Shown here: one piece after another, positions 1-32,000 of the stretch | How the letters are laid out: each line of letters starts with the position of its first letter | How positions within the stretch are numbered: the first letter of the stretch is position 1 | Assembly (NCBI GenBank): GCA_963699255.1 | Contig: OY969425.1 | Location: forward strand, 1,738,856 to 1,770,855 | Direction: 5' to 3' | Source of the DNA: an uncultured bacterium | GTDB taxonomy: Bacteria > Margulisbacteria > WOR-1 > CAVSGV01 | DNA: 32,000 bases | Notes under the pieces: model-generated | Database searches by the model: none | Told to the model about the DNA's origin: nothing | What the model saw: only the letters and a program-made list of their open reading frames with translations | Position numbers and translations under genes: made by a program

Positions 1-510
1 GTCAGGCTTTTCGCCCCGGTGCTTTCTTTTACCGCGGAAGATATCTGGAAACACATAAAGAAATCCGAAATCCTAAATCCTAAATCCGAAATAAATCCAA
101 AATACCAAATTCCAAACAATTCAATTTTTGAGGAAAAGATGCCTGAGGTAGACAAAAAACTGCTCGACGAAAAGCTTGAATCCAAATGGGATAAGCTTCT
201 CGGGATAAGAAGCGAGGTCTACAAGGTCTTTGAGAACGCGAGGGCTGAAAAATCGATAAGCCATCCGCTTGAGGCCAGGGTGGAGGCATTAATGGAAGGG
301 GAAGACTATAAGCTGCTGAAAGATATGGAGCCGCAGCTCCCATCCCTGTTCATAGTGTCGGAATTCCTTGTAAGCAAGGGAAGCAGGAACATAACCGTAA
401 AGAAAGCCGAAGGAAAAAAGTGCGAGAGATGCTGGATGCATCTAAAGTCAGTCGGCGCAAACAGCAAGCATCCAACGTTATGTGAGAGATGCGCCGGAGT
501 GGTCGGGTGA
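1..510 (+). CDS. ileS: Isoleucyl-tRNA synthetase, C-terminal fragment (5' end outside window)
   Basis: Frame 1 is open from base 1 (VRLFAPVLSFTAEDIW...), so the listed M at 19 is internal. Ends with paired Cys knuckles KCERCW...LCERC typical of bacterial IleRS C-termini. Stop at 508-510. Confidence 0.85.
   Translation, partial: VRLFAPVLSFTAEDIWKHIKKSEILNPKSEINPKYQIPNNSIFEEKMPEVDKKLLDEKLESKWDKLLGIRSEVYKVFENARAEKSISHPLEARVEALMEGEDYKLLKDMEPQLPSLFIVSEFLVSKGSRNITVKKAEGKKCERCWMHLKSVGANSKHPTLCERCAGVVG
61..125 (+). repeat. Degenerate heptamer array inside the ileS reading frame (AAATCC GAAATCC TAAATCC TAAATCC GAAATAA ATCC...)
   Basis: Read directly: 7-nt period for the first units, decaying into A/C-rich words. 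Translated in frame as SEILNPKSEINPKYQIPNN. Confidence 0.8.
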
Positions 511-592
511 CCTGACAATTCCCCCAACTTCCTTTAATAAAGGGGTTGCGAGTTAAGCGAGCAGGGGATTCATGAATTGACCGCTGTGATCA

Positions 593-3500
593 TCAATTAT
601 TTTTTATCGCTTTCTTTCTCAAGATCACTTTACTGCCGGCCAGAACTATAATAGAATACATTCCGGCAGCTGCCCCGGAGCCATCCCACGTTTGAGAGTA
701 AACTCCCGCCTGTTGATTTTTCTGGTTCTGTGTCCATACAACATTGCCCAGAGCGTTGCAGATCGTTATCGTTACATCGCTCGTGCTTTCAAGGTTATAT
801 ACGATATTGAGATTGCCTGTAAAAGGATTCGGATAAATACTATTCAGCTTGGTTGTGGGGTAGCCCGCAATTATCCCATCGCTGTGACCAGCTAAGCTCC
901 ACAGGCCGGCTCCATCTTTGGCCTCTACATGGAAATAATATGTAACGCCTTCGGTCAGGGAAAGACCGGTCACGGTCACATCGGTATTTGTTCCGGCAGA
1001 AGTCCAGTTTATGATCTTTCCATTTTCCGGATCGGTTGGATCGGTCGATATCGTATATATATATTCTGTTACTCCTGATTCCGGGTCGGAAGAAGACCAG
1101 GCGGCATGGAACTCTGATAACGATGTGGTATATGTCCCATCATCTGTGACGACAGGCGTTGTTGGAGGCGTAGTGTCAACGGTTATCCCATCGCTGTGGA
1201 CGATGTCGCTCATCTTGCCAACTCCATTCACAGCTCTTACATGGAAATAGTAGGTTTTTCCGTTGGCCAGGTCAAGCCCTTTTGCGGTTATTTTGGTGGC
1301 ATCGGGCCCGACGGAGGTCCAGGGCAGAGCATTTTCAGCCATCCCGATCATCGGGTCATTTGGATCTGTTGATATGGCATACTCATATCCTGTTATGCCC
1401 GATTCATTATCAAAAGAAGGAGACAGAGTGGCGTCGAGCTCGGTTGAAGAGCTGGTGTATTCTCCGCTATCAGTGACAGCCGGGTCTGATGGGGGAGTGG
1501 TGTCAACAATGCCGATTTGTAAGCCGTCGCTGCTGCCGACTTCGCTCCACATGCCGGCTCCGTCTTTTGCCTTAACATGGAAATAGTAAGATTTTGTGCC
1601 GGATAAGGATAGATTATCCAGGGTTACCTGGGTATTTGTTCCGGCAGATGTCCAGGTTACGAGATTCCCGATATCCGGATCATTTGGATCGGTCGATATG
1701 GAATACATATATTCTGTCACACCTGATTCTGGATCGGAAGAAGACCAGGCTCCCTTGAGCGTGGCCGTAGGGCCGGATTTTTGTACCATGCCGTTGACAA
1801 CAGGCTTTGTAGGAGGCGTAATGTCGACTGTTATGCCGTCGCTGTGACCGGGGACGCTAAATTGGCCTGCTCCGTTCTTGGAGATCACATGGAAATAGTA
1901 AGTCTTGCCTTCCTCTAAGTTAAGGTCGGACAGGGTTATTTCGGTATCAGTTCCGGCAGATGTCCAGGGTACGATATTTTCAGGGTCCCCGATCTTCGGA
2001 TCATCCGGGTCGGTCGATACAGCATACCAATATCCTGTCACACCCGATTCATCATCTGAAGAGGACCATGTGGCATGAAGATCGGAAGATGTAGTATATT
2101 TCCCGTCGTCGGTGACATTGGGCTGTGATGGGAGTGTAGTGTCAACTTTTATCCCATCGCTGTGAACGATGTGGCTTGCCAGTCCTTCTCCATTTATGGC
2201 CTTTACATGGAAATAATAGGTTTTCCCGTTGGTCAAGTTAAGGTTGGTCGCGTTTATGTCGGTGGTATTAGGTCCGAGGGGAGTCCACTCCACGACATTG
2301 CCGGTATCCGGATCAAGCGGATCGGTAGATATTGAATATTGATATTCCTTTATTTCCGAATCCGGATCGGAAGCGGGAGACAATGCGGCATGCAGCTCGG
2401 ATGAAATGATAGTGTATACCCCGTCATCCGTTACAGCCGGGTCTGTAGGAGGAGTCGTATCCGGCGATTTAACCAGGTCTTTATAAACATTAACAAAGTT
2501 GCCTGACAGGAGCAGGGCCGCAAAACTCGCCAGAGATTGATTGTAATATAAATTCGCTACCCCTGTTTCGCTCGTATTGCCCCAGTAACCGCCGTTCGCC
2601 GCAGTCGCGTATTGAGAGAAATTGTTCTCAAATTCCGTATTAAAGGCAGACTTATAAACGGGCGATCCGCTTACCATAGCACCTGTTGCCCACATACCTG
2701 CGGTTATTTCGCTGTGCCATGCGCCCTCATTACTGGTGTAGGGAGTGCCATCCATTTTGTAAAGGATCGAATTTGCCGCTGCCGCAGCTTCGCTTCCATA
2801 TCTGCCTGTAAGGTTATTTTTCCCGTTCGTGCAATACTGGACTGCTCTCGGGTCATTGAACCAGATGGCATCAACTGCCATCATCCATGGAGTTCTTATC
2901 GCGTCGTTCCACATGTCAGCGCCATTGCTTAATGGGCCGGTAGTGCCGTACTGGCTGATCCCTCCGGTTTTGGTGTCCATCAGATCCGGGCTTAGACCGT
3001 TAGAATACCCTTGGCTTGATTGAAGGGTCGTAAAACATTGATCCACAACGGTTTTCCAGTCGTGGAAGGTTGCCTGATAGTATTGGAAGGTCTTTAGGGC
3101 AGCCGTAAAGAAATATGAAGGATTGGCCGCGTCCTTGCTAACCCAGCCGTCCCCGGGCATTAAATATTTTTTCAAGCCAACATTATCAACATCATTAGCA
3201 TATATATTATTGATAAGGTCTTGCGCTTTGCCGCTGTAATTATTGTCTGTGTCTGACCAGCAGCCGTGTTTGACAAGGGTGTCCGCGAATATCAGGGCGA
3301 GGGTGATGAAGATGTCGCCGTCAGTGGCGGATGTCGCGTCGAGAACATTATCGCCGGACTTGTCGACCGTGGCTGCGAAAAGGCCTTTACCGTCCTTATT
3401 GTGCATTTTTGCGTATGCGGCGGTCAGGATCTTATCGAAATATGTCTGGTCGCTGTTGTAAATGGCAAGAAGAAGTCCGTATCCCTGTGCTTCGGAGGTT

Positions 3501-6500
3501 GAACCTTCAGTATCAGGGGAGCCGTTGTTCCCCAATTGCGGGTTGTGGACGAGGCCCGATGTATATGCGTCGATGAAATTCGTTTTATAATTCGCCCATG
3601 TGCCGCCTATCTTGTCCTTGTAATCGCTGCCCGCTGTCGGATAGTCCGCCGAATAACACAGGAAATACAACGATCCAACCGTGTCATTCACCGTGATCCC
3701 GTCGCTGTTGCCGACATTGCTCCACATATTGGCTCCGTTCTTGGCCTTTACATGGAAGTAATAGGTTGTTCCGTTGGTCAGGGAAAGTCCGGTCTTGGTT
3801 ACTTGAGTATCTGTTTGGACAGAAGTCCAGTCAACTATCTTTCCATTCTCCGGGTCAGTTGGATCTGTTGATATGGAATACTGATATTCTGTTATGCCTG
3901 AATCCGGATCGGAAGAAGACCATGAGGCATGGAGCTGGGTTGAATAGTTCGTATATATTCCATCATCGTAGACAATAGGATCTGTAGGTGGAGTGGTGTC
4001 AACGGCAACCGTGATCCCGTCGCTGCTGCCAATATTGCTCACCAGGCCGGCCCCGTCTTTGGCTTTTACATGGAAGTAATAGGTTGTGCCATTGGTCAGG
4101 GAAAGTCCGGTCCTGGTTACTTGGGTATCTGTTTGGACAGGGGTCCAGGGTACGATGTTCCCGGTATCCGGATCGGTCGGGTCGGTGGATATGGAATACT
4201 GATATTCTGTAACACCTGATTCCGGATCTGAAGAAGACCATGAAGCGTGGAGCTGGGATAATGAGCCTGTAGATACTCCATCATCGATAACAACAGGATC
4301 TGTAGGAGGTGTGGTGTCAACGGTTATCCCGTCGCTGCTGCCGACATTGCTCCACTGGCCGGCTCCGTCTAACGCCTTTATATGGAAATAGTAGGTTTGG
4401 CCATTGGTTAAATTAAGGTTGCTTGCGGTTATGTCGGTATCAGTGCCGGCGGGAGTCCAGGGCAAAATGTTCCCGGTATCCGGATCGGTAGGATCGGTGG
4501 ATATGGAATACTGATATTCTGTAACGCCTGATTCCGGGTCTGAAGAAGAGTATGTGACATGGAGCTGGGATAAAGATGTAGCATATTTCCCATCATCATT
4601 GACAATAGGATCTGTAGGAGGTGTATCGTCAACCATTATTCCATCGCTGTTGGCAACATTGCTCCACAGGCCGGCTCCGTTCTTGGCCTTTACATGGAAA
4701 TAGTAGGTTTGGCCATTGGTTAAATTAAGGTTGCTTGCGGTTATTTCGGTATTCGTATCGGCGGTAGTCCAGGGTACGATGTTCCCGATAGTTGGATCGG
4801 TAGGATCGGTCGATATGGAATACTGATATTCTATTACGCCTGATTCCTTATCGATCGAAGGAGACCATGTGGCATGGAGCTGGGATAAAGAAAGGGTGTA
4901 TACCCCATCATCGGTGACGGCCGGATCTGAAGGGGGAGTTGTATCTGCCATCATAACCACATCTTTGTAAACATTGACAAAGTTCCCTGACAGGAGCAGA
5001 GCTGCAAAACTCGCCAGAGATTGATTGTAATAGTATTTTCCTACTCCGGGCCAGTTGCCCCAGTAACCGCCGTTCGCCGCGGTCGCATTCTGGGAAAAAT
5101 TGTTCTCAAATTCTGTATTGAAGGCGGACTGATAAACTGGCGATCCGCTTACCATAGCGCCGGTTGCCCACATACCTTCGGTCAATTCATTGTGGAATGC
5201 GCCGTCGCCATCTCCGTATGGAGTGCCGTTCATGTCGTAAAGAATTGCCTTTGACGCTGCCGTTGTTTCATCGCCATAGGAGCATGTAAGGAAAATCCTC
5301 CCGTTCTGCAAATACTCATCGGCTCTTTTGTCATTGAACCATATCTTATCAAGTGTCATCATCCATGGACCCCTTATCCCGTCGTACCACATATGATAGC
5401 CATTATCTGATGCACCTGCTGGGCCGGTATGGCCGTATTGGCTTATCCCTCCGGCTCTGGTGCACATATCCGGGGTTAAGCCGTTGGAATATCCGTCGGT
5501 CGATTGAAGGGTCGTGTAGCATTGATCGACAACGGGTTTCCAGTCGTGGAAGTTCGCCTGGTAGAATTGGAAGGTCTTTAAGGCAGCCGTGAAGAAATAT
5601 GAAGGATTGGCGGCATCCTTGCCGGTCCAACCATCCCCGGGCATCAGATACTGCCCGCCATCAACGTCGTTCGCGTATATGTTGTCGATAAGGTTCTGCG
5701 CTTTGCTGCCGTAATCATTGCCTGTGTCTGACCAGCAGCCTTGTTTGATAAGTGTATCCGCAAATATCAGGGCAAGGGTGATGAAGATATCGCCGTCAGT
5801 GGTGGATGTTGCGTCGAGAACATTATCGCCGGACATGTCAACCGTGGATGCAAAGAGGCCTTTTCCGTCCTTATCGTGCATTTTTGCGTATGCGGCGGTC
5901 AGGATCTTATCGAAATAGGTCTGGTCGCTATTATAAATGGCAAGAAGAAGTCCGTAGCCTTGCGCTTCGGAGGTTGAGCCTTCAGTATCAGGGGACCCAT
6001 TGTCTCCCAATTGCGGGTTGTGGACCAGGCCCGATGCATATGCGTCAATGAAATTCGTTTTATAATTCGCCCATGTGCCGCCTATCTTGTCCTTGTAATC
6101 GCTGCCTGCTGTCGGATAGTTCGCCGAATAACACAGGTAATACAATGGTGTTGTTATGTTATTCGCCGTGATCCCGTCGCTGTGGCCGACATTGCTCCAT
6201 AGATCGGATCCGTTCTTGGCCTTTACATGGAAGTAATAGGTAGTTCCATTGGTCAGTGTGAGCCCGGTTGCGGTCACCTGGGCATCAGTCCCTGTAGAAG
6301 TCCAGGGCACGATGTTCCCGGTATCCGGATCGGTCGGATCGGTCGATATGGAATACTGATATTCTGCAATGCCCGAATCCGGATCGGAAGAAGACCATGA
6401 GGCATGGAGCTGGGTTGCAGAGCTGGTAGTTGCCCCATCATCGGTAACGACAGGATCTGTAGGGGGTGTCAGATCAAAATTCGTAGTGATCCCATCGCTG

Positions 6501-8056
6501 CTAACGACATTACTCCACAGGCCGGCTCCGTTCTTGGCCTTTACATGGAAATAATAGGTCGTTCCGTTGGTCAGGGAAAGTCCGGTCTTGGTCACTTGAG
6601 TATCTGTTTGGACAGAAGTCCAGGGGACTATGTTCCCTGTGTCCGGATCGGTCGGATCGGTCGATATTGAATACTGATATTCTGCAATGCCTGATTCCGG
6701 GTCGGAAGAAGACCATGTAGCATGGAGCTGGCTTGGAGATGCTGTATTTGCTCCATCGTCAGTAACAATAGGGTCTGTAGGTGGAGTTGTATCCGGCGGC
6801 ACCATAAGGTCGTTGTAAACATTAACAAGGTTCCCGGACATGAGCAAAGCGGCAAAACTCGCCAGAGATTGATTGTAATATTCACTTCCTTCCCCGGACC
6901 AGTTGCCGTTGCCCCAGTATCCGCCGGTTGCCGCGGTCGCGTATTGGGAGAAATTGTTTTCAAATTCCGCATTGAAGGCGGATTTGGTATTTGGCCGTCC
7001 ACTTCCCATAGCGCCGGTCCCCCACATACCCGCGGTCATTTCACTGTGCCATGCGCCGTCACCATTGGTATATGGAGTTCCATTCATGTCATATAAAATT
7101 GCATTTGACGCTGCCGATTGTGCTGCCGAGTTGTCATCAGTATCAGTACCTGCAAGAAAGGTCATTCCGTTCTGGCAATACTGGACCGCTCTTGGATCTT
7201 TGAACCAGATGGCATCAAGTGCCATCATCCATGGAGTCCTTATCCCGTCGTACCACATATGATAGCCATTGTCTGATGGGTATGATGGGCCGGTAGTGCC
7301 ATATTGGCTTATCCCTCCGGCTCTTGTGCACAGATCCGGGCTCAGGCCGTATAAGTAGCCGTCGTATCCATCGGGATTCACCGCTTGAAGTGTCATATAG
7401 CATTGATCCACAACGGGATCCCAGTCATGGAAGTTTTTCTGGTAGTTTTTAAAGGTTTTTAAGGCAGCCGTGAAGAAGTAGGAAGGATTGGCCGCATCCT
7501 TGCTGCTCCATCCATCACCGGGCATAAGATATTTTCCGTTATCAACGTCGTTAGCGTATATGTTGTCGATAAGGTCTTGCGCTTTGCTGTCGTAATTGTT
7601 GCTTGTATCCGACCAGTAGCCTTTTTGTACAAGGATATCCGCGAATATCAGGGCGAGGGTGATGAAGGTGTCGCCGTCAGTGGCAGAGGCATAGCTGGAA
7701 TTATTCAGGTTACCGTTTATATCGACTACGGAGGCGAACAACCCTTTTCCGCTACTGCTGTTATCATGCATTTTCGCGTAGACAGCGGTCAGTATCTTAT
7801 CGAAATAGATCTGGTCATTATTGTAAAGGGCTAGAAGAAGTCCATAGCCCTGTCCTTCTGAGGTCGCGCCTTGGGTCTCATCGAAGCCGACAGTGGCCGG
7901 ATCATCCGGCAACTGCGGGTTGTGGACCAGGCCGGTGGTATAGGCGTCAATGAAATTCTTCTTATAATTCGCCCATGTGCCGCTTACCTTGTTTTTATAA
8001 TCGCTGCCCGCGGACGGGTAGCTAGCCGAATAAGGCAGAAAATACAATGGACCCAT
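593..8056 (-). CDS. Giant multidomain glycoside hydrolase: three GH8-like catalytic domains, eleven FN3-like modules, one C-terminal YPNPF sorting/FlgD-Ig-like domain (2,487 aa)
   Basis: Longest ORF in the window. The start is fixed by an in-frame TAA 9 nt upstream of the ATG and an AAGGGGG Shine-Dalgarno 4 nt upstream. GH8 hallmarks occur three times: TSE(G/A)QGYGLLLA, (A/T)TDGD-FITLALIFA (close to the GH8 signature A-[ST]-D-[AG]-D-x2-[IM]-A) and WYDGIR-PWMM. There are eleven (T/S)YYFH(V/I)-type modules (consensus TYYFHVKAKNGAG). The tail reads IYPNPFTGNLNIVY...QTWDGSGAAAGMYSIIV. Confidence 0.9.
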   Translation of the reverse strand: MGPLYFLPYSASYPSAGSDYKNKVSGTWANYKKNFIDAYTTGLVHNPQLPDDPATVGFDETQGATSEGQGYGLLLALYNNDQIYFDKILTAVYAKMHDNSSSGKGLFASVVDINGNLNNSSYASATDGDTFITLALIFADILVQKGYWSDTSNNYDSKAQDLIDNIYANDVDNGKYLMPGDGWSSKDAANPSYFFTAALKTFKNYQKNFHDWDPVVDQCYMTLQAVNPDGYDGYLYGLSPDLCTRAGGISQYGTTGPSYPSDNGYHMWYDGIRTPWMMALDAIWFKDPRAVQYCQNGMTFLAGTDTDDNSAAQSAASNAILYDMNGTPYTNGDGAWHSEMTAGMWGTGAMGSGRPNTKSAFNAEFENNFSQYATAATGGYWGNGNWSGEGSEYYNQSLASFAALLMSGNLVNVYNDLMVPPDTTPPTDPIVTDDGANTASPSQLHATWSSSDPESGIAEYQYSISTDPTDPDTGNIVPWTSVQTDTQVTKTGLSLTNGTTYYFHVKAKNGAGLWSNVVSSDGITTNFDLTPPTDPVVTDDGATTSSATQLHASWSSSDPDSGIAEYQYSISTDPTDPDTGNIVPWTSTGTDAQVTATGLTLTNGTTYYFHVKAKNGSDLWSNVGHSDGITANNITTPLYYLCYSANYPTAGSDYKDKIGGTWANYKTNFIDAYASGLVHNPQLGDNGSPDTEGSTSEAQGYGLLLAIYNSDQTYFDKILTAAYAKMHDKDGKGLFASTVDMSGDNVLDATSTTDGDIFITLALIFADTLIKQGCWSDTGNDYGSKAQNLIDNIYANDVDGGQYLMPGDGWTGKDAANPSYFFTAALKTFQFYQANFHDWKPVVDQCYTTLQSTDGYSNGLTPDMCTRAGGISQYGHTGPAGASDNGYHMWYDGIRGPWMMTLDKIWFNDKRADEYLQNGRIFLTCSYGDETTAASKAILYDMNGTPYGDGDGAFHNELTEGMWATGAMVSGSPVYQSAFNTEFENNFSQNATAANGGYWGNWPGVGKYYYNQSLASFAALLLSGNFVNVYKDVVMMADTTPPSDPAVTDDGVYTLSLSQLHATWSPSIDKESGVIEYQYSISTDPTDPTIGNIVPWTTADTNTEITASNLNLTNGQTYYFHVKAKNGAGLWSNVANSDGIMVDDTPPTDPIVNDDGKYATSLSQLHVTYSSSDPESGVTEYQYSISTDPTDPDTGNILPWTPAGTDTDITASNLNLTNGQTYYFHIKALDGAGQWSNVGSSDGITVDTTPPTDPVVIDDGVSTGSLSQLHASWSSSDPESGVTEYQYSISTDPTDPDTGNIVPWTPVQTDTQVTRTGLSLTNGTTYYFHVKAKDGAGLVSNIGSSDGITVAVDTTPPTDPIVYDDGIYTNYSTQLHASWSSSDPDSGITEYQYSISTDPTDPENGKIVDWTSVQTDTQVTKTGLSLTNGTTYYFHVKAKNGANMWSNVGNSDGITVNDTVGSLYFLCYSADYPTAGSDYKDKIGGTWANYKTNFIDAYTSGLVHNPQLGNNGSPDTEGSTSEAQGYGLLLAIYNSDQTYFDKILTAAYAKMHNKDGKGLFAATVDKSGDNVLDATSATDGDIFITLALIFADTLVKHGCWSDTDNNYSGKAQDLINNIYANDVDNVGLKKYLMPGDGWVSKDAANPSYFFTAALKTFQYYQATFHDWKTVVDQCFTTLQSSQGYSNGLSPDLMDTKTGGISQYGTTGPLSNGADMWNDAIRTPWMMAVDAIWFNDPRAVQYCTNGKNNLTGRYGSEAAAAANSILYKMDGTPYTSNEGAWHSEITAGMWATGAMVSGSPVYKSAFNTEFENNFSQYATAANGGYWGNTSETGVANLYYNQSLASFAALLLSGNFVNVYKDLVKSPDTTPPTDPAVTDDGVYTIISSELHAALSPASDPDSEIKEYQYSISTDPLDPDTGNVVEWTPLGPNTTDINATNLNLTNGKTYYFHVKAINGEGLASHIVHSDGIKVDTTLPSQPNVTDDGKYTTSSDLHATWSSSDDESGVTGYWYAVSTDPDDPKIGDPENIVPWTSAGTDTEITLSDLNLEEGKTYYFHVISKNGAGQFSVPGHSDGITVDITPPTKPVVNGMVQKSGPTATLKGAWSSSDPESGVTEYMYSISTDPNDPDIGNLVTWTSAGTNTQVTLDNLSLSGTKSYYFHVKAKDGAGMWSEVGSSDGLQIGIVDTTPPSDPAVTDSGEYTSSSTELDATLSPSFDNESGITGYEYAISTDPNDPMIGMAENALPWTSVGPDATKITAKGLDLANGKTYYFHVRAVNGVGKMSDIVHSDGITVDTTPPTTPVVTDDGTYTTSLSEFHAAWSSSDPESGVTEYIYTISTDPTDPENGKIINWTSAGTNTDVTVTGLSLTEGVTYYFHVEAKDGAGLWSLAGHSDGIIAGYPTTKLNSIYPNPFTGNLNIVYNLESTSDVTITICNALGNVVWTQNQKNQQAGVYSQTWDGSGAAAGMYSIIVLAGSKVILRKKAIKNN
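596..860 (-). other. C-terminal sorting-type beta-sandwich domain (T9SS type-A CTD / FlgD-Ig-like), approximate bounds
   Basis: YPNPF motif, alternating hydrophobic strands, a WDG...G.Y motif and a basic C-terminal end. Assigned from remembered family consensus, not a search. Confidence 0.6.
860..2470 (-). repeat. Five tandem ~100-aa FN3-like modules (modules 7-11), approximate bounds
   Basis: Repeated pattern TTPP(T/S)DP-VTDDG...LHA.WS.SD.ESG..EY.Y.ISTDP.DP..G....WTS.G..T..T...L.L..G.TYYFHV.A..GAG..S..G.SDGI.VD. Confidence 0.75.
2470..3680 (-). other. GH8-like catalytic domain, copy 3 (approximate bounds)
   Basis: Begins GSLYFLCYSADYPTAGSDYKDK. Contains STSEAQGYGLLLAIYNSDQ, SATDGDIFITLALIFAD and WNDAIRTPWMMAVD. 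Ends NFVNVYKDLVKSPD. Confidence 0.75.
3680..4950 (-). repeat. Four tandem FN3-like modules (modules 3-6), approximate bounds
   Basis: Same module consensus as 860-2470, with four TYYFH(V/I)KA motifs. Confidence 0.75.
4950..6150 (-). other. GH8-like catalytic domain, copy 2 (approximate bounds)
   Basis: Begins TPLYYLCYSANYPTAGSDYKDK. Contains STSEAQGYGLLLAIYNSDQ, STTDGDIFITLALIFAD and WYDGIRGPWMMTLD. Ends NFVNVYKDVVMMAD. Confidence 0.75.
6150..6800 (-). repeat. Two tandem FN3-like modules (modules 1-2), approximate bounds
   Basis: Same module consensus. The second module is nearly identical in DNA to the last module of the neighbouring paralog. Confidence 0.75.
6800..8056 (-). other. GH8-like catalytic domain, copy 1 (approximate bounds)
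   Basis: MGPLYFLPYSASYPSAGSDYKNK..., ATSEGQGYGLLLALYNNDQ, SATDGDTFITLALIFAD, WYDGIRTPWMMALD. Ends NLVNVYNDLMVPPD. Confidence 0.8.
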
Positions 8057-8312
8057 ATTACCCCCTTACAATATATTATCGTCACTATCTTTGCGAAATT
8101 TCACTGTTTTGATGAAATTAATATGGAGATATTTGGATATGGAGTGACGCATTCCGGCACCAGGGTTCCTCTTAGATAGGGGCGAAAAAGGTCAATATTA
8201 TGAGGTTTAATGGCAGAAAAAGCGAAAAGCGCGGGAAGCGCATTATGTTCCGTCGGTGACGGCAGGGCACATCCGCCATATGTTAACTGTGGATCCATCG
8301 TATCAGCGCCAA

Positions 8313-10467
8313 TTATTTTTTTACGACCTTTACCGTTGAGAAGGTATTGTTGCCGGCCTGGATCTGAACGTAATATATTCCGGGAGCCACGTTCGTACCA
8401 TCCCAGGGAACTTCCTGATCACCTGCCGATTGTCTGCCCGGCTCAAGAGTACTTACGACCCTGCCGAAACTGTTGTAGATCTTTATCGTTACCTCGCTTT
8501 CACTTCCGAGCTGATATTTGATCCTGATACCGGATTGGAACGGGTTTGGATAGCAAGCAGACGGTTGAGTTGTTTTGGAGGTTTCGGATATAAGCGTAGG
8601 AATATTTACTGTTATCCCGTCGCTGTGGCCGACAGTGCTCCACTGGCCCGCTCCGTTTTTGGCCATCACATGGAAGTAATAGGTGGTTCCGTTGGTCAGT
8701 GTGAGCCCGGTTGCGGTCACCTGGGCATCAGTTCCTGTAGAAGTCCAGGGCACAATGTTCCCGGTATCCGGATCGGTCGGGTCGGTTGATATTGCATACC
8801 TATATTCTGTTATTCCCGATTCATCATCAGAAGAAGACCATGAGGCATGGAGCTCGGATAAAGAGACGGTGCTTTCTCCATCATCAATGACAATAGGATC
8901 CTGAAGGGGCTGTATCGTCAAAGGTTATTCCATCGCTGTGGCCTACGTTACTTGCTAGCCCGGCTCCGTTTATGGCTTTTACATGGAAGTAATAGGTTGT
9001 TCCGTTGGTCAGTGTGAGCCCAGTTGCGGTTATGTCGGTATTTGTTCCTGCAGATGTCCAGGGGACGATGTTTCCTTTGTCCGGATCGATCGGATCGGTC
9101 GATATGGAATACTGATATTCTGTAATGCCTGATTCTGCATCAGAAGAAGACCATGAAGCATGGAGCTGGGATGTAATAATAGTATATGTTCCATCATCGG
9201 TAACAACAGGGTCTGTAGGCGGAGTTGTATCCGGCGCTTTAACCAGGTCGTTGTAAACATTGACAAGGTTCCCCGCCATGAGCAAGGCTGCAAAACTCGC
9301 CAGAGATTGATTGTAATAGTAATTCCCTTCCCCGGAGTAGTTGCCCCAGTAGCCGCCATTTTCCGCAGTCGCGTATTGAGAAAAATTGTTCTCAAATTCA
9401 GAATTAAATGCGGATTGAAAAGCTGATAGTCCGCTTCCCATAGCGCCGGTTCCCCACATACCTGTGGTCATTTCGCTATGAAATGCACCATCCGTGTTCC
9501 CGTATGCAGTGCCGTTCATTGCATAATGTATCGCGTTTGACGCTGCCGCTGTTTCGCCCCCATATAGACCGTTAAGGAAGTTCATTCCGTTCTGGCAATA
9601 TGTGACGGCTCTTTGGTCTTTGAACCAGATGGCATCAAGTGCCATCATCCATGGAGTTCTTATTGCCTGGTACCACATATCATAGCCATTGCCCGAAGGG
9701 TTATCGCCGCCCAAACCGTAAGTATTAATGCCTCCGGCTCTTGTGCACCAATCCGGGCTCAGGCCGTATAAGTAGCCGTCGTATCCATCTGGATTCACCG
9801 CTTGAAGGGTCGTATAGCATTGGTCTACCACGGTATCCCAGTCATGGAAGTTTTTCTCATAGTTTTTAAAGGTTTTTAAGGCAGCCGTAAAGAAGTAGGA
9901 AGGATTGGCCGCATCCTTGCCGCTCCAGCCGTCACCGGGCATCAAATATTTCCCGCCATCAACGTCATTAGCATAGATGTTGTCAATAAGGGCCTGCGCT
10001 TTACTGCCGTAATCGTTGCTTGTGTCTGACCAGTAGCCTTTTTGTACAAGGATATCCGCGAATATCAGGGCGAGGGTGATGAAGGTGTCGCCGTCAGTGG
10101 CGGATGAGTAATCGGAAACATTCAGATTCCCGGACTTATCGACGACGGACACGAAGAGGCCTTTTCCGTCCTTATCGTGCATTTTTGCATAAGTAGCGGT
10201 CAGGATGTTATCAAAGTAAGCCTGGTCGCCATTGTAAAGGGCAAGAAGAAGTCCGTAGCCCTGACCTTCAGAAGTCGCGCCTTGGGTCTCATCAAAGCCG
10301 ACAGTGACCGGATCGTCCGGCAACTGCGGGTTGTGGACCAGGCCGGTGGTATAGGCGTCAATGAAATTCTTCTTATAATTCGCCCATGTGCCGCTTACCT
10401 TGTTTTTATAATCGCTGCCCGCGGACGGGTAGCTAGCCGAATAAGGCAGAAAATACAATGGACCCAT
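8313..10467 (-). pseudogene. One-unit paralog (GH8 - module - module - YPNPF tail) interrupted by a +1 frameshift near 8900
   Basis: ORFs 8884..10467 and 8313..8921 overlap and together reproduce the unit architecture. Their frames differ by one base. Hand alignment with the paralogous junctions (..DTTPPSDP.V.DDG) indicates one extra C in GGATCCTG (8896-8903). Deleting it restores ..FDDTAPSDPIVIDDG... Confidence 0.75.
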
Positions 10468-10569
10468 ATTACCCCCTTACGATATGTTATCGTCCCTTTC
10501 TTTTTAAAATTTCATTATTGGCGGAAAATATTTTCATATATAATAAGACAGATATGATATAATCCATAA

Positions 10570-11838
<1,269 letters not shown>

Positions 11839-11887
11839 GATAGGGGATAGAGATTAGGGACCGGATGTCAGGGAAAGGAAATATCAA
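11839..11887 (+). repeat. Seven in-phase degenerate heptamers (GATAGGG GATAGAG ATTAGGG ACCGGAT GTCAGGG AAAGGAA ATATCAA) running up to the ATG at 11888
   Basis: Read directly. Exactly 49 nt (7 x 7) between the ahcY stop region and the next start codon. Confidence 0.6.
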
Positions 11888-12226
11888 ATGGACGAAAAAG
11901 AATTAACTTTGCTGGACAGGTTGAATAAGAACGTTGAAAAACTGGCTTCTCATTTTGAAAAAGCGAACATTCAGGAATACGTGAAGTACGTGGGAAGCCC
12001 CTGGAAAATACTGTTCACCAACCTTCTCGCGGGGATCATGCGCGGCTTCGGGCTCGCGATCGGGATGACGATCATCCTTGCTGTCATAATGATAATCATC
12101 ACAAAGATACTATCCCACCTCATAACGCTCCCATTCGTGGGGCAGCAGGTGGCCCAGCTTGTTCAAATGGTGAATTCATATTTGCAGGAAGGGACAAAGA
12201 TCAAGCTGGATTCCGGAGGGATGTAG
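11888..12226 (+). CDS. Small membrane protein (DUF5665-like from memory)
   Basis: 112 aa with one or two hydrophobic helices (LLAGIMRGFGLAIGMTIILAVIMIIITKIL). Tightly packed in the operon, with its stop abutting the lspA start. Confidence 0.65.
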   Translation: MDEKELTLLDRLNKNVEKLASHFEKANIQEYVKYVGSPWKILFTNLLAGIMRGFGLAIGMTIILAVIMIIITKILSHLITLPFVGQQVAQLVQMVNSYLQEGTKIKLDSGGM

Positions 12227-12658
12227 TTGTTCTATCTTATAGCCCTTCTTGTTTTCGCGTTCGATCTCCTGATCAAGCTCGCGGTTTCAACCCGCCTGGC
12301 ACCGGCCCGATCGATACCTGTCATAAAGGGGATATTCAATCTCACGTATGTCCGCAACACCGGAGTCGCGTTCGGGCTTTTCCCCGACCAGAGGCTTATC
12401 CTGGTTTTGATCGGGATCGCTGTCTGCGCCGCCGTCATTTATTTTTATGCGAAGATAAAAAGAGAGGATTTTCTGTTTAAAGCTTATCTCGCGATCATAC
12501 TGGGAGGAAGCCTCGGCAATTTATTTGACAGGATATTCTTCGGCTACGTGATCGATTATTTTGACCTCAGGGTGTTCCCGGTGTTCAACTTTGCCGACAT
12601 AGCGATAAATCTGGGTGTTTTCCTTATCATTCTGGACTTTGTCCTGGGAGGGCAGTGA
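12227..12658 (+). CDS. lspA: Lipoprotein signal peptidase II
   Basis: NTGVAFGLF and FNFADIAINLG motifs and four hydrophobic segments. TTG start directly after the previous stop. Confidence 0.85.
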   Translation: MFYLIALLVFAFDLLIKLAVSTRLAPARSIPVIKGIFNLTYVRNTGVAFGLFPDQRLILVLIGIAVCAAVIYFYAKIKREDFLFKAYLAIILGGSLGNLFDRIFFGYVIDYFDLRVFPVFNFADIAINLGVFLIILDFVLGGQ

Positions 12659-13356
12659 TGCATCCGGTACTGTGCAGAATAGGGCCTTTTAACGTTTATT
12701 CCTGGGGCTTTATGGTGGCGCTCGGCTCTCTGGCCTGGCTTATGGCAGCGATGCGCCTGGGCAAGCGCGAGGGAATAAATGAAGAAACGATCCTGGACCT
12801 TTTCATATATGTTGTTATTTCGGCGACTATAGGCGCGAGATCGTTCTATGTCCTGGCGTTTCCCGGGCAGTACTGGAGCGATCCGATCTCGGTCTTCTAT
12901 GTCAGTGAAGGCGGGCTTGTTTTCATCGGCGGGCTTTGCGGGGTGCTGATAGCGGCGCTCATATTTGTCAGGCGTCACGGTATGAATATCTGGAAGCTGC
13001 TGGATGTGTTATCCCCGCCCACCATGATCGGATACGCTATAGGGAGGATAGGATGTTTGCTCAACGGCTGCTGTTACGGGATAACAATATTAGGGGTACA
13101 ACAGCCCACCCAGATATATTCATCCCTCTCCGGCCTTCTTATTTTCTTACTGCTTTTGTATCTTTATGACAGGAAGAGATATGACGGGCAGATATTCTTT
13201 TTTGCTTTGTTCTTTTATTCAATATACAGGTTTTTTCTTGAATTTGTCCGCTACAACCCAGTCCATATCTTCATTTTCACCCCGAACCAGCTGCTGGCCG
13301 CGATCATGTTCATTGTATCTGCGTGCATATTATTATGGAAAAAGCGTACGACATAA
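12655..13356 (+). CDS. lgt: Prolipoprotein diacylglyceryl transferase
   Basis: GPFNVYSWGFMVALG N-terminus and GRIGCLLNGCCYG motif; polytopic. GTGATG overlap with lspA (the start may be ATG at 12658). Confidence 0.85.
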   Translation: MMHPVLCRIGPFNVYSWGFMVALGSLAWLMAAMRLGKREGINEETILDLFIYVVISATIGARSFYVLAFPGQYWSDPISVFYVSEGGLVFIGGLCGVLIAALIFVRRHGMNIWKLLDVLSPPTMIGYAIGRIGCLLNGCCYGITILGVQQPTQIYSSLSGLLIFLLLLYLYDRKRYDGQIFFFALFFYSIYRFFLEFVRYNPVHIFIFTPNQLLAAIMFIVSACILLWKKRTT

Positions 13357-14291
13357 TAGTCAAACCTGATATGCCCAGAGAGAGGATCGACATCTTTCTT
13401 TCCAGGGAAATAGGACTATCTAGGTCGCAGATCGACAAGCTGATCAAAGGCGGACAGGTAAAGCTGAACAACACAGCGGCCAAGCCCGGTTACAGGGTAA
13501 GGAAGGATGACAGGATAATCGTGTGCGTCCCTTCTCCGGCAGAGATCGCAGCCCGACCGGAAGACATTCCCCTTAATATCGTTTATGAGGACAAGGATAT
13601 AATCATTATAGATAAGCCTCCGGGCATTGTCGTTCATCCCGCCGCGGGCAACTTGCAGGGCACTCTCGTGAACGCGCTGCTTCATCACTGCAGGGACCTC
13701 GCCGGGATCGGCGGGAGCATACGCCCGGGAGTGGTGCACAGGCTCGACAAAGACACGTCCGGATTGATCGTTTTTGCGAAGAACGACGCTTCCCACCAGG
13801 ATCTCGCAAAGCAGTTCAAGAACAGGGAAGTAAAAAAGACGTATCTGGCGCTTGTCCATGGAGAGATCGAGAACGATTCAGGCGAGATAAATGCTCCCCT
13901 CGGCAGGCATCCCGTGCACAGGAAAAAGATGGCCGTGATAAGCGCCGAGGGCGTTAAGAAACGCGAAGCGCTTACATGTTACAGGGTCCTAAAAAGGTTC
14001 TCAACAAAAGATGGGAAGTACACACTTGTCGAGCTGGACCTGAAAACGGGGCGGACTCACCAGATAAGGGTCCATCTTTCTTATATAAGGCATCCTGTTG
14101 TCGGTGACAGGACTTATTCGAAGATGAAGGACGGGTTTGGTGCCTCAAGGCAGTTCCTTCACGCGAGCCAGCTTTCATTTCATCATCCGGTAACGGGAAA
14201 ATATTTGGAGTTCAGGTCCGATCTGCCTGAGGACATGAAAAAGGTCTTGGGAGCTTTAGTAGAGAATATATCCGGCGGCAATACCGCATAG
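13323..14291 (+). CDS. rluD: RluA-family 23S rRNA pseudouridine synthase (RluD-like)
   Basis: S4-like N-terminus (RIDIFLSREIGLSRSQIDKLIKGGQVKLN) and catalytic HRLDKDTSGLIVFAKN. The start may be the ATG at 13335. Confidence 0.85.
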   Translation: MHIIMEKAYDIIVKPDMPRERIDIFLSREIGLSRSQIDKLIKGGQVKLNNTAAKPGYRVRKDDRIIVCVPSPAEIAARPEDIPLNIVYEDKDIIIIDKPPGIVVHPAAGNLQGTLVNALLHHCRDLAGIGGSIRPGVVHRLDKDTSGLIVFAKNDASHQDLAKQFKNREVKKTYLALVHGEIENDSGEINAPLGRHPVHRKKMAVISAEGVKKREALTCYRVLKRFSTKDGKYTLVELDLKTGRTHQIRVHLSYIRHPVVGDRTYSKMKDGFGASRQFLHASQLSFHHPVTGKYLEFRSDLPEDMKKVLGALVENISGGNTA

Positions 14292-14558
14292 GAGCGATCC
14301 GCAGACGAGAGCAAAGACCCCGGGCAGGGATATGGGGATCCCGACGGCGGTCGTGGTTATGCACGCGATCAGTCCGATGCAGGCGCCTATTCCCCCTCCG
14401 GAAAAAACGTTCCAGCTCCTTATCCTGCCGCTCTCTCTGTCATATTCTTCTTTTAGCTTTGAGATGTCGAATTCCGCGGTATTATTGGAGGCGATGCTCA
14501 TGACCCTTACGTGCATTTCTTTTGGACTTTTTGATCTATTCATTTTGATTTCGCTCAT
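14256..14558 (-). CDS. Hypothetical small membrane protein (100 aa)
   Basis: Polar N-terminal half and a Gly/Ala-rich two-helix C-terminal half, more protein-like than the antisense ORF 14332..14598. Weak AGGAAA SD. Its 3' end overlaps the rluD 3' end by 36 nt. Confidence 0.45.
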   Translation of the reverse strand: MSEIKMNRSKSPKEMHVRVMSIASNNTAEFDISKLKEEYDRESGRIRSWNVFSGGGIGACIGLIACITTTAVGIPISLPGVFALVCGSLLCGIAAGYILY

Positions 14559-14709
14559 ATTTCTATTTTCCTACGCCTGTTTATCGACGAGTTTTTGAAA
14601 AAATTTCACTTTCTGAACAACTTTTTCCGGGGCTAAAAACCCGTCCCGTCCGGGCGTTCCAGCTTAAACTGTTTTTACTCTGTACTTGTGTTATAATCTT
14701 CCCGATTTT

Positions 14710-15459
14710 ATGCTGCTTGCCGTTGATATCGGTAATACGAACATTGTTCTCGGACTTTTCAAAAATGATAAGCTCATCAGCAAGCATCGGATACTAACAG
14801 ATAGTTCTGCCCGCGTCAAGGCGGCGGGGCCCCTGGATGCGGCCATCATTTCCAGCGTTGTACCGCATCTTACCGGGGACATATCGAGGCAGATCGAAAA
14901 GCGGTACAGAGTGAAACCCGTGATCGTGAGCTGGCGCAACATCAGGGGTCTAAAGATCGCACTGAAAAACAAGGGTCAGGTGGGCATTGACAGGCTGGTC
15001 AATGCGGTCGCCGTCAAACATTTATATGGATCGCCGGCGGTAATAATCGATTTCGGCACCGCGACCACTTTTTGCGCGCTCGATAGGACCGGGCGGTACC
15101 TTGGGGGAGCGATAACATCCGGGCTTGCGATATCAAGGGATATCCTGTACGAGAGGACCGCAAAACTTCCTTTTATTAGCATCATCAAGCCGGAGAGAGC
15201 GATAGGCAGGAACACTCTGGAGGCGATGAGGTCCGGACTTTTTTACGGCTATGTTGACCTGGTGGACGGGATGATAAAAAGGTTCAAGGCGCAGCTTGGG
15301 GGCAAGGCAAAAGTGATCGCCACCGGCGGGCTTTCGGGGATAATAGCTTCCGGAACGGACAAGATAGATGTTGTCGATACGGACTTGACGTTAAAAGGAT
15401 TAAATATAATATATAAGGAGATGCGAGACGCGAGATATGAGATGCGAAGTGTGAGATGA
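14710..15459 (+). CDS. coaX: Type III pantothenate kinase
   Basis: [18 protein letters not shown]-terminus and [10 protein letters not shown] motif. The ATG at 14710 is preferred over the listed 14686 because it gives the canonical N-terminus. Confidence 0.85.
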
Positions 15460-15480
15460 GAGGTGTGAGATGAGCGAAGA
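15418..15480 (+). repeat. Nine consecutive heptamers GAGATGC GAGACGC GAGATAT GAGATGC GAAGTGT GAGATGA GAGGTGT GAGATGA GCGAAGA
   Basis: Read directly. Covers the last 13 codons of coaX ([13 protein letters not shown]), its TGA (15457-15459), the GAGG SD and the lysS ATG (15470). Confidence 0.85.
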
Positions 15481-17011
15481 ATTATCGGATCTGTTAAAGG
15501 TCAGAAGGGCCAAGCTCGAAGAGCTGAGAGCGAAAAATATTAATCCTTATCCGTACCGCTTTGAAAGGGATTCGACCTCGGGCGCCGTCCTTGAAAAGTA
15601 TAAGGACCTTAAAGCCGAAGAGGTCAGTCCAGAGGTCGTTGTGCTTGCCGGAAGGCTTATGACCAGACGGGGACACGGAAAAGCCTCCTTTGCCAACATT
15701 CAGGATGGGGCAGGGAAGATCCAGATATACGCCAAGCTTGATGTCATGGGCCAGCAAAAATACGAGCTTTTTGAAAAACTGGATATCGGCGACTTCATAG
15801 GGGTAAGGGGGCCGGTCTTCAAGACCAGGACGGGGGAGACCACGGTAAGGGTCAAAGACTTCGAGCTTCTTTCAAAATCCCTTCATCCTCTTCCTGAAAA
15901 ATGGCACGGCTTGACGGACAAGGAGCTGCGTTACAGGGAAAGATATGTTGACCTGATAGTCAATCACGACGTCAAGGAGGTTTTCGTCAAGAGAAGCAGG
16001 ATAATCACCGAGGCCAGGAGCTTCCTTATATCGAAAGGCTACCTGGAAGTTGAGACCCCTGTCCTTCACATCCAGCCCGGCGGGGCGGCCGCCAGGCCTT
16101 TTGAGACATACCATAACGCGCTTGATATGGATCTGTACCTCAGGATAGCCCTTGAGCTTCATCTGAAACGCTTGATAGTCGGAGGTTTCGAGAAGGTGTT
16201 TGAGATCGGCAGGGTCTTCAGGAACGAGGGAATATCCTTCAAGCACAATCCGGAATACACCATGCTGGAGCTTTATGAGGCTTACTCGGATTACAATGAC
16301 ATAATGAAGCTGACGGAAGAAATGGTGTCTTCCATAGCCAATAAAGTTCTCGGGACAACAAAGATCAAATATAAAGACATTGATATTGATTTTAAGACGC
16401 CGTGGGCCAGGATCACCCTGCATGACGCGCTGAAGAAATACGCCAATATCGACATAAACACGGACGAAAAAGGCTTGAGGGCCATCGCGAAGCAAAAAGA
16501 ACTGGAGGGTTACATGGAACTGCCGGTGGGCAAGATCATCAACCTTCTTTATGATACTTTTGTTGAAGCCAAGATCATCCAGCCCACGTTCATAATCGAT
16601 TATCCGGTGGAAACCTCTCCTCTGGCAAAGAGGAAAAGGGATAATCCTCTCCTTGTGGAGAGGTTCGAGGTCATTGTCGCCGGAATGGAGCTGGCGAACG
16701 CTTTCTCCGAACTGAACGATCCAGTGGACCAGAGGGAAAGGTTCCAGGAGCAGGTCGAGGCGCGCAAGGCGGGGGACGATGAAGCGGAATCGATGGATGA
16801 GGATTTCCTGAGGGCCCTTGAGTACGGGATGCCCCCGACGGGAGGCCTGGGAATAGGGATAGACAGGCTGGTCATGCTTTTAACGGGACAACCGTCGATA
16901 CGGGATGTCATCCTGTTCCCGCACATGAGGCCGATCGAGATAAAAGAAACGGATGCGAAACCGGAGGAGATAAAGGTACTGGATGATAATAACAGAAAAA
17001 AAAGAATATAA
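15470..17011 (+). CDS. lysS: Lysyl-tRNA synthetase, class II
   Basis: 513 aa with class II motifs ([25 protein letters not shown]; [14 protein letters not shown]). Confidence 0.92.
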
Positions 17012-17627
17012 GAAGATACTCGAAAGCCTGAAGGGCATGGACAGTATATATGTAATAGGCTGCGGCAGGTGCGCCACGTCATGCTCGACCGGCGGGGAAG
17101 AGCAGGTGTTCGACATTATCGGGAAGCTGAAAAAGGATGGCAAGAAAATCGCGGGCTCATATGTCATTGAAGCTCCCTGCGATGAAAGACTTGTGCTCAA
17201 GTTCTCAAGGGCCGAGAAGTCAAAGCTTGAAAGATCCGATGCCCTGCTTGTCCTGGGATGCGGGGCGGGGGTGCAGACCGTGTCGGATGTGGTGAAGCTT
17301 CCGGCTTATCCGGCGCTCGAGTCGGTGTTCCTCGGAAAAACGAAGAACCTGGGGAGATTCTACGAGTTGTGCGTCATGTGCGGGGACTGTGCGCTTGAGG
17401 AAACCGGCGGCATCTGTCCTGTTGCCAGATGCTCAAAGCACCTGCTGAACGGCCCGTGCGGAGGATCCCATAAAGGGAAATGCGAGGTGGACCAGAACCT
17501 TGACTGCGCGTGGTACCTGATATTCGAGCGCCTCAAGGAGCTGAAGCAGTTCGACCGGATAAAGAAATACCAGAAGCCGAAAGATTACTCAAAGGCCATA
17601 AGGCCGAGGAAAGTTGAATTAAGATGA
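16983..17627 (+). CDS. metV: Methylenetetrahydrofolate reductase C-terminal-domain (MetV-like) Cys-rich protein
   Basis: Cys clusters [36 protein letters not shown] and NGPCGG. Stop overlaps the metF start (ATGA). Overlaps the lysS 3' end by 29 nt. Confidence 0.7.
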
Positions 17628-18493
17628 CGTTCAGCGAAGCATTAAAGAACAAGGATTTCGTCGTTACAGCCGAACTTTCTCCTCCAAAAGGGGTGGAACT
17701 GGCGGATGTCCTTAAAAAAGCGGATCTTCTGAAAGGGAAGGTGGACGGCGTCAATGCGACGGATAACCAGGTCGCCGTTCTGCATCTAAGCTCTGTCGCC
17801 TTCTGCGCGTTACTTAAGCAGAAAGGCCTCGATGCGATCCTCCAGATGAACTGCAGGGACAGGAACGCTCTGGCGATGCAGGCGGACCTTCTGGGCGCTT
17901 ATGCCCTCGGGATAAGGAATGTCCTGGCGATAACGGGAGATTACCCGAAGAAATCGCTCCACCATGTGGTAAGGCCTGTATTCGACATCGATTCGGTCCA
18001 GCTGATCAAGCTGATAAATGACATGAATAAAGGGATAGATTTTGCCGGAGAGGAGCTGGCCGGCGCTCCAAGCTTTACCGTGGGAGGGGTCGTCAATCCG
18101 GGAGCGGACCCCATTGAAGGGCAGCTAGTGAAGCTAAGGAAAAAGATCGATGCGGGAGCGCAGTTCATCCAGACCCAGATAGTATATGACATTGACGGAT
18201 TCAAGAAATTCAGGGACAAGACAAAGGACATAAAAGTTAAATTCCTTCTCGGCATCCTTCCGATACGCTCGGCAAAGATGGCGCAGAACATCCTGAACAT
18301 TCCCGGCGTCCACATACCGAAAAAGATCCTGGAGAGGATAGGGGAGTCAAAAGATCCCGTTCAGGAGGGCATTGATATTTCGGCCGAGATCATTAACGGT
18401 CTCAAGGGCTACATCGACGGGGTGCATTTCATGACACTGAATAATGTGGAGGTCATTCCGGATATCCTGGCTTTAATCAAACTCGGAACCTGA
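17624..18493 (+). CDS. metF: 5,10-methylenetetrahydrofolate reductase
   Basis: 289 aa with MetF-like TIM-barrel pattern (VTAELSPPKG, NCRDRN, LAITGD, AGAQFIQTQ). Confidence 0.85.
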   Translation: MTFSEALKNKDFVVTAELSPPKGVELADVLKKADLLKGKVDGVNATDNQVAVLHLSSVAFCALLKQKGLDAILQMNCRDRNALAMQADLLGAYALGIRNVLAITGDYPKKSLHHVVRPVFDIDSVQLIKLINDMNKGIDFAGEELAGAPSFTVGGVVNPGADPIEGQLVKLRKKIDAGAQFIQTQIVYDIDGFKKFRDKTKDIKVKFLLGILPIRSAKMAQNILNIPGVHIPKKILERIGESKDPVQEGIDISAEIINGLKGYIDGVHFMTLNNVEVIPDILALIKLGT

Positions 18494-18554
18494 GAGTAAA
18501 ACTCTCGGTTCCTTGCACAACAAATTGGAACCGCGACTTTTAGTCGCAGGTTCC
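18485..18554. terminator. Two tandem GGAACC...GGTTCC-clamped hairpins between convergent metF and tldD
   Basis: 18485-18512 (GGAACC-t-GAGAG/taaaa/CTCTC-GGTTCC) and 18527-18554 (GGAACCGCGACT/ttt/AGTCGC-a-GGTTCC). No strong U-run on either side. Confidence 0.5.
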
Positions 18555-18555
18555 A

Positions 18556-19935
18556 TCAACTTCTTCCTCCGATCGTTATCTCCGGGATCCTGATCGTCGG
18601 CTGGCCGTCCGAAACCGGTGCGTGATCGTATTTTCCGCATGTGCCTGGAATGAATTCCAGGTCCCATCCGACCATATCGATCTTCTGCAGCACTTCGGGG
18701 CCGCTGCCGATGAGCATGGCTCCTCTTACGGGATGCTTTATGTTTCCGTTCTCAATAAGGTACGCCTCGGTGATCTCAAATACGAAGTCCCCGTTCGTGA
18801 CGTTAACTTCCCCTCCGCCCATTTTTTTTATAAGAAGGCCGTTCTTTATCGAAGCGATTATGTCGGAAGGATTGGTCAGCCCGGGCTGGATGAAAGTGTT
18901 GGTCATCCTGGGGACCGGCTTTGTCCGGAAAGACTCTCTTCTTCCGTTGCCCGAAGAAATGGACCCTATCAGCGCGGCATTGAACCTGTCCGACATGTAG
19001 CCCTTAAGGATGCCGTTCTCTATAAGAACTTTTTTCTGGGAAGGGGTCCCCTCGTCGTCGAACCTGAACGAACCGTAATTTCCCGGAAGCGTCGCGTCGT
19101 CAACTACCGTCACCAGCTCTGAAGCCACTTTTTGTCCCATCTTGTTGGTGAATATCGAGGTCCCTTTCTGGATAAAATCCGCTTCGAGGGCGTGTCCGCA
19201 GGCTTCATGGACCATTGTTCCCCCGGCTTGGGCCGCCATAACGACGGGCATTTTGCCTGTGGGGGCGTGCTTGGCATCCAGCATGAGCAGGGCGCGTTCA
19301 GCCGCCGCCCTTGTTATCTTTTCGGCGTCGTATATCTCAAAGAGCTCAAAGCCAACCGATCCTCCGGGGCCTTCGTATCCGGTCTGGAGGACGCCCTCTT
19401 TTGCCGCCACGACATTCACCGCGAACCTGGTCCTTATCCGGTTGTCTTCAACGTACATGCCGAGCGAGTTGGCTATCGTCACCGCCTGGTTCGTGTCAAT
19501 GTATCTTACGGTGACCTGTCTTACTTTGCTGCCGTAAGCTCTCGCTATCTCGTTCGATCTTCTGACTATATCAACTTTCTCTCTGATCGGGACGGATTCG
19601 GGCCTTTTCTTTATCACAAAATCAAGGGGCGACAGCACGGGTTTTAAGCTGACCTCTTTCTTGTTGGGGATTTTTTTGATGGAGTTTGACAGGAACATGG
19701 CCTTTTCCTTAAGAGGCTCGAAAGACAGGTCTTCGGATGCCGCGTAATATATGGTATCGCCGTCGATCACCCTTATTCCCGCGCCCACATCTGTCCCGGT
19801 GCTTAGCTTGTCAAGCTTGTTATCCTCGAACGTGATGGATGTCTGAGAGACTTCTTCGATGAATATATCGGCGAAATCACCGCCTCTGGAAAGTGAAATG
19901 TCCAGTATTTCTTCAAGTTCTGATTGATCAAGCAT
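18556..19935 (-). CDS. tldD: TldD-family metalloprotease
   Basis: 459 aa with an HEACGHALEAD metal-binding motif and a TldD/PmbA-like C-terminal Gly-rich region. Confidence 0.88.
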   Translation of the reverse strand: MLDQSELEEILDISLSRGGDFADIFIEEVSQTSITFEDNKLDKLSTGTDVGAGIRVIDGDTIYYAASEDLSFEPLKEKAMFLSNSIKKIPNKKEVSLKPVLSPLDFVIKKRPESVPIREKVDIVRRSNEIARAYGSKVRQVTVRYIDTNQAVTIANSLGMYVEDNRIRTRFAVNVVAAKEGVLQTGYEGPGGSVGFELFEIYDAEKITRAAAERALLMLDAKHAPTGKMPVVMAAQAGGTMVHEACGHALEADFIQKGTSIFTNKMGQKVASELVTVVDDATLPGNYGSFRFDDEGTPSQKKVLIENGILKGYMSDRFNAALIGSISSGNGRRESFRTKPVPRMTNTFIQPGLTNPSDIIASIKNGLLIKKMGGGEVNVTNGDFVFEITEAYLIENGNIKHPVRGAMLIGSGPEVLQKIDMVGWDLEFIPGTCGKYDHAPVSDGQPTIRIPEITIGGRS

Positions 19936-19941
19936 GTAGTG

Positions 19942-19952
19942 ATTATATCACA
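19942..19952 (-). promoter_or_regulatory. TGTGATATAAT extended -10-like element, 6 nt upstream of the tldD ATG (possible leaderless start)
   Basis: Minus strand reads ttTGTGATATAATcactacATG. No SD between the element and the ATG. Confidence 0.4.
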
Positions 19953-19974
19953 AAGAAGCGGTTAATTTAGAAAA

Positions 19975-20047
19975 TGGACCTGAGCGGGATCGAACCGCTG
20001 ACCTCCTGCTTGCAAAGCAGGCGTTCTCCCAACTGAACTACAGGCCC
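19975..20047 (-). tRNA. tRNA-Ala (anticodon UGC)
   Basis: The reverse complement GGGCCTGTAGTTCAGTTGGGAGAACGCCTGCTTTGCAAGCAGGAGGTCAGCGGTTCGATCCCGCTCAGGTCCA folds by hand into a cloverleaf. It has the G3:U70 identity pair and anticodon loop CTTTGCAAG. No encoded CCA. Confidence 0.9.
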
Positions 20048-20196
20048 ATGCCCCTGCGGGGAATTACCAATCACCAAATTCCAGATCCCAAGCAAATCCC
20101 AAATTCAAAATCCCAATTCCCAATTTGACATTGGGATTTTGTCATTCATTTGACATTTGTCATTGGTCATTTGTCATTCTCCGCTTCCTGGCGGAG
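20048..20196 (-). repeat. 149-nt tRNA-Ile/tRNA-Ala spacer filled with heptamer arrays and an 11-bp hairpin
   Basis: Plus strand reads ...TTTGTCA TTGGTCA TTTGTCA (20156-20176) and CCCAAAT/CCCAATT-type words (20086-20125). Perfect stem AAAATCCCAAT (20107-20117) / ATTGGGATTTT (20130-20140). Confidence 0.8.
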
Positions 20197-20273
20197 TGGT
20201 GGGCCACATTGGAATCGAACCAATGACCTTACCCTTATCAGGGGTACGCTCTAGCCAACTGAGCTAGTGGCCC
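20197..20273 (-). tRNA. tRNA-Ile (anticodon GAU), CCA encoded
   Basis: The reverse complement GGGCCACTAGCTCAGTTGGCTAGAGCGTACCCCTGATAAGGGTAAGGTCATTGGTTCGATTCCAATGTGGCCCACCA gives a 7/4/5/5 cloverleaf by hand with anticodon loop CTGATAA. Confidence 0.9.
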
Positions 20274-20358
20274 AAATTTCAGGTAAATTATTTTATCAGA
20301 TTTGATTGATAATTCAAACCTTATATAATAGAATCAGCCGAACGAAAGGGGGAAGATC

Positions 20359-20766
20359 ATGAAAAAAATTATCATCGGAGGCTTGCTTGCGGGCGCTTTC
20401 ATCCTGCTTATGGGTATGCTGTTCGGCGCGATGTCCGCTGAAATGTACAAGCTGTCACCGAAGGTCTTCTGGAAGCCGATGGGAGGGGACTGGTTCACGA
20501 GGGTCCTGATATACGATTTTGCCTCGGGCCTGATATTTGCCTGGGTATTCTCGATCGTGAAAGGATCAATCCCCGGTCCGGGGCTGGCAAAAGGCCTCAT
20601 GTTCGGGATCATGATGTTCCTGATAGGACCGTTCCACTCGGTATGGATGGCCTATCTCGTTATAGCTATCAGGGCAAAGCTGCTGGCCGTGTGGATGTTG
20701 AACGGCCTTGTGAACTACGTGTTTTCAGGCCTCATTTTTGAGCTGATCGACGAAAAAATATCCTGA
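20359..20766 (+). CDS. Hypothetical polytopic membrane protein (135 aa)
   Basis: Four hydrophobic segments. AAGGGGGAAG SD lies just upstream of the ATG. Confidence 0.7.
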   Translation: MKKIIIGGLLAGAFILLMGMLFGAMSAEMYKLSPKVFWKPMGGDWFTRVLIYDFASGLIFAWVFSIVKGSIPGPGLAKGLMFGIMMFLIGPFHSVWMAYLVIAIRAKLLAVWMLNGLVNYVFSGLIFELIDEKIS

Positions 20767-20775
20767 AATAAGCGC

Positions 20776-20803
20776 TTGACAAAGTCAGGCCAGATAGTAT
20801 AAT
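20776..20803 (+). promoter_or_regulatory. Consensus sigma-70-type promoter (TTGACA - 16 nt - TATAAT) upstream of the 23S rRNA
   Basis: TTGACA at 20776-20781 and TATAAT at 20798-20803, read directly. Confidence 0.7.
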
Positions 20804-20864
20804 TACCAGGCTTTATGCAGGAAAACTCAACTTAAAGTTTTTCTAACGCATCAGGTAGGCGAAC

Positions 20865-20889
20865 AAACGCACTTGATGTGCGTTTTTTT
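20865..20889 (+). terminator. Intrinsic-terminator-like hairpin plus T-run inside the 23S leader
   Basis: AAACGCAC / ttgat / GTGCGTTT followed by TTTTT (7-8 bp stem, T-run 20883-20889), about 80 nt downstream of the promoter. Confidence 0.5.
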
Positions 20890-20918
20890 GTCTTTATTAT
20901 GGGCCGAATTGCGGCCGT

Positions 20919-20939
20919 GATCTTTGAAAATTAAATAGG
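20919..20939 (+). promoter_or_regulatory. rRNA leader box GATCTTTGAAAATTAAATAGG
   Basis: Near-identical to 31907-31927. Resembles the TCTTTGAAAACTAAACA leader motif remembered from Bacillus rrn operons. Confidence 0.55.
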
Positions 20940-21034
20940 TTATTTTCACCGGGCGAGCCGCCCAGGTGGGAATGACCATGTCAAAGTAAGAACAAAGCGT
21001 CTTAGCGAACGATAGTTTGTATAATTAGCGGAAT

Positions 21035-23976
<2,942 letters not shown>

Positions 23977-24184
23977 TACCGTTAATTATACACGCTCTCC
24001 TTCGGGGGGCGAAAATTGATATCGATCACTAATGATAGTTCTTTGACATATATAGTTCCTTGCAAGCCGGACTTCATAAGAATGTAATAAGATGAAGCGA
24101 GGGGAGTAGGTCCGACGAGAAGTCGGACCGTTGAGGGGCTTTGCCCCTCAAGGCCGGAACGTAATAAATTAGTTATTTGCAAAT

Positions 24185-24299
24185 GTGGGTGACCATACCG
24201 GGAGTGTCCCACCTGTTCCCATTCCGAACACAGCAGTGAAATCTCCCAGGGCCGATGGTAGTTACTGGGCAACTGGTAGTGAGAGTAGGACGTCGCCCC
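24185..24299 (+). rRNA. rrf: 5S ribosomal RNA
   Basis: GTGGGTGACCATACCGGGAG...CCCATTCCGAACACAGCAGTGAAA...GAGAGTAGGACGTCGCCC. The ends pair as helix I. Boundaries are good to about 2 nt. Confidence 0.9.
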
Positions 24300-24344
24300 T
24301 TTTTCCTCCTTCGCCCCTAAAGGGCTTCGGAGGACTCGTGAAAG

Positions 24345-24378
24345 AGCTCATCAGAAATGATGGGCTTTTTCTGTTTTT
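24345..24378 (+). terminator. Rho-independent terminator of the 23S-5S unit
   Basis: AGCTCATC / agaaat / GATGGGCT (8 bp with one G.U) followed by TTTTTCTGTTTTT. Confidence 0.7.
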
Positions 24379-24402
24379 ATGCTGGAGGTCAAAGGACTGA
24401 AG

Positions 24403-24912
24403 TTAGAGAATGCTCCTTTGCTCCTGAATAGCGTCAAGAGTATTTCTGAAAAGATCCAAATGATCAAATATCCACTGCGCCAATATTTTGCTTCCATAAT
24501 CAAGCAGCTTTATCTTTCCATTGTGCATACCATAATTCTCTGCAAATGATAATGTGTGAATTTCAGAAAAAAAGATTTTATCAGTCAATTGATTTCTTAT
24601 GAACGACAGTTCATTTTTTGAAAACGCTTGAATAGGCAAAGCGGTATCTTGAATGTTAACTGCACCGAAAACGGAAAACCTTGTTGGTACTACAGCTTCA
24701 TATAATTTCTTTGACCACTTATTTTCGAACCGATTACTCCAAACGCCTTCCAAAGATTTATATGGAGCTTGACCGGCGCAAGGACGTTCATACCCTCCCG
24801 ACCATAAATGTTTAATATCTTGGCGCAACATTTTTATGTGTATTCTTGGGAGCTTTATTGTAGTTCTTTTGCTTACTATTGCGACCCTTGTTTCTCCATA
24901 TGCGATTCTCAT
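24403..24912 (-). CDS. Hypothetical protein (169 aa), A+T-rich, with protein-kinase-like loop spacing
   Basis: Clean ORF. IHTLSFAENYGMHNGKIKLLDYG has the H..(x)....N-x11-D(F/Y)G spacing of small Bud32/RIO/Kdo-type kinases. TTIKLPR and NRFENKW are possible Lys / alpha-C Glu positions. GATATAAT lies 4 nt upstream of the ATG. Confidence 0.6.
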   Translation of the reverse strand: MRIAYGETRVAIVSKRTTIKLPRIHIKMLRQDIKHLWSGGYERPCAGQAPYKSLEGVWSNRFENKWSKKLYEAVVPTRFSVFGAVNIQDTALPIQAFSKNELSFIRNQLTDKIFFSEIHTLSFAENYGMHNGKIKLLDYGSKILAQWIFDHLDLFRNTLDAIQEQRSIL

Positions 24913-24916
24913 GCCA

Positions 24917-24924
24917 ATTATATC
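24917..24924 (-). promoter_or_regulatory. GATATAAT -10-like element 4 nt upstream of the 24912 ATG
   Basis: Minus strand reads ttgccGATATAATtggcATG. No SD. Confidence 0.3.
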
Positions 24925-24955
24925 GGCAAAAAAGTAAGTTAAATTTCATTTTTCT

Positions 24956-26239
24956 TCAAAACCTTTTATATAGCCCCGAAGCTACCATCCCGGTTTTGCT
25001 GTTAAGCACGGTGTTCATTATTCCCGCGCGCTCCACGGTGAATTCTCCGAAGCGGTCATTTATGTCATCTATGGCCCTCATGACCTTTTTTCTGTTCTCC
25101 TTTGATTCAAATATGCTTATCTGGTCCAGGTTGTGGCGCAGGCCCGAGAGGGTGACGCCCACGAAGCGCGCGCCGTCCATCTTGCCCAGTTCGCGGTCAA
25201 GTATTGTCTCGGCTTCCTTGAAAATGTCGTAGCCGTCATCGATGTATTCCGGCAGCTTTTTCTGCCTGCCCCAGAAGTTGAATTCCCCCCCGACACTCCC
25301 GACACTGCGGTCGGGACAGGTTCGGTCGGGGCAAGCGATCCCGATCGTCAGATGCACGATATTGCCCTGATAATTATCCCTTCTCAGCCTCCTGCCCACC
25401 TGTTCGCTTAATCGCAGGAGATAGCCCTTGATCTCATTCATGTCCCTTGTGAATTTCGGCAAAGTGTATGAGTGTCCCATCGACTTGGCATCTGACTCGT
25501 GCCAGTGGGGAAGGACAGGAGAGTCGTCTTTCCCTTGTCCCATATGCCAAAGGTGTTCCCCGCATACGACCCCGAAGCGCATGACCAGCCTGTCGCGGGG
25601 ATACCGGTTCAGCTGGCCTATTGTGTGGACACCCAATTCGGCAAGATGGGACTCAAGTTTTCTGCCAATCCCGCAGAGCTTGGCTACGGGAACGTCTTTT
25701 ATCTTCTCCGGAATATCCTCCGGACGCAGGATTATCAATGCATCCGGTTTTTTAAGCTCGCCGGCAAGTTTAGCCATCAGCTTATTCGGGCCTATCCCTA
25801 TGTTGCAGGTAAGATTAAATTTCTCCCTTATCCATTTTTTAATATTCTGGGCTATTACGATCTCCCCGCATCTTGCATCTCGCGTCTCCCATCTCTCTTT
25901 TGTGTCCGTCACATCGATCCATGCTTCATCTATCGAGAATATCTCCACGAGGTCGGAATAAGTTGTCAGGTGCTTCATTATGGCTTTTGAGGTGGAGATG
26001 TATTTCGGCATGTCGCCTACTACTATTATCAGTTCCGGGCAGATCTTTTTGGCTTCCCAGGTGGACATGGCGTTCTTTATTCCGCGGGCTTTGGCTTCGT
26101 AGCTTGCGGCCGCGACGACGGAGGTCTTCTTTATCCCGCCGCCCACCGCTATCGGCTTTCCCCGAAGGGCGGGATTCGCCGCCTGCTCGACGCTGGCGAA
26201 GAAGGCGTTCATATCTATATGCAAGATAGTTCGGTTCAT
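24956..26239 (-). CDS. dinB: DNA polymerase IV (Y-family)
   Basis: MNRTILHIDMNAFFASVEQAANPALRGKPIAVGG, SIDEAWIDVT and little-finger region. 427 aa. Confidence 0.92.
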   Translation of the reverse strand: MNRTILHIDMNAFFASVEQAANPALRGKPIAVGGGIKKTSVVAAASYEAKARGIKNAMSTWEAKKICPELIIVVGDMPKYISTSKAIMKHLTTYSDLVEIFSIDEAWIDVTDTKERWETRDARCGEIVIAQNIKKWIREKFNLTCNIGIGPNKLMAKLAGELKKPDALIILRPEDIPEKIKDVPVAKLCGIGRKLESHLAELGVHTIGQLNRYPRDRLVMRFGVVCGEHLWHMGQGKDDSPVLPHWHESDAKSMGHSYTLPKFTRDMNEIKGYLLRLSEQVGRRLRRDNYQGNIVHLTIGIACPDRTCPDRSVGSVGGEFNFWGRQKKLPEYIDDGYDIFKEAETILDRELGKMDGARFVGVTLSGLRHNLDQISIFESKENRKKVMRAIDDINDRFGEFTVERAGIMNTVLNSKTGMVASGLYKRF

Positions 26240-26487
26240 ATCGATATGCAGGTCTTATTGATCTTCCAGATCAGCCTTTTCAGGTTCAGCGATAATTCAT
26301 AAGTATTCGTGTCGTCCGAAACCGAGAAGAGCATCAGCTTTTCTATGCCGTCGTGGTCCTCCCACTGGTAATTCACCGTCTTGATGTCGTACTTCCGGTT
26401 GTCATAGTAGAACCATTTGGGAAGGATGTGTCCGCCCTGGAAGACAGCGCCGACTTTTATGATCTTATCTATGTTAGTTGGTTCCAT
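26236..26487 (-). CDS. Hypothetical 83-aa protein translationally coupled to dinB
   Basis: ATGA stop/start overlap with dinB at 26236-26239. AAGG SD 7 nt upstream. Beta-strand-rich sequence with no motif I can name. Confidence 0.65.
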   Translation of the reverse strand: MEPTNIDKIIKVGAVFQGGHILPKWFYYDNRKYDIKTVNYQWEDHDGIEKLMLFSVSDDTNTYELSLNLKRLIWKINKTCISI

Positions 26488-26501
26488 GGTTTAACCTTGC
26501 A

Positions 26502-26623
26502 GTATATCGGAGTATCAGGGTATCAGTAGGAAGAGTATCAGAAGATCGGGATATCAGGATGGTTTTACCTGATGTTCTGATGCTCTGATAACCTGCCTAC
26601 TGATCTTCTGATGTCCTGATATG
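26502..26623. repeat. Mirrored word arrays: six (T/G)ATC(A/G)G words on the left arm, six CTGAT words on the right arm
   Basis: Left words at 26505, 26513, 26521, 26536, 26544, 26552. Right CTGAT at 26569, 26577, 26585, 26600, 26608, 26616. Spacings 8/8/15/8/8 on both arms, symmetric about ~26563. Central stem ATCAGG (26553-58) / CCTGAT (26568-73). Confidence 0.85.
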
Positions 26624-26652
26624 CTTCTTAAGCGTTCGAATAAGATTCTTCG

Positions 26653-27234
26653 TTAAAACTTTCTAAAAAGGCCTTTAACTCTACCCTGTATAGCGACGTC
26701 CTTAACGTATATCGGCTTCATTGAGCTGTTGGCAGGCTCGAGCCGGATGCGGGTCTTCTCGCGGTACATGCGCTTGAGCGTCGCGGCTGTGCCGTCCACG
26801 AGAGCCACCACGACCTCGCCGTCGTCGGCGGTATCGGTTTTTTCTATGACGATGAAGTCGCCGCTGACTATGTGGTCTTCTATCATGGAATTGCCCCTTA
26901 CCTGGAGGACGTAGCAGGGCTTTTTGGATACGAGGGTCCTGGGGACCTCTATTTCTTCCTGCTGCTCCATCACTTCTATGGGCATGCCTGCGGCGATGAA
27001 CCCAAAGAAGGGAAGGGTCACTGTGGCTTTAAGGCCGGGTATCCTTAAAGCACGTGACCCTTTCTCCCTTTCAATGAGCCCTTGTTCTTCGAGTGAGTCC
27101 AGGTATTTCTGGCCGGCGCGGGGGGAGGAGAAGCCGAATTGCTTGCATACTTCCCTGATGCTCGGCGCGAACCCTTTTTCGATGATGTGGTCTTTGAGGA
27201 ACTCGAGGATCTGTTTTTGCGTATCTAATGTCAT
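26653..27234 (-). CDS. lexA: LexA repressor
   Basis: Winged-helix N-terminus (IREVCKQFGFSSPRAGQKYLDSLEEQGLIERE), Ala-Gly cleavage site in FIAAGMPIE, catalytic Ser in RGNSM and Lys in LKRM. Confidence 0.92.
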   Translation of the reverse strand: MTLDTQKQILEFLKDHIIEKGFAPSIREVCKQFGFSSPRAGQKYLDSLEEQGLIEREKGSRALRIPGLKATVTLPFFGFIAAGMPIEVMEQQEEIEVPRTLVSKKPCYVLQVRGNSMIEDHIVSGDFIVIEKTDTADDGEVVVALVDGTAATLKRMYREKTRIRLEPANSSMKPIYVKDVAIQGRVKGLFRKF

Positions 27235-27291
27235 TGTCTTTTCCCCCTTGTTTTGCCTCTGATCTCTGGTCTCAGATCTCTTATCTCGTCT
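27235..27291 (-). repeat. Heptamer array in the lexA 5' leader (minus strand: gacGAGA taaGAGA tctGAGA ccaGAGA tcaGAGG caaaaca aggggga aaagaca ATG)
   Basis: Read directly. Eight in-phase heptamers (56 nt, 27290 to 27235) end exactly at the lexA ATG. Same GAGA-type unit as 15418-15480. Confidence 0.75.
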
Positions 27292-27293
27292 TC

Positions 27294-27311
27294 GGTATAC
27301 AAGTGTATACC
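27294..27311. promoter_or_regulatory. Candidate LexA operator GGTATACAAGTGTATACC (7-bp arms, 4-nt spacer)
   Basis: Perfect palindrome 60-77 nt upstream of the lexA ATG. A TTGACA -35 hexamer (minus strand, 27324-27329) lies 12 nt upstream, so the palindrome covers the -10 region. The geometry matches GAAC-N4-GTTC / GTAC-N4-GTAC type SOS boxes. Confidence 0.55.
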
Positions 27312-27345
27312 ATATCGGGAATCTGTCAAGGGGGAATTTAAAGGA

Positions 27346-28557
27346 TTATGAGGGAAGATGAAAAGCAAGAACGGCCAGCTTAATTTCCCTATTATTATCT
27401 CCGATTAAATGAAAAGTATAATTGAACCAGGATTCACTTTCTTTATTATTAAGTTTGATATAACAGTCGTGTTTTGGAGTTGTTTCTTCAATAGATTTTA
27501 GAACTGAAGAAAATTCCTTATTTCTCACAAATAATATCAGTGCTGTCTTAGAATCACGCCAAGTTAAATACCCTAATAGTTGTGTTATTCCTTCGAGATA
27601 GGCTTTTGACCCTTCCCAAAACTTGCATTCTGCGACAAAGATGTTTGAATCTTGATAACGAATTAAAATATCGGTTTTCCCGGATTTATTGAATGTTTCC
27701 CCCGTTATCGAACTGTCTTTTATGCGGGGCTCTAAATGGACCAATATTTGATCTCGGAGGGCCTCCTCATCTTTGTTAAGATAAGTTGAAGGATAACGCT
27801 CAAACGATTTCCCCATAATATTAATTGCATGCAGTATTTCATCGTAGGTTGATTGGTCGATAGAGTATTCTTGAACGCCACTCCTAATGGCGGGCTTATT
27901 AACGGTAATCTTTTTAATAATATGTGGGATTGGCACTGTATAGCTCTTTGTGCTATTTGTCTTAACCCCTCCGAGAGCGGCAAGGGTTTTATTCTTATTG
28001 AGGATTTTTTGTTTAATCGCTTTAAATATTCCGCCAGCATTTGCCTTAAGCTTAGAATTGTAATCTTGAACATTCTTTGTTAGATGTCCGAGTTGTTCAT
28101 TTAATTTATTTATATTGTTTTGTGCTTCAGCTTTAATTTGGTCGGGCTCATCTGAAAATATTTGGATTTCAAAGCAAATACGATTCCCCCTGATTTCTAA
28201 TGGCATGGTCCACAAGAGACGCGGATTAGGAATGTAATGTATTAAATCGACATTCCCGCTATAAGGCATACTATATACATATACTGAACGAGGATATTTT
28301 TTGCCCGGATAAACGTTAAAATTAAAAGGAAAGTATTCTGCTGGAATCATTTTTTCATAAGTAGAAACTTCAAAGCTTTCGAAATCTATGGTAGGTAAGT
28401 CGATACTAAAATCATCAGCTAGATAACCAATGAAATCCTCTTCGTTGACGTTTAGAATATAATCTTCCGATTCTTGGCTGATCCTAGATAGTATTCTTTG
28501 ATCATTTCCCAGAAAATATTGTTGTATGTCTTCTCCTGCAAATGCTTTGAAGGTCAT
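27346..28557 (-). CDS. Hypothetical 403-aa protein with C-terminal PD-(D/E)XK (restriction-endonuclease-like) motif; A+T-rich
   Basis: Clean ORF. The C-terminal third reads EEALRDQILVHLE...GKTDILIRYQDSNIFVAECKFWEG (helix Glu, then D-x14-E-x-K). N-terminal ~270 aa unrecognised, with a central coiled-coil-like stretch. TATATAAT and an AAGG SD lie upstream. Confidence 0.7.
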   Translation of the reverse strand: MTFKAFAGEDIQQYFLGNDQRILSRISQESEDYILNVNEEDFIGYLADDFSIDLPTIDFESFEVSTYEKMIPAEYFPFNFNVYPGKKYPRSVYVYSMPYSGNVDLIHYIPNPRLLWTMPLEIRGNRICFEIQIFSDEPDQIKAEAQNNINKLNEQLGHLTKNVQDYNSKLKANAGGIFKAIKQKILNKNKTLAALGGVKTNSTKSYTVPIPHIIKKITVNKPAIRSGVQEYSIDQSTYDEILHAINIMGKSFERYPSTYLNKDEEALRDQILVHLEPRIKDSSITGETFNKSGKTDILIRYQDSNIFVAECKFWEGSKAYLEGITQLLGYLTWRDSKTALILFVRNKEFSSVLKSIEETTPKHDCYIKLNNKESESWFNYTFHLIGDNNREIKLAVLAFHLPS

Positions 28558-28654
28558 AATATTTACCTTGTATGAATTATATACTATTATTGACTTGTCT
28601 TTAAATCATTTATTAATATATTGCAGAATGCACTTTGAACTCTTCCTTTCTGGG

Positions 28655-28745
28655 GAGGCGAAGGAAGGGTGATAGCAGAAGTCAGAAGGCAGAAGTAGGG
28701 GGCGCATTTCTAACTTCAAACTTCTAATTTCTTACTTTTTATTCT
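28655..28745. repeat. Mirrored heptamer arrays: purine arm (..GTGATAG CAGAAGT CAGAAGG CAGAAGT AGGGGGC) then pyrimidine arm (GCATTTC TAACTTC AAACTTC TAATTTC TTACTTT TTATTCT)
   Basis: Read directly in the divergent intergenic region between the 403-aa gene and the ORF6N gene. The arms are imperfectly complementary (CAGAAGT vs ACTTC). Confidence 0.75.
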
Positions 28746-28878
28746 CTGGGCTCTTTCCCGTGTCTAAACCCACTGCTAGTGTCGAAGAAAATGACATCAA
28801 AAGACCCATCTTAAGAAGAATCCAGTTGCACTATTCAGGCAAGAAAATTGCTGTTACTTCTTATATAAGGAGGACTAT

Positions 28879-29514
28879 ATGAATAAATTAGCTAAGGTAA
28901 GCAGCATCAAATCATTAATATATGTAATAAGGGGCCAAAAAGTTATGCTGGATTTTGATCTGGGACGACTTTATCAGGTCCCTGTCAAAAGACTAAATGA
29001 ACAGGTAAAAAGGAATATATCCCGCTTCCCGGCGGACTTCATGTTGCAGCTTACTCAGGAAGAGACAGAGAATTTGCGGTGCCAATTTGGTACCACAAAT
29101 TACTTAAGAGGACGAGGAAACTTGAAGTCACAAATTGTGACTTCAAGTTCAAGGTCGCAAAATGCGACCTTGAAGCGGGGAGGAAACTTAAAGTATCTGC
29201 CATATGCTTTTACCCGCAACGGCGTTAACATGCTGGCGGCGGTCTTGAGGTCCGAAATAGCTATTCAGCGGTCGATATTTATAATGCGAGCCTTTTCCGC
29301 CCTTGAGGAAGCTATCGGCAGGCGAAAAAATAAGATCCTTTCAAGCCCGGAGGCCATCAGAGAACTTTCGATCCATTCAAAAGCCATAATGCGGCTTTTT
29401 CAAGAGGGCAGGATAAAGGATGCGAGGATATCCAGAATCGAAGATTCTGCAGAAAGAGATCACGAAGCTTATCCAGAAGATAATTATCACTTCAATCGAA
29501 AAAGATTGATATAA
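28879..29514 (+). CDS. ORF6N-domain (KilA-N-related) DNA-binding protein
   Basis: IYVIRGQKVMLDFDLGRLYQVPVKRLNEQVKRNISRFPADFMLQLTQEE...YLPYAFTRNGVNMLAAVLRSEIAIQRSIFIMRAF matches the remembered ORF6N consensus. AAGGAGG SD. Confidence 0.85.
   Translation: MNKLAKVSSIKSLIYVIRGQKVMLDFDLGRLYQVPVKRLNEQVKRNISRFPADFMLQLTQEETENLRCQFGTTNYLRGRGNLKSQIVTSSSRSQNATLKRGGNLKYLPYAFTRNGVNMLAAVLRSEIAIQRSIFIMRAFSALEEAIGRRKNKILSSPEAIRELSIHSKAIMRLFQEGRIKDARISRIEDSAERDHEAYPEDNYHFNRKRLI
29078..29174 (+). repeat. Three tandem palindromes inside the ORF6N coding sequence
   Basis: 29078-29094 GGTGCCAA-t-TTGGTACC (one G.T). 29121-29147 CTTGAAGTCACAA-a-TTGTGACTTCAAG (perfect 13-bp arms). 29148-29174 TTCAAGGTCGCA-aaa-TGCGACCTTGAA (perfect 12-bp arms). 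They encode RCQFGT, LKSQIVTS and RSQNATL. Confidence 0.9.
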
Positions 29515-29525
29515 CAAGGAAAAGT

Positions 29526-29552
29526 GAGGATATCACAAATTGTGATATCCTC
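29526..29552. promoter_or_regulatory. Perfect palindrome GAGGATATCACAA-a-TTGTGATATCCTC, 12 nt after the ORF6N stop
   Basis: 13-bp arms. Shares the 13-mer core TCACAAATTGTGA with the coding palindrome at 29128-29140. No U-run follows, so it is not a classical terminator. Confidence 0.6.
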
Positions 29553-29571
29553 TGAAAATCCCGATTTGACC

Positions 29572-29609
29572 ATAAAAAAAGGCTCCCTCCTTATGCAGAA
29601 GGGAGCCTT
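29572..29609 (-). terminator. Rho-independent terminator of the cysteine-rich gene pair
   Basis: AAGGCTCCCT (29579-88) pairs with AGGGAGCCTT (29600-09). On the minus strand the hairpin is followed by TTTTTTT (complement of 29574-29580). Confidence 0.75.
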
Positions 29610-29627
29610 GAACGAACTAAATCCGAA

Positions 29628-29897
29628 CTACTTCTTGCAGCAGTCCTTTACCGCACAAGTTGCGGCTTTAGAACCCGTAGGGCACTGTTTACTGCAATTC
29701 TTTGCGCATGCATTTTTGCATGACTTGGCCTTGCAGCAGCAGTCCTTCGAGCCCTTGCACGGGGCAGGGCAGCAGCACTCGTGGGACGCGATACAGCATT
29801 CGCTGTCGTACTTCGAAGCCGCCATAGCCGCGAGCGGAACGCTCATCGTACCCAGGAACATGAACAGAGCCAATACAGTAACTATCTTCTTAAACAT
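29628..29897 (-). CDS. Exported cysteine/lysine-rich small protein (89 aa; metallothionein-like composition)
   Basis: GGAGG SD 8 nt upstream. Sec-type signal MFKKIVTVLALFMFLGTMSVPLAAMA/AS. The mature ~60 aa contain 16 Cys in CC, CCC and C-x3-C runs with many Lys. A terminator follows. Confidence 0.75.
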   Translation of the reverse strand: MFKKIVTVLALFMFLGTMSVPLAAMAASKYDSECCIASHECCCPAPCKGSKDCCCKAKSCKNACAKNCSKQCPTGSKAATCAVKDCCKK

Positions 29898-29959
29898 GAT
29901 AATACCTCCATTTAATGGATAAAATTGAGACGGGACGGATCAAACAGGGAATTATGAGG

Positions 29960-30316
29960 TCAGACGAAATCCTTGCGGGAGACGAATTGCCTTGTGAACT
30001 TGCACTCGTTCAGCTTTGACATCAACCGGGGATCTTTAAAACATACCTCGCGGTCCTGGTGGACCGTTACCTTAACGGCCGAAATGGCCGGGATGCTTGT
30101 CGAGTCGGAAATAGAGACAGGGTCTGTTTGACCGGGATTTGCCGATGCGATAGCACTTATATTACCCGCGGACTTAAGGCAGCAGCATTCGCAGGCGGGA
30201 TCCTGTGAATGGCATCCGGAATTGTTTGAACAGAATGCGGGGCTGCAGCAAACAAGGCCATTCATGGAAACGGCCAGAACGAGAATGAGTAAACAGATCG
30301 ATTTGTTCTTCACCAT
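29960..30316 (-). CDS. Exported cysteine-rich protein (118 aa from the ATG at 30316)
   Basis: MVKNKSICLLILVLAVSMNG signal-like N-terminus, then VCCSPAFCSNNSGCHSQDPACECCC, sharing the CC...ECCC pattern with the downstream gene. TGTGATATAAT lies 7 nt upstream of this ATG. The listed start at 30343 adds a non-signal-like MFKCDIIYV. Confidence 0.6.
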   Translation of the reverse strand: MVKNKSICLLILVLAVSMNGLVCCSPAFCSNNSGCHSQDPACECCCLKSAGNISAIASANPGQTDPVSISDSTSIPAISAVKVTVHQDREVCFKDPRLMSKLNECKFTRQFVSRKDFV

Positions 30317-30323
30317 AACGTAT

Positions 30324-30334
30324 ATTATATCACA
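30324..30334 (-). promoter_or_regulatory. TGTGATATAAT extended -10-like element, 7 nt upstream of the 30316 ATG
   Basis: Minus strand reads agTGTGATATAATatacgttATG, the identical 11-mer to the one upstream of tldD. No SD. Confidence 0.4.
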
Positions 30335-30348
30335 CTTGAACACTGATT

Positions 30349-31047
30349 CTACTTCTTCGCTATCTTCTCAAGAAGCGAGATGATCTTGTCCATCTTCCTG
30401 TTCATTGACCACACCCTGAACGGCGTAGTGATGTTCATGATGAGGAAAACGACAAGAATGCCAAGTATCGCCAGGAGGGTGTTCTTGCTGAAGAAAATGA
30501 GGCTCTCAAGCATCCCTCTCTTTGGCGGCATCCCGTATTTGCCCGTCATAGTATCCATGAACACGGGATAATGAGGCGGAAAGTACGTTGCGTACGCTAT
30601 AGCGCCTGCCATGAGGTACAGCCCCGATAACGCCATATGGCCGAAGAATTCATCCAGCTCGTTCGCGGTCAGCAGCATGTAACTGACAAATTGCCCTATA
30701 AGAACGGCCAGAATGAACGTCAATATATCCAGCGGCAGAAGGTTGTGCCCAAGGAAATATGTATATGAGTAAAAGATGATAAGCGTGGCGATCGCGGTCA
30801 TATATGCCTGGGCGACCTTGGCTTCCATGAAGTTCTTTGTACATGACTTGACGAACGGATATTCGATGACGGCGAAGAATAATACCGGCCATATGCCTAT
30901 CTTTAAATGCTCCCACACGCTTTCATTGACCGGGCTTATCAGGGCAAGAAGCCAGTAGCTAGTGTTGTGGTATGCGGAATGGAGAAGCGTTCCAGCGATG
31001 ATTATTACAAGTGCCCCCGCGATCTCCCATAGAAGCGTTTTTCTCAT
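30349..31047 (-). CDS. Polytopic membrane protein, DUF6512-like N-terminal domain with a C-terminal extension
   Basis: SPVNESVWEHLKIGIWPVLFF matches the remembered DUF6512 core (VNES.WEHLK). About six hydrophobic helices. TATAAT lies 7 nt upstream of the ATG with no SD. Confidence 0.75.
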   Translation of the reverse strand: MRKTLLWEIAGALVIIIAGTLLHSAYHNTSYWLLALISPVNESVWEHLKIGIWPVLFFAVIEYPFVKSCTKNFMEAKVAQAYMTAIATLIIFYSYTYFLGHNLLPLDILTFILAVLIGQFVSYMLLTANELDEFFGHMALSGLYLMAGAIAYATYFPPHYPVFMDTMTGKYGMPPKRGMLESLIFFSKNTLLAILGILVVFLIMNITTPFRVWSMNRKMDKIISLLEKIAKK

Positions 31048-31054
31048 ATAAGGG

Positions 31055-31060
31055 ATTATA
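31055..31060 (-). promoter_or_regulatory. TATAAT hexamer 7 nt upstream of the 31047 ATG
   Basis: Minus strand reads tatatgTATAATcccttatATG. Confidence 0.3.
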
Positions 31061-31071
31061 CATATAATAAG

Positions 31072-31227
31072 GGCAGATATAAAGGCAAAAGATGGCAGGG
31101 GAGGGCAGAGGAAGGCAAGGAATAGGGCTTAAGGCATAAGGTTCAGGGCTTGCTTGTTGATTTGCCTTTGACCGCATGCCATAAGCCTTATAATCTTCTT
31201 TGCCATTATGTTCTGCCCTCATTTGCC
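31072..31227. repeat. GGCA word array (10-nt phased) facing a TGCC word array
   Basis: GGCA at 31072, 31084, 31094, 31104, 31114, 31133 (four consecutive at exact 10-nt steps), plus GGGCT at 31125 and 31146. TGCC at 31163, 31177, 31201, 31214, 31224. Lies in the divergent region between the membrane-protein gene and the RRM gene. Confidence 0.75.
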
Positions 31228-31463
31228 ATCAGGATCATTTTTTCTGTATGGTTATTTTGGGTTTTAGTGAAATTCCCCCGGGTATCCTGCGATATAAATA
31301 TAGCTTGCTATTGTACGCATAGTAGTGTATTGTAGCCAAGAAATGGTCGAGATTAATGGTTTCTGAATAGCGTGAATTTACCCAAGTATCTCTGGTCTTG
31401 GGCTTTTTGTTATAAGGGTCATTAATTGTATTAAAATTGAATAGTATTGTGAGGTGAAAATGC

Positions 31464-31751
31464 ATGGCAAAGAGTTTATTTGTAGGCAATCTACCGTGGT
31501 CTGCTACCGAGGACGAAATTAAAGCTAAGTTCGAGGAGCATGTAAAAGTTGTAGCTGTAAGGCTTATAACTGACAAGTTCACGGGCAAAGCCAAAGGTTT
31601 TGGTTTTGTTGAAGTTGATGATGCCGATATGGATAAAGCTATTTCCGCGATGAACGGCCAAAAGATCGGCGATCGAGAGATCGTTGTTAACGAGGCAAAG
31701 CCGAGAACGGAAAGAAGCGATAGACCGAGGAGCAATTTCTCGAGGTTCTAA
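31464..31751 (+). CDS. RRM-type RNA-binding protein (95 aa)
   Basis: RNP-2 LFVGNL and RNP-1 KGFGFVEV. GAGGTGA SD. A strong terminator follows. Confidence 0.9.
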   Translation: MAKSLFVGNLPWSATEDEIKAKFEEHVKVVAVRLITDKFTGKAKGFGFVEVDDADMDKAISAMNGQKIGDREIVVNEAKPRTERSDRPRSNFSRF

Positions 31752-31775
31752 ACAGTTCCTTTCGAGCTGATAATT

Positions 31776-31811
31776 AGGCCTGTTATGCGAAAGCGTAACG
31801 GGCCTTTTTTT
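31776..31811 (+). terminator. Rho-independent terminator
   Basis: AGGCCTGTTATGC / gaaa / GCGTAACGGGCCT (13 bp including two G.U) followed by TTTTTTT. Confidence 0.85.
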
Positions 31812-31824
31812 ATCAAATTAGATG

Positions 31825-31854
31825 TTGACAATAGGAAGCCCTTTCATATATAAT
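31825..31854 (+). promoter_or_regulatory. Consensus promoter (TTGACA - 18 nt - TATAAT), probably of a 16S rRNA gene beyond the window
   Basis: TTGACA at 31825-31830 and TATAAT at 31849-31854. Followed by the same leader box as the 23S unit. Confidence 0.6.
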
Positions 31855-31906
31855 ACCGGCTCTGCAATGGATTAACCTCTATTGCAATATCCTCTTTGAC
31901 GGATAC

Positions 31907-31927
31907 GATCTTTGAAAACTAAACAGG
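31907..31927 (+). promoter_or_regulatory. rRNA leader box GATCTTTGAAAACTAAACAGG
   Basis: 19 of 21 nt identical to 20919-20939 (hand alignment). Confidence 0.55.
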
Positions 31928-32000
31928 ATAAAGATGTGGGCATCTTTGTCGATTCATTTAAAGCTCTGAGATGATATCAAAGGGCTTGTTCTGCGATTTA

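What the first reader, a model, noticed from the sequence alone, without database searches (positions are those of the whole stretch)
593..8056. Three complete GH8 catalytic domains in a single 2,487-aa polypeptide
Reading the minus-strand ORF N to C gives this order:
- GH8-like domain (~8056-6800), then 2 modules;
- GH8-like domain (~6150-4950), then 4 modules;
- GH8-like domain (~3680-2470), then 5 modules;
- one YPNPF-type tail.

All three GH8 copies keep the Glu of SE(G/A)QGYG, the Asp pair of TDGD and the (Y/N)D.IR.PW block, so none looks degenerate. Three same-family catalytic domains in one chain, interleaved with eleven ~100-aa beta-sandwich-like modules (consensus ..SQLHASWSSSDPESGI.EYQYSISTDPTDPDTGNIVPWT...LTNGTTYYFHVKAKNGAGLWSNVG.SDGITVDTTPPTDP), is an architecture I do not recognise as described. 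GH8 enzymes act on beta-1,4 glucans, chitosan and xylan, and on cellulose processing during biosynthesis, so this could be a processive multi-site surface enzyme.
Basis: partly seen in the sequence, partly recalled or inferred. Interest (0 to 1): 0.7.

Follow-up and report, generated by a model that had tools for sequence, protein, structure and literature searches.

The report
Giant enzyme with three GH8 glucanase domains
One intact 2,487-residue gene from an uncultured Margulisiibacteriota bacterium strings three apparently active GH8 (cellulase-type) domains between eleven fibronectin-like spacers and a secretion-type tail; this layout is very rare for GH8, and the protein oddly has no export signal at its start.

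Summary
ORF 593-8056 (-) is intact. It reads GH8 + 2 fn3-like modules + GH8 + 4 modules + GH8 + 5 modules + a T9SS type-A C-terminal domain (CTD).

- **Catalytic residues.** All three GH8 copies keep the residues of C. thermocellum CelA (E95/D152/D278).
- **Selection.** All copies evolve under purifying selection (dN/dS 0.16-0.31).
- **Assembly.** The copies have diverged (dS 0.5-0.8; exact repeats inside the gene are 59 bp or shorter), so an assembly artefact is unlikely.
- **Origin.** The organism is a Margulisiibacteriota. The same ahcY-ileS slot holds one GH8-CTD gene in two relatives and a 2-GH8 gene in a third, so the locus looks like a stepwise expansion.
- **Rarity.** Among 160 GH8-carrying loci and the top 150 of 4,248 GH8-like representatives, only three other proteins have two GH8 domains and none has three.
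- **Kind.** Homo-multicatalytic CTD-bearing cellulases are already known (GH5x6 in rumen Bacteroidetes). This is a new variant, not a new kind.
- **Anomaly.** The whole clade starts directly at the GH8 fold with no Sec signal peptide, and the phylum is not known to have a T9SS. The export route is therefore open.

Most likely it is an extracellular multivalent endo-beta-1,4-glucanase. Substrate and location are inferred, not shown.

The parts
593..8056 (-). Gene B: intact 2,487-aa ORF (267 kDa, pI 4.2) with 3 GH8 domains, 11 fn3-like modules and a CTD
6800..8056 (-). GH8 domain 1 (aa 1-419). It begins at the start codon. Catalytic E67, D127, D270. 'Type I' loops (extra PATVGFDETQG and NPDGYDGYLY segments)
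6152..6799 (-). fn3-like modules 1-2 (aa 420-635) with DTTPPTDP-type linkers
4952..6151 (-). GH8 domain 2 (aa 636-1035). Catalytic E697, D754, D892
3680..4951 (-). fn3-like modules 3-6 (aa 1036-1459)
2468..3679 (-). GH8 domain 3 (aa 1460-1863). Catalytic E1522, D1579, D1718 (MWNDAIR)
866..2467 (-). fn3-like modules 7-11 (aa 1864-2397). This is the old, mutually diverged set, one-to-one orthologous with modules 5-9 of the relative P0003
596..865 (-). C-terminal T9SS type-A-like sorting domain (aa 2398-2487), a 7-strand beta-sandwich
8057..8090 (-). Conserved 5' leader with a Shine-Dalgarno-like AAGGGGG. An in-frame TAA lies 4 codons upstream of the ATG. The same leader precedes gene A and the relative's gene
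8313..10467 (-). Gene A, the upstream paralogue: GH8 + 2 modules + CTD. It has the same signal-less start, is split by a 1-nt G insertion near 8901, and has Gln in place of the catalytic-base Asp (MWYQAIR)

Best explanation
This is a real, intact gene of an uncultured Margulisiibacteriota bacterium. It encodes a 267-kDa multi-headed glycanase.

**Anatomy.** Three CelA-like GH8 (alpha/alpha)6 catalytic domains are joined by rigid runs of fn3-like spacer modules with short Pro/Thr linkers. The chain ends in a T9SS type-A-like C-terminal sorting domain.

**Origin.** It arose by stepwise duplication at one chromosomal slot between ahcY and ileS. Two relatives have a single GH8-CTD gene there. A third has a GH8-2-module-CTD gene plus a 2-GH8 gene. 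Here there is the same pair, with a third GH8 unit added internally.

**Proposed mechanism.** The most likely function is extracellular endo-hydrolysis of a beta-1,4-linked glucan (cellulose-like). The tethered catalytic heads would raise local enzyme concentration and avidity on an insoluble polymer. The N-terminal 'type I' head and the two 'type II' heads differ in loop insertions, which might give them different action patterns.

**Shown:**
- the domain anatomy;
- conserved catalytic residues in all three copies;
- the GH8 fold of copy 1;
- purifying selection on every unit;
- synteny and the expansion series.

**Inferred:**
- the substrate;
- catalytic activity;
- export and any cell-surface attachment through the CTD;
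- any benefit from multivalency.
For: - **Intact ORF and domain calls:**
- **Closest solved structure.** By sequence it is CelA 1CEM (E 1.8e-30), with E95/D152/D278 aligned to E67/D127/D270. All three copies keep these residues.
- **Fold.** The AF2 model of GH8-1 has pLDDT 91.8 and pTM 0.94. Its best Foldseek hits are CelA 1CEM/1IS9/1KWF, with target-normalised TM 0.83.
- **Selection.** dN/dS is 0.16-0.26 for every GH8 comparison and 0.31-0.35 for the two module+CTD comparisons. dS between the three copies is 0.51-0.83.
- **Assembly.** Copies are 60-93% identical at DNA level. The longest exact repeat inside the gene is 59 bp. The only long one (165 bp) is shared by the 5' ends of genes A and B, so a mis-join there could not change either ORF.
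- **Independent relative.** P0003 (JGI, 68% identity) has GH8+4 modules+GH8+5 modules+CTD with the same start, preceded by an intact A-like gene.
- **Synteny series:** L082 and L162 have 1 GH8; L081 has 1+2; the window has 1+3.
- **CTD.** It passes the Pfam and TIGRFAM cut-offs. Profile hits are named T9SS type A sorting domains. The model has 7 strands.
- **Precedents.** T9SS-linked multi-GH5 cellulases and very large GH8 proteins abundant on filter paper in Cytophaga and Sporocytophaga.
Against: - **No signal peptide.** The protein starts at the first residues of the GH8 fold. The maximum 10-residue hydropathy is 0.5, against more than 2 in nearly all other GH8 homologues. An in-frame stop lies 4 codons upstream. 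Residues 1-20 are modelled with pLDDT 93-96 as part of the domain. A T9SS review states that all T9SS effectors have a Sec signal.
- **Lineage.** It is Margulisiibacteriota, not Bacteroidota/FCB, and no paper links it to a T9SS.
- **Context.** The neighbourhood is housekeeping genes, with no sugar-uptake or other CAZyme genes nearby.
- **Specificity.** GH8 also includes chitosanases, xylanases and lichenases, and these appear among the structural matches.
- **No biochemical data** exist for this clade.
Confidence: 0.65

Rival explanations
1. Assembly artefact: a repeat-rich locus was mis-joined or expanded, and the true genome has separate one- or two-GH8 genes.
For: - The locus is internally repetitive.
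- The N-terminal unit resembles gene A: 84% amino-acid identity and 165 identical bases at the 5' end.
- The nearest relative has only two GH8 domains in the long gene.
- Gene A carries a 1-nt indel that could be a sequencing error.
- No read-level data are available.
Against: - Inside gene B the longest exact repeat is 59 bp.
- The three GH8 copies differ by 20-28% in protein, with dS 0.5-0.8 and dN/dS about 0.25. That is long independent evolution under selection, not duplicated reads.
- The module-2 to GH8-2 junction (…ANNITTPLYYLCYSA) has the same form as the other internal junctions, including the Cys variant typical of internal copies.
- The frame is open for 7.4 kb.
- The record's contig is 1.77 Mb.
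Confidence: 0.05
2. The protein is not exported by a T9SS. The CTD-like domain is only an Ig-like fold inherited with the GH8 gene (for example by transfer from a Fibrobacterota-like donor). The enzyme then acts inside the cell, or leaves it by another route such as lysis, vesicles or an unknown signal-less pathway.
For: - No signal peptide is present in the whole nearest clade: P0001, P0003, P0121, P0122, P0123, P0125.
- Margulisiibacteriota is outside the FCB phyla.
- The nearest non-clade GH8 relatives include Fibrobacterota and Chitinispirillaceae.
- Foldseek matches of the CTD model are mostly generic Ig-like domains.
Against: - The CTD is conserved under selection together with the enzyme (dN/dS 0.31-0.35).
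- It keeps type-A motifs (YPNPF, WDG, G.Y, terminal K-rich strand).
- A PorV/PorQ-family-like gene sits 13 nt upstream of the single-GH8-CTD orthologue in relative L162 (E 1e-18, but below the curated cut-off).
- Acidic fn3 arrays and Pro/Thr linkers are typical of extracellular proteins. P0125 has a long PT-rich linker.
Confidence: 0.25
3. The GH8 domains target something other than plant or algal cellulose. Candidates are the cell's own or a partner's exopolysaccharide (BcsZ/PssZ-like biofilm processing), or chitosan, xylan or mixed-linkage glucan.
For: - The GH8 family holds all these activities, and the structural matches include Rex8A, lichenase 5XD0, chitosanases, xylanases, BcsZ and PssZ.
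- No other CAZyme or transporter genes are nearby.
Against: - Sequence similarity to CelA (E 1.8e-30) is far stronger than to xylanase, Rex8A or BcsZ-type chains (E 1e-5 or weaker).
- The base Asp is at the CelA D278 position (the GH8a pattern, from my own knowledge of the Adachi 2004 subfamilies).
- The BcsZ equivalog score is 156.9 against a cut-off of 299, and that is summed over three domains.
- There is no bcs operon.
Confidence: 0.2
4. The chain is a polyprotein precursor that is cut at the Pro/Thr linkers after export into three separate GH8 enzymes.
For: The regular DTTPPTDP linkers could be protease sites. This is inference only; no tool result supports it.
Against: The same linkers join every fn3 module, not only the GH8 boundaries. 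No protease is encoded nearby. Known multi-GH CTD enzymes are not reported to need cleavage.
Confidence: 0.05

Closest known systems
Clostridium (Acetivibrio) thermocellum endoglucanase CelA / Cel8A (PDB 1CEM, 1KWF)
   Same: GH8 (alpha/alpha)6 fold (target-normalised TM 0.83). It is the best sequence match among solved structures. Acid Glu95, Asp152 and base Asp278 are all conserved in each of the three copies.
   Different: CelA has one catalytic domain, a signal peptide and a dockerin for the cellulosome (own knowledge). Here there are three catalytic domains, fn3 spacers, a T9SS-type CTD and no signal peptide. Identity is only 27-28% in the structural alignment.
T9SS-linked multi-catalytic cellulases of 'Ca. 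Paraporphyromonas polyenzymogenes' / Ca. MH11 (GH5-GH5; ~1,900-aa ORFs with six GH5) - Naas et al. 2018, PMC5831590
   Same: Several catalytic domains of one GH family sit in one polypeptide that ends in a T9SS CTD. The proposed role is attack on insoluble plant polysaccharide.
   Different: Family GH5 rather than GH8, phylum Bacteroidota rather than Margulisiibacteriota, and different spacer content. Signal peptides are expected there, as for all T9SS effectors, and absent here.
P0003, JGI metagenome 3300049914 contig Ga0494770_0000104 (annotated 'endo-1,4-beta-D-glucanase Y')
   Same: This is the closest relative: 68% identity, the same signal-less start, the same 5' leader, the same downstream ileS, five orthologous C-terminal modules, the same CTD, and an upstream A-like paralogue.
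   Different: Two GH8 domains and nine modules instead of three and eleven. Its A-like paralogue is intact.
Large GH8 proteins of Cytophaga hutchinsonii and Sporocytophaga myxococcoides (Taillefer et al. 2018, PMC6247017)
   Same: GH8 domains are embedded in very large polypeptides. The proteins are abundant during growth on filter paper and are predicted extracellular or outer-membrane-located in T9SS-bearing bacteria.
   Different: The paper describes the GH8 domains only as small portions of large polypeptides and does not mention several in one chain. The rest of each protein is of unknown function rather than fn3 arrays.
BcsZ (periplasmic GH8 of the cellulose synthase complex)
   Same: Same CAZy family and fold.
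   Different: BcsZ is a single periplasmic domain with a signal peptide inside a bcs operon. Here the equivalog score is below its cut-off, no bcs genes are nearby, and similarity is much weaker than to CelA.
Other two-GH8 proteins found here: P0126 (3,282 aa, NCBI) and P0153 (1,081 aa, Logan)
   Same: More than one full GH8 domain in one chain.
   Different: They are unrelated lineages and architectures. P0126 has a signal peptide and long runs of DYDNDGDLD-type repeats. P0153 has a Pro/Ala-rich linker between its two GH8 domains and a C-terminal region I did not classify. Both score only 134-183 bits per domain against the profile, and neither has three copies.

Membership tests
CAZy family GH8 | Pfam PF01270 Glyco_hydro_8 match above the gathering score | tested here: met
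   253.9 bits against a cut-off of 24, in 3 stretches. My own GH8 HMM covers positions 1-398 of 399 three times.
CAZy family GH8 | (alpha/alpha)6 barrel fold | tested here: met
   The AF2 model of copy 1 has pLDDT 91.8. Foldseek matches CelA with target-normalised TM 0.83 and E 1.5e-18. Copies 2 and 3 were not modelled; they are 72-73% identical to copy 1.
CAZy family GH8 | Catalytic acid Glu (CelA E95) and Asp (CelA D152) | tested here: met
   E67/E697/E1522 and D127/D754/D1579.
CAZy family GH8 (subfamily GH8a pattern) | Catalytic base Asp at the CelA D278 position | tested here: met
   D270, D892 and D1718 in MW(Y/N)D(G/A)IR. The paralogue gene A has Gln at this position.
CAZy family GH8 | Inverting hydrolysis of beta-1,4-glycans | not testable with these tools
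   Needs enzyme assays.
T9SS type-A cargo protein | C-terminal type-A CTD (PF18962 / TIGR04183) | tested here: met
   40.8 bits (cut-off 27) and 38.9 bits (cut-off 23). Named homologues are T9SS type A sorting domains.
T9SS type-A cargo protein | Seven-strand Ig-like CTD fold | tested here: met
   The AF2 model has pLDDT 87.8 and 7 strands. Foldseek hits include the NucA CTD in the SprA complex (8GLK_D, target-normalised TM 0.74) and PorZ, among many generic Ig-like folds.
T9SS type-A cargo protein | N-terminal Sec signal peptide (stated for all effectors, PMC10202324) | tested here: not met
   There is no hydrophobic N-terminal segment. The start codon is bounded by an in-frame stop and preceded by a conserved SD leader. 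The N-terminus is part of the GH8 fold. The test was heuristic; SignalP was not available.
T9SS type-A cargo protein | T9SS core machinery (SprA/Sov, PorV, PorU, GldKLMN) in the same genome | not testable with these tools
   Only 32 kb of the genome is visible. A sub-threshold PorV/PorQ-like gene lies next to the orthologue in relative L162 (68 bits, cut-off 90). No homologue was found in the window.
T9SS type-A cargo protein | Host in Bacteroidota / FCB group | tested here: not met
   The best named LysRS hits are Ca. Margulisiibacteriota (77%), and Saganbacteria and WOR-1 (65-68%). Synteny over about 13 genes links the window to a Ca. Margulisiibacteriota MAG.
BcsZ (cellulose-synthase endoglucanase) | NCBIfam NF008305 equivalog score and bcs operon context | tested here: not met
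   156.9 bits against a cut-off of 299. The neighbours are ileS, ahcY, lspA, lgt and similar genes.
Fibronectin type III modules | PF00041 match above the gathering score, repeated | tested here: met
   119 bits against a cut-off of 25. The 11 modules are mutually homologous.
Homo-multicatalytic CTD-bearing cellulases (Ca. MH11 type) | Two or more catalytic domains of one GH family plus a T9SS CTD in one ORF | tested here: met
.

The most novel reading that the evidence does not exclude
This Margulisiibacteriota clade exports or displays CTD-tagged proteins without any Sec signal peptide. That would mean a T9SS-like, PorV-assisted sorting route outside the FCB phyla that accepts signal-less cargo. 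The giant, modularly growing GH8 enzymes would be its cargo. The PorV/PorQ-like neighbour in L162 also lacks a signal peptide.
Probability: 0.1. Interest if true: 0.8.

Novelty: new variant of a known kind. Interest (0 to 1): 0.45.

Why it matters
**For enzymology.** It may be the first protein with three GH8 catalytic domains. GH8 was thought to occur almost always singly. The locus also offers a natural series (1, 2 and 3 heads at one orthologous slot) for testing whether tethering identical glycanase heads improves attack on insoluble polymers.

**For microbial ecology.** It points to polysaccharide degradation in an uncultured Margulisiibacteriota lineage.

**For secretion biology.** The signal-less start combined with a T9SS-type tail, in a phylum not known to have a T9SS, is a concrete and testable anomaly.

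Tried and rejected
- **Source contig look-up.** The exact protein was not on record, so the rest of the 1.77-Mb contig could not be inspected for T9SS genes.
- **GTDB representative-genome scan.** The source genome is absent, and the best GH8 hits are only 37% identical.
- **CTD profile search.** It returned only short fragments (175 aa or less). I therefore could not measure how often CTD proteins of this lineage lack signal peptides.
- **Metagenome scan.** It added only one close relative, L082.
- **Literature searches.** Searches for Margulisbacteria with GH8, endoglucanase or T9SS found nothing relevant. A search for 'GH8-GH8', 'two GH8' or 'tandem GH8' mostly hit GH84/GH86 prefixes.
- **tblastn of the L162 PorV-like protein.** No hit in the window or in any fetched locus.
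- **Upstream signal-peptide exon or frameshifted start.** Rejected: a stop lies 4 codons upstream in both A and B, and no signal-like ORF exists in any frame.
- **BcsZ-type role.** Rejected on score and genomic context.
- **Simple fusion of gene A onto a 2-GH8 gene.** Considered less likely than internal duplication. The module-2/GH8-2 junction looks like the other internal junctions. GH8-2 is closest to GH8-3 (80%, dS 0.51).
Full report

Yes. The minus-strand ORF 593..8056 is one uninterrupted frame of 2,487 codons.

- **GH8 domains.** Pfam finds Glyco_hydro_8 in three stretches (253.9 bits, cut-off 24). It also finds fn3-type domains and a C-terminal Por_Secre_tail. NCBIfam adds TIGR04183, the T9SS type A sorting domain. 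An HMM built from the GH8 domains of this protein and its relatives matches three times over essentially its full length (positions 1-398 of 399), at aa 1-419, 636-1035 and 1460-1863.
- **Modules.** A motif scan finds eleven modules arranged 2+4+5, each about 104-106 aa, joined by DTTPPTDP-type linkers. They are 45-85% identical to one another. Tandem Repeats Finder sees 312-318-nt periods.

**2. Are the three GH8 copies intact?**

- **Closest structure by sequence.** It is C. thermocellum CelA (1CEM, E 1.8e-30). In that alignment CelA Glu95 (acid), Asp152 and Asp278 (base) align with E67, D127 and D270 of copy 1.
- **Other copies.** Copies 2 and 3 keep the same residues: E697/D754/D892 and E1522/D1579/D1718.
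- **Model.** An AlphaFold2 model of copy 1 is confident (pLDDT 91.8, pTM 0.94). It superposes best on CelA (target-normalised TM 0.83), ahead of Rex8A, lichenase, chitosanases, xylanases and BcsZ.
- **Selection.** Nei-Gojobori dN/dS is 0.16-0.26 for every GH8 comparison, orthologous or paralogous. It is 0.31-0.35 for the two module+CTD comparisons.

None of the three looks degenerate.

**3. Could it be an assembly artefact?**

This is unlikely.

- The copies are 60-93% identical at DNA level.
- dS between the three GH8 copies is 0.51-0.83.
- The longest exact repeat inside the gene is 59 bp.
- The one 165-bp exact repeat is shared by the 5' ends of this gene and its upstream paralogue. A mis-join there could not alter either ORF.
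- The same protein is recorded on a 1.77-Mb contig in NCBI/ENA.
- An independently assembled JGI relative has the same design with two GH8 domains.

I had no read-level data, so a small residual doubt remains.

**4. Surroundings and origin**

*Gene A.* Directly upstream lies a paralogue, gene A (10467..8313, minus strand), with GH8 + 2 modules + CTD.

- It has the identical first 52 residues and the same 5' leader.
- It is broken by a single extra G near 8901.
- Its catalytic-base Asp is replaced by Gln.

*Neighbourhood.* The rest of the neighbourhood is housekeeping: ileS, ahcY, lspA, lgt, rluD, coaX, lysS, an MTHFR pair and tldD. A 23S-5S rRNA pair follows.

*Organism.* LysRS is 77% identical to a Ca. 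Margulisiibacteriota protein and 65-68% identical to Saganbacteria and WOR-1 proteins. That MAG contig (L162, GCA_042564885.1) is collinear with the window over about 13 genes.

*The ahcY-ileS slot in four genomes:*

| Locus | Content of the slot |
|---|---|
| L082 | one GH8-CTD gene with no modules (520 aa) |
| L162 | a PorV/PorQ-like gene followed by one GH8-CTD gene (540 aa) |
| L081 | GH8-2 modules-CTD gene, plus GH8-4 modules-GH8-5 modules-CTD gene |
| window | the same pair, with a third GH8 unit in the long gene |

*How the long gene grew.*

- The five C-terminal modules are one-to-one orthologous between the window and L081 (55-78%). They are mutually diverged (45-64%).
- The upstream modules are 67-85% alike within a genome, which indicates recent duplication or gene conversion.
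- GH8-2 is closest to GH8-3 (80%), and GH8-1 is closest to gene A's GH8 (84%).
- The module-2/GH8-2 junction has the form of the other internal junctions. I therefore favour internal duplication over an end-to-end fusion of two genes.

**5. How rare is it?**

- **Published survey.** No multi-GH8 was found among 2,117 GH8 proteins in M5nr, and one among 746 in 129 metagenomes (PMC6626019).
- **Representative search.** A profile search of 1.84 billion representative proteins gave 4,248 GH8-like hits. Among the best 150, only P0003 (this protein's relative), P0126 and P0153 have two full GH8 domains. None has three.
- **Fetched loci.** Among 160 GH8-carrying loci fetched from species-representative genomes and metagenomes, only the window and L081 have more than one GH8 in a reading frame.
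- **Caveat.** Only the top 150 representatives were visible to me.

**6. What is known that resembles it?**

- Homo-multicatalytic cellulases ending in a T9SS CTD are described in rumen Bacteroidetes (GH5-GH5, and six GH5 in about 1,900 aa; PMC5831590).
- Cytophaga and Sporocytophaga carry GH8 domains inside very large proteins that are abundant on filter paper and predicted to be extracellular or in the outer membrane (PMC6247017).

The design principle is therefore known. What is new is the family (GH8 in triplicate), the phylum, and the missing signal peptide.

**7. The anomaly**

*No signal peptide in the clade.* Gene B, gene A, P0003, P0122, P0123 and P0125 all begin directly with the first residues of the GH8 fold (MG[PS]LYFLPYSA... 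and similar).

- Their N-termini have no hydrophobic segment, whereas nearly all other GH8 homologues do.
- The start codon is supported by a conserved leader with an AGGGGG Shine-Dalgarno-like motif.
- An in-frame stop lies four codons upstream in A and B.
- Residues 1-20 are modelled at pLDDT 93-96 as part of the domain.
- The internal GH8 copies carry the same segment, which fits a structural rather than a signalling role.

*Why that is odd.*

- The tail is a bona fide type-A CTD by sequence.
- Its model is a seven-strand sandwich.
- A T9SS review states that all effectors carry a Sec signal and that the system belongs to Bacteroidota (PMC10202324).
- I found no paper connecting Margulisbacteria with a T9SS.

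*One lead.*

- In L162 the gene 13 nt upstream of the GH8-CTD orthologue hits the PorV/PorQ family. The match is E 1e-18 and 68 bits, which is below the 90-bit cut-off.
- It ends in ...SKGF and also lacks a signal peptide.
- No homologue is visible in the window.

Because one defining feature (the signal peptide) was tested and not met, I do not file the protein as a T9SS cargo. It looks like one.

**8. Most likely mechanism**

I commit, at about 0.65, to an exported, multivalent CelA-like endo-beta-1,4-glucanase.

- The three heads would be held apart by fn3 stalks. If extended, roughly 11 modules of about 4 nm plus three heads of about 5 nm would reach several tens of nanometres. This is my inference.
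- The N-terminal 'type I' head differs from the two 'type II' heads by loop insertions, which may give them different action patterns.
- The domain anatomy, catalytic residues, fold, selection and evolutionary series are shown.
- Substrate, activity, export, anchoring and any synergy are inferred.
- 'Processive' is not supported by anything here.

**9. Verdict**

This is a real and rare architecture and a new variant of a known kind. It has moderate interest for CAZyme specialists. The more intriguing and currently unresolved question is how a signal-less, CTD-tagged giant enzyme leaves the cell in a non-FCB phylum.

Noticed in passing
window 8313-10467 (-): The upstream paralogue gene A (GH8 + 2 modules + CTD) is split by a 1-nt G insertion (TCAgGATCC, near 8901). 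It has Gln instead of the catalytic-base Asp (MWYQAIR). Its counterpart in relative L081 is intact but has Asn at the CelA-D152 position (SATNGD). Both still show dN/dS of about 0.2. They may be non-catalytic binding paralogues, or a pseudogene in this genome.
   Followed up: partly
L162 4098-4898 (-): In a Ca. Margulisiibacteriota MAG syntenic with the window, a 266-aa gene lies 13 nt upstream of the single GH8-CTD orthologue. It matches the PorV/PorQ family (NF033709, E 1e-18, 68 bits, cut-off 90). It ends in ...SKGF like an outer-membrane barrel and also has no signal peptide.
   Followed up: partly
window 19974-24301: 23S (21036-23977) and 5S (24185-24301) rRNA genes lie on the + strand. 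tRNA-Ile(GAT) and tRNA-Ala(TGC) lie just upstream on the opposite strand. There is no room for a 16S gene between them, so this is an unlinked or rearranged rRNA operon.
   Followed up: no
window 27346-29514: A low-GC island (35-41% against about 49% elsewhere) carries a 403-aa protein matching the PADLOC candidate defence family PDC-S54 (E 1.5e-128). It also carries an ORF6N-domain protein matching PDC-S05. The island sits next to lexA (26653-27234) and a dinB-like polymerase (24956-26239).
   Followed up: partly
window 8057-8090 and 10468-10500; L081 2085-2116: A nearly identical 5' leader (GACGATAAyATATyGTArGGGGGwTAAyATG) precedes genes A and B and the relative's long gene. This suggests a shared promoter-proximal or translational element.
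   Followed up: partly
window 16983-18493 (+): An MTHFR gene is preceded by a separate DUF5981 ('MTHFR C-terminal') gene. From memory, this resembles the MetV/MetF pairing of acetogen-type folate pathways. The pair is conserved in L162 and L163.
   Followed up: no
window 6800-8056 vs 2468-6151 (-): The GH8 copies fall into two loop types. GH8-1, gene A and P0003 GH8-1 carry an extra NPDGYDGYLY-like segment. GH8-1, gene A and both P0003 copies also have a longer PATVGFDETQG segment. GH8-2 and GH8-3 lack both. This may reflect different subsite architecture.
   Followed up: no

Follow-up and report, generated by a model that had tools for sequence, protein, structure and literature searches.

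Expansion of a GH8 gene pair in an uncultured bacterium, probably by duplication, unequal exchange and gene conversion

How does one bacterial polypeptide come to carry three GH8 domains beside a gene that carries one? The question is raised by two adjacent genes in a window of 32,000 nt (the whole stretch of DNA that was analysed) from an uncultured bacterium. Both lie on the minus strand, between the 3' end of ileS (1-510) and ahcY (10585-11838), two conserved flanks on the plus strand. The giant gene (593-8056, 2487 aa, defined by ORF, translation and Pfam) encodes, in order, the GH8 domain G1, modules m1-m2, G2, m3-m6, G3, m7-m11 and a C-terminal sorting tail, T1. Its neighbour (8313-10467) encodes the GH8 domain GN (9232-10467), modules n1 (8920-9231) and n2 (8604-8919), and the tail TN (8316-8603). 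The totals of four GH8 copies and thirteen modules given by an earlier, sequence-only reading were correct. That reading had proposed fusion of complete units and continuing gene conversion. We favour in-place expansion of one gene by duplication, a single founding junction, unequal exchange and ongoing conversion, at a probability of about 0.8.

Matches to Glyco_hydro_8 (PF01270, curated cut-off 24 bits) reach 253.9 bits over three stretches of the giant and 107.3 bits in the neighbour, and fn3-like modules were matched in the giant. T1 and TN score 40.8 and 44.3 bits against Por_Secre_tail (PF18962, the T9SS type-A C-terminal sorting domain, cut-off 27 bits), with overlapping FlgD_ig matches. 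The only other tail in the genome related to the divergent T1 is TN, at 40% amino acid identity, so that no further donor for it was found there. By inspection neither protein has an N-terminal Sec signal peptide: both start MGPLYFLPYS, lack a hydrophobic stretch and have an in-frame stop 12 nt upstream of the start, and homologs share this kind of start.

The best match among solved structures is CelA, the GH8 endoglucanase of Clostridium (Acetivibrio) thermocellum (PDB 1CEM and 1KWF; E 6e-33), although the match covers only residues 60-297 at low identity. The catalytic acid (CelA Glu95, aligned with the site mutated in the 1KWF E95Q structure) lies in an SE(G/A)QGYG motif and is invariant in the seven copies from this genome and its nearest relative and in the more distant homolog P0004. 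The catalytic base lies in a WYD(A/G)IR motif and presumably corresponds to CelA Asp278, a numbering based on the chain offset. It is Asp, encoded by GAC, in six of the seven copies (G1, G2, G3 and, in the relative, R1, R2 and RN), whereas GN has Gln267 (CAG, 9667-9669, minus strand) and P0004 has Asn. The locus further differs from CelA, itself one catalytic domain plus a dockerin, in lacking a signal peptide. All GH8 pairs have a dN/dS of about 0.2; thus all copies have evolved under constraint.

The neighbour had been described as a one-unit gene. The unit GN-n1-n2-TN is indeed present, but as assembled it is not a single ORF: it is split into 8884-10467 (527 aa) and 8313-8921 (202 aa) by an extra G (GG, 8900-8901). 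In the eight modules aligned with it, both paralogous and orthologous, only one G stands at this site, and the orthologous gene of the nearest relative runs through it uninterrupted. Because ileS in the same assembly carries a similar 1-nt insertion with a frameshift, the interruption may plausibly be a consensus error.

The same chromosomal slot was compared in related uncultured bacteria. The nearest relative, metagenome contig L022, has about 94% identical housekeeping proteins and was the only close relative in the collections searched. It has one plus two GH8 domains, and this genome, between ileS and ahcY, has one plus three. In three more distant relatives (L023, L024/L025 and L026) a free-standing single-unit gene, consisting of one GH8 domain and a tail, lies between ahcY and ileS, and in G002 the slot is empty, with 21 nt between ileS and ahcY. 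Four single-unit proteins (P0004, P0005, P0007 and P0008; P0005 comes from an NCBI metagenome-assembled genome labelled Candidatus Margulisiibacteriota) each have one GH8 domain, 46-61% identical to the copies studied here, none or one fn3-like module, and the same kind of tail. P0004, P0007 and P0008 share the M..LYFLPYS start; that of P0005 is more divergent, and all four lack a signal peptide. The three loci examined, those of P0004, P0005 and P0007, have the same flanking genes and orientation, and P0004 and P0007 also have the same promoter-like leader. Judged by this synteny, the ancestral content of the slot is, in all likelihood, one free-standing GH8-tail gene, and growth of the locus in place is supported. 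Elsewhere, GTDB relatives reached at most 36% GH8 identity, a scan of genome contigs gave no further relatives, and a metagenome scan gave only L023. Protein searches, which together covered candidate lengths of about 290-4350 aa, gave P0028 as the only multi-GH8 relative. No publication was found that deals with tandem GH8 domains or with GH8 in Margulisbacteria.

The 3' part of the giant gene is stable. Modules m7-m11 (860-2461, minus strand) match modules re-ri of L022 in order, as seen in the module tree and identity table, with supported ortholog clades for four of the five pairs (m7-re 100, m8-rf 99, m10-rh 95, m11-ri 97), while m9 and rg are neighbours in the tree without a resolved clade. 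The modules upstream of these cluster by genome: in m3-m6 (3683-4945) the tree and identities group m3 with m4, and m5 and m6 with m1. In the remaining pair, m1-m2 (6158-6793), m2 is of the rd type, the kind that precedes a GH8 domain.

These patterns would be accounted for as follows. The ancestor would have had, between ileS and ahcY, one gene encoding an endoglucanase-like GH8 domain and, behind it, a C-terminal sorting tail. Before the split from L022, tandem duplication would have given the neighbour and a second gene, fn3-like modules would have been acquired, and a second GH8 domain would have been added in frame through a single junction, at which the end of a module meets the opening codons of a GH8 unit. 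Then, at about the time of the split or later, unequal homologous exchange between repeats of the two-GH8 gene would have produced the third unit, leaving a chimeric middle domain and a copied junction, or else its reciprocal deletion would have taken one unit from L022. Homologous recombination would still be copying short tracts between direct repeats, that is, interlocus gene conversion.

The middle domain, G2 (4946-6157, minus strand), has a mosaic character according to sliding identity, segment trees and indel characters. Its 5' part of about 450 nt resembles G3 (87-96% identity) and its middle part resembles G1 and R1, with no clean single crossover. Segment trees conflict: columns 181-450 give (G2,G3) at 100/99, whereas columns 700-1000 separate {R2,G3,RN} from {G2,G1,GN,R1} at 95/93, and indel characters are shared between copies across positions. 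G3 (2462-3682) is co-orthologous with R2, the tree being (R2,(G2,G3)) with support of 97/95 and 100/99. G2 and G3 are thus mutual closest relatives in the GH8 phylogeny, as the sequence-only reading had anticipated for the internal units. Over 5349 nt, at 75% identity, the whole L022 gene aligns colinearly with the stretch from G2 to m11 (G2, m3-m6, G3, m7-m11). The third unit is best explained as a product of unequal homologous exchange within an already fused gene.

The direction of this exchange might also have been the reverse. The three-GH8 gene could be ancestral, a deletion between copies of the G1 and G2 types having taken a unit from L022. Such a deletion is what the reciprocal of this exchange would yield, and for two genomes it is no less simple. 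The start of R1 is of the N-terminal type and its middle part, as in G1 and G2, of type A, and the 3' two-thirds of G2 differ from G1, G3 and R2 by a dS of 0.58-0.70, close to the between-genome level. Weighing against loss are the (G2,G3) clade (100/99), which leaves out R2, a derived 4-residue deletion common to G2 and G3, the clustering of m1, m5 and m6 within this genome, and the outgroup series of one, then one plus two, then one plus three domains. With a single close relative, gain here and loss in L022 look alike, and conversion can also mimic a (G2,G3) clade; we regard loss as possible, although the less probable direction.

The junctions bear on whether units were fused serially. The sequence-only reading had noted that the internal GH8 copies, beginning ..TPLYYLCYSANYP and ..GSLYFLCYSADYP, are colinear with the N-terminus MGPLYFLPYSASYP of both genes, and this was confirmed: counted along the free N-terminus, they begin at residue 3-4. 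It had proposed head-to-tail, in-frame fusion of GH8-module-tail units with loss of internal tails, stops and starts. Taken strictly, this means serial fusions of complete genes, in each of which tail, stop, spacer and start disappeared independently. The free-standing GH8-tail gene as the ancestral unit and the internal starts at the free N-terminus agree with fusion as such. There is also a resemblance between AATAACAT(A)/ACA/ACG in the junctions and the leader and start of L022, GATAACATG; this candidate relic of a leader plus mutated ATG (ATAACAT) is a weak match found post hoc. The three module-to-GH8 junctions, m2/G2 (6146-6163), m6/G3 (3671-3688; both minus strand) and rd/R2 in L022, are, however, homologous and of equal length (18 nt). 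They would thus derive from one founding junction older than the L022 split and not from serial fusions, and the separate junction expected for each added unit is absent. No relic of a tail, stop or intergenic spacer was seen at the junctions, and the colinearity of G2-m11 with the entire L022 gene and the assembly of G2 from existing copies further speak against serial fusion, which we consider improbable. The evidence points to at most one fusion, the three junctions being copies of a single one that predates the split; the founding junction itself may have arisen by fusion of two genes or by one-step internal duplication.

Gene conversion between the neighbour and the giant gene is well supported by sequence comparison, and the exchange appears to be wider than had been proposed, with seven high-identity patches between the giant's first unit and the neighbour and additional exchange among internal copies. 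Exact runs between the neighbour and the first unit measure 165, 74, 41, 41, 39 and 31 nt. The second (7611-7684, minus strand) has its partner at 10028-10101. The modules at 6224-6349 and 8667-8792 differ, as reported earlier, at 7 of 126 nt; they lie in a 136-nt patch (6216-6351, minus strand) that is 93% identical to 8659-8794 in n2 and includes a 41-nt exact run. The GH8 protein tree groups by genome, G1 (6794-8056, minus strand, with the free N-terminus) pairing with GN at 100/100 and RN with R1 at 90/94. In nucleotide identity, GN-G1 (84%) and RN-R1 (82%) exceed GN-RN and G1-R1 (75% each). Nevertheless, the neighbour predates the split from L022, because the tails TN and TRN are 81.6% identical in nucleotides, the intergenic spacer is homologous and gene order is the same.

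Of the converted tracts, the identical block shared by the 5' ends would be the youngest; older ones would be dispersed through the neighbour, the first unit and the internal copies. As first described, 7905-8069 and 10316-10480 (both minus strand) are identical over 165 nt, comprising 152 coding nt (codons 1-51 included), the ATG and 13 leader nt with AAGGGGG. Beyond the block, similarity of about 90% reaches as far as about 7761 on one side and about 8104 on the upstream side, where it ends. When variable sites were permuted, the identical run of GN and G1, which is 38 such sites long, was reached in 0 of 5000 permutations. Over codons 1-64 the GN-G1 dS is 0.049, against 0.88 for G1-R1 over the same codons and 0.43-0.61 for housekeeping genes between this genome and L022. 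In L022, RN equals R1 over the 131 nt with which the contig begins, and becomes less similar after that. These nt lie at a contig end, where assemblers stop at repeats, so that they reveal the presence of a repeat but not its length. The L022 pair apparently shows the same 5' homogenisation.

Very recent duplication of the first unit, or selection at the nucleotide level on a leader RNA or translation-initiation element, might also give identical 5' ends, and the colinearity of [GN n1 n2] with [G1 m1 m2] and the conservation of leader and promoter in distant relatives would fit. The comparison of synonymous sites largely refutes this: dS is 0.5-0.8 across the remainder of GN-G1, and 0.88 between orthologs over the very codons that would be selected. 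Moreover, just 3' of the block G1 has outgroup-type residues and GN has L022-type residues, and the neighbour, its tail and the spacer all have orthologs in L022. No Rfam match was found across 1-12000, and the RNA fold of the block is no better than that of shuffled sequences (z = +1.19). We therefore hold this explanation very unlikely. That the block was collapsed or copied in assembly is hardly credible, for although the assembly has probable 1-nt indel errors, such errors lower identity rather than create it, the genome is a single 1.77-Mb contig, similarity falls off gradually outside the block, which has unique sequence on both sides, and an independent metagenome assembly repeats the order of tail, spacer and first GH8, also with a 5' exact repeat.

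Conversion had also been suggested between the two promoters, and this part was not borne out. The giant's leader and promoter-like region (8057-8104, minus strand) reads GTGAAA, an 18-nt spacer, GATAAT and then AAGGGGG; that of the neighbour (10468-10515, minus strand) has ATGAAA, an 18-nt spacer and GATAAC, and homology between the two ends at the -35 element. The -35/-10 elements lie outside the identical block. The giant's leader is conserved in L022, L023 and L024, and because the elements are conserved even in distant single-copy relatives, their similarity would reflect selection and not conversion. A further idea, that agtgacgataat upstream of both ATGs is left over from the end of a module (SDG..) and so points to gene fission, was rejected because the GACGATAA element also occurs in the leaders of module-less single-unit outgroups, as part of the conserved promoter-like arrangement.

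Parallels are known for both processes. For interlocus gene conversion with concerted evolution among tandem paralogs in bacteria, the textbook case is the tufA/tufB pair. It shares with this locus paralogs closer within a genome than orthologs across genomes, exact tracts on a diverged background, conflicting segment trees and low synonymous divergence within tracts; here, by contrast, the partners include domains of one polypeptide plus a separate gene, and two sister lineages each show 5' homogenisation independently. Changes of repeat number by unequal recombination are known from surface proteins of bacteria that consist of tandem modules, such as the Alp/Rib family and staphylococcal Sdr. 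Like these, the giant gene has in-frame repeated modules that differ in number between close relatives and cluster by genome, but its repeated unit includes a complete catalytic domain of about 400 residues plus modules, not a structural repeat alone. The locus is a clear but ordinary case of gene duplication, fusion and gene conversion, with no new mechanism.

It might be speculated that such recombination acts as a "valency accordion" in this Margulisiibacteriota-like lineage, varying the number of GH8 domains per surface or secreted polypeptide (two versus three here) from one population of very close relatives to another and perhaps inside a population, with the neighbour serving mainly as a source of sequence by which the expressed 5' end stays uniform and with export depending on the tail in place of an N-terminal signal peptide; we consider this proposal a rather unlikely one. 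The locus provides a well-resolved natural series in one conserved slot of related uncultured bacteria: empty, one gene, one plus two and one plus three domains. It illustrates how one founding junction and then ordinary homologous exchange could yield a protein that bears the same catalytic domain several times. It also carries a caution for annotation and phylogeny, as domain trees here mirror concerted evolution and not gene history.

The window is the final 32 kb of a 1.77-Mb genome assembled as a single contig. On its minus strand lies a giant ORF (593-8056, 2487 aa) composed of the GH8 domain G1, modules m1-m2, the GH8 domain G2, modules m3-m6, the GH8 domain G3, modules m7-m11 and, at its end, a C-terminal sorting tail, T1. 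The upstream neighbour (8313-10467, minus strand) has the order GN (GH8), modules n1 and n2, and tail TN. The flanking genes, ahcY and ileS, are the same in three other, more distant relatives (L023, L024/L025 and L026, the last belonging to a MAG that NCBI labels Candidatus Margulisiibacteriota), where they enclose one GH8-tail gene of 520-580 aa and the wider gene order also matches. In G002, a genome of the same family, the ileS-ahcY gap is just 21 nt (L031:201-223) and the slot is empty. Since this slot holds one GH8-tail gene or none in these relatives, between the flanks also seen in the window, the GH8 locus is, judged from comparative gene order, an in-place expansion. In G001, also of this family (L032 about 13898-13928), ileS directly adjoins ahcY without a GH8 gene between them, and both genes appear broken up by frameshifts.

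Of the relatives compared, the nearest is L022, a contig from a JGI metagenome, with protein identities of 91-96% to this genome for Lon, ClpX, ClpP, Tig and the N-terminal part of IleRS, and housekeeping dS of 0.43-0.61. Its gene order is that of the window: a neighbour-type gene, a homologous spacer, a two-GH8 gene, ileS, lon, clpX, clpP and tig. The neighbour-type gene (GH8 copy RN, two modules, tail TRN) is truncated by the contig end; the large gene encodes 1860 aa, with R1, four modules, R2, five modules and tail TR. The states seen across the slot are therefore empty, one gene, 1+2 domains and 1+3 domains. From the 81.6% identity of TN to TRN, the homologous spacer and the shared gene order, the neighbour gene is older than the split of the two lineages.

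Over the whole GH8 domain, nucleotide identity is 84% for GN-G1 and 82% for RN-R1, lower between positional orthologs (75% for both GN-RN and G1-R1), and the protein tree groups copies by genome, with support of 100/100 for (GN,G1) and 90/94 for (RN,R1). The sequence-only reading had reported that 7905-8069 and 10316-10480 are identical; this was confirmed, the 165 nt dividing into 13 nt of leader and 152 nt of coding sequence from the ATG on. In a Sawyer-type run test on variable sites the GN-G1 identical run was matched in 0 of 5000 permutations, and dS over the first 64 codons is 0.049 for GN-G1 vs 0.88 for G1-R1. In L022, RN equals R1 over the first 131 nt available, with identity decaying thereafter as in the window pair. 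Seven high-identity patches link the neighbour to the first unit along their length, and the exact runs within them measure 165, 74, 41, 41, 39 and 31 nt. Directly 3' of the identical block, G1 residues match the outgroup P0004, a single-unit GH8-tail protein, and GN residues match L022, which makes the two copies old and the block a recent overwrite. The proposed conversion between the two genes is supported by these identities, trees, dS values and patches, and reaches beyond the 5' ends, as internal copies exchange too.

An assembly artefact is an unlikely source of the identical block: the genome is a single contig, similarity decays in the flanks of the block, and L022 independently reproduces the gene order and has a 5' repeat too. 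Nucleotide-level selection or an RNA element was rejected on ortholog dS, no Rfam match and no unusual fold, and a recent duplication of the neighbour on its orthology in L022.

Conversion had also been proposed for the promoters, and here it holds for the 5' coding ends, the block beginning just 13 nt 5' of the ATG. The two upstream regions are homologous as far as a -35-like hexamer, which lies at about -49. Since (T/G)TGAAA, an 18-nt spacer, GATAAT and a GGGGG ribosome-binding site are conserved in G1, L022, P0004 and P0007 (another single-unit protein), the likeness of the two promoter-like regions is attributed to selection. The GN leader has the variants ATGAAA and GATAAC.

Several indels are common to GH8 copies at different positions in the genes. 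In segment trees, columns 181-450 unite (G2,G3) at 100/99, and columns 700-1000 split {R2,G3,RN} from {G2,G1,GN,R1} at 95/93. The 5' ~450 nt of G2 are G3-like (87-96% identity and a common derived 4-residue deletion), and its middle part is G1/R1-like. From such patterns, the internal copies are seen to take part in exchange as well.

The colinear unit starts that had been noted were confirmed, the internal GH8 copies beginning opposite residue 3-4 of the free N-terminus, and the 7 differences in 126 nt between modules at 6224-6349 and 8667-8792 were likewise reproduced. These colinear starts agree with the suggested head-to-tail fusion; serial fusions fit poorly. Since the junctions ahead of G2, G3 and R2 are homologous and each 18 nt long, they go back to a single founding junction that predates the split, and the giant gene's second internal junction is a copy of it. 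No relic of a tail, stop or spacer is present at the internal junctions. The junctions contain AATAACAT, which weakly resembles the L022 leader and start GATAACATG; this short match, noticed post hoc, may be what is left of a leader with its ATG mutated. Either a deletion between two tandem genes or an internal duplication in one step may have produced the founding junction.

The stretch G2, m3-m6, G3, m7-m11 is colinear with the entire L022 gene (5349 nt, 75% identity), and the best alignment partner of m1-m2 is rc-rd, the modules ahead of R2. Modules m7-m11 follow the order of re-ri, the last L022 modules, with supported clades in four of five pairs (m9 and rg are unresolved); modules upstream of them cluster by genome. 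These relations fit an origin of the third GH8 unit by unequal homologous exchange inside a gene that had two GH8 domains, with modules lost afterwards. The alternative is a reciprocal deletion in L022; with two genomes compared, gain in the window is somewhat preferred, at roughly 60:40.

All pairs of GH8 copies have dN/dS of ~0.2, and hence all copies, GN included, evolved under constraint. The GN codon at 9667-9669 is CAG (Gln), against GAC in all six other copies, whose Asp is the presumed catalytic base of the type in CelA, the C. thermocellum GH8 endoglucanase; outgroup P0004 has Asn. In the assembly, an additional G at 8900/8901, missing from eight aligned paralogous or orthologous modules, breaks the neighbour in two; the L022 gene is unbroken at this site. 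The essential gene ileS likewise has an inserted nucleotide some 290 nt ahead of window position 1 (G000:C1 about 1738567; L033:12567-12569), with 673 aa in one frame and the other ~260 aa in the next. Indel errors in the assembly are suggested by this, so that the frameshift of the neighbour may be an error of the consensus. The last ~170 IleRS residues (window 1-510 vs L022:7725-8237) are 50% identical, vs 94% for the first 667; the adjoining T1 is unusually divergent (55% nucleotide identity to TR vs 75% for the neighbouring module). The 3' ends of ileS and the giant gene may have been replaced in one lineage.

The GH8-tail family (window starts 8054-8056 and 10465-10467; P0004, P0005, P0007, P0008) has a Por_Secre_tail/FlgD_ig-type C-terminal domain and, by inspection, no N-terminal signal peptide. 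Most members begin directly with M..LYFLPYS; the start of P0005 is more divergent, likewise without a signal peptide. Copies of the ~105-residue fn3-like module (DTTPPTDP..YYFHVKA..) occur, at 35-58% identity, in P0027 and many other protein-search matches, including giant PQQ-propeller, cysteine-protease and FG-GAP proteins of Armatimonadota, Elusimicrobia and others, and the module looks like a widely shared spacer of surface proteins.

A literature search turned up nothing on this locus, nor on GH8 domains in tandem. Two well-known processes are combined here, interlocus gene conversion and unequal recombination between tandem repeats. Rather than a new kind of system, the GH8 locus is a clean, well-documented example whose comparative series is useful.

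Follow-up and report, generated by a model that had tools for sequence, protein, structure and literature searches.

The genes coaX (type III pantothenate kinase; 14710–15459, forward strand; Pfam PF03309, E 3e-58) and lysS (class II lysyl-tRNA synthetase; 15470–17011, forward strand; Pfam PF00152 and PF01336) meet on a tandem array of degenerate heptamers that extends over the end of the first gene and the beginning of the second. The question raised by this locus is whether such an array is a device selected for its action at the junction, or one copy among many of a repeat that has grown there. It is addressed here by comparing the junction with its orthologs and with the other heptamer arrays of the genome. 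The window, i.e., the whole stretch of DNA that was analyzed, is 32,000 nt long and belongs to a genome in a single contig of 1.77 Mb with 47.5% G+C; the relatives of its LysRS are found in Margulisiibacteriota (Saganbacteria, WOR-1). Positions are those of the window unless stated otherwise.

Layout of the array at the coaX–lysS junction

The array (15418–15473, forward strand) consists of eight units of the GAGAYGN word family, as identified by TRF, autocorrelation, and a census of the family. TRF reports a period of 7 with 7.9 copies, 68% matches, and 0% indels (15418–15472), and nested in it a period of 14 with 91% matches (15438–15474). Over the 56 nt of the array, the share of matching positions reaches 0.67 at lag 7 and 0.81 at lag 14, values that are equaled at any lag from 2 to 14 by none of 20,000 shuffles. 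The 7-nt periodicity noted in a preliminary description of this DNA, made from the sequence alone, is therefore real. The GAGAY core fits six of the eight units, the exceptions being GAAGTGT and GAGGTGT. The preliminary description counted nine units, but the supposed ninth, GCGAAGA (15474–15480), belongs to lysS as its conserved beginning: it is coding, occupies invariant columns in alignment A1, and occurs in all the relatives, whether or not they have an array. The first 10 residues of LysRS are common to this protein and its relatives.

The coaX reading frame enters the array by 39 nt, and the array encodes the last 13 codons of the gene and its stop (15418–15459). The array had been said to begin where conserved CoaX ends. 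Conservation ends at ...LKGLNIIY, after which the residues vary among relatives, and the residues KEM, which had been counted as conserved, already belong to the variable tail. Units 1 and 2 (GAGATGC GAGACGC, 15418–15431, forward strand) form together with unit 6 a three-unit core that can be recognized in relatives from alignment A1, the junction sequences, and the homologous tails, and that encodes tails of the EMRDAR type. Units 3–5 (15432–15452, forward strand) are a 21-nt, in-frame expansion of three units, visible as a single 21-column gap in alignment A1; they are private to this genome among the aligned L119, L120, and L113 and lengthen the CoaX tail by seven residues. Unit 6 (GAGATGA, 15453–15459, forward strand) contains the coaX stop TGA (15457–15459) and an overlapping ATG (15456–15458), unit 7 (GAGGTGT, 15460–15466, forward strand) contains the GAGG of the likely lysS Shine-Dalgarno site (15460–15463), and unit 8 (GAGATGA, 15467–15473, forward strand) contains the lysS ATG (15470–15472). 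Units 7 and 8 are a tandem copy of units 5 and 6, with identity at 13 of 14 positions. The coordinates of the tail, the stop, the GAGG, and the lysS ATG thus bear out the earlier claim that all four lie within the array.

The GAGG, 6 nt upstream of the lysS ATG, is a plausible and, judging from the sequence, likely Shine-Dalgarno site: it fits the anti-Shine-Dalgarno sequence because the 3′ end of the 16S rRNA, ...CACCTCCTT, includes CCUCC. Like the promoter assignment given below, this one is a consensus match. L119, L120, L116, and G003 all retain the word GAGGTGN here. Translation in the third frame yields a five-codon mini-ORF (MRGVR and a stop, 15456–15473, forward strand), whose ATG overlaps the coaX stop and whose TGA overlaps the lysS ATG, and an equivalent arrangement is found in L119, L120, L116, and L113. 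Such a bridging mini-ORF arises automatically because the stop-to-start spacing is 14 nt; that it might relay translational coupling is a testable idea. A search for an intrinsic terminator between coaX and lysS returned none. Just upstream of the array there is a candidate σ70-like promoter (15385–15412; TTGACG, 16 nt, and a TATAAT-like hexamer, 9/12), a weak consensus match that overlies conserved codons.

A hypervariable site in the relatives

In Margulisiibacteriota, coaX and lysS are adjacent in about 50 loci. The commonest single state of the junction is the ATGA stop/start overlap, which in relatives often falls within a GAGATGA unit. A protein search recovered many closer CoaX homologs, and the junction DNA of eight homologs and of one metagenome contig was compared. 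Three GAGAYGN-type units, with the ATGA overlap within the third, are found in L114 and L121 (CoaX identity 85% and 84%) and in L118 (78%). In L119 (77%) and L120 (74%), GAGGTGN and GARATGA follow the three-unit set, so that there are two ATGA motifs 14 nt apart, of which the first ends coaX and the second opens lysS. The same spacing is found with five units in L113 (73%), which has GAGACGA at the Shine-Dalgarno position. L116 (80%) ends, like L119, with two such units (GAGGTGC, GAAATGA), preceded in the CoaX tail by an insert that is not made of heptamers, and L117 (61%) has six units and a GTGA overlap. In L115, G003, and G002 (90%, 74%, and 68%), an Arg-rich tail with a period of 9 nt is found instead of the heptamers, yet the junction of G003 ends with GAGGTGC GAGATGA. 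Among close relatives, L115, G002, G004, and G006 lack an array at the junction.

This genome included, the orthologous junction has 3, 5, 6, or 8 units, always whole, and the gaps in a MAFFT alignment of the junctions (14, 21, and 35 nt) are all multiples of 7. This genome exceeds the five-unit form by exactly three units (15432–15452), which keep the frame. The two-unit (14-nt) spacer with both ATGA motifs and the mini-ORF is present in this genome, L119, L120, L116, and L113, and these five lineages are scattered over the CoaX tree. In at least five lineages, the coaX stop and the lysS start are separated by a two-unit duplication. In a concatenated tree of CoaX and LysRS, L113 falls outside a well-supported clade formed by this genome (G000), G005, G003, and G002. 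In the CoaX tree built without the tails, heptamer and other tail types are interspersed, with well-supported branches forcing at least two changes, and the nearest neighbors of this genome have either three units or another type of tail, so that the eight-unit state is derived. The coaX–lysS junction is thus an old, hypervariable repeat site. The closest relative by LysRS, G005, has about 3.5 kb coding for a secreted repeat protein between coaX and lysS. A pattern made of the two flanks separated by 31 to 60 nt (flank / N{31,60} / flank) matched no near-identical strain among the metagenome contigs, and a shorter flank pattern found in them one family-level relative, L113.

The tails of the CoaX homologs are of two kinds, EMRDAR-like and Arg-rich RGARR-like. 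The first kind, among homologs of 74–85% identity, includes KEMGDAR, KEMRGAR, REMRDAR, KEMRDTR, and REMGDGR, and in L117 it takes a 14-residue form. Tail length ranges among relatives from 2–3 to 18 residues, with MS, KESK, RGLE, and EGMNK among the short examples.

Heptamer arrays across the genome and the phylum

Seven is the commonest tandem period genome-wide, with 247 TRF rows against 17–39 in nine simulated genomes (Markov-1/3/5), i.e., about eight times the expectation; for a period of 14 there are 71 rows against 3–11. Once merged, these degenerate 7-nt arrays number 268, and 66% of their bases lie within the 10.07% of the genome that is noncoding. The genome-wide scan for heptamer arrays suggested in the preliminary description thus returns a clear excess. 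According to gene calls made with a simple home-made ORF and codon-usage caller (1,604 genes), in which the choice of start includes a Shine-Dalgarno bonus, 41 arrays overlap gene 3′ ends, 11 overlap 5′ ends, and 5 span both. The arrays use a handful of vocabularies, with AACAATT, ACATCTC/AGAGATG, AAATGAC, and AATCTCT as the commonest units. For comparison, the units of the STRR of filamentous cyanobacteria are CCCCAGT, TTGGTCA, and CAACAGT.

Within the GAGAYGN family there are 39–40 runs of at least three units, against 0 in four Markov genomes. Among the 40 runs of the family census, 25 have four units and a single one has eight, this being the junction array, the longest run of the family in the genome. 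When the word is applied strictly, runs of 1, 2, 3, 4, and 6 units are found 1342, 18, 8, 19, and 1 times, respectively, with a peak at four units, or 28 nt. The copies differ in form: some have an inverted arm and a T run and so make hairpins, others are solo arms, and several are located in frame within genes. Two modes of dispersal were rejected. A fixed block spread from a master copy is at odds with the number of three-unit words in common (28 observed against 35 ± 9 after permutation of the units), and repeats made by reverse transcriptase are at odds with the absence of PF00078 from the genome. The genome has ten PF05635 genes, at least six of which are bracketed by inverted heptamer arms; for the one at genome position 716382–716693 the arms are made of GAGATGN words.

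The four-unit pattern was searched for in the phylum with at most one mismatch, the reversed control giving 2 hits in total. In the family-level clade, the only group where it is abundant, it occurs 33 times in this genome, 17 times in G001, 7 in G003, 3 in G002, and once in G004, i.e., in four of the five other genomes. In the rest of the phylum it is sporadic, being found in G145 (11), G011 (2), and G125 (1), and in none of the other 138 genomes. Heptamer arrays made of other words are common in other loci of Margulisiibacteriota and in some other phyla, and a TAACTGA array was found in the Saganbacteria locus L027. A literature search found no published description of such repeats in Margulisiibacteriota.

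An RNA-level function of the array as a whole, which the preliminary description had put forward beside slippage, found no support. At −12.9 kcal/mol, the predicted fold of the junction is no more stable than those of shuffled sequences (−13.2 ± 2.1; z = +0.14). In the window, only rRNA and tRNA reach the Rfam gathering threshold, with no T-box, L-box, or other cis-regulatory RNA of lysS; below the threshold, the best matches are to snoRNA models (E 0.16–0.47). Solo intergenic GAGAYGN arrays have no strand bias (8 sense and 9 antisense). Inside genes the solo arms are 8 sense and 1 antisense, which is taken to reflect which peptides are tolerated. Among arrays in codirectional spacers, the A-rich strand is sense in 52 cases and antisense in 41. 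A concentration near gene starts was not found either, an outcome that the preliminary description had itself listed as one that would tell against its reading: among the 102 arrays lying wholly inside codirectional spacers, 9 are within 10 nt of a start where random placement predicts 10, and 15 are within 10 nt of a stop where 10 are expected, with a flat distribution of relative positions.

The preliminary description also suggested a test for phase variation. The translation of the array has stops in all three frames, and because of these stops unit changes cannot switch off coaX or lysS. In simulations of the gain or loss of one to three units upstream of the coaX stop, CoaX keeps its kinase domain intact at a length of 238–256 residues and lysS does not change; the effect is confined to the CoaX tail, and a phase switch finds no support.

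Probable in-place growth, its rivals, and known heptamer repeats

The junction array is an ordinary member of a known heptamer repeat class, not a special device. The reading that we favor, with a probability of about 0.75, is that it is an expanded local member of a lineage-specific degenerate heptanucleotide repeat family, which grew in place. The words of the family are GAGATGN, GAGACGN, GAAGTGN, and GAGGTGN, and the family itself is one case of the 7-nt simple sequence repeats, a class long known to accumulate in the noncoding DNA of some bacteria. In most relatives the junction is a 4-nt ATGA overlap, which in the widespread three-unit form lies within the last unit. The five-unit form has 14 nt more, its first ATGA ending coaX and its second opening lysS, and this genome has the five-unit form plus a private, in-frame insertion of three units in the CoaX tail. 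A two-unit duplication inside such a GAGATGA-type junction would yield two copies, one supplying the end of coaX and the other the beginning of lysS. The units may change by replication slippage or by unequal tandem duplication, as suggested by differences between lineages. A whole-unit change would regenerate the junction signals, because GAGATGA spells both TGA and ATG and because GAGG-type units resemble a Shine-Dalgarno site. The CoaX tail encoded by these purine-rich units would be a tolerated by-product, and selection probably acts on no more than the last two units (GAGG, 6 nt, ATG), where lysS is initiated, or even just on the conserved GAGGTGN unit as the Shine-Dalgarno site.

The slippage-type origin proposed in the preliminary description is supported by the series of 3, 5, 6, and 8 whole units, by gaps that are multiples of 7, and by the genome-wide excess of period 7. 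This series of orthologous junctions is new here, as is the interpretation that an ATGA overlap has been expanded at the junction. Two points fit less well with in-place growth. The three-unit core is kept down to 61% CoaX identity (L117), which is long for a neutral microsatellite and hints at selection or continuing homogenization; and a peak of run length at exactly four units is not predicted by a simple slippage equilibrium.

The same persistence of GAGAYGN arrays at the junction, down to 61% CoaX identity, could point to a rather unlikely alternative, in which selection maintains the whole array, or at least its 3′ half, as an initiation and coupling device for lysS. It would provide a purine-rich, unstructured leader with a GAGG, and the relay ORF would preserve termination-reinitiation after the loss of the ATGA overlap. 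This is consistent with the lack of structure of the junction, with the two-unit spacer and mini-ORF of the five lineages scattered on the CoaX tree, four of which, as well as G003, keep GAGGTGN, and with the role in translation proposed for TAACTGA repeats upstream of starts in Beggiatoaceae (PMC4679880). However, the mini-ORF is the arithmetic result of a 14-nt spacing and an AGA before the TGA, for which selection is unnecessary, and the five lineages may share the spacer by descent. Moreover, close relatives lack any array (one of them, L115, at 90% CoaX identity), arrays genome-wide have neither strand bias nor start enrichment, and units 1–5 lie within coaX and vary freely. That variability also weighs on the idea, which we regard as very unlikely, that the repeat is kept for the protein, with selection for an Arg-rich, charged CoaX tail and the DNA periodicity as a secondary effect. 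Nearly all family-level homologs do have a short, charged, Arg-rich tail of one of the two kinds after ...NIIY, but its sequence is unconserved, its length goes from 2–3 to 18 residues, some proteins end after 2–5 residues, selection on codons cannot yield a period of 7 nt, and GAGAYGN words are found in noncoding DNA as well, on both strands.

The presence of inverted arms elsewhere suggests another origin, by insertion of a mobile hairpin that left a solo arm or a footprint, of the kind formed by inverted heptamer arms around PF05635 (23S-IVS-type) genes or by empty hairpins. The bracketed PF05635 genes, including the pair in GAGATGN words, and the several GAGAYGN copies that are hairpins followed by a T run would be its relatives; the junction array has exact 19–22-mers in common with other copies, and the modal length of the family, 28 nt, equals the 28-bp IVS stem of Coxiella (PMC4990558). 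The junction, though, has neither a partner arm in inverted orientation nor a stable fold, and the genome has no reverse transcriptase (no PF00078). The common 19–22-mers are explained by the small vocabulary, as the permutation of units indicates (28 against 35 ± 9), and a series of 3, 5, 6, and 8 units anchored on the native stop, Shine-Dalgarno site, and start fits in-place growth, all of which makes the insertion highly improbable. Even less credible, to the point of being nearly dismissed, is a phase-variable contingency locus at which gain or loss of units toggles coaX or lysS. A 7-nt repeat over two reading frames, with a unit number that varies among relatives, would be suited to such a role, but the simulated changes of one to three units alter only the last CoaX residues and never lysS, both genes are essential housekeeping genes, and the units, with 68% matches, are too degenerate for high slippage rates.

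A bolder interpretation, which we consider unlikely, takes GAGATGA as a self-renewing stop/start module, with the 14-nt product retained in several lineages for its relay ORF and a dedicated process making or trimming the arrays. Whole-unit slippage at an ATGA overlap could then not destroy the junction, and ribosomes that finish coaX would be passed on to the start of lysS by the five-codon relay ORF. The 28-nt quantum of four units and the words common to the PF05635 cassettes would be pointers to such a process, distinct from plain polymerase slippage.

As for known systems, heptanucleotide repeats are the most abundant class of long SSR in most genomes, with polymerase slippage held responsible (Mrazek et al. 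2007, as summarized in PMC4679880 and PMC4692102). The junction array resembles the heptanucleotide LSSR of these summaries in its 7-nt units, head to tail and beyond chance, its strong excess and intergenic distribution genome-wide, the changes of whole units between relatives, and the slippage proposed for them. It differs from the LSSR, as summarized there, in its degenerate words with a free seventh position, its family-specific vocabulary, its run-length peak at four units, and its location on a gene junction, where it encodes a protein tail, a stop, a Shine-Dalgarno site, and a start. The STRR of filamentous cyanobacteria (Calothrix/Nostoc), as presented in PMC4692102, are likewise dispersed, mostly intergenic tandem heptamers without an assigned function. 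Their hosts, Cyanobacteria, are the sister phylum of Margulisiibacteriota; the arrays of this genome have neither the canonical STRR units nor a cyanobacterial host, and no homology is implied. The intergenic GGGAATC/GGGGAYT repeats of Xanthomonas and Nostoc (PMC4692102) also combine conserved and free positions, mostly in four units, sometimes as inverted pairs, and vary in length and sequence at the same intergenic sites between related genomes. They are G-rich and capable of forming quadruplexes, whereas GAGAYGN has no G runs.

The TAACTGA repeats of marine Beggiatoaceae, some Cyanobacteria, and Bacteroidetes (PMC4679880) have in common with the junction array stop codons in the heptamer, a location near starts, and an occasional presence within operons. 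Most of the Beggiatoaceae copies immediately precede a start (PMC4679880), whereas the arrays of this genome are spread uniformly in spacers on either strand and are not, in their majority, sense copies just upstream of starts. The 23S IVS of Coxiella burnetii (PMC4990558) has a 28-bp terminal stem and, before its PF05635 (S23p) ORF, strain-variable tandem heptamers, which recalls the PF05635 genes of this genome that lie between inverted heptamer arms, in one case made of GAGATGN words. The junction array, in contrast, has a single orientation, without paired inverted arms, a stem, or an ORF cassette, and lies outside rRNA; the window has no PF05635 gene, and the 23S gene in it matches the full model with no insert. 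With the phase-variable repeats of host-adapted pathogens, e.g., Haemophilus (PMC12721329), the junction array shares the overlap of coding and leader sequence and a mutability by slippage, but its unit changes switch neither gene off, and these are housekeeping genes.

What the junction series adds to this picture is that a tandem repeat can part two overlapping essential genes while breaking neither. The two genes would survive the separation because the repeat unit encodes a stop, a start, and a Shine-Dalgarno-like triplet. The locus adds Margulisiibacteriota to the lineages rich in heptamer repeats, and it offers a simple model, open to testing, of how translation might be coupled across a repeat, not a new kind of element.

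The window contains a further array, in the leader of lexA, identified from the sequence and by TRF (27257–27287). It has five GAGAYNN units (27253–27287, reverse strand) and lies between a palindrome (27295–27311) and the Shine-Dalgarno site and ATG (27234) of lexA. The preliminary description held that the junction unit recurs there. The array is real and LexA is confirmed by Pfam; its units, which read GAGAT/C and have A, C, or T as their sixth base, share the GAGAY core with the junction but not the GAGAYGN set, and so represent a sister set of words.

Insertions and heptamers between coaX and lysS in relatives

The genome with the closest LysRS relative (G005, contig C99, loci L002 and L022) has coaX and lysS about 3.5 kb apart, which indicates that this junction has also acquired a large insertion. 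At the start of the intervening stretch are an N-terminus resembling a signal peptide and LLPNGK repeats of Kelch-like type; at its end is a secretion-type C-terminal tail. Among distant relatives from other families of the class (loci L010, L027, and L051), the coaX-lysS spacer holds heptamer arrays made of other words, including GTTATAA-type units (about 4.9 copies) and AAATCCC (about 3.6 copies). The L027 locus, from a Saganbacteria metagenome-assembled genome, carries a tandem TAACTGA array at positions 6450-6482. This is the exact heptamer known from Beggiatoaceae, Cyanobacteria, and Bacteroidetes (PMC4679880), occurring here in a Saganbacteria genome.

Heptamer arms and hairpins

The longest heptamer arms of the genome lie at C1:1541454-1542109 and consist of GAAGGAA-type units (23.7 copies) and TTCTAAC units (13.3 near-perfect copies), which flank on both sides a gene of the four-helix-bundle family PF05635 (C1:1541672-1541971). 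Within the window, GAAGTNN units followed by an inverted TTCTAAC-type counterpart and then by a T run make up a terminator-like hairpin at 28676-28737. Heptamer arrays also account for nearly all the length of a tRNA-tRNA spacer on the minus strand (20048-20196), where CAAATCC words are followed by TCATTTG words and there is an internal hairpin.

Arrays within coding sequences

Some arrays are found in frame inside genes. One, of AAATCCN words, occupies positions 60-116 of the window in the ORF at 1-510 (+), within the C-terminal anticodon-binding domain of IleRS. Because 95 residues of this domain match 76 positions of the Pfam profile, the alignment suggests an insert of approximately 19 residues, which the AAATCCN repeat would encode. 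Another, a 21-nt run of three GAGAYGN units read in the sense orientation (25875-25895), lies in the gene of a Y-family (DinB/ImpB-type) DNA polymerase (ORF 24956-26239, minus strand), situated downstream of lexA.

A palindrome upstream of lexA

Upstream of lexA, at 27295-27311, there is a palindrome, GGTATAC-AAGT-GTATAC, for which a search of the whole genome returned just two copies, both intergenic. The second copy, at C1:954496, is about 50 nt upstream of a gene coding for an N6/N4 DNA methyltransferase (PF01555). The palindrome may be a LexA operator, or its GTATAC sites may be tied to a restriction-modification system.

Follow-up and report, generated by a model that had tools for sequence, protein, structure and literature searches.

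A candidate stand-alone defense nuclease of the PDC-S54 family next to lexA in an uncultured Margulisbacteria genome

The gene next to lexA in the window (the whole 32,000-nucleotide stretch analyzed here, from an uncultured bacterium of the Margulisbacteria) is one more copy, real and intact, of PDC-S54, a catalogued family of candidate defense genes. Taken as a whole, the evidence is best explained by a horizontally acquired, stand-alone PDC-S54 defense nuclease that is not part of the SOS response, a reading in which we have moderate confidence. An earlier note, made from the letters of this DNA only, had described an A+T-rich orphan gene with a nuclease-like C-terminus that might serve as a stand-alone defense or DNA-damage effector. 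The 403-aa open reading frame (ORF) on which that note was based is present in the ORF list on the minus strand, and its translation contains all three of the peptide stretches quoted there. The hand counts of G+C were exact as well (19/60 for 27361–27420 and 33/60 for 26701–26760, the latter in lexA), and the impression of A+T-richness holds on the scale of the genome: the gene has 35.4% G+C (429/1212), compared with 53% for lexA and 47.5% for the whole 1.77-Mb genome, and just 1.6% of the genome's gene-sized windows are equally A+T-rich. The gene occurs in a single copy. It is followed on the same strand by lexA, as had been stated, at a distance of 111 nt rather than 112. The features discussed below are collected in Table 1.

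Table 1. Features in and around the PDC-S54-family gene (positions are those of the window)
Feature	Position	Strand	Basis
Complete PDC-S54-family gene, 403 aa plus stop codon	27346..28557	(-)	ORF list, translation, PADLOC PDLC05036
N-terminal module, residues 1–196: predicted alpha/beta domain (1–135) and long helix (138–194)	27970..28557	(-)	AF2, profile search
Linker, residues 197–234, predicted disordered, with family-conserved motifs	27856..27969	(-)	pLDDT, 30-homologue alignment
Predicted C-terminal PD-(D/E)XK-type nuclease domain, residues 235–403	27349..27855	(-)	AF2, Foldseek, DUF234, phrog_9664
Putative catalytic signature codons D296 (27670–27672), E310 (27628–27630), K312 (27622–27624)	27622..27672	(-)	Codon positions checked
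Q326 and Y330 codons, after ExK	27568–27582	(-)	Codon positions checked
Predicted lexA promoter TTGACA-16-TACACT with perfect LexA-type palindrome GGTATACAAGTGTATACC (27294–27311)	27294..27329	(-)	Between PDC-S54 stop codon and lexA
Candidate promoter TTTAAA-18-TATAAT for the PDC-S54 gene, 19 nt ahead of its ATG	28576..28605	(-)	Consensus scan 10/12, pattern match only
Window-specific low-G+C single-gene insert, no nucleotide similarity in relatives	27355..28837		blastn, composition

The PADLOC model PDLC05036 (PDC-S54) matches the protein over its full length (E 1.5e-128, 427.8 bits), with residues 3–402 aligned to positions 5–407 of the 410 in the profile; the only other PADLOC match is a weak one to PbeC. 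Far from being an orphan, as the earlier note had it, the gene thus belongs to a family with a dedicated PADLOC model, with more than 4,380 homologue clusters (E ≤ 1e-3) in a large protein collection and with members encoded in at least 585 species genomes. The best 120 clusters listed share 43–54% identity with the protein over nearly its full length, come from both bacteria and archaea, and are all named "hypothetical" where a name exists. Among the groups that carry a homologue are the Acidobacteriota, Bacteroidota, Pseudomonadota, Bacillota, Cyanobacteriota, Planctomycetota, CPR, and Nitrososphaeria, and the distribution is sporadic and patchy across all phyla. Family members are found on 23 plasmids and are rare in phage records (2 of 50,697). 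The protein has no NCBIfam model, no Pfam nuclease model exceeds its threshold, and searches of PDB sequences, whether started from the single protein or from the family profile, returned coiled-coil noise only, with no nuclease among the matches. PDC-S54 is one of 145 "guilt-by-embedding" phage defense candidates in PADLOC, a set derived from genes that lie within BREX, DISARM, and type I restriction-modification (R-M) systems, which their own authors describe as untested candidates (Payne et al. 2024, bioRxiv 10.1101/2024.01.29.577857). The name "PDC-S54" was found neither in the searchable literature nor in the supplements of that paper, and PDC-S54 is not among the candidates assayed in a later study (10.1101/2024.09.26.614923). 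The present copy shares with the rest of the family the full-length profile match and the single-gene architecture, and differs only by small deletions in the linker and by its A+T-rich, lexA-adjacent location.

The C-terminal domain carries the features of a PD-(D/E)XK nuclease. In a full-length AlphaFold2 (AF2) model built from 30 homologues (pLDDT 83.8), this domain, with pLDDT mostly above 85, consists of helix 264–278, strands 282–290, 293–301, and 304–313, helix 317–330, and strand 337–344, which is the alpha-beta-beta-beta-alpha-beta topology of the PD-(D/E)XK core and agrees with the fold proposed earlier for the C-terminus. Strand 293–301 bears D296, and strand 304–313 bears E310-C-K312. 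The D / E-x-K arrangement pointed out in the earlier note is present, and D296, E310, K312, Q326, and Y330 are invariant in the 30 homologues. The best Foldseek match is a PD-(D/E)XK nuclease of Halogranum tailed virus 1 (probability 1.00, E 5e-3), followed by a viral Mrr-domain protein (probability 0.97, E 0.067), McrC (7vsr_M; probability 0.90, E 0.022), and further matches to SduA, SfsA, DrdV, and several type II enzymes; the E-values of these nuclease matches are weak (5e-3 to 0.1), and the matches are consistent in kind. Acetyl-CoA carboxylases, which dominate the full-length Foldseek search, are spurious matches with long, high-rmsd alignments. At the sequence level, phrog_9664 matches residues 250–380 (E 9e-8), and the Pfam family DUF234, which we take to be a member of the PD-(D/E)XK clan, matches the nuclease region below threshold (E 0.009–0.07) in 15 of the 30 family members. 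On the basis of the model and these matches, the C-terminal domain is very likely a PD-(D/E)XK nuclease, with nuclease activity as a prediction.

McrC, Mrr-domain proteins, and DUF234 share the core predicted for the window protein, in which strand 2 carries D and strand 3 carries E-x-K. The window gene differs from McrC, however, in that it has no McrB partner, and it matches no Pfam or NCBIfam model above threshold. A parallel to the design proposed here is Shedu (SduA, PDB 8ps4), a single-protein defense in which a variable N-terminal region controls a C-terminal PD-(D/E)XK nuclease, but the gene matches neither the PADLOC Shedu model nor Pfam DUF4263 and is therefore not a member of that family; the structural match to 8ps4_A is likewise poor (probability 0.41, rmsd 18 Å). 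Membership in the Mrr-, Shedu-, or Cap4-like layouts suggested in the earlier note is not supported, as neither the PADLOC Shedu and CBASS models nor Pfam Mrr_cat match the protein. Membership of the Mrr or type IV group was rejected on the missing Mrr_cat match and on an N-terminal domain that matches no known reader fold. A Cap4-type CBASS effector was rejected in the same way, since Pfam and PADLOC gave no SAVED or CBASS match; the window has no cyclase gene beside this one, and none recurs in 80 homologue loci (see below).

The N-terminal part, modeled alone (residues 1–200), is predicted with high confidence (AF2 pLDDT 94.5, pTM 0.83), including a single helix of 57 residues at 138–194. 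When this model was compared with the PDB using Foldseek, no credible neighbor was found (best E 0.28, probability 0.30), and no known DNA-binding or modified-base-reading fold resembled it. A COMMD-like structure (9q6c_A, probability 0.30) was taken as a lead only. The linker that follows has pLDDT values below 50 at residues 196–230. It nevertheless belongs to a region with invariant residues (L195, G196, P209, and P222) and the consensus motifs LGVPIKK and TYAIPTP, and it is here that this copy carries its small deletions.

A profile of the N-terminal module alone identified 3,255 representative proteins among 1.84 billion at E ≤ 1e-3, with 265 of them at E ≤ 1e-30. We inspected the architectures of the best 150 of these 3,255 representatives. 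Sixty-seven were at least 330 aa long, and of those 51 have the nuclease domain and 16 do not. In place of the nuclease, 12 of the 16 carry a C-terminal TIR domain, 1 a class III nucleotidyl cyclase domain, 1 a domain that is possibly cyclase-like (by eye only), and 2 a repeat-rich tail. The TIR-fused protein P0169 retrieves AbTIR in a PDB search (E 2.5e-45), has precomputed Pfam assignments to PF01582 and PF13676, and has dozens of relatives of 355–380 aa that align over nearly the whole length of P0169; the cyclase-fused protein P0249 retrieves Ma1120 (E 8e-12). In pairwise alignments, residues 3–196 of the window protein match P0169 with 30% identity (E 4e-30) and residues 6–207 match P0249 with 27% identity (E 1e-26), and in both cases the similarity stops where the long helix ends or shortly after. 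One of the TIR variants adjoins a GmrSD-HNH enzyme and an EcoRI-type methylase. The exchange also runs in the other direction: a 344-aa protein from an E. coli IncHI2 plasmid has only residues 166–403 in common with the window protein, that is, the end of the helix, the linker, and the nuclease. The gene for this plasmid protein adjoins a DEAD/DEAH helicase gene.

Judged from these alignments, the N-terminal module is portable and occurs with TIR and cyclase effectors as well, which is new in the present analysis. The window protein has this module in common with single-chain TIR NADase defense proteins of the AbTIR type, as exemplified by P0169, but it has a nuclease where they have a TIR domain, so that the two represent sister architectures and separate families. 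Swapping of effectors on a shared N-terminal module is a typical trait of immune proteins. PD-(D/E)XK nucleases often work as dimers, the active sites of class III cyclases are formed across a dimer, and bacterial TIR NADases function via self-association. As all three effector types commonly act through dimerization or higher-order assembly, their association with the same module suggests that the module and its helix may provide regulated self-association; this sensing or oligomerizing role is purely inferred. Going one step further, the module could define a superfamily of single-chain immune proteins that has not been described before, in which a new sensor fold would be combined with interchangeable, proximity-activated effectors, be it a PD-(D/E)XK nuclease, an AbTIR-type TIR NADase, or a class III cyclase; we put this forward tentatively, as a possibility that is short of an even chance.

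Related genomes suggest how the gene came to its present position. It was not found in any of 60 related genomes from its own family, order, or class, and blastn similarity to the syntenic loci of relatives breaks off around the gene, resuming at approximately 27354/27364 on one side and at 28838 on the other. The relatives keep the order 23S-5S / dinB / 83-aa ORF / lexA, and the slot upstream of lexA is filled with other genes whose function is not known (as in the genomes G001 and G002), among them one that encodes a Fic/DOC protein. Only short repeats at chance level were found when the surroundings of the insert were searched for mobile-element boundaries, and the window is free of integrase and transposase genes, repeat boundaries, and partner antitoxins. 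The ORF6N gene nearby, which the earlier note had regarded as phage-associated, is not recent phage cargo, as it is conserved in relatives at 79% and 56% identity. From the low G+C content, the absence from all 60 relatives, and the window-specific DNA, we conclude that this is an A+T-rich single-gene cassette of ~1.5 kb that apparently arrived by horizontal transfer and went into a variable slot just ahead of the lexA promoter. Since that slot is variable among relatives, the position beside lexA is best explained as an accident of insertion.

The genomic context of the family was sampled at 80 homologue loci, whose 1,066 flanking ORFs were clustered all against all. No conserved partner gene emerged, and no neighbor family occurs in more than 8 of the 80 loci; the immediate neighbors are heterogeneous, with ~80% on the same strand as the homologue. 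Type I R-M genes are present in 8 of the loci, with at least two components in 7. Two loci (L035 and L039) have the order HsdS - PDC-S54 - Abi_C - ... - HsdR on one strand, and in three others (L001, L029, and L034) the PDC-S54 gene is appended to, or near, type I R-M genes. Some homologues are thus embedded in type I R-M operons; the copy in the window is not. Other neighbors include TIR, ResIII, and nSTAND genes, integrases, and plain housekeeping genes. As to whether the gene keeps company with defense genes, a check proposed in the earlier note, the type I R-M loci speak in favor, but most loci have no recognizable defense neighbor. The idea of a stand-alone defense nuclease from the same source is supported at the level of prediction: the invariant motif, the predicted core, the weak but consistent Foldseek and Pfam matches, the full-length membership of PDC-S54, the missing partner gene, and the homologues inside type I R-M operons all agree with it.

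The neighborhood of lexA raises the question of SOS control. The only LexA-type operator in the region is the palindrome listed in Table 1, which overlaps the -10 element of the lexA promoter. Six relatives have this same box upstream of lexA, with the same spacing to TTGACA. The pattern GTATAC-N4-GTATAC occurs twice in this genome and at 1–5 sites per genome in 8 of 20 relatives searched, all of which carry a close lexA homologue, while the reversed control pattern has no sites in all genomes but one. Given the conserved spacing in the lexA promoter, the genome counts, and the near-empty control, LexA very probably uses GTATAC-N4-GTATAC as its operator in this lineage. Another operator-like site, the third in the genome (1447506), falls within a coding sequence and was discarded.

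An SOS-controlled DNA-damage effector, co-regulated or co-transcribed with lexA, would fit with the shared strand, the short gap, and our failure to find a terminator-like site between the two genes, and a type II R-M operon elsewhere in this genome does carry a LexA-type operator, so that SOS-controlled defense may occur in this organism. The one operator of the region, however, lies downstream of the gene, and no LexA-type palindrome was found upstream of it (28558–28878), even when 3 mismatches were allowed. Nor is the arrangement conserved: the slot is variable, the gene was not found in the 60 relatives, and a search of the 80 homologue loci for lexA, dinB, the 83-aa ORF, and ORF6N gave one weak S24-type (LexA-like) protein and one ORF6N, with no dinB at all. 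The link with SOS that the earlier note had drawn from the neighboring cassette is thus not supported; the gene appears to lie outside the SOS regulon, and we regard an SOS-controlled effector as highly improbable. Hardly more probable is a housekeeping or accessory nuclease of DNA repair or recombination. PD-(D/E)XK enzymes with Q...Y after ExK also include repair nucleases of the RecB/Cas4 type, and the invariant Q326 and Y330 and the location beside lexA-dinB would suit such a role, but the gene was not found in 60 relatives, which nevertheless keep lexA-dinB, the family is patchy across all phyla, and no repair genes recur beside homologues in the 80 loci.

Two other explanations, both unlikely in our judgment, concern what the nuclease is for. 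The protein might be a constitutive restriction enzyme, either type IV-like or specific for a sequence or structure, whose N-terminal domain reads a DNA feature with no triggered assembly. McrC, Mrr-domain, and type II/IIG enzymes are indeed among the best fold matches of the C-terminal domain, most loci have no paired methyltransferase, as a type IV system would predict, and the gene is often on the same strand as R-M operons. However, the N-terminal domain is unlike known DNA readers, and the module is also fused to TIR and cyclase domains; as these do not act on DNA, a pure DNA-reading role becomes less natural. Alternatively, the nuclease could serve a selfish or mobile element in plasmid or island competition, in addiction, or in processing of the element's own DNA, rather than anti-phage immunity. 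The 23 plasmids, the integrases beside the gene in 7 of the 80 loci, the primase/VapE-type element genes next to it in Flavobacteriia, the sporadic distribution of the family, and the foreign composition of the gene would all be in keeping with this. Against it stand the window, with its lack of mobility genes and antitoxin, the 80 loci, with their lack of a conserved partner, and the embedding in R-M operons together with the TIR-fused siblings, which point to immunity.

A defense role for the gene is plausible and somewhat more likely than not; the sister architectures with TIR or cyclase fusions lend it further weight. For the favored stand-alone PDC-S54 defense nuclease, the following mechanism can be envisaged. 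The N-terminal module would sense an infection cue, drive self-association, or both; self-association would bring the effector domains together; and the nuclease would then cut DNA in a metal-dependent manner, by which the invader would be restricted or the infection aborted. The gene would act alone and be transcribed from a promoter of its own.

The proper annotation of the gene is that of a PDC-S54-type candidate defense nuclease and not of an SOS gene. In itself, this annotation is of modest value, as it adds one further copy to a catalogued candidate family. PDC-S54 is, however, very widespread, with thousands of clusters in bacteria and archaea and on chromosomes and plasmids, so that a single phage-challenge result would characterize a large family. 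The N-terminal half, with a confidently predicted fold unlike solved structures, offers both a testable model of one sensor with swappable effectors and a handle on the trigger. If the proposed superfamily of N-terminal modules is real, PDC-S54 would represent no more than the largest branch of a broader defense family with a unified mechanism.

The LexA operator of the lineage appears to be GTATAC-N4-GTATAC, a motif found between the PDC-S54 stop codon and lexA in the window and at the lexA loci of relatives (L094-L099), and one that is not known among described LexA boxes. Downstream of lexA, the 83-aa ORF is conserved in relatives, with 44-77% identity, gave no match in the family search, and may belong to the lexA-dinB operon as an unannotated gene. 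The inverted repeat that precedes it is 72% complementary and is composed of GTATCAG-like units. One relative, G001, has two lexA copies, one of which carries an in-frame TAA, and in that genome the TAA-bearing copy is separated from the 83-aa ORF by a 365-aa ORF of unknown family.

Coordinates of the features discussed (L095, L100, L035, L039 and L102 are, respectively, the lexA locus of relative G001, the own-genome locus of the second operator, two PDC-S54 homologue loci and a plasmid locus).
Feature	Location	Strand	Remarks
2,487-aa ORF	window 593-8056	-	
rRNA region	window 19974-24301	+ (23S, 5S); - (tRNAs)	tRNA-Ile and tRNA-Ala just upstream
Second window-specific low-G+C ORF	window 24403-24912	-	169 aa, 36.9% G+C
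83-aa ORF	window 26236-26487	-	between lexA and dinB, overlaps dinB start
Imperfect inverted repeat	window 26501-26625		58 nt, between lexA and 83-aa ORF
LexA-type operator	window 27294-27311		inside lexA promoter
ORF6N gene	window 28879-29514	+	PADLOC match to PDC-S05, E 3.8e-49
Two small Cys-rich ORFs	window 29628-30343	-	89 and 127 aa
TAA-bearing lexA copy and 365-aa ORF	L095 = G001:C5, 3721-5453		
Type II R-M locus with operator	G000:C1:952117-954512 = L100:1117-3512		own genome, outside window
Abi_C next to PDC-S54	L035:6461-7228; L039:9193-9996		in type I R-M operons
344-aa hypothetical protein	L102:4653-5687		E. coli plasmid NZ_ON960341.1

On the other side of the PDC-S54 gene, the match of the ORF6N gene to PDC-S05, a candidate family of which a representative protected E. 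coli in 10.1101/2024.09.26.614923, covers only the N-terminal part of that PADLOC profile. The gene is kept in relatives at 79% and 56% identity and is therefore not recent cargo. The family search returned no match for either of the Cys-rich ORFs.

The rRNA layout of the window is unusual, and no 16S gene is present in the window; in the relative G006, the lexA promoter is immediately preceded by the 3' end of the 16S rRNA gene (L097). The 169-aa ORF, placed between the 5S rRNA gene and dinB, has a weak match to phrog_4301 (E 2.8e-5) as its sole hit, and its slot is occupied by other unknown ORFs in the relative G002.

Among the homologues of PDC-S54, Abi_C is found in the immediate neighborhood in 3 of 80 loci, and two type I R-M operons carry a gene for an Abi_C-domain protein directly after the PDC-S54 gene. 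The two may form a recurrent pairing. The similarity of the 344-aa plasmid protein, whose gene is followed by that of a 1,020-aa DEAD/DEAH helicase, is limited to the linker and nuclease (query residues 166-403, 32% identity); it is a different architecture on a nuclease module common with PDC-S54.

Outside the window, the LexA-type operator recurs in strict form only once in the organism's own genome, as GGTATACAAGTGTATACT, whose N13 spacing to TTGACA is identical to that at lexA. A low-G+C type II R-M operon follows 40 nt downstream of this copy and encodes, in order, an N6_N4 methyltransferase (311 aa), a BglII-like endonuclease (181 aa) and a second ORF6N protein. The pattern GTATAC-N4-GTATAC occurs at 1-5 sites per genome, and the LexA regulon of the lineage seems to be tiny; the type II R-M system may be under SOS control.

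What the first reader, a model, noticed from the sequence alone, without database searches (positions are those of the whole stretch)
29078..29552. Three different coding palindromes in tandem inside the ORF6N gene, with the central core repeated just after the stop codon
**Three palindromes.** Within 97 nt the CDS contains three near-perfect palindromes. Their stems differ in sequence, but each encodes the same heptapeptide pattern (R/K)-(C/S)-Q-x-x-T-x:
- CGG TGC CAA TTT GGT ACC (RCQFGT);
- AAG TCA CAA ATT GTG ACT TCA (KSQIVTS);
- AGG TCG CAA AAT GCG ACC TTG (RSQNATL).

From memory, ORF6N proteins carry only one such motif (for example ..NL(R/K)SQ(I/F).TS..GG.R.LPYAF). This gene has it in triplicate, extending the loop before YLPYAF.

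**Structure conserved, sequence not.** Because palindromy is preserved while the stem sequence changes, selection appears to act on nucleic-acid structure or on a symmetric protein-binding site, not only on the peptide.

**Repeated core.** The 13-mer core TCACAAATTGTGA of the middle palindrome (29128-29140) recurs in a second perfect 27-nt palindrome 12 nt after the stop codon (29526-29552). This gives two identical symmetric sites ~400 bp apart flanking the 3' half of a gene for a DNA-binding protein. They are candidate autoregulatory operators, recombination sites or RNA processing hairpins.
Basis: partly seen in the sequence, partly recalled or inferred. Interest (0 to 1): 0.6.

Follow-up and report, generated by a model that had tools for sequence, protein, structure and literature searches.

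The report
ORF6N gene carrying four binding-site palindromes
The palindromes are copies of a 27-base DNA site that almost every gene of this widespread, phage-defence-linked DNA-binding family carries inside its own coding sequence. One residue of the protein's DNA-reading helix predicts the site's bases, so this gene appears to hold its own site plus sites for sister proteins.

Summary
Three palindromes lie inside the ORF6N gene (centres 29086, 29134, 29161) and a fourth lies 12 nt after its stop codon (centre 29539).

They are not a peculiarity of this gene. Across 159 non-redundant ORF6N genes from many phyla, viral contigs and metagenomes, 149 carry at least one such palindrome at one fixed codon position. 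Thirty-one carry 2-4 copies, so triplication is rare but not unique.

Selection acts on DNA, not on peptide or RNA:
- synonymous bases predict amino acids three codons away;
- the central Gln codon is CAA 188:5, against 486:488 elsewhere in the same genes;
- G.T mismatches are not favoured;
- pairing stops sharply at +-13.

Residue 41 of the predicted recognition helix predicts bases +-4/5: Q gives TCACAA, E gives TCGCAA, R gives TGCCAA, K gives TTCCAA. The rule held in 52 of 57 out-of-sample genes.

This protein has E41, so P3 is its cognate site. P1 is a decaying R-class site. P2 and P4 are Q-class sites that fit a co-resident paralogue. Binding itself is inferred, not shown.

Orphan copies also occur in phage records that lack ORF6N genes.

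This scan has noted the family-wide palindrome many times on other DNA. I found no published description; the nearest is BstA-aba (PMC8585504).

The parts
28879..29514 (+). ORF6N-domain gene (211 aa). PADLOC files it under the candidate defence family PDC-S05.
   Evidence: Pfam PF10543 E=5.4e-31, with a 24-aa excess inside the domain. PADLOC PDC-S05 E=3.8e-49. AlphaFold2 mean pLDDT 81.5.
28984..29013 (+). Codons of the predicted recognition helix (residues 36-45, VKRLNEQVKR). The class-determining residue E41 is the GAA codon at 28999-29001.
   Evidence: The model shows helix 25-32, a turn, then helix 36-45. Residues 37, 38, 41 and 42 co-vary with site bases at z = 11.6 to 28.8, while no other column exceeds z = 5.5.
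29071..29101 (.). P1: an R-class site (inner TGCCAA) with two mismatches. It sits at the canonical family position, 39 nt after the FPxxFxF anchor.
   Evidence: In the near-orthologue L277 (helix identical except R41) the same site is intact at +-5. Here a synonymous GGC to GGT change breaks it.
29119..29149 (.). P2: a perfect Q-class site (inner TCACAA) with 15-bp arms. It encodes NLKSQIVTSS in a loop predicted to be disordered.
   Evidence: pLDDT is below 50 for residues 82-100. A Q-class second site is also present in L277.
29148..29174 (.). P3: a perfect E-class site (inner TCGCAA) with 12-bp arms. It is the predicted cognate site of this gene's own E41 helix.
   Evidence: E41 goes with TCGCAA in 29 of 30 genes.
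29526..29552 (.). P4: a perfect Q-class site (13-bp arms) 12 nt after the stop codon. On the minus strand it is followed by a T-rich foot.
   Evidence: Its inner 25 nt equal the internal cognate palindrome of a Q41 ORF6N gene in related genome G013.
29579..29609 (-). Intrinsic terminator hairpin of the convergent Cys-rich gene. It lies between that gene and P4.
   Evidence: 13-pair stem followed by TTTTT on the minus strand.
29114..29194 (+). 15-nt direct repeat (29114-29128 and 29180-29194, 14 of 15 identical) bracketing the P2+P3 block.
   Evidence: family D5. It may be a trace of the duplication or insertion that added sites. Not followed up.
27346..28557 (-). Divergent neighbour gene, candidate defence family PDC-S54.
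   Evidence: PADLOC E=2.4e-128. lexA and a Y-family polymerase gene lie beyond it.

Best explanation
Each palindrome is a copy of a 27-bp, two-fold symmetric double-stranded DNA site that belongs to the ORF6N family itself. The consensus is T-T-T-G-A-G-G-T-C-R-C-A-A-W-T-T-G-Y-G-A-C-C-T-C-A-A-A, and the site sits in the coding sequence 39 nt after the FPxxFxF motif.

**Proposed mechanism.** The site is most likely bound by a dimer of ORF6N protein. The helix-turn-helix recognition helix (residues 36-45) would read bases +-4, +-5 and +-7 in two successive major grooves. Residue 41 sets the class: Q gives TCACAA, E gives TCGCAA, R gives TGCCAA, K gives TTCCAA, and Q41+Q42 gives TTGCAA.

**Assignment in this gene (E41).**
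- P3 is the protein's own site.
- P1 is an R-class site that is decaying.
- P2 and P4 are intact Q-class sites. They fit the Q41 paralogue at genome position 1.27 Mb rather than this protein.

**Likely consequence.** Binding probably feeds back on the gene, by roadblock or by looping between P2 and P4. Alternatively it neutralises or marks the protein's target, as the aba element does for BstA.

**What is shown and what is inferred.**
- Shown: DNA-level selection, the fixed position, the 27-bp limit, the helix-to-site rule, and the class of each site.
- Inferred: physical binding, dimerisation, and what binding does.
For: **1. Codon choice is set by the palindrome.** Palindrome score has median 12, against 5.0 for synonymous recodings, and 75 of 98 genes reach p<=0.005.

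**2. Synonymous bases predict distant residues.**
- Ser TCA is followed by Val in 51 of 52 cases; Ser TCG by Ala in 41 of 42.
- AGG pairs with ACC (55 cases) and AAG with ACT (10 cases).
- Leu TTG goes with Ser (53) and TTA with Leu (18).

**3. The centre is selected.** Gln is CAA 188:5 in motifs, against 486:488 elsewhere in the same genes.

**4. It is not RNA.** Mismatches are G.T 8, A.C 22 and other 26. No position is enriched for G.T.

**5. The element has a defined length.** Pairing is 83-99% out to +-13, then 44% at 14-15 and 23% at 16.

**6. The same DNA is read in another frame** in gene D_1544 and its relatives.

**7. Helix and site co-vary.** Site base -4 co-varies with residue 41 (z=28.8), residue 38 (z=17.6) and residue 42 (z=12.6); base -7 co-varies with residue 37 (z=11.6). 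All other columns are at z<=5.5.

**8. The rule replicates.**
- 52 of 57 new metagenome genes follow it.
- 61 of 62 genes from related genomes follow it.
- 12 of 12 genic hits of a sequence-first search have Q41.
- 30 of 32 disjoint pairs of close relatives that differ in class follow it.

**9. A near-isogenic pair.** L277 has the same helix except R41. It has an intact R-class site and no E-class site. The window has E41, an E-class site and a broken R-class site.

**10. Extragenic copies cluster 25-71 nt upstream of start codons**.

**11. The model shows a helix-turn-helix and long C-terminal helices.** The extra sites encode a disordered loop.
Against: - There is no binding experiment of any kind.
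- Foldseek found no significant solved homologue, so 'recognition helix' rests on the model and on co-variation.
- The phylogeny-aware sign test had only 2 well-supported pairs and cannot reach significance. Independence therefore rests on the close-pair count and on the fact that only helix columns co-vary.
- The outer arms (+-8 to 13) are perfectly symmetric, yet they differ between sites assigned to one protein. Simple base readout does not explain this.
- Non-cognate sites make up about 40% of extra copies. This needs a second assumption, such as binding by paralogues or recombination among paralogues.
- 5 of 57 genes break the rule.
- Most orphan copies in phages look like terminators, so a hairpin role in some settings is not excluded.
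Confidence: 0.6

Rival explanations
1. The sites work like the aba element of BstA: a cognate DNA 'password' that switches off or diverts a DNA-binding defence protein. The chromosome and incoming elements that carry the right palindrome would be spared. The multi-class array (R, Q, E, plus Q after the stop) would give immunity to several resident ORF6N proteins. This shares the binding step with the main explanation and differs only in what binding does.
For: - ORF6N matches PADLOC PDC-S05 and sits beside PDC-S54.
- One PDC-S05 representative protected E. coli against T7, T5 and T4 (bioRxiv 10.1101/2024.09.26.614923).
- BstA has a KilA-N-like domain and a cognate DNA element overlapping its own gene (PMC8585504).
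- Exact family 19-mers occur in 24 (E-class) and 42 (Q-class) viral contigs, against 1 for a control palindrome.
- Most of those hits lie outside ORF6N genes. Ten of 10 tested records lack PF10543, two of them rated complete.
Against: - The tested PDC-S05 protein carried a RhuM domain and may differ from this 211-aa protein.
- aba is not a palindrome and lies at the 5' end of bstA.
- Phage records hold just one orphan site each.
- 26 of 39 orphans look like plain terminators.
- No experiment has been done on any ORF6N site.
Confidence: 0.25
2. The palindromes act as RNA hairpins in the mRNA, as RNase III or processing sites, translation pauses or terminators.
For: - The transcript would fold strongly: -53 kcal/mol over 121 nt, z=-8.4.
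- P4 and the site after paralogue A are followed by T-runs on the strand antisense to the ORF6N gene.
- Orphan copies in phages are terminator-like in 26 of 39 cases, against 17% background.
Against: - G.U pairs are not enriched: 8, against 22 A.C.
- The base at -1, which would sit in the loop, is fixed (CAA 188:5).
- Symmetry runs through the centre in 91 of 119 sites.
- Extragenic copies lie upstream of promoters or start codons.
- Site bases co-vary with a protein helix.
- There is no Rfam match.
Confidence: 0.07
3. The symmetry has no function. It is kept by a mutational process: intrastrand template switching at quasi-palindromes copies one arm onto the other, and the peptide loop tolerates the result.
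For: - The outer arms are perfectly symmetric but vary in sequence, even among sites near one gene.
- One-sided intermediates are very rare.
- The extra sites encode a disordered loop.
Against: - It does not explain the fixed position in 105 of 149 genes.
- It does not explain the sharp 27-bp limit or the invariant core.
- It does not explain the match to helix residue 41.
- It could still act on top of selection.
Confidence: 0.08
4. P2 and P4 are recombination sites. Their shared, nearly self-complementary 13-mer would let the 405-bp 3' half of the gene be inverted or deleted.
For: - Identical 13-mers lie 405 bp apart.
- Paralogues share the core, which could serve as a crossover point.
- A 15-nt direct repeat brackets P2+P3.
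Against: - No recombinase gene lies nearby.
- Inversion would give a truncated product (read from the sequence).
- The 13-mer match is expected at about 0.2 from family frequencies.
- The helix-to-site pairing would be scrambled by frequent exchange.
- This was not testable here, because reads were unavailable.
Confidence: 0.04
5. The palindromes are a by-product of a conserved peptide motif, (R/K)SQxVTS.
For: The motif is part of the Pfam profile and is conserved.
Against: - The synonymous-recoding null is rejected.
- Synonymous bases predict distant residues.
- The same DNA is kept in a different reading frame.
- The same DNA is kept in non-coding copies.
Confidence: 0.01

Closest known systems
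BstA abortive-infection protein and its aba element (Owen et al. 2021, PMC8585504)
   Same: It is a defence protein with an N-terminal DNA-binding domain of the KilA-N kind. A short, DNA-based element specific to each homologue overlaps the protein's own gene. Variant proteins have distinct cognate elements.
   Different: aba is 63 bp with terminal direct CCCGCC repeats and is not a palindrome. It spans the promoter-proximal 29 bp plus the first 34 bp of the gene, not the middle of the domain. Binding of BstA to aba was not shown either. BstA is not an ORF6N (PF10543) protein.
Phage lambda O protein and the ori-lambda iterons inside gene O (established knowledge, not checked here)
   Same: Several inverted-repeat binding sites for a protein lie in tandem inside that protein's own coding sequence. 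Site sequence and N-terminal domain differ together among related phages.
   Different: O is a replication initiator with an adjacent AT-rich unwinding region. Nothing here suggests an origin. There are seven paralogues in a 1.77-Mb chromosome, and most family members carry a single site.
Operators and centromere sites inside coding sequences, such as lacO2 in lacZ, galOI in galE and parS in spo0J/parB (established knowledge)
   Same: These are cis sites for a DNA-binding protein embedded in an open reading frame, acting by looping, roadblock or loading. parS lies within the gene of its own binder.
   Different: Those are single cases in single operons. Here the site is a family-wide, position-fixed feature across phyla and viruses, with a readable residue-to-base rule and multi-class arrays.
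Palindromic elements inserted in frame into genes (Rickettsia palindromic elements) and REP/BIME repeats (established knowledge)
   Same: These are palindromes that can sit inside coding sequence and be translated into tolerated loops. Extra copies occur outside genes.
   Different: Those are dispersed in many unrelated genes and intergenic regions. In this genome, 12 of the 14 core-type palindromes are at ORF6N genes and at one fixed domain position.

Membership tests
ORF6N domain proteins (Pfam PF10543) | Profile match above the curated cut-off | tested here: met
   107.2 bits against a 27.8 cut-off, E=5.4e-31, residues 13-122 on profile positions 2-86.
PADLOC candidate defence family PDC-S05 | Match to the PDC-S05 profiles | tested here: met
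   E=3.8e-49, 1.2e-44 and 6e-31. For the window protein the matches lie mainly in the N-terminal part of the longest profile; paralogue A matches a 177-position profile end to end.
PADLOC candidate defence family PDC-S05 | Confers phage resistance | not testable with these tools
   One representative, with a RhuM domain, reduced plating of T7 and T5 about 1000-fold in a preprint. Nothing is known for this protein.
Family-wide ORF6N self-encoded palindrome (as defined by this analysis) | Centre at codon position 1, 39 nt after the FPxxFxF anchor, with core CAAWTTG | tested here: met
   The P1 centre is at offset 39. 105 of 149 genes share that offset, and 116 of 119 centres fall on codon position 1.
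Family-wide ORF6N self-encoded palindrome (as defined by this analysis) | At least one site whose +-4/5 bases match helix residue 41 | tested here: met
   E41 with P3 TCGCAA. The rule holds in 52/57, 61/62 and 12/12 of independent samples.
Autoregulatory operator | The encoded protein binds the site and changes its own expression | not testable with these tools
   Only co-variation and position are available.
aba-like self-immunity element (BstA type) | The DNA element suppresses the cognate defence protein in cis or in trans | not testable with these tools
   The concept comes from PMC8585504. Orphan sites in phage records lacking ORF6N are compatible with it.
aba-like self-immunity element (BstA type) | Sequence architecture of aba: 63 bp, terminal direct repeats, at the gene's 5' end | tested here: not met
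   The sites here are 27-bp palindromes in mid-domain.
Intrinsic terminator (for P4) | Stem followed by a U-run on the transcribed strand | tested here: inconclusive
   There is no T-run on the ORF6N strand. On the minus strand there is a weak foot, ACTTTTCCTT, behind a stronger terminator at 29609-29579.
Structured RNA family (Rfam) | Covariance-model match, with G.U tolerated in stems | tested here: not met
   Only a sub-threshold RsaE match (25.8 against 79 bits) was found. G.T 8 against A.C 22.
Dispersed mobile palindromes (REP/RPE/MITE-like) | Many copies scattered in unrelated genes and spacers of the genome | tested here: not met
   There are 14 core-type palindromes in 1.77 Mb, and 12 of them are at ORF6N genes.
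Lambda-type origin with iterons in the initiator gene | Replication-initiator domain and an adjacent AT-rich unwinding element | tested here: not met
   No initiator family was detected in the protein. An AT-rich element was not looked for specifically.

The most novel reading that the evidence does not exclude
ORF6N proteins and their 27-bp palindromes form a combinatorial 'address or password' system with a one-residue recognition code.

- Each protein carries its own site inside its gene.
- Extra sites of other classes, like P1, P2 and P4 here, are docking sites for co-resident paralogues.
- Phages that lack ORF6N genes carry single orphan sites, often built into terminators, as passwords or decoys against ORF6N-type defence.

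Specificity would evolve by duplicating a site, changing residue 41 and letting the old site decay. This gene and its near-orthologue L277 (E41 against R41) appear to have been caught in the middle of that process.
Probability: 0.25. Interest if true: 0.9.

Novelty: new variant of a known kind. Interest (0 to 1): 0.75.

Why it matters
ORF6N genes are very common. Thirty of 31 related genomes have them, with up to 10 copies in genomes of 1-2 Mb, and they also occur in many phages. They are counted as candidate defence genes, yet their function is unknown.

A cognate DNA site hidden in the coding sequence, with a simple residue-to-base rule (Q/A, E/G, R/GC, K/TC), gives several things:
- a directly testable handle on what these proteins bind;
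- a natural set of orthogonal protein-site pairs;
- a caution for annotators, because a 'conserved protein motif' here is largely a translated DNA element;
- through the orphan sites in phages and the BstA-aba precedent, a possible general self/non-self mechanism in phage defence.

For this window specifically, it explains why the three palindromes differ: they belong to three specificity classes.

Tried and rejected
1. **P4 as the remnant of a decayed ORF6N gene.** A family HMM scored the flank at -2.3 bits, no better than other frames. DNA similarity to the matching gene in G013 ends 8 nt beyond the palindrome, scoring 58 against a shuffled-flank mean of 53 and maximum of 66. Not supported.
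2. **Solved structures.** The sequence search found no hit. Foldseek against the PDB found nothing at E<=0.001, only weak winged-helix and MerR-like resemblances.
3. **Rfam.** Nothing above threshold.
4. **Independent-pairs sign test on the family tree.** Only 2 pairs lay on supported branches, so the test was underpowered. I replaced it with disjoint close pairs and out-of-sample prediction.
5. **Paralogue cross-talk test across 8 genomes.** Non-cognate sites nearly always match a class present in the same genome. However, the common classes occur almost everywhere, and intragenomic recombination predicts the same pattern, so the result is only suggestive.
6. **P2 as a clean 30-nt insertion relative to paralogue E.** The alignment shows a 16-aa difference, not 10. 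Claim dropped.
7. **Arrays of orphan sites in phage genomes.** Only one site per record was found in the five records checked.
9. **Literature.** Twelve papers mention ORF6N and none mentions the palindrome.
Full report
**1. What is in the window**

The gene at 28879-29514 (+) encodes a 211-aa ORF6N-domain protein (PF10543, E=5e-31). The domain match spans 110 residues against an 86-position profile, so the domain holds an insert.

Four palindromes are present:
- P1, 29071-29101: 13 of 15 pairs.
- P2, 29119-29149: 15 perfect pairs.
- P3, 29148-29174: 12 perfect pairs around a 3-nt centre.
- P4, 29526-29552: 13 perfect pairs, starting 12 nt after the stop codon.

The 13-mer shared by P2 and P4 is expected 0.02 times in the window. 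The folds are far outside shuffles.

**2. This is a property of the family, not of this gene**

The window lies in a 1.77-Mb single-contig genome with seven ORF6N paralogues. Six of the seven have a long perfect palindrome (12-15 bp arms) at the same domain position, with different arm sequences and even different peptides; the seventh (C_952) has only an imperfect one (8 of 9 pairs). Three have an additional non-coding copy next to the gene. Of 58 palindromes scoring 10 or more in the genome, 14 have the CA[AT]N[AT]TG core, and 12 of those are at ORF6N genes.

I then collected three further samples:
- 98 non-redundant genes from 80 genomes of many phyla plus viral contigs;
- 61 from metagenomes;
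- 62 from 30 related genomes.

In the first two samples together (159 genes), copies per gene were: none in 10, one in 118, two in 25, three in 4 and four in 2. The first centre lies 39 nt after the FPxxFxF anchor in 105 of 149 genes. Three internal copies is therefore in the upper tail (6 of 159) but not unique.

**3. DNA is the selected object, not peptide or RNA**

- Recoding each motif region with synonymous codons drops the best palindrome score from a median of 12 to a mean of 5.0. This null is conservative, because it uses the motif region's own codon usage. 75 of 98 genes reach p<=0.005.
- Synonymous sites predict residues three codons away:
  - Ser TCA is followed by Val in 51 of 52 cases, and Ser TCG by Ala in 41 of 42.
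  - AGG goes with ACC (55) and AAG with ACT (10).
  - Leu TTG goes with Ser (53) and TTA with Leu (18).
- A subfamily reads the same DNA with the centre on codon position 2, giving a different peptide. It includes paralogue D_1544 and a relative in G007.
- Against RNA:
  - Internal mismatches are G.T 8, A.C 22 and other 26, with no position enriched for G.T.
  - The Gln codon at the very centre is CAA 188:5 in peptide-defined motifs, against 486:488 elsewhere in the same genes. That base would sit in a hairpin loop, so its fixation fits a symmetric duplex better than stem stability.
- Pairing is 83-99% from +-2 to +-13, then falls to 44% at +-14/15 and to background at +-16. The element is 27 bp with a sharp edge.
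- Position +-4 carries only 0.42 bits of information yet is 99% paired.

**4. The site matches the protein's own helix**

AlphaFold2 (80-sequence alignment, mean pLDDT 81.5) gives two strands, helix 25-32, a turn, helix 36-45 (VKRLNEQVKR), a strand, helix 60-75, a low-confidence loop, a strand at 109-111, and long C-terminal helices at 126-196. No solved structure is close.

Mutual information between domain columns (motif excluded) and site bases singles out four residues on one face of helix 36-45:
- residue 41 with base -4, z=28.8;
- residue 38 with base -4, z=17.6;
- residue 42 with base -4, z=12.6;
- residue 37 with base -7, z=11.6.

Every other column is at z<=5.5. That argues against plain shared ancestry as the cause.

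The rule:

| Residue 41 | Site | Count |
|---|---|---|
| Q | TCACAA | 31 of 34 |
| E | TCGCAA | 29 of 30 |
| R | TGCCAA | 7 of 8 |
| K | TTCCAA | 3 of 3 |
| Q41+Q42 | TTGCAA | 2 of 2 |

The pairings agree with common amino-acid/base preferences (Gln-A, Glu-C, Arg/Lys-G); this comparison is from my own knowledge.

Replication of the rule:
- 52 of 57 unseen metagenome genes follow it. In two of the five exceptions the cognate site is present as the first copy.
- 61 of 62 genes from related genomes follow it.
- 12 of 12 genic hits of a sequence-first search have Q41.
- Of 32 disjoint pairs that are 61-86% identical outside the helix and motif but differ in site class, 30 follow the rule on both sides.

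The formal independent-pairs test on supported branches had only two pairs and is uninformative.

The contacted bases at +-4/5 and +-7 are about one helical turn apart across the dyad. That is the usual geometry of a helix-turn-helix dimer (inference).

**5. Reading the four sites of this gene**

The protein has K37, R38, E41 and Q42, the E class. Hence:
- P3 (TCGCAA) is cognate.
- P1 is R class.
- P2 and P4 are Q class.

The co-resident paralogues cover exactly these classes:
- E class: A, D and this gene.
- Q class: the gene at 1.27 Mb, which is the closest paralogue at 57-60% identity.
- R class: the gene at 0.95 Mb.
- Q41+Q42 class: gene B. Its rare TTGCA-type site recurs just after the stop codon of gene A.

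A near-orthologue in a genome of the same family (L277) has the identical helix except R41. It has an intact R-class first site, a Q-class second site and no E-class site. In the window, a synonymous GGC to GGT change breaks the R-class site at the class-determining pair, and an extra 10 codons carry P3. This looks like a specificity switch with site turnover. The direction is not resolved.

The Q-class second site is kept in both genes although it is cognate to neither. That hints it serves another protein.

The peptides of P2 and P3 fall in a loop with pLDDT below 50. The protein seems merely to tolerate them.

**6. Copies outside genes**

Among 148 genes, 14 have a core palindrome within 200 bp upstream, and 10 of these lie 25-71 nt before the start codon. 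Five have one within 200 bp downstream. Both cognate and non-cognate classes occur.

P4 and the site after gene A carry their T-run on the strand antisense to the ORF6N gene. They could also help stop convergent transcription.

P4's inner 25 nt are identical to the internal, cognate palindrome of a Q41 gene in a related genome. There is no detectable gene remnant around P4.

**7. Orphan sites in phages**

Exact 19-mers of the E-class and Q-class sites occur in 24 and 42 viral contigs. A control palindrome with the +-6 pair swapped occurs in 1.

- E class: only about 3 of 24 hits lie in ORF6N-like genes.
- Q class: 13 of 42 hits lie in ORF6N-like genes.
- Ten of 10 tested orphan-bearing records have no PF10543 match anywhere, including two rated complete.
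- Each of the five records checked holds one site.
- 26 of 39 orphans have a T-rich foot on at least one strand, against 17% background. Related phages inflate this count.

So the element also lives on its own in phages, often as part of a terminator-like hairpin.

**8. Mechanism and how sure I am**

| Claim | Status and confidence |
|---|---|
| A 27-bp DNA element under selection as DNA | shown, about 0.95 |
| It is the binding site of the ORF6N helix-turn-helix | strongly inferred, about 0.7 |
| P3 is cognate and P1, P2, P4 belong to other classes | follows from the rule, about 0.65 |
| What binding does | open |

The candidates for what binding does are:
- negative feedback by roadblock or looping;
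- an aba-like neutralising or 'password' role, as published for the KilA-N-type defence protein BstA (PMC8585504).

ORF6N matches the PADLOC candidate PDC-S05 and sits beside PDC-S54. One PDC-S05 representative, carrying a RhuM domain, protected E. coli in a preprint.

One observation is not explained by simple readout. The outer arms are perfectly symmetric but differ between sites assigned to one protein. Arm homogenisation by template switching, or recognition of an extruded structure, may contribute.

**9. Novelty**

I found no description in Rfam or in the held literature. Earlier agents of this scan reported the same family-wide palindrome, and a helix-to-site rule, on other genomes. I re-derived both here on independent samples.

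New in this report:
- the assignment of this gene's sites to three classes;
- the E41/R41 near-isogenic pair;
- the sharp 27-bp limit;
- the count of orphan sites in phages against a control palindrome.

Noticed in passing
Genome G000, e.g. C1:67512-67534, 181068-181092, 899379-899413 (outside the window): A second, unrelated palindrome family, built on TCTCCCCCTTA-N-TAAGGGGGAGA and CCCCTCTCC...GGAGAGGGG, accounts for roughly 25-30 of the genome's 58 strong palindromes.
   Followed up: no
window 24956-28557 (-): The ORF6N gene is divergent from a PDC-S54 candidate defence gene (E=2e-128). Beyond that gene lie lexA (S24 peptidase plus LexA DNA-binding domain) and a Y-family polymerase gene.
   Followed up: partly
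window 29628-29897 (-) and 29960-30343 (-): Two small Cys-rich proteins with signal-like N-termini and no Pfam match lie convergent to the ORF6N gene.
   Followed up: no
G000:C1:1543950-1543974, and L004: Paralogue D reads the palindrome in a different frame (EVVAICDHL). It has an R-class palindrome ending 13 nt before its start codon, next to the ribosome-binding site, and a Q-class one about 173 nt upstream.
   Followed up: partly
30 related genomes (G001-G030): ORF6N genes are unusually abundant in this lineage of small genomes. Thirty of 31 genomes have them, with up to 10 copies in 1.5-2 Mb, often in clusters.
   Followed up: partly
L277 (G001:C2): The near-orthologue of the window gene stops after the domain, and its C-terminal part continues in another frame. 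This is either a frameshifted pseudogene or an assembly error.
   Followed up: no
L339 (viral contig), 10834-12106: This is the mirror image of the window's layout. A Q-class ORF6N gene has an E-class palindrome about 380 nt after its end.
   Followed up: no
G000:C1:676488-676850 (paralogue G): This ORF6N copy lacks the N-terminal helix-turn-helix half but keeps a perfect 27-bp Q-class palindrome.
   Followed up: no

Follow-up and report, generated by a model that had tools for sequence, protein, structure and literature searches.

A rare two-gene unit encoding cysteine-rich, putatively exported proteins in an uncultured Margulisbacteria lineage

On the minus strand of an uncultured member of the Margulisbacteria, two small neighbouring genes form an autonomous bicistronic unit with its own promoter and terminator. 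Their products are a cysteine-packed 89-aa precursor (the small partner) and a 118-aa precursor with a shorter cysteine-rich segment (the long partner), and both look Sec-exported. The unit lies in a 32,000-nucleotide stretch of DNA, referred to here as the window, from a genome that was recovered as a single contig and is 95% complete. A preliminary description of this locus had named a lack of homologues as evidence against a real system; homologues do exist, and the two genes were always found together, in about nine loci. It had also known of no described system of this composition, which agrees with our searches of Pfam, NCBIfam and PDB; these gave no relative for either protein, and querying PDB sequences with the two profiles and the mature peptide returned nothing significant. 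As to function, we lean tentatively towards metallothionein-like binding by reduced thiolates in the periplasm.

Locus layout, expression signals and coding strand

Between positions 29579 and 31047, the minus strand carries the DUF6512 gene, the long-partner gene, the small-partner gene and the terminator (Table 1). Every element named in the preliminary description was recovered in place, and the small-partner translation, with its 16 Cys, was exactly as described. The upstream gene proved real, but its start had been set too far 5': long-partner homologues (114-123 aa) all begin at an equivalent ATG, and we therefore place the start at ATG 30316 (118 aa) rather than at GTG 30343 (127 aa).

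Table 1. Features of the cysteine-rich gene pair and its surroundings in the window.
Feature	Position	Strand	Basis or remark
Antisense 132-aa ORF, no gene	29524..29922	+	Stops in relatives, half the conservation score, no ribosome-binding site
Intrinsic terminator, 13-bp stem, 7 G-C pairs, T-run	29579..29609	-	Sequence; hairpins in 8/8 loci
Small partner, 89-aa precursor	29628..29897	-	ORF and translation; homologues P0001, P0002, P0013-P0019; neighbours of every long partner
Intergenic spacer between long and small genes, 62 nt	29898..29959	-	Alignment of 8 spacers
Shine-Dalgarno GGAGG, 7 nt 5' of small-gene ATG	29905..29909	-	Sequence
Long partner, 118-aa precursor	29960..30316	-	ORF, homologue alignment, third-position bias
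Extended -10 promoter TGTGATATAAT	30324..30334	-	Sequence and homologous loci
DUF6512 polytopic membrane protein, 232 aa	30349..31047	-	Pfam PF20122, E 9.4e-24
GGCA array	31084-31117		5' of the DUF6512 gene; none expected in shuffles

The promoter of the pair, TGTGATATAAT, ends 7 nt 5' of the long-gene ATG and sits within the last codons of the DUF6512 gene and just 3' of them. In 6 of 8 homologous loci, this sequence or TGTGGTATAAT precedes the ATG by 7-9 nt, regardless of which gene lies upstream, and an extended -10 element 7 nt before the ATG implies a leaderless mRNA. The loci have only this element in common, with no conserved operator 5' of the promoter, and no metal-responsive regulator of the MerR, ArsR or CsoR type was seen next to the pair. 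Between the two genes, the alignment of eight spacers revealed a motif conserved in relatives, (TGA)CCTCA...GATCCGTCCCGT. The strong terminator noted earlier was confirmed as a stem followed by a T-run; it lies 19 nt past the small-gene stop codon, and a comparable G+C hairpin with a T-run follows the small gene in all eight loci.

The 232-aa membrane protein belongs to DUF6512 (84.8 bits, cut-off 26, with the match spanning profile positions 11-181 of 181), and a genome search for this domain gave the same result. It is probably a neighbour and not part of the unit. An association between DUF6512 and the pair turned out to be weak: the genes are adjacent in 2 of about 9 loci (here and in G001:C2), in opposite gene orders, and in genome G002 they lie on different contigs. 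Within the class, DUF6512 occurs only in family f1, in 4 of 65 genomes. A literature search on DUF6512 found no papers, and an AlphaFold2 model built from four sequences had a pLDDT of 50. The phased GGCA array reported upstream also exists, but it precedes the DUF6512 gene rather than the cysteine-rich pair, and it is absent 5' of DUF6512 in two relatives. Given that these relatives lack the array and that the pair is served by a promoter of its own, we rejected the array as a regulator of the pair.

The coding strand of the small gene is the minus strand. The preliminary description had allowed that the overlapping plus-strand ORF might be the real gene, which would make the cysteine-rich frame an artefact. 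This ORF is the longer of the two and is open, and against the homologous locus L004 its dN/dS is no higher than that of the minus frame (0.33 and 0.36, respectively). However, the ORF and the gene have third codon positions in common, so that dN/dS says nothing about strand; we used six-frame openness, conservation and ribosome-binding sites instead. Of the six frames, the sense frame alone stays open across all 8 homologues, and in distant pairs its BLOSUM62 score is about twice that of any antisense frame. In 8/8 loci, GGAG(G) precedes the ATG of the sense gene by 6-9 nt, and this gene also has a conserved signal peptide and a correctly oriented terminator, whereas the frame equivalent to the plus-strand ORF is stopped in L002 and L016, and the ORF itself starts within the ORF6N terminator palindrome. 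Its openness in the window is explained by the antisense of Cys, Lys and Ala codons, which holds no stops. We consider it hardly credible that the plus-strand ORF is the true gene.

The two proteins, their export signals and their distribution

The small partner has a Sec-type signal, predicted to be cleaved between MFKKIVTVLALFMFLGTMSVPLAAMA and AS, which would leave a mature peptide of approximately 61-63 aa that is about 25% Cys, against a genome mean of 1.1%. Its cysteines are arranged, in order, as CC, CCC, C, CCC, four single C, C and CC, and it has 12 Lys, one aromatic and two aliphatic residues. Of the 11,085 ORFs in the 1.77-Mb genome that reach 40 aa, it ranks second in Cys and is the sole member of the most Cys-rich ORFs with gene-like features; no credible further copies of the tri-CC pattern were found elsewhere in the genome. 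Mature homologues are 21-71 aa long and 22-29% Cys, mostly in vicinal CC or CCC groups, and the number of cysteines varies widely (16, 15, 15, 15, 15, 16, 10 in five members, 6 and 6; n = 13). Very short mature forms, of 22 residues, have three CC pairs. These peptides are rich in Lys, with frequent CK/KC juxtapositions, and are without a hydrophobic core: Leu, Ile, Val and Met together number just 1-6, and aromatics are essentially absent, the one Tyr being found only in the peptide of the window.

Behind its predicted signal peptide, the long partner has an N-terminal segment rich in Cys (CC-x4-C-x5-C-x6-C-x-CCC), followed by a Ser/Ala/Pro/Thr linker that is variable and by a conserved C-terminal tail; homologues have 6-11 Cys. 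The tail, which in the window ends ...FVSRKDFV-COOH, has invariant P, L, K, N, F, S and KDF. Compared with L004, the long gene differs at 12/10/41 sites by codon position, with a dN/dS of 0.20. We rejected the KDFV tail as a general sorting signal, as it occurs in no other protein of the genome. A CC...ECCC core had been described as shared by the two proteins; this is a resemblance of pattern only, for profile-profile comparison of the families with hhalign aligned only the first 11 residues of the signal peptides (probability 12%), and homology between the long and small partners was rejected. AlphaFold2 gave no usable model of the 118-aa protein (7-sequence alignment, pLDDT 41).

Export of both proteins is predicted from their N-termini, which were assessed by eye, in 13 small and 11 long homologues, for a Lys-rich n-region, a hydrophobic stretch of approximately 20 aa and an AxA-type site. 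A tripartite signal with an h-region of 12-20 aa and a small-x-small site was seen in 13 of 13 small homologues and in the 10 full-length long homologues, a set that leaves out the N-terminally truncated P0008. The n-regions carry KK and not RR. When we applied the lipobox pattern [LVI][ASTVI][GAS]C, the long partner of the window (G-L-V-C) did not fit, having V at -1; a loose lipobox fits the G002, P0008 (A-F-S-C) and P0012 (L-N-S-C) homologues, and the small peptides have no Cys close to the cleavage site.

A small, signal-bearing, CC-rich gene was found 50-68 nt 3' of every long-partner gene found; these genes are those of the window, L004/L005, L002, L011, L009, L015, L016 and L017. Flanking genes vary by locus and include lexA/dinB, DUF6512, kdpFA, a TolC-like OEP, metXW, and hemerythrin with DUF4015; in L015, the pair lies directly 5' of the gene for a TolC-family outer-membrane efflux protein. 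Both families are very rare: 1.84 billion representatives yielded 6 clusters and 5.8 billion proteins yielded 9 matches, and across 146 genomes of the phylum they are confined to family f1. This narrow spread, one family-level lineage and approximately 15 sequence clusters in billions of proteins, limits how general any conclusion can be. Literature searches on Margulisbacteria with cysteine-rich proteins, and on exported or periplasmic metallothionein, found nothing relevant.

Proposed function and alternatives

The redox setting of the host bears on the state of these cysteines. Pfam models detected no DsbA, DsbB or VKOR in the host genome, although an unrecognised oxidase could escape them, and no haem-copper or bd oxidase was found. 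The genome does encode CcdA and a signal-bearing CPGC thioredoxin (TlpA-like), so that the envelope has a reducing but no recognised oxidising pathway. It also encodes one HMA-type P-type ATPase, of the type that would expel soft metals to the periplasm. Around the pair, recurring neighbours are oxidative-stress rather than metal genes, and a metal transporter is not consistently linked.

From this gene content and from the composition of the proteins, we infer that two Sec-exported, Cys-packed proteins would act in the periplasm of their host, an anaerobic diderm bacterium. In the envelope, the small product would be kept as thiols. It may store or carry thiophilic ions, for example Cu(I), Zn/Cd, Hg(II) or As(III), in the manner of a metallothionein, its lysines offsetting the charge of metal-thiolate clusters. 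The long product, with its shorter CC-rich segment on a flexible linker, could work alongside the soluble peptide, either tethered or as an exchange partner, and its invariant C-terminal tail (KDF(V/A)) may dock it to an envelope component or a partner. We favour metallothionein-like binding by reduced thiolates over the alternatives below, while holding it at somewhat less than an even chance; the absence of Dsb, VKOR and terminal oxidases, the presence of CcdA and the TlpA-like thioredoxin, the variable and often odd number of cysteines and the lack of a core all point to it. The bolder proposal, that the pair represents the first natural bacterial family of Sec-exported metallothionein-type peptides and a two-component periplasmic thiolate system for soft metals or metalloids, is possible but doubtful. 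If true, it would reveal how anaerobes that lack Dsb, in a phylum still uncultured, deal with thiophilic metals or oxidants beyond their cytoplasm. Two protein families without known relatives would be gained as well, and very short natural metal-binding modules among their 22-residue mature forms.

The same reducing pathway could instead sustain a periplasmic thiol buffer or sacrificial antioxidant, in which the cysteines, at a high local concentration, quench oxidants or electrophiles around an oxygen-sensitive anaerobe's envelope and are re-reduced via CcdA and the TlpA-like protein. Both copies of the pair in G001 lie approximately 3-5 kb from an AhpC/redoxin-CcdA-hemerythrin cluster, and in L019 the pair is 2-4 kb from desulfoferrodoxin, rubredoxin and MsrAB; vicinal disulfides are, moreover, strained and redox-active. 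However, these redox neighbours are separate transcription units, synteny within a single family is not independent evidence, and in the genome of the window CcdA is approximately 1.5 Mb from the pair. Stoichiometric protein thiols would also be expensive compared with small thiols, and buffering leaves the Lys-rich, metallothionein-like spacing and the conserved tail unexplained. We regard a thiol buffer as unlikely, and give much the same weight to a third reading, in which the cysteines are oxidised: disulfide-laddered, knotted, granulin- or defensin-like cationic mini-proteins that would act as structural or cross-linking parts of the envelope or as antimicrobials, with the long partner as an anchor or immunity factor. 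Without a hydrophobic core, structure has to come from disulfides or metals, and the mature peptide of the window is strongly cationic (net charge approximately +7). In addition, the 49-aa homologue from G002 scores 22 bits with Pfam Granulin, just over the gathering score of 20.9, its CC-x6-CC-x6-CC covering half of the module. Yet this is a single match among the 13 small peptides, with none among the long partners, and the charge is not kept, being 0 to +6 among members with 10 or 6 Cys. Four of the 13 small and four of the 10 full-length long homologues have an odd number of cysteines, with numbers spanning 6-16, and such a plastic and often odd number fits poorly with a fixed, all-disulfide scaffold. 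The lifestyle is anaerobic, DsbA, DsbB and VKOR are lacking as noted above, no outer-membrane exporter linked to the pair was found, and the window's long partner, with V at -1, does not fit a lipobox.

The preliminary description had also raised precursors of heavily cross-linked peptides. Such RiPPs, of the thioether, sactionine or ranthipeptide type, would use the N-terminus as a leader, and the present sequences are short and Cys-rich. This idea did not survive inspection of the approximately nine loci: beside the pair there is no gene for a radical-SAM enzyme, lanthionine synthetase, cyclodehydratase, peptidase or ABC exporter, no NCBIfam RiPP family was matched, and the N-termini look like canonical Sec signals, AxA sites included. 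We consider it very improbable.

Comparison with known systems

The CC-x6-CC-x6-CC spacing of the G002 peptide, in passing the Granulin threshold, is one that a disulfide-ladder fold also uses. Granulin/epithelin (PF00396) resembles the small peptides in its repeated CC pairs at a spacing of 5-8 residues, and the match covers profile positions 6-28 of 42. The full module, C-x5-6-C-x5-CC-x8-CC-x6-CC-x5-CC-x4-C-x5-6-C, was not found, and the other 12 small peptides had no match. Granulin is eukaryotic with all 12 Cys in disulfides, whereas here the cysteines are variable and often odd in number and the host is without Dsb oxidases. Adjacent Cys-Cys pairs are also found in MerA, MerT/MerF and ArsD sites. 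ArsD has three CC pairs, in which vicinal Cys are ligands of the metalloid As(III). The C-terminal vicinal Cys pair of MerA provides Hg(II) ligands (PMC3466566). In these cases, single functional pairs are embedded in bigger proteins, either folded or in the membrane, whose genes belong to mer or ars operons. The gene pair described here has no mer or ars genes or regulators beside it.

By description rather than by sequence, the arrangement is like that of chlamydial OmcA and OmcB, which are adjacent small and larger exported Cys-rich genes with CC right after the signal. OmcA is a lipoprotein and OmcB a protein of approximately 60 kDa, and both work as an oxidised disulfide network. In contrast, the long partner of the window has no lipobox, no Dsb system was found in the host, and neither protein has a Pfam match to the chlamydial families.

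To our knowledge, all characterised bacterial metallothioneins are cytoplasmic, and the only well-studied exported Cys-rich metal stores are Csp1 and Csp2, both of them folded proteins that leave by Tat. For a core-less poly-cysteine peptide exported by Sec, the envelope would have to keep thiols reduced. Csp1 and Csp2 of methanotrophs are Tat-exported, Cys-lined stores that hold up to 52 Cu(I) per tetramer (PMC5171941), and they resemble the present, putatively exported proteins in being Cys-rich, their many thiolates storing Cu(I) outside the cytoplasm (PMC5171941). They are, however, four-helix-bundle tetramers of approximately 120 aa, whereas the mature peptides here are core-less, too short at 21-71 aa, contain Pro and Gly, follow Sec-type Lys-Lys n-regions rather than RR, and have no Pfam or NCBIfam match to Csp.

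Searches of the 13 small and 7 long homologues with the Pfam metallothionein models gave no match at E values up to 10, and there was likewise no match to the metallothionein, Csp, MerP or CopZ families. Metallothioneins (eukaryotic MT1/2; bacterial SmtA/BmtA/PmtA and MymT) are, like the small peptides, small, 20-30% Cys and rich in Lys, Ser and Ala, with almost no aromatics or aliphatics, CC/CxC/CxxxC and CK/KC motifs and a plastic number of cysteines (properties in part from PMC5171941 and PMC11237414). In size, Cys content, aromatics and motifs, the mature peptides agree with an operational definition of metallothioneins, being small and 22-29% Cys, with 0-1 aromatics and CC/CxxxC/CK motifs. 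Known bacterial metallothioneins have no signal peptide, and the route by which PmtA reaches the cell surface is unknown (PMC11237414). The present proteins, unrelated to these in sequence, are set apart by their putative Sec signals, their CCC/CCCC runs and their obligate pairing with a tailed partner.

Gene layout and coding strand

We found three ORFs on the minus strand between positions 29628 and 31047 of the window, encoding a DUF6512 protein and two Cys-rich products, here called the long (upstream) and small (downstream) partners. The small-gene translation is identical to the 89-aa peptide quoted in a preliminary description of this DNA, and the DUF6512-like membrane protein and closing terminator named there were likewise recovered. 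A 127-aa version of the long partner from a GTG at 30343 was rejected, its relatives all measuring 114-123 aa; the start codon of every one corresponds to the ATG at 30316, so we take the product to be 118 aa.

Minus-strand features at the Cys-rich genes (window positions)
Feature	Positions	Strand	Description
DUF6512 protein	30349-31047	minus	232 aa; PF20122, 84.8 bits, E 9.4e-24
Long partner	29960-30316	minus	118 aa, ATG at 30316
Small partner	29628-29897	minus	89 aa, 16 Cys
Terminator	29609-29579	minus	13-bp stem, 3' of small gene

The preliminary description named a plus-strand ORF (29524-29922) as a competitor for the small gene. Codon-position differences between the small gene and the homologous locus L004 (7/3/15) and dN/dS values (0.36 sense, 0.33 antisense) are undecisive for strand because both frames have common third positions. 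We therefore compared all six frames across eight homologous loci. Only in the sense frame were all eight uninterrupted; the antisense frame has stops in L002 and L016. For distant homologues, the BLOSUM62 score of the sense frame against the window was roughly double the best score among the other frames (for example, 184 versus 91 or less in L015 and 182 versus 78 or less in L020). A ribosome-binding site, GGAG(G), precedes the small-gene ATG by 6-9 nt in 8/8 loci. The comparison decides for the minus strand and effectively excludes the plus-strand ORF as the real gene; that ORF stays open as a side effect of the Cys, Lys and Ala codons, since their complements never give stops.

By inspection, all small partners start with a Lys-rich n-region and a hydrophobic core that lead to a putative AxA-type cleavage site (AMA/AS, AFA/VN, ANA/VK, VFA/DA, AQA/KD), followed by a mature part of 21-71 aa in which 5-8 residues precede the invariant first CC. 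They contain 22-29% Cys, 2 to 20 Lys+Arg, 0-1 aromatic residues and 1-6 Leu/Ile/Val/Met. The minimal form, from the related genome G002, is ...SCCKLNNAACCSETAACCK, with three CC pairs at six-residue spacing; the window's peptide adds an CCCPAPCKGSKDCCC insert and a CKxxCxKxCxKxC run, giving 16 Cys in about 63 mature residues. The genome mean is 1.1% Cys (1,276 long ORFs); this peptide ranks second in Cys-richness among 11,085 ORFs of 40 aa or longer and is the sole gene-like ORF in the most Cys-rich top set. Elsewhere in the genome (G000:C1:861288-861686, minus strand), two adjoining short ORFs carry CCCCC and CC...C.C..CC runs without a signal peptide and probably reflect another gene read out of frame.

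Long partners comprise a putative signal, a CC-rich segment (SCCSAEKASCCDKGDCC in homologue P0011, HSCCGHGNSPCCGSGSDCC in P0012), a poorly conserved Ser/Ala/Pro/Thr linker and a conserved C-terminus with P, L, K, N, F, S and KDF invariant. The window's protein ends FVSRKDFV-COOH, with no second occurrence of this tail in the whole genome. The CC...ECCC core said to be shared by both partners proved a likeness in pattern only; hhalign finds no homology between the two Cys-rich segments. Cys counts are often odd (15 in four small peptides; 7, 9 or 11 in four of the long proteins).

Pairing and genomic neighborhood

In every readable locus (the window, L004/L005, L002 in G001:C5, L011 in G001:C2, L009 in G002:C7, L015, L016 and L017), the long gene is followed after 50-68 nt, in the same orientation, by a small CC-rich gene with a signal sequence; L019 has the small gene in a G002-like context. 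An extended -10 element, TGTGATATAAT or TGTGGTATAAT, stands 7-9 nt 5' of the long-gene ATG in 6/8 loci whatever the upstream gene, implying a leaderless mRNA, and a G+C hairpin with a T-run closes the unit in 8/8. We infer transcription of the pair from promoter, ribosome-binding site and terminator signals only. A spacer motif between the two genes, (TGA)CCTCA...GATCCGTCCCGT (29925-29945, minus strand), recurs in L004, L002, L011 and L015, and a similar TCCGTCCCTAGT follows the small-gene stop codon in L011 and L002; the motif may serve in RNA processing or in regulation.

Flanking genes vary by locus. Upstream lie DUF6512 (window), metX/metW (L016, L017) or hemerythrin, DUF4015 and AhpC/redoxin-CcdA (L002, L011); downstream are DUF6512 (L011), lexA/dinB (L004, L002), kdpF/kdpA (L009, L019) or a TolC-family OEP (L015; PF02321, E 4.9e-33). 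Given this variation and the pair's own promoter and terminator, the functional unit is the pair rather than a trio. The two copies in the MAG G001 share their upstream hemerythrin and DUF4015 and differ downstream (DUF6512 in one; membrane proteins, lexA/dinB and an ORF of 87 aa in the other), reflecting either duplication of a segment or the presence of two strains in one bin. In L009 of G002 (2227-3357) and in L019 (6392-8629), a related contig from a metagenome whose contigs are named in Flye style, kdpF is intact and kdpA appears split into several ORFs, probably through long-read frameshift errors rather than pseudogene formation.

The DUF6512 gene, noted earlier as a neighbor of the Cys-rich genes, adjoins the pair in two loci only, in opposite gene orders, and the pair's promoter falls inside its end. 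Among 65 genomes of the class, DUF6512 occurs only in one family-level group (f1: G000, the window's own genome, G001, G002 and G005); among 146 genomes of the phylum, the pair is likewise confined to f1 (G000, G001 in two copies, G002). The two share a narrow lineage, but the carriers are close kin. G002 carries DUF6512 on contig C3, flanked by lexA and ORF6N as in the window, and has the pair beside kdp on another contig, C7; the simplest reading of the proximity is shared ancestral synteny around lexA, not functional coupling. This G002 locus (L012, C3:16449-19961) reads lexA, a 248-aa orphan, DUF6512 and a divergent ORF6N, matching the window except that it lacks the pair and has another orphan where the window has a 403-aa A+T-rich gene; gene turnover seems to have a hotspot next to lexA. 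The GGCA array noted previously exists at 31084-31117, its words phased at 10 nt with none expected in shuffles, but it precedes the DUF6512 gene and not the pair. It was not found in the corresponding regions 5' of the G001 and G002 DUF6512 orthologues and is therefore specific to G000.

Relatives and host genome

A word-indexed search of 5.8 billion proteins returned two relatives of the small peptide and five of the long protein. A 7-sequence long-protein profile matched only 6 clusters in a HMMER scan of 1.84 billion representatives, and a small-peptide profile search gave 9 proteins. The homologues suggested for checking were thus found for both partners. Neither protein matches a Pfam or NCBIfam family, with one Granulin exception among the homologues, or any PDB chain; AlphaFold2 models were too low in confidence for use. 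The exception, a 49-aa G002 peptide (22 bits, gathering score 20.9, positions 6-28 of the 42-position profile), we read as convergence of CC spacing; family membership was rejected, 12 other small members and all long partners giving no match. By these searches, both families are undescribed and without detectable relatives.

The host genome consists of one contig of 1.77 Mb and is 95% complete. Contigs with distant homologues belong to the same class: the L015 PEP-utilising enzyme is 82% identical to that of G000, and the L016 MetX shares 78-79% identity with its counterparts in G021 and G002. G000 itself has no metX homologue at E ≤ 1e-30 (95 of 146 phylum genomes do), and its PEP-utilising gene (PPDK or PEP-synthase type; G000:C1:1043613-1046003) has one in-frame TAA inside the L015 match, which could be a sequencing error, pseudogene or recoding event. 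Pfam models detected no DsbA, DsbB, VKOR, haem-copper oxidase (COX1) or cytochrome bd in G000. CcdA lies beside a signal-bearing CPGC thioredoxin, so the envelope of this anaerobe has a thiol-reducing route and no recognised oxidising route. The genome encodes one HMA-type P-type ATPase.

Possible functions of the pair

Without a hydrophobic core, exported peptides need either metals or disulfides to organise them. A thiol or thiolate state is favoured on three counts: Dsb and VKOR are missing, the gene content is anaerobic, and Cys counts vary and are frequently odd. A disulfide-laddered structural or antimicrobial small peptide, which would need an unrecognised oxidase or extracellular oxidation, is unlikely, and an origin as a precursor of cross-linked (RiPP) peptides, raised in the preliminary description, is effectively excluded. 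The pair might instead be a thiol buffer, an idea kept alive by the recurrence of oxidative-stress genes as neighbors; these genes are not co-transcribed with the pair, and we consider this role rather improbable.

We tentatively put first, as a possible explanation, a metallothionein-like pair holding soft metals outside the cytoplasm. The small peptide would act as a periplasmic sink or carrier for thiophilic ions, and the long partner may be its tethered or docking member, via the invariant C-terminal tail. Across the loci read, no metal regulator or metal transporter was consistently linked to the pair and no conserved operator was found, which counts against this metallothionein-like role. 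We rank it first because of the thiol-state evidence, a Cys, Lys, Ser and Ala composition with CK/KC pairs that, as originally noted, is that of metallothioneins, and two precedents: Csp1 and Csp2 provide exported Cys-based metal storage (PMC5171941), and vicinal Cys pairs, also present in these peptides as CC, are ligands of soft metals in proteins such as MerA (PMC3466566). Small Cys-rich proteins holding metals or redox equivalents are already known in kind; the novelty lies in the predicted Sec export, the density of CCC/CCCC runs, the tailed protein as obligate partner and a host that lacks Dsb.
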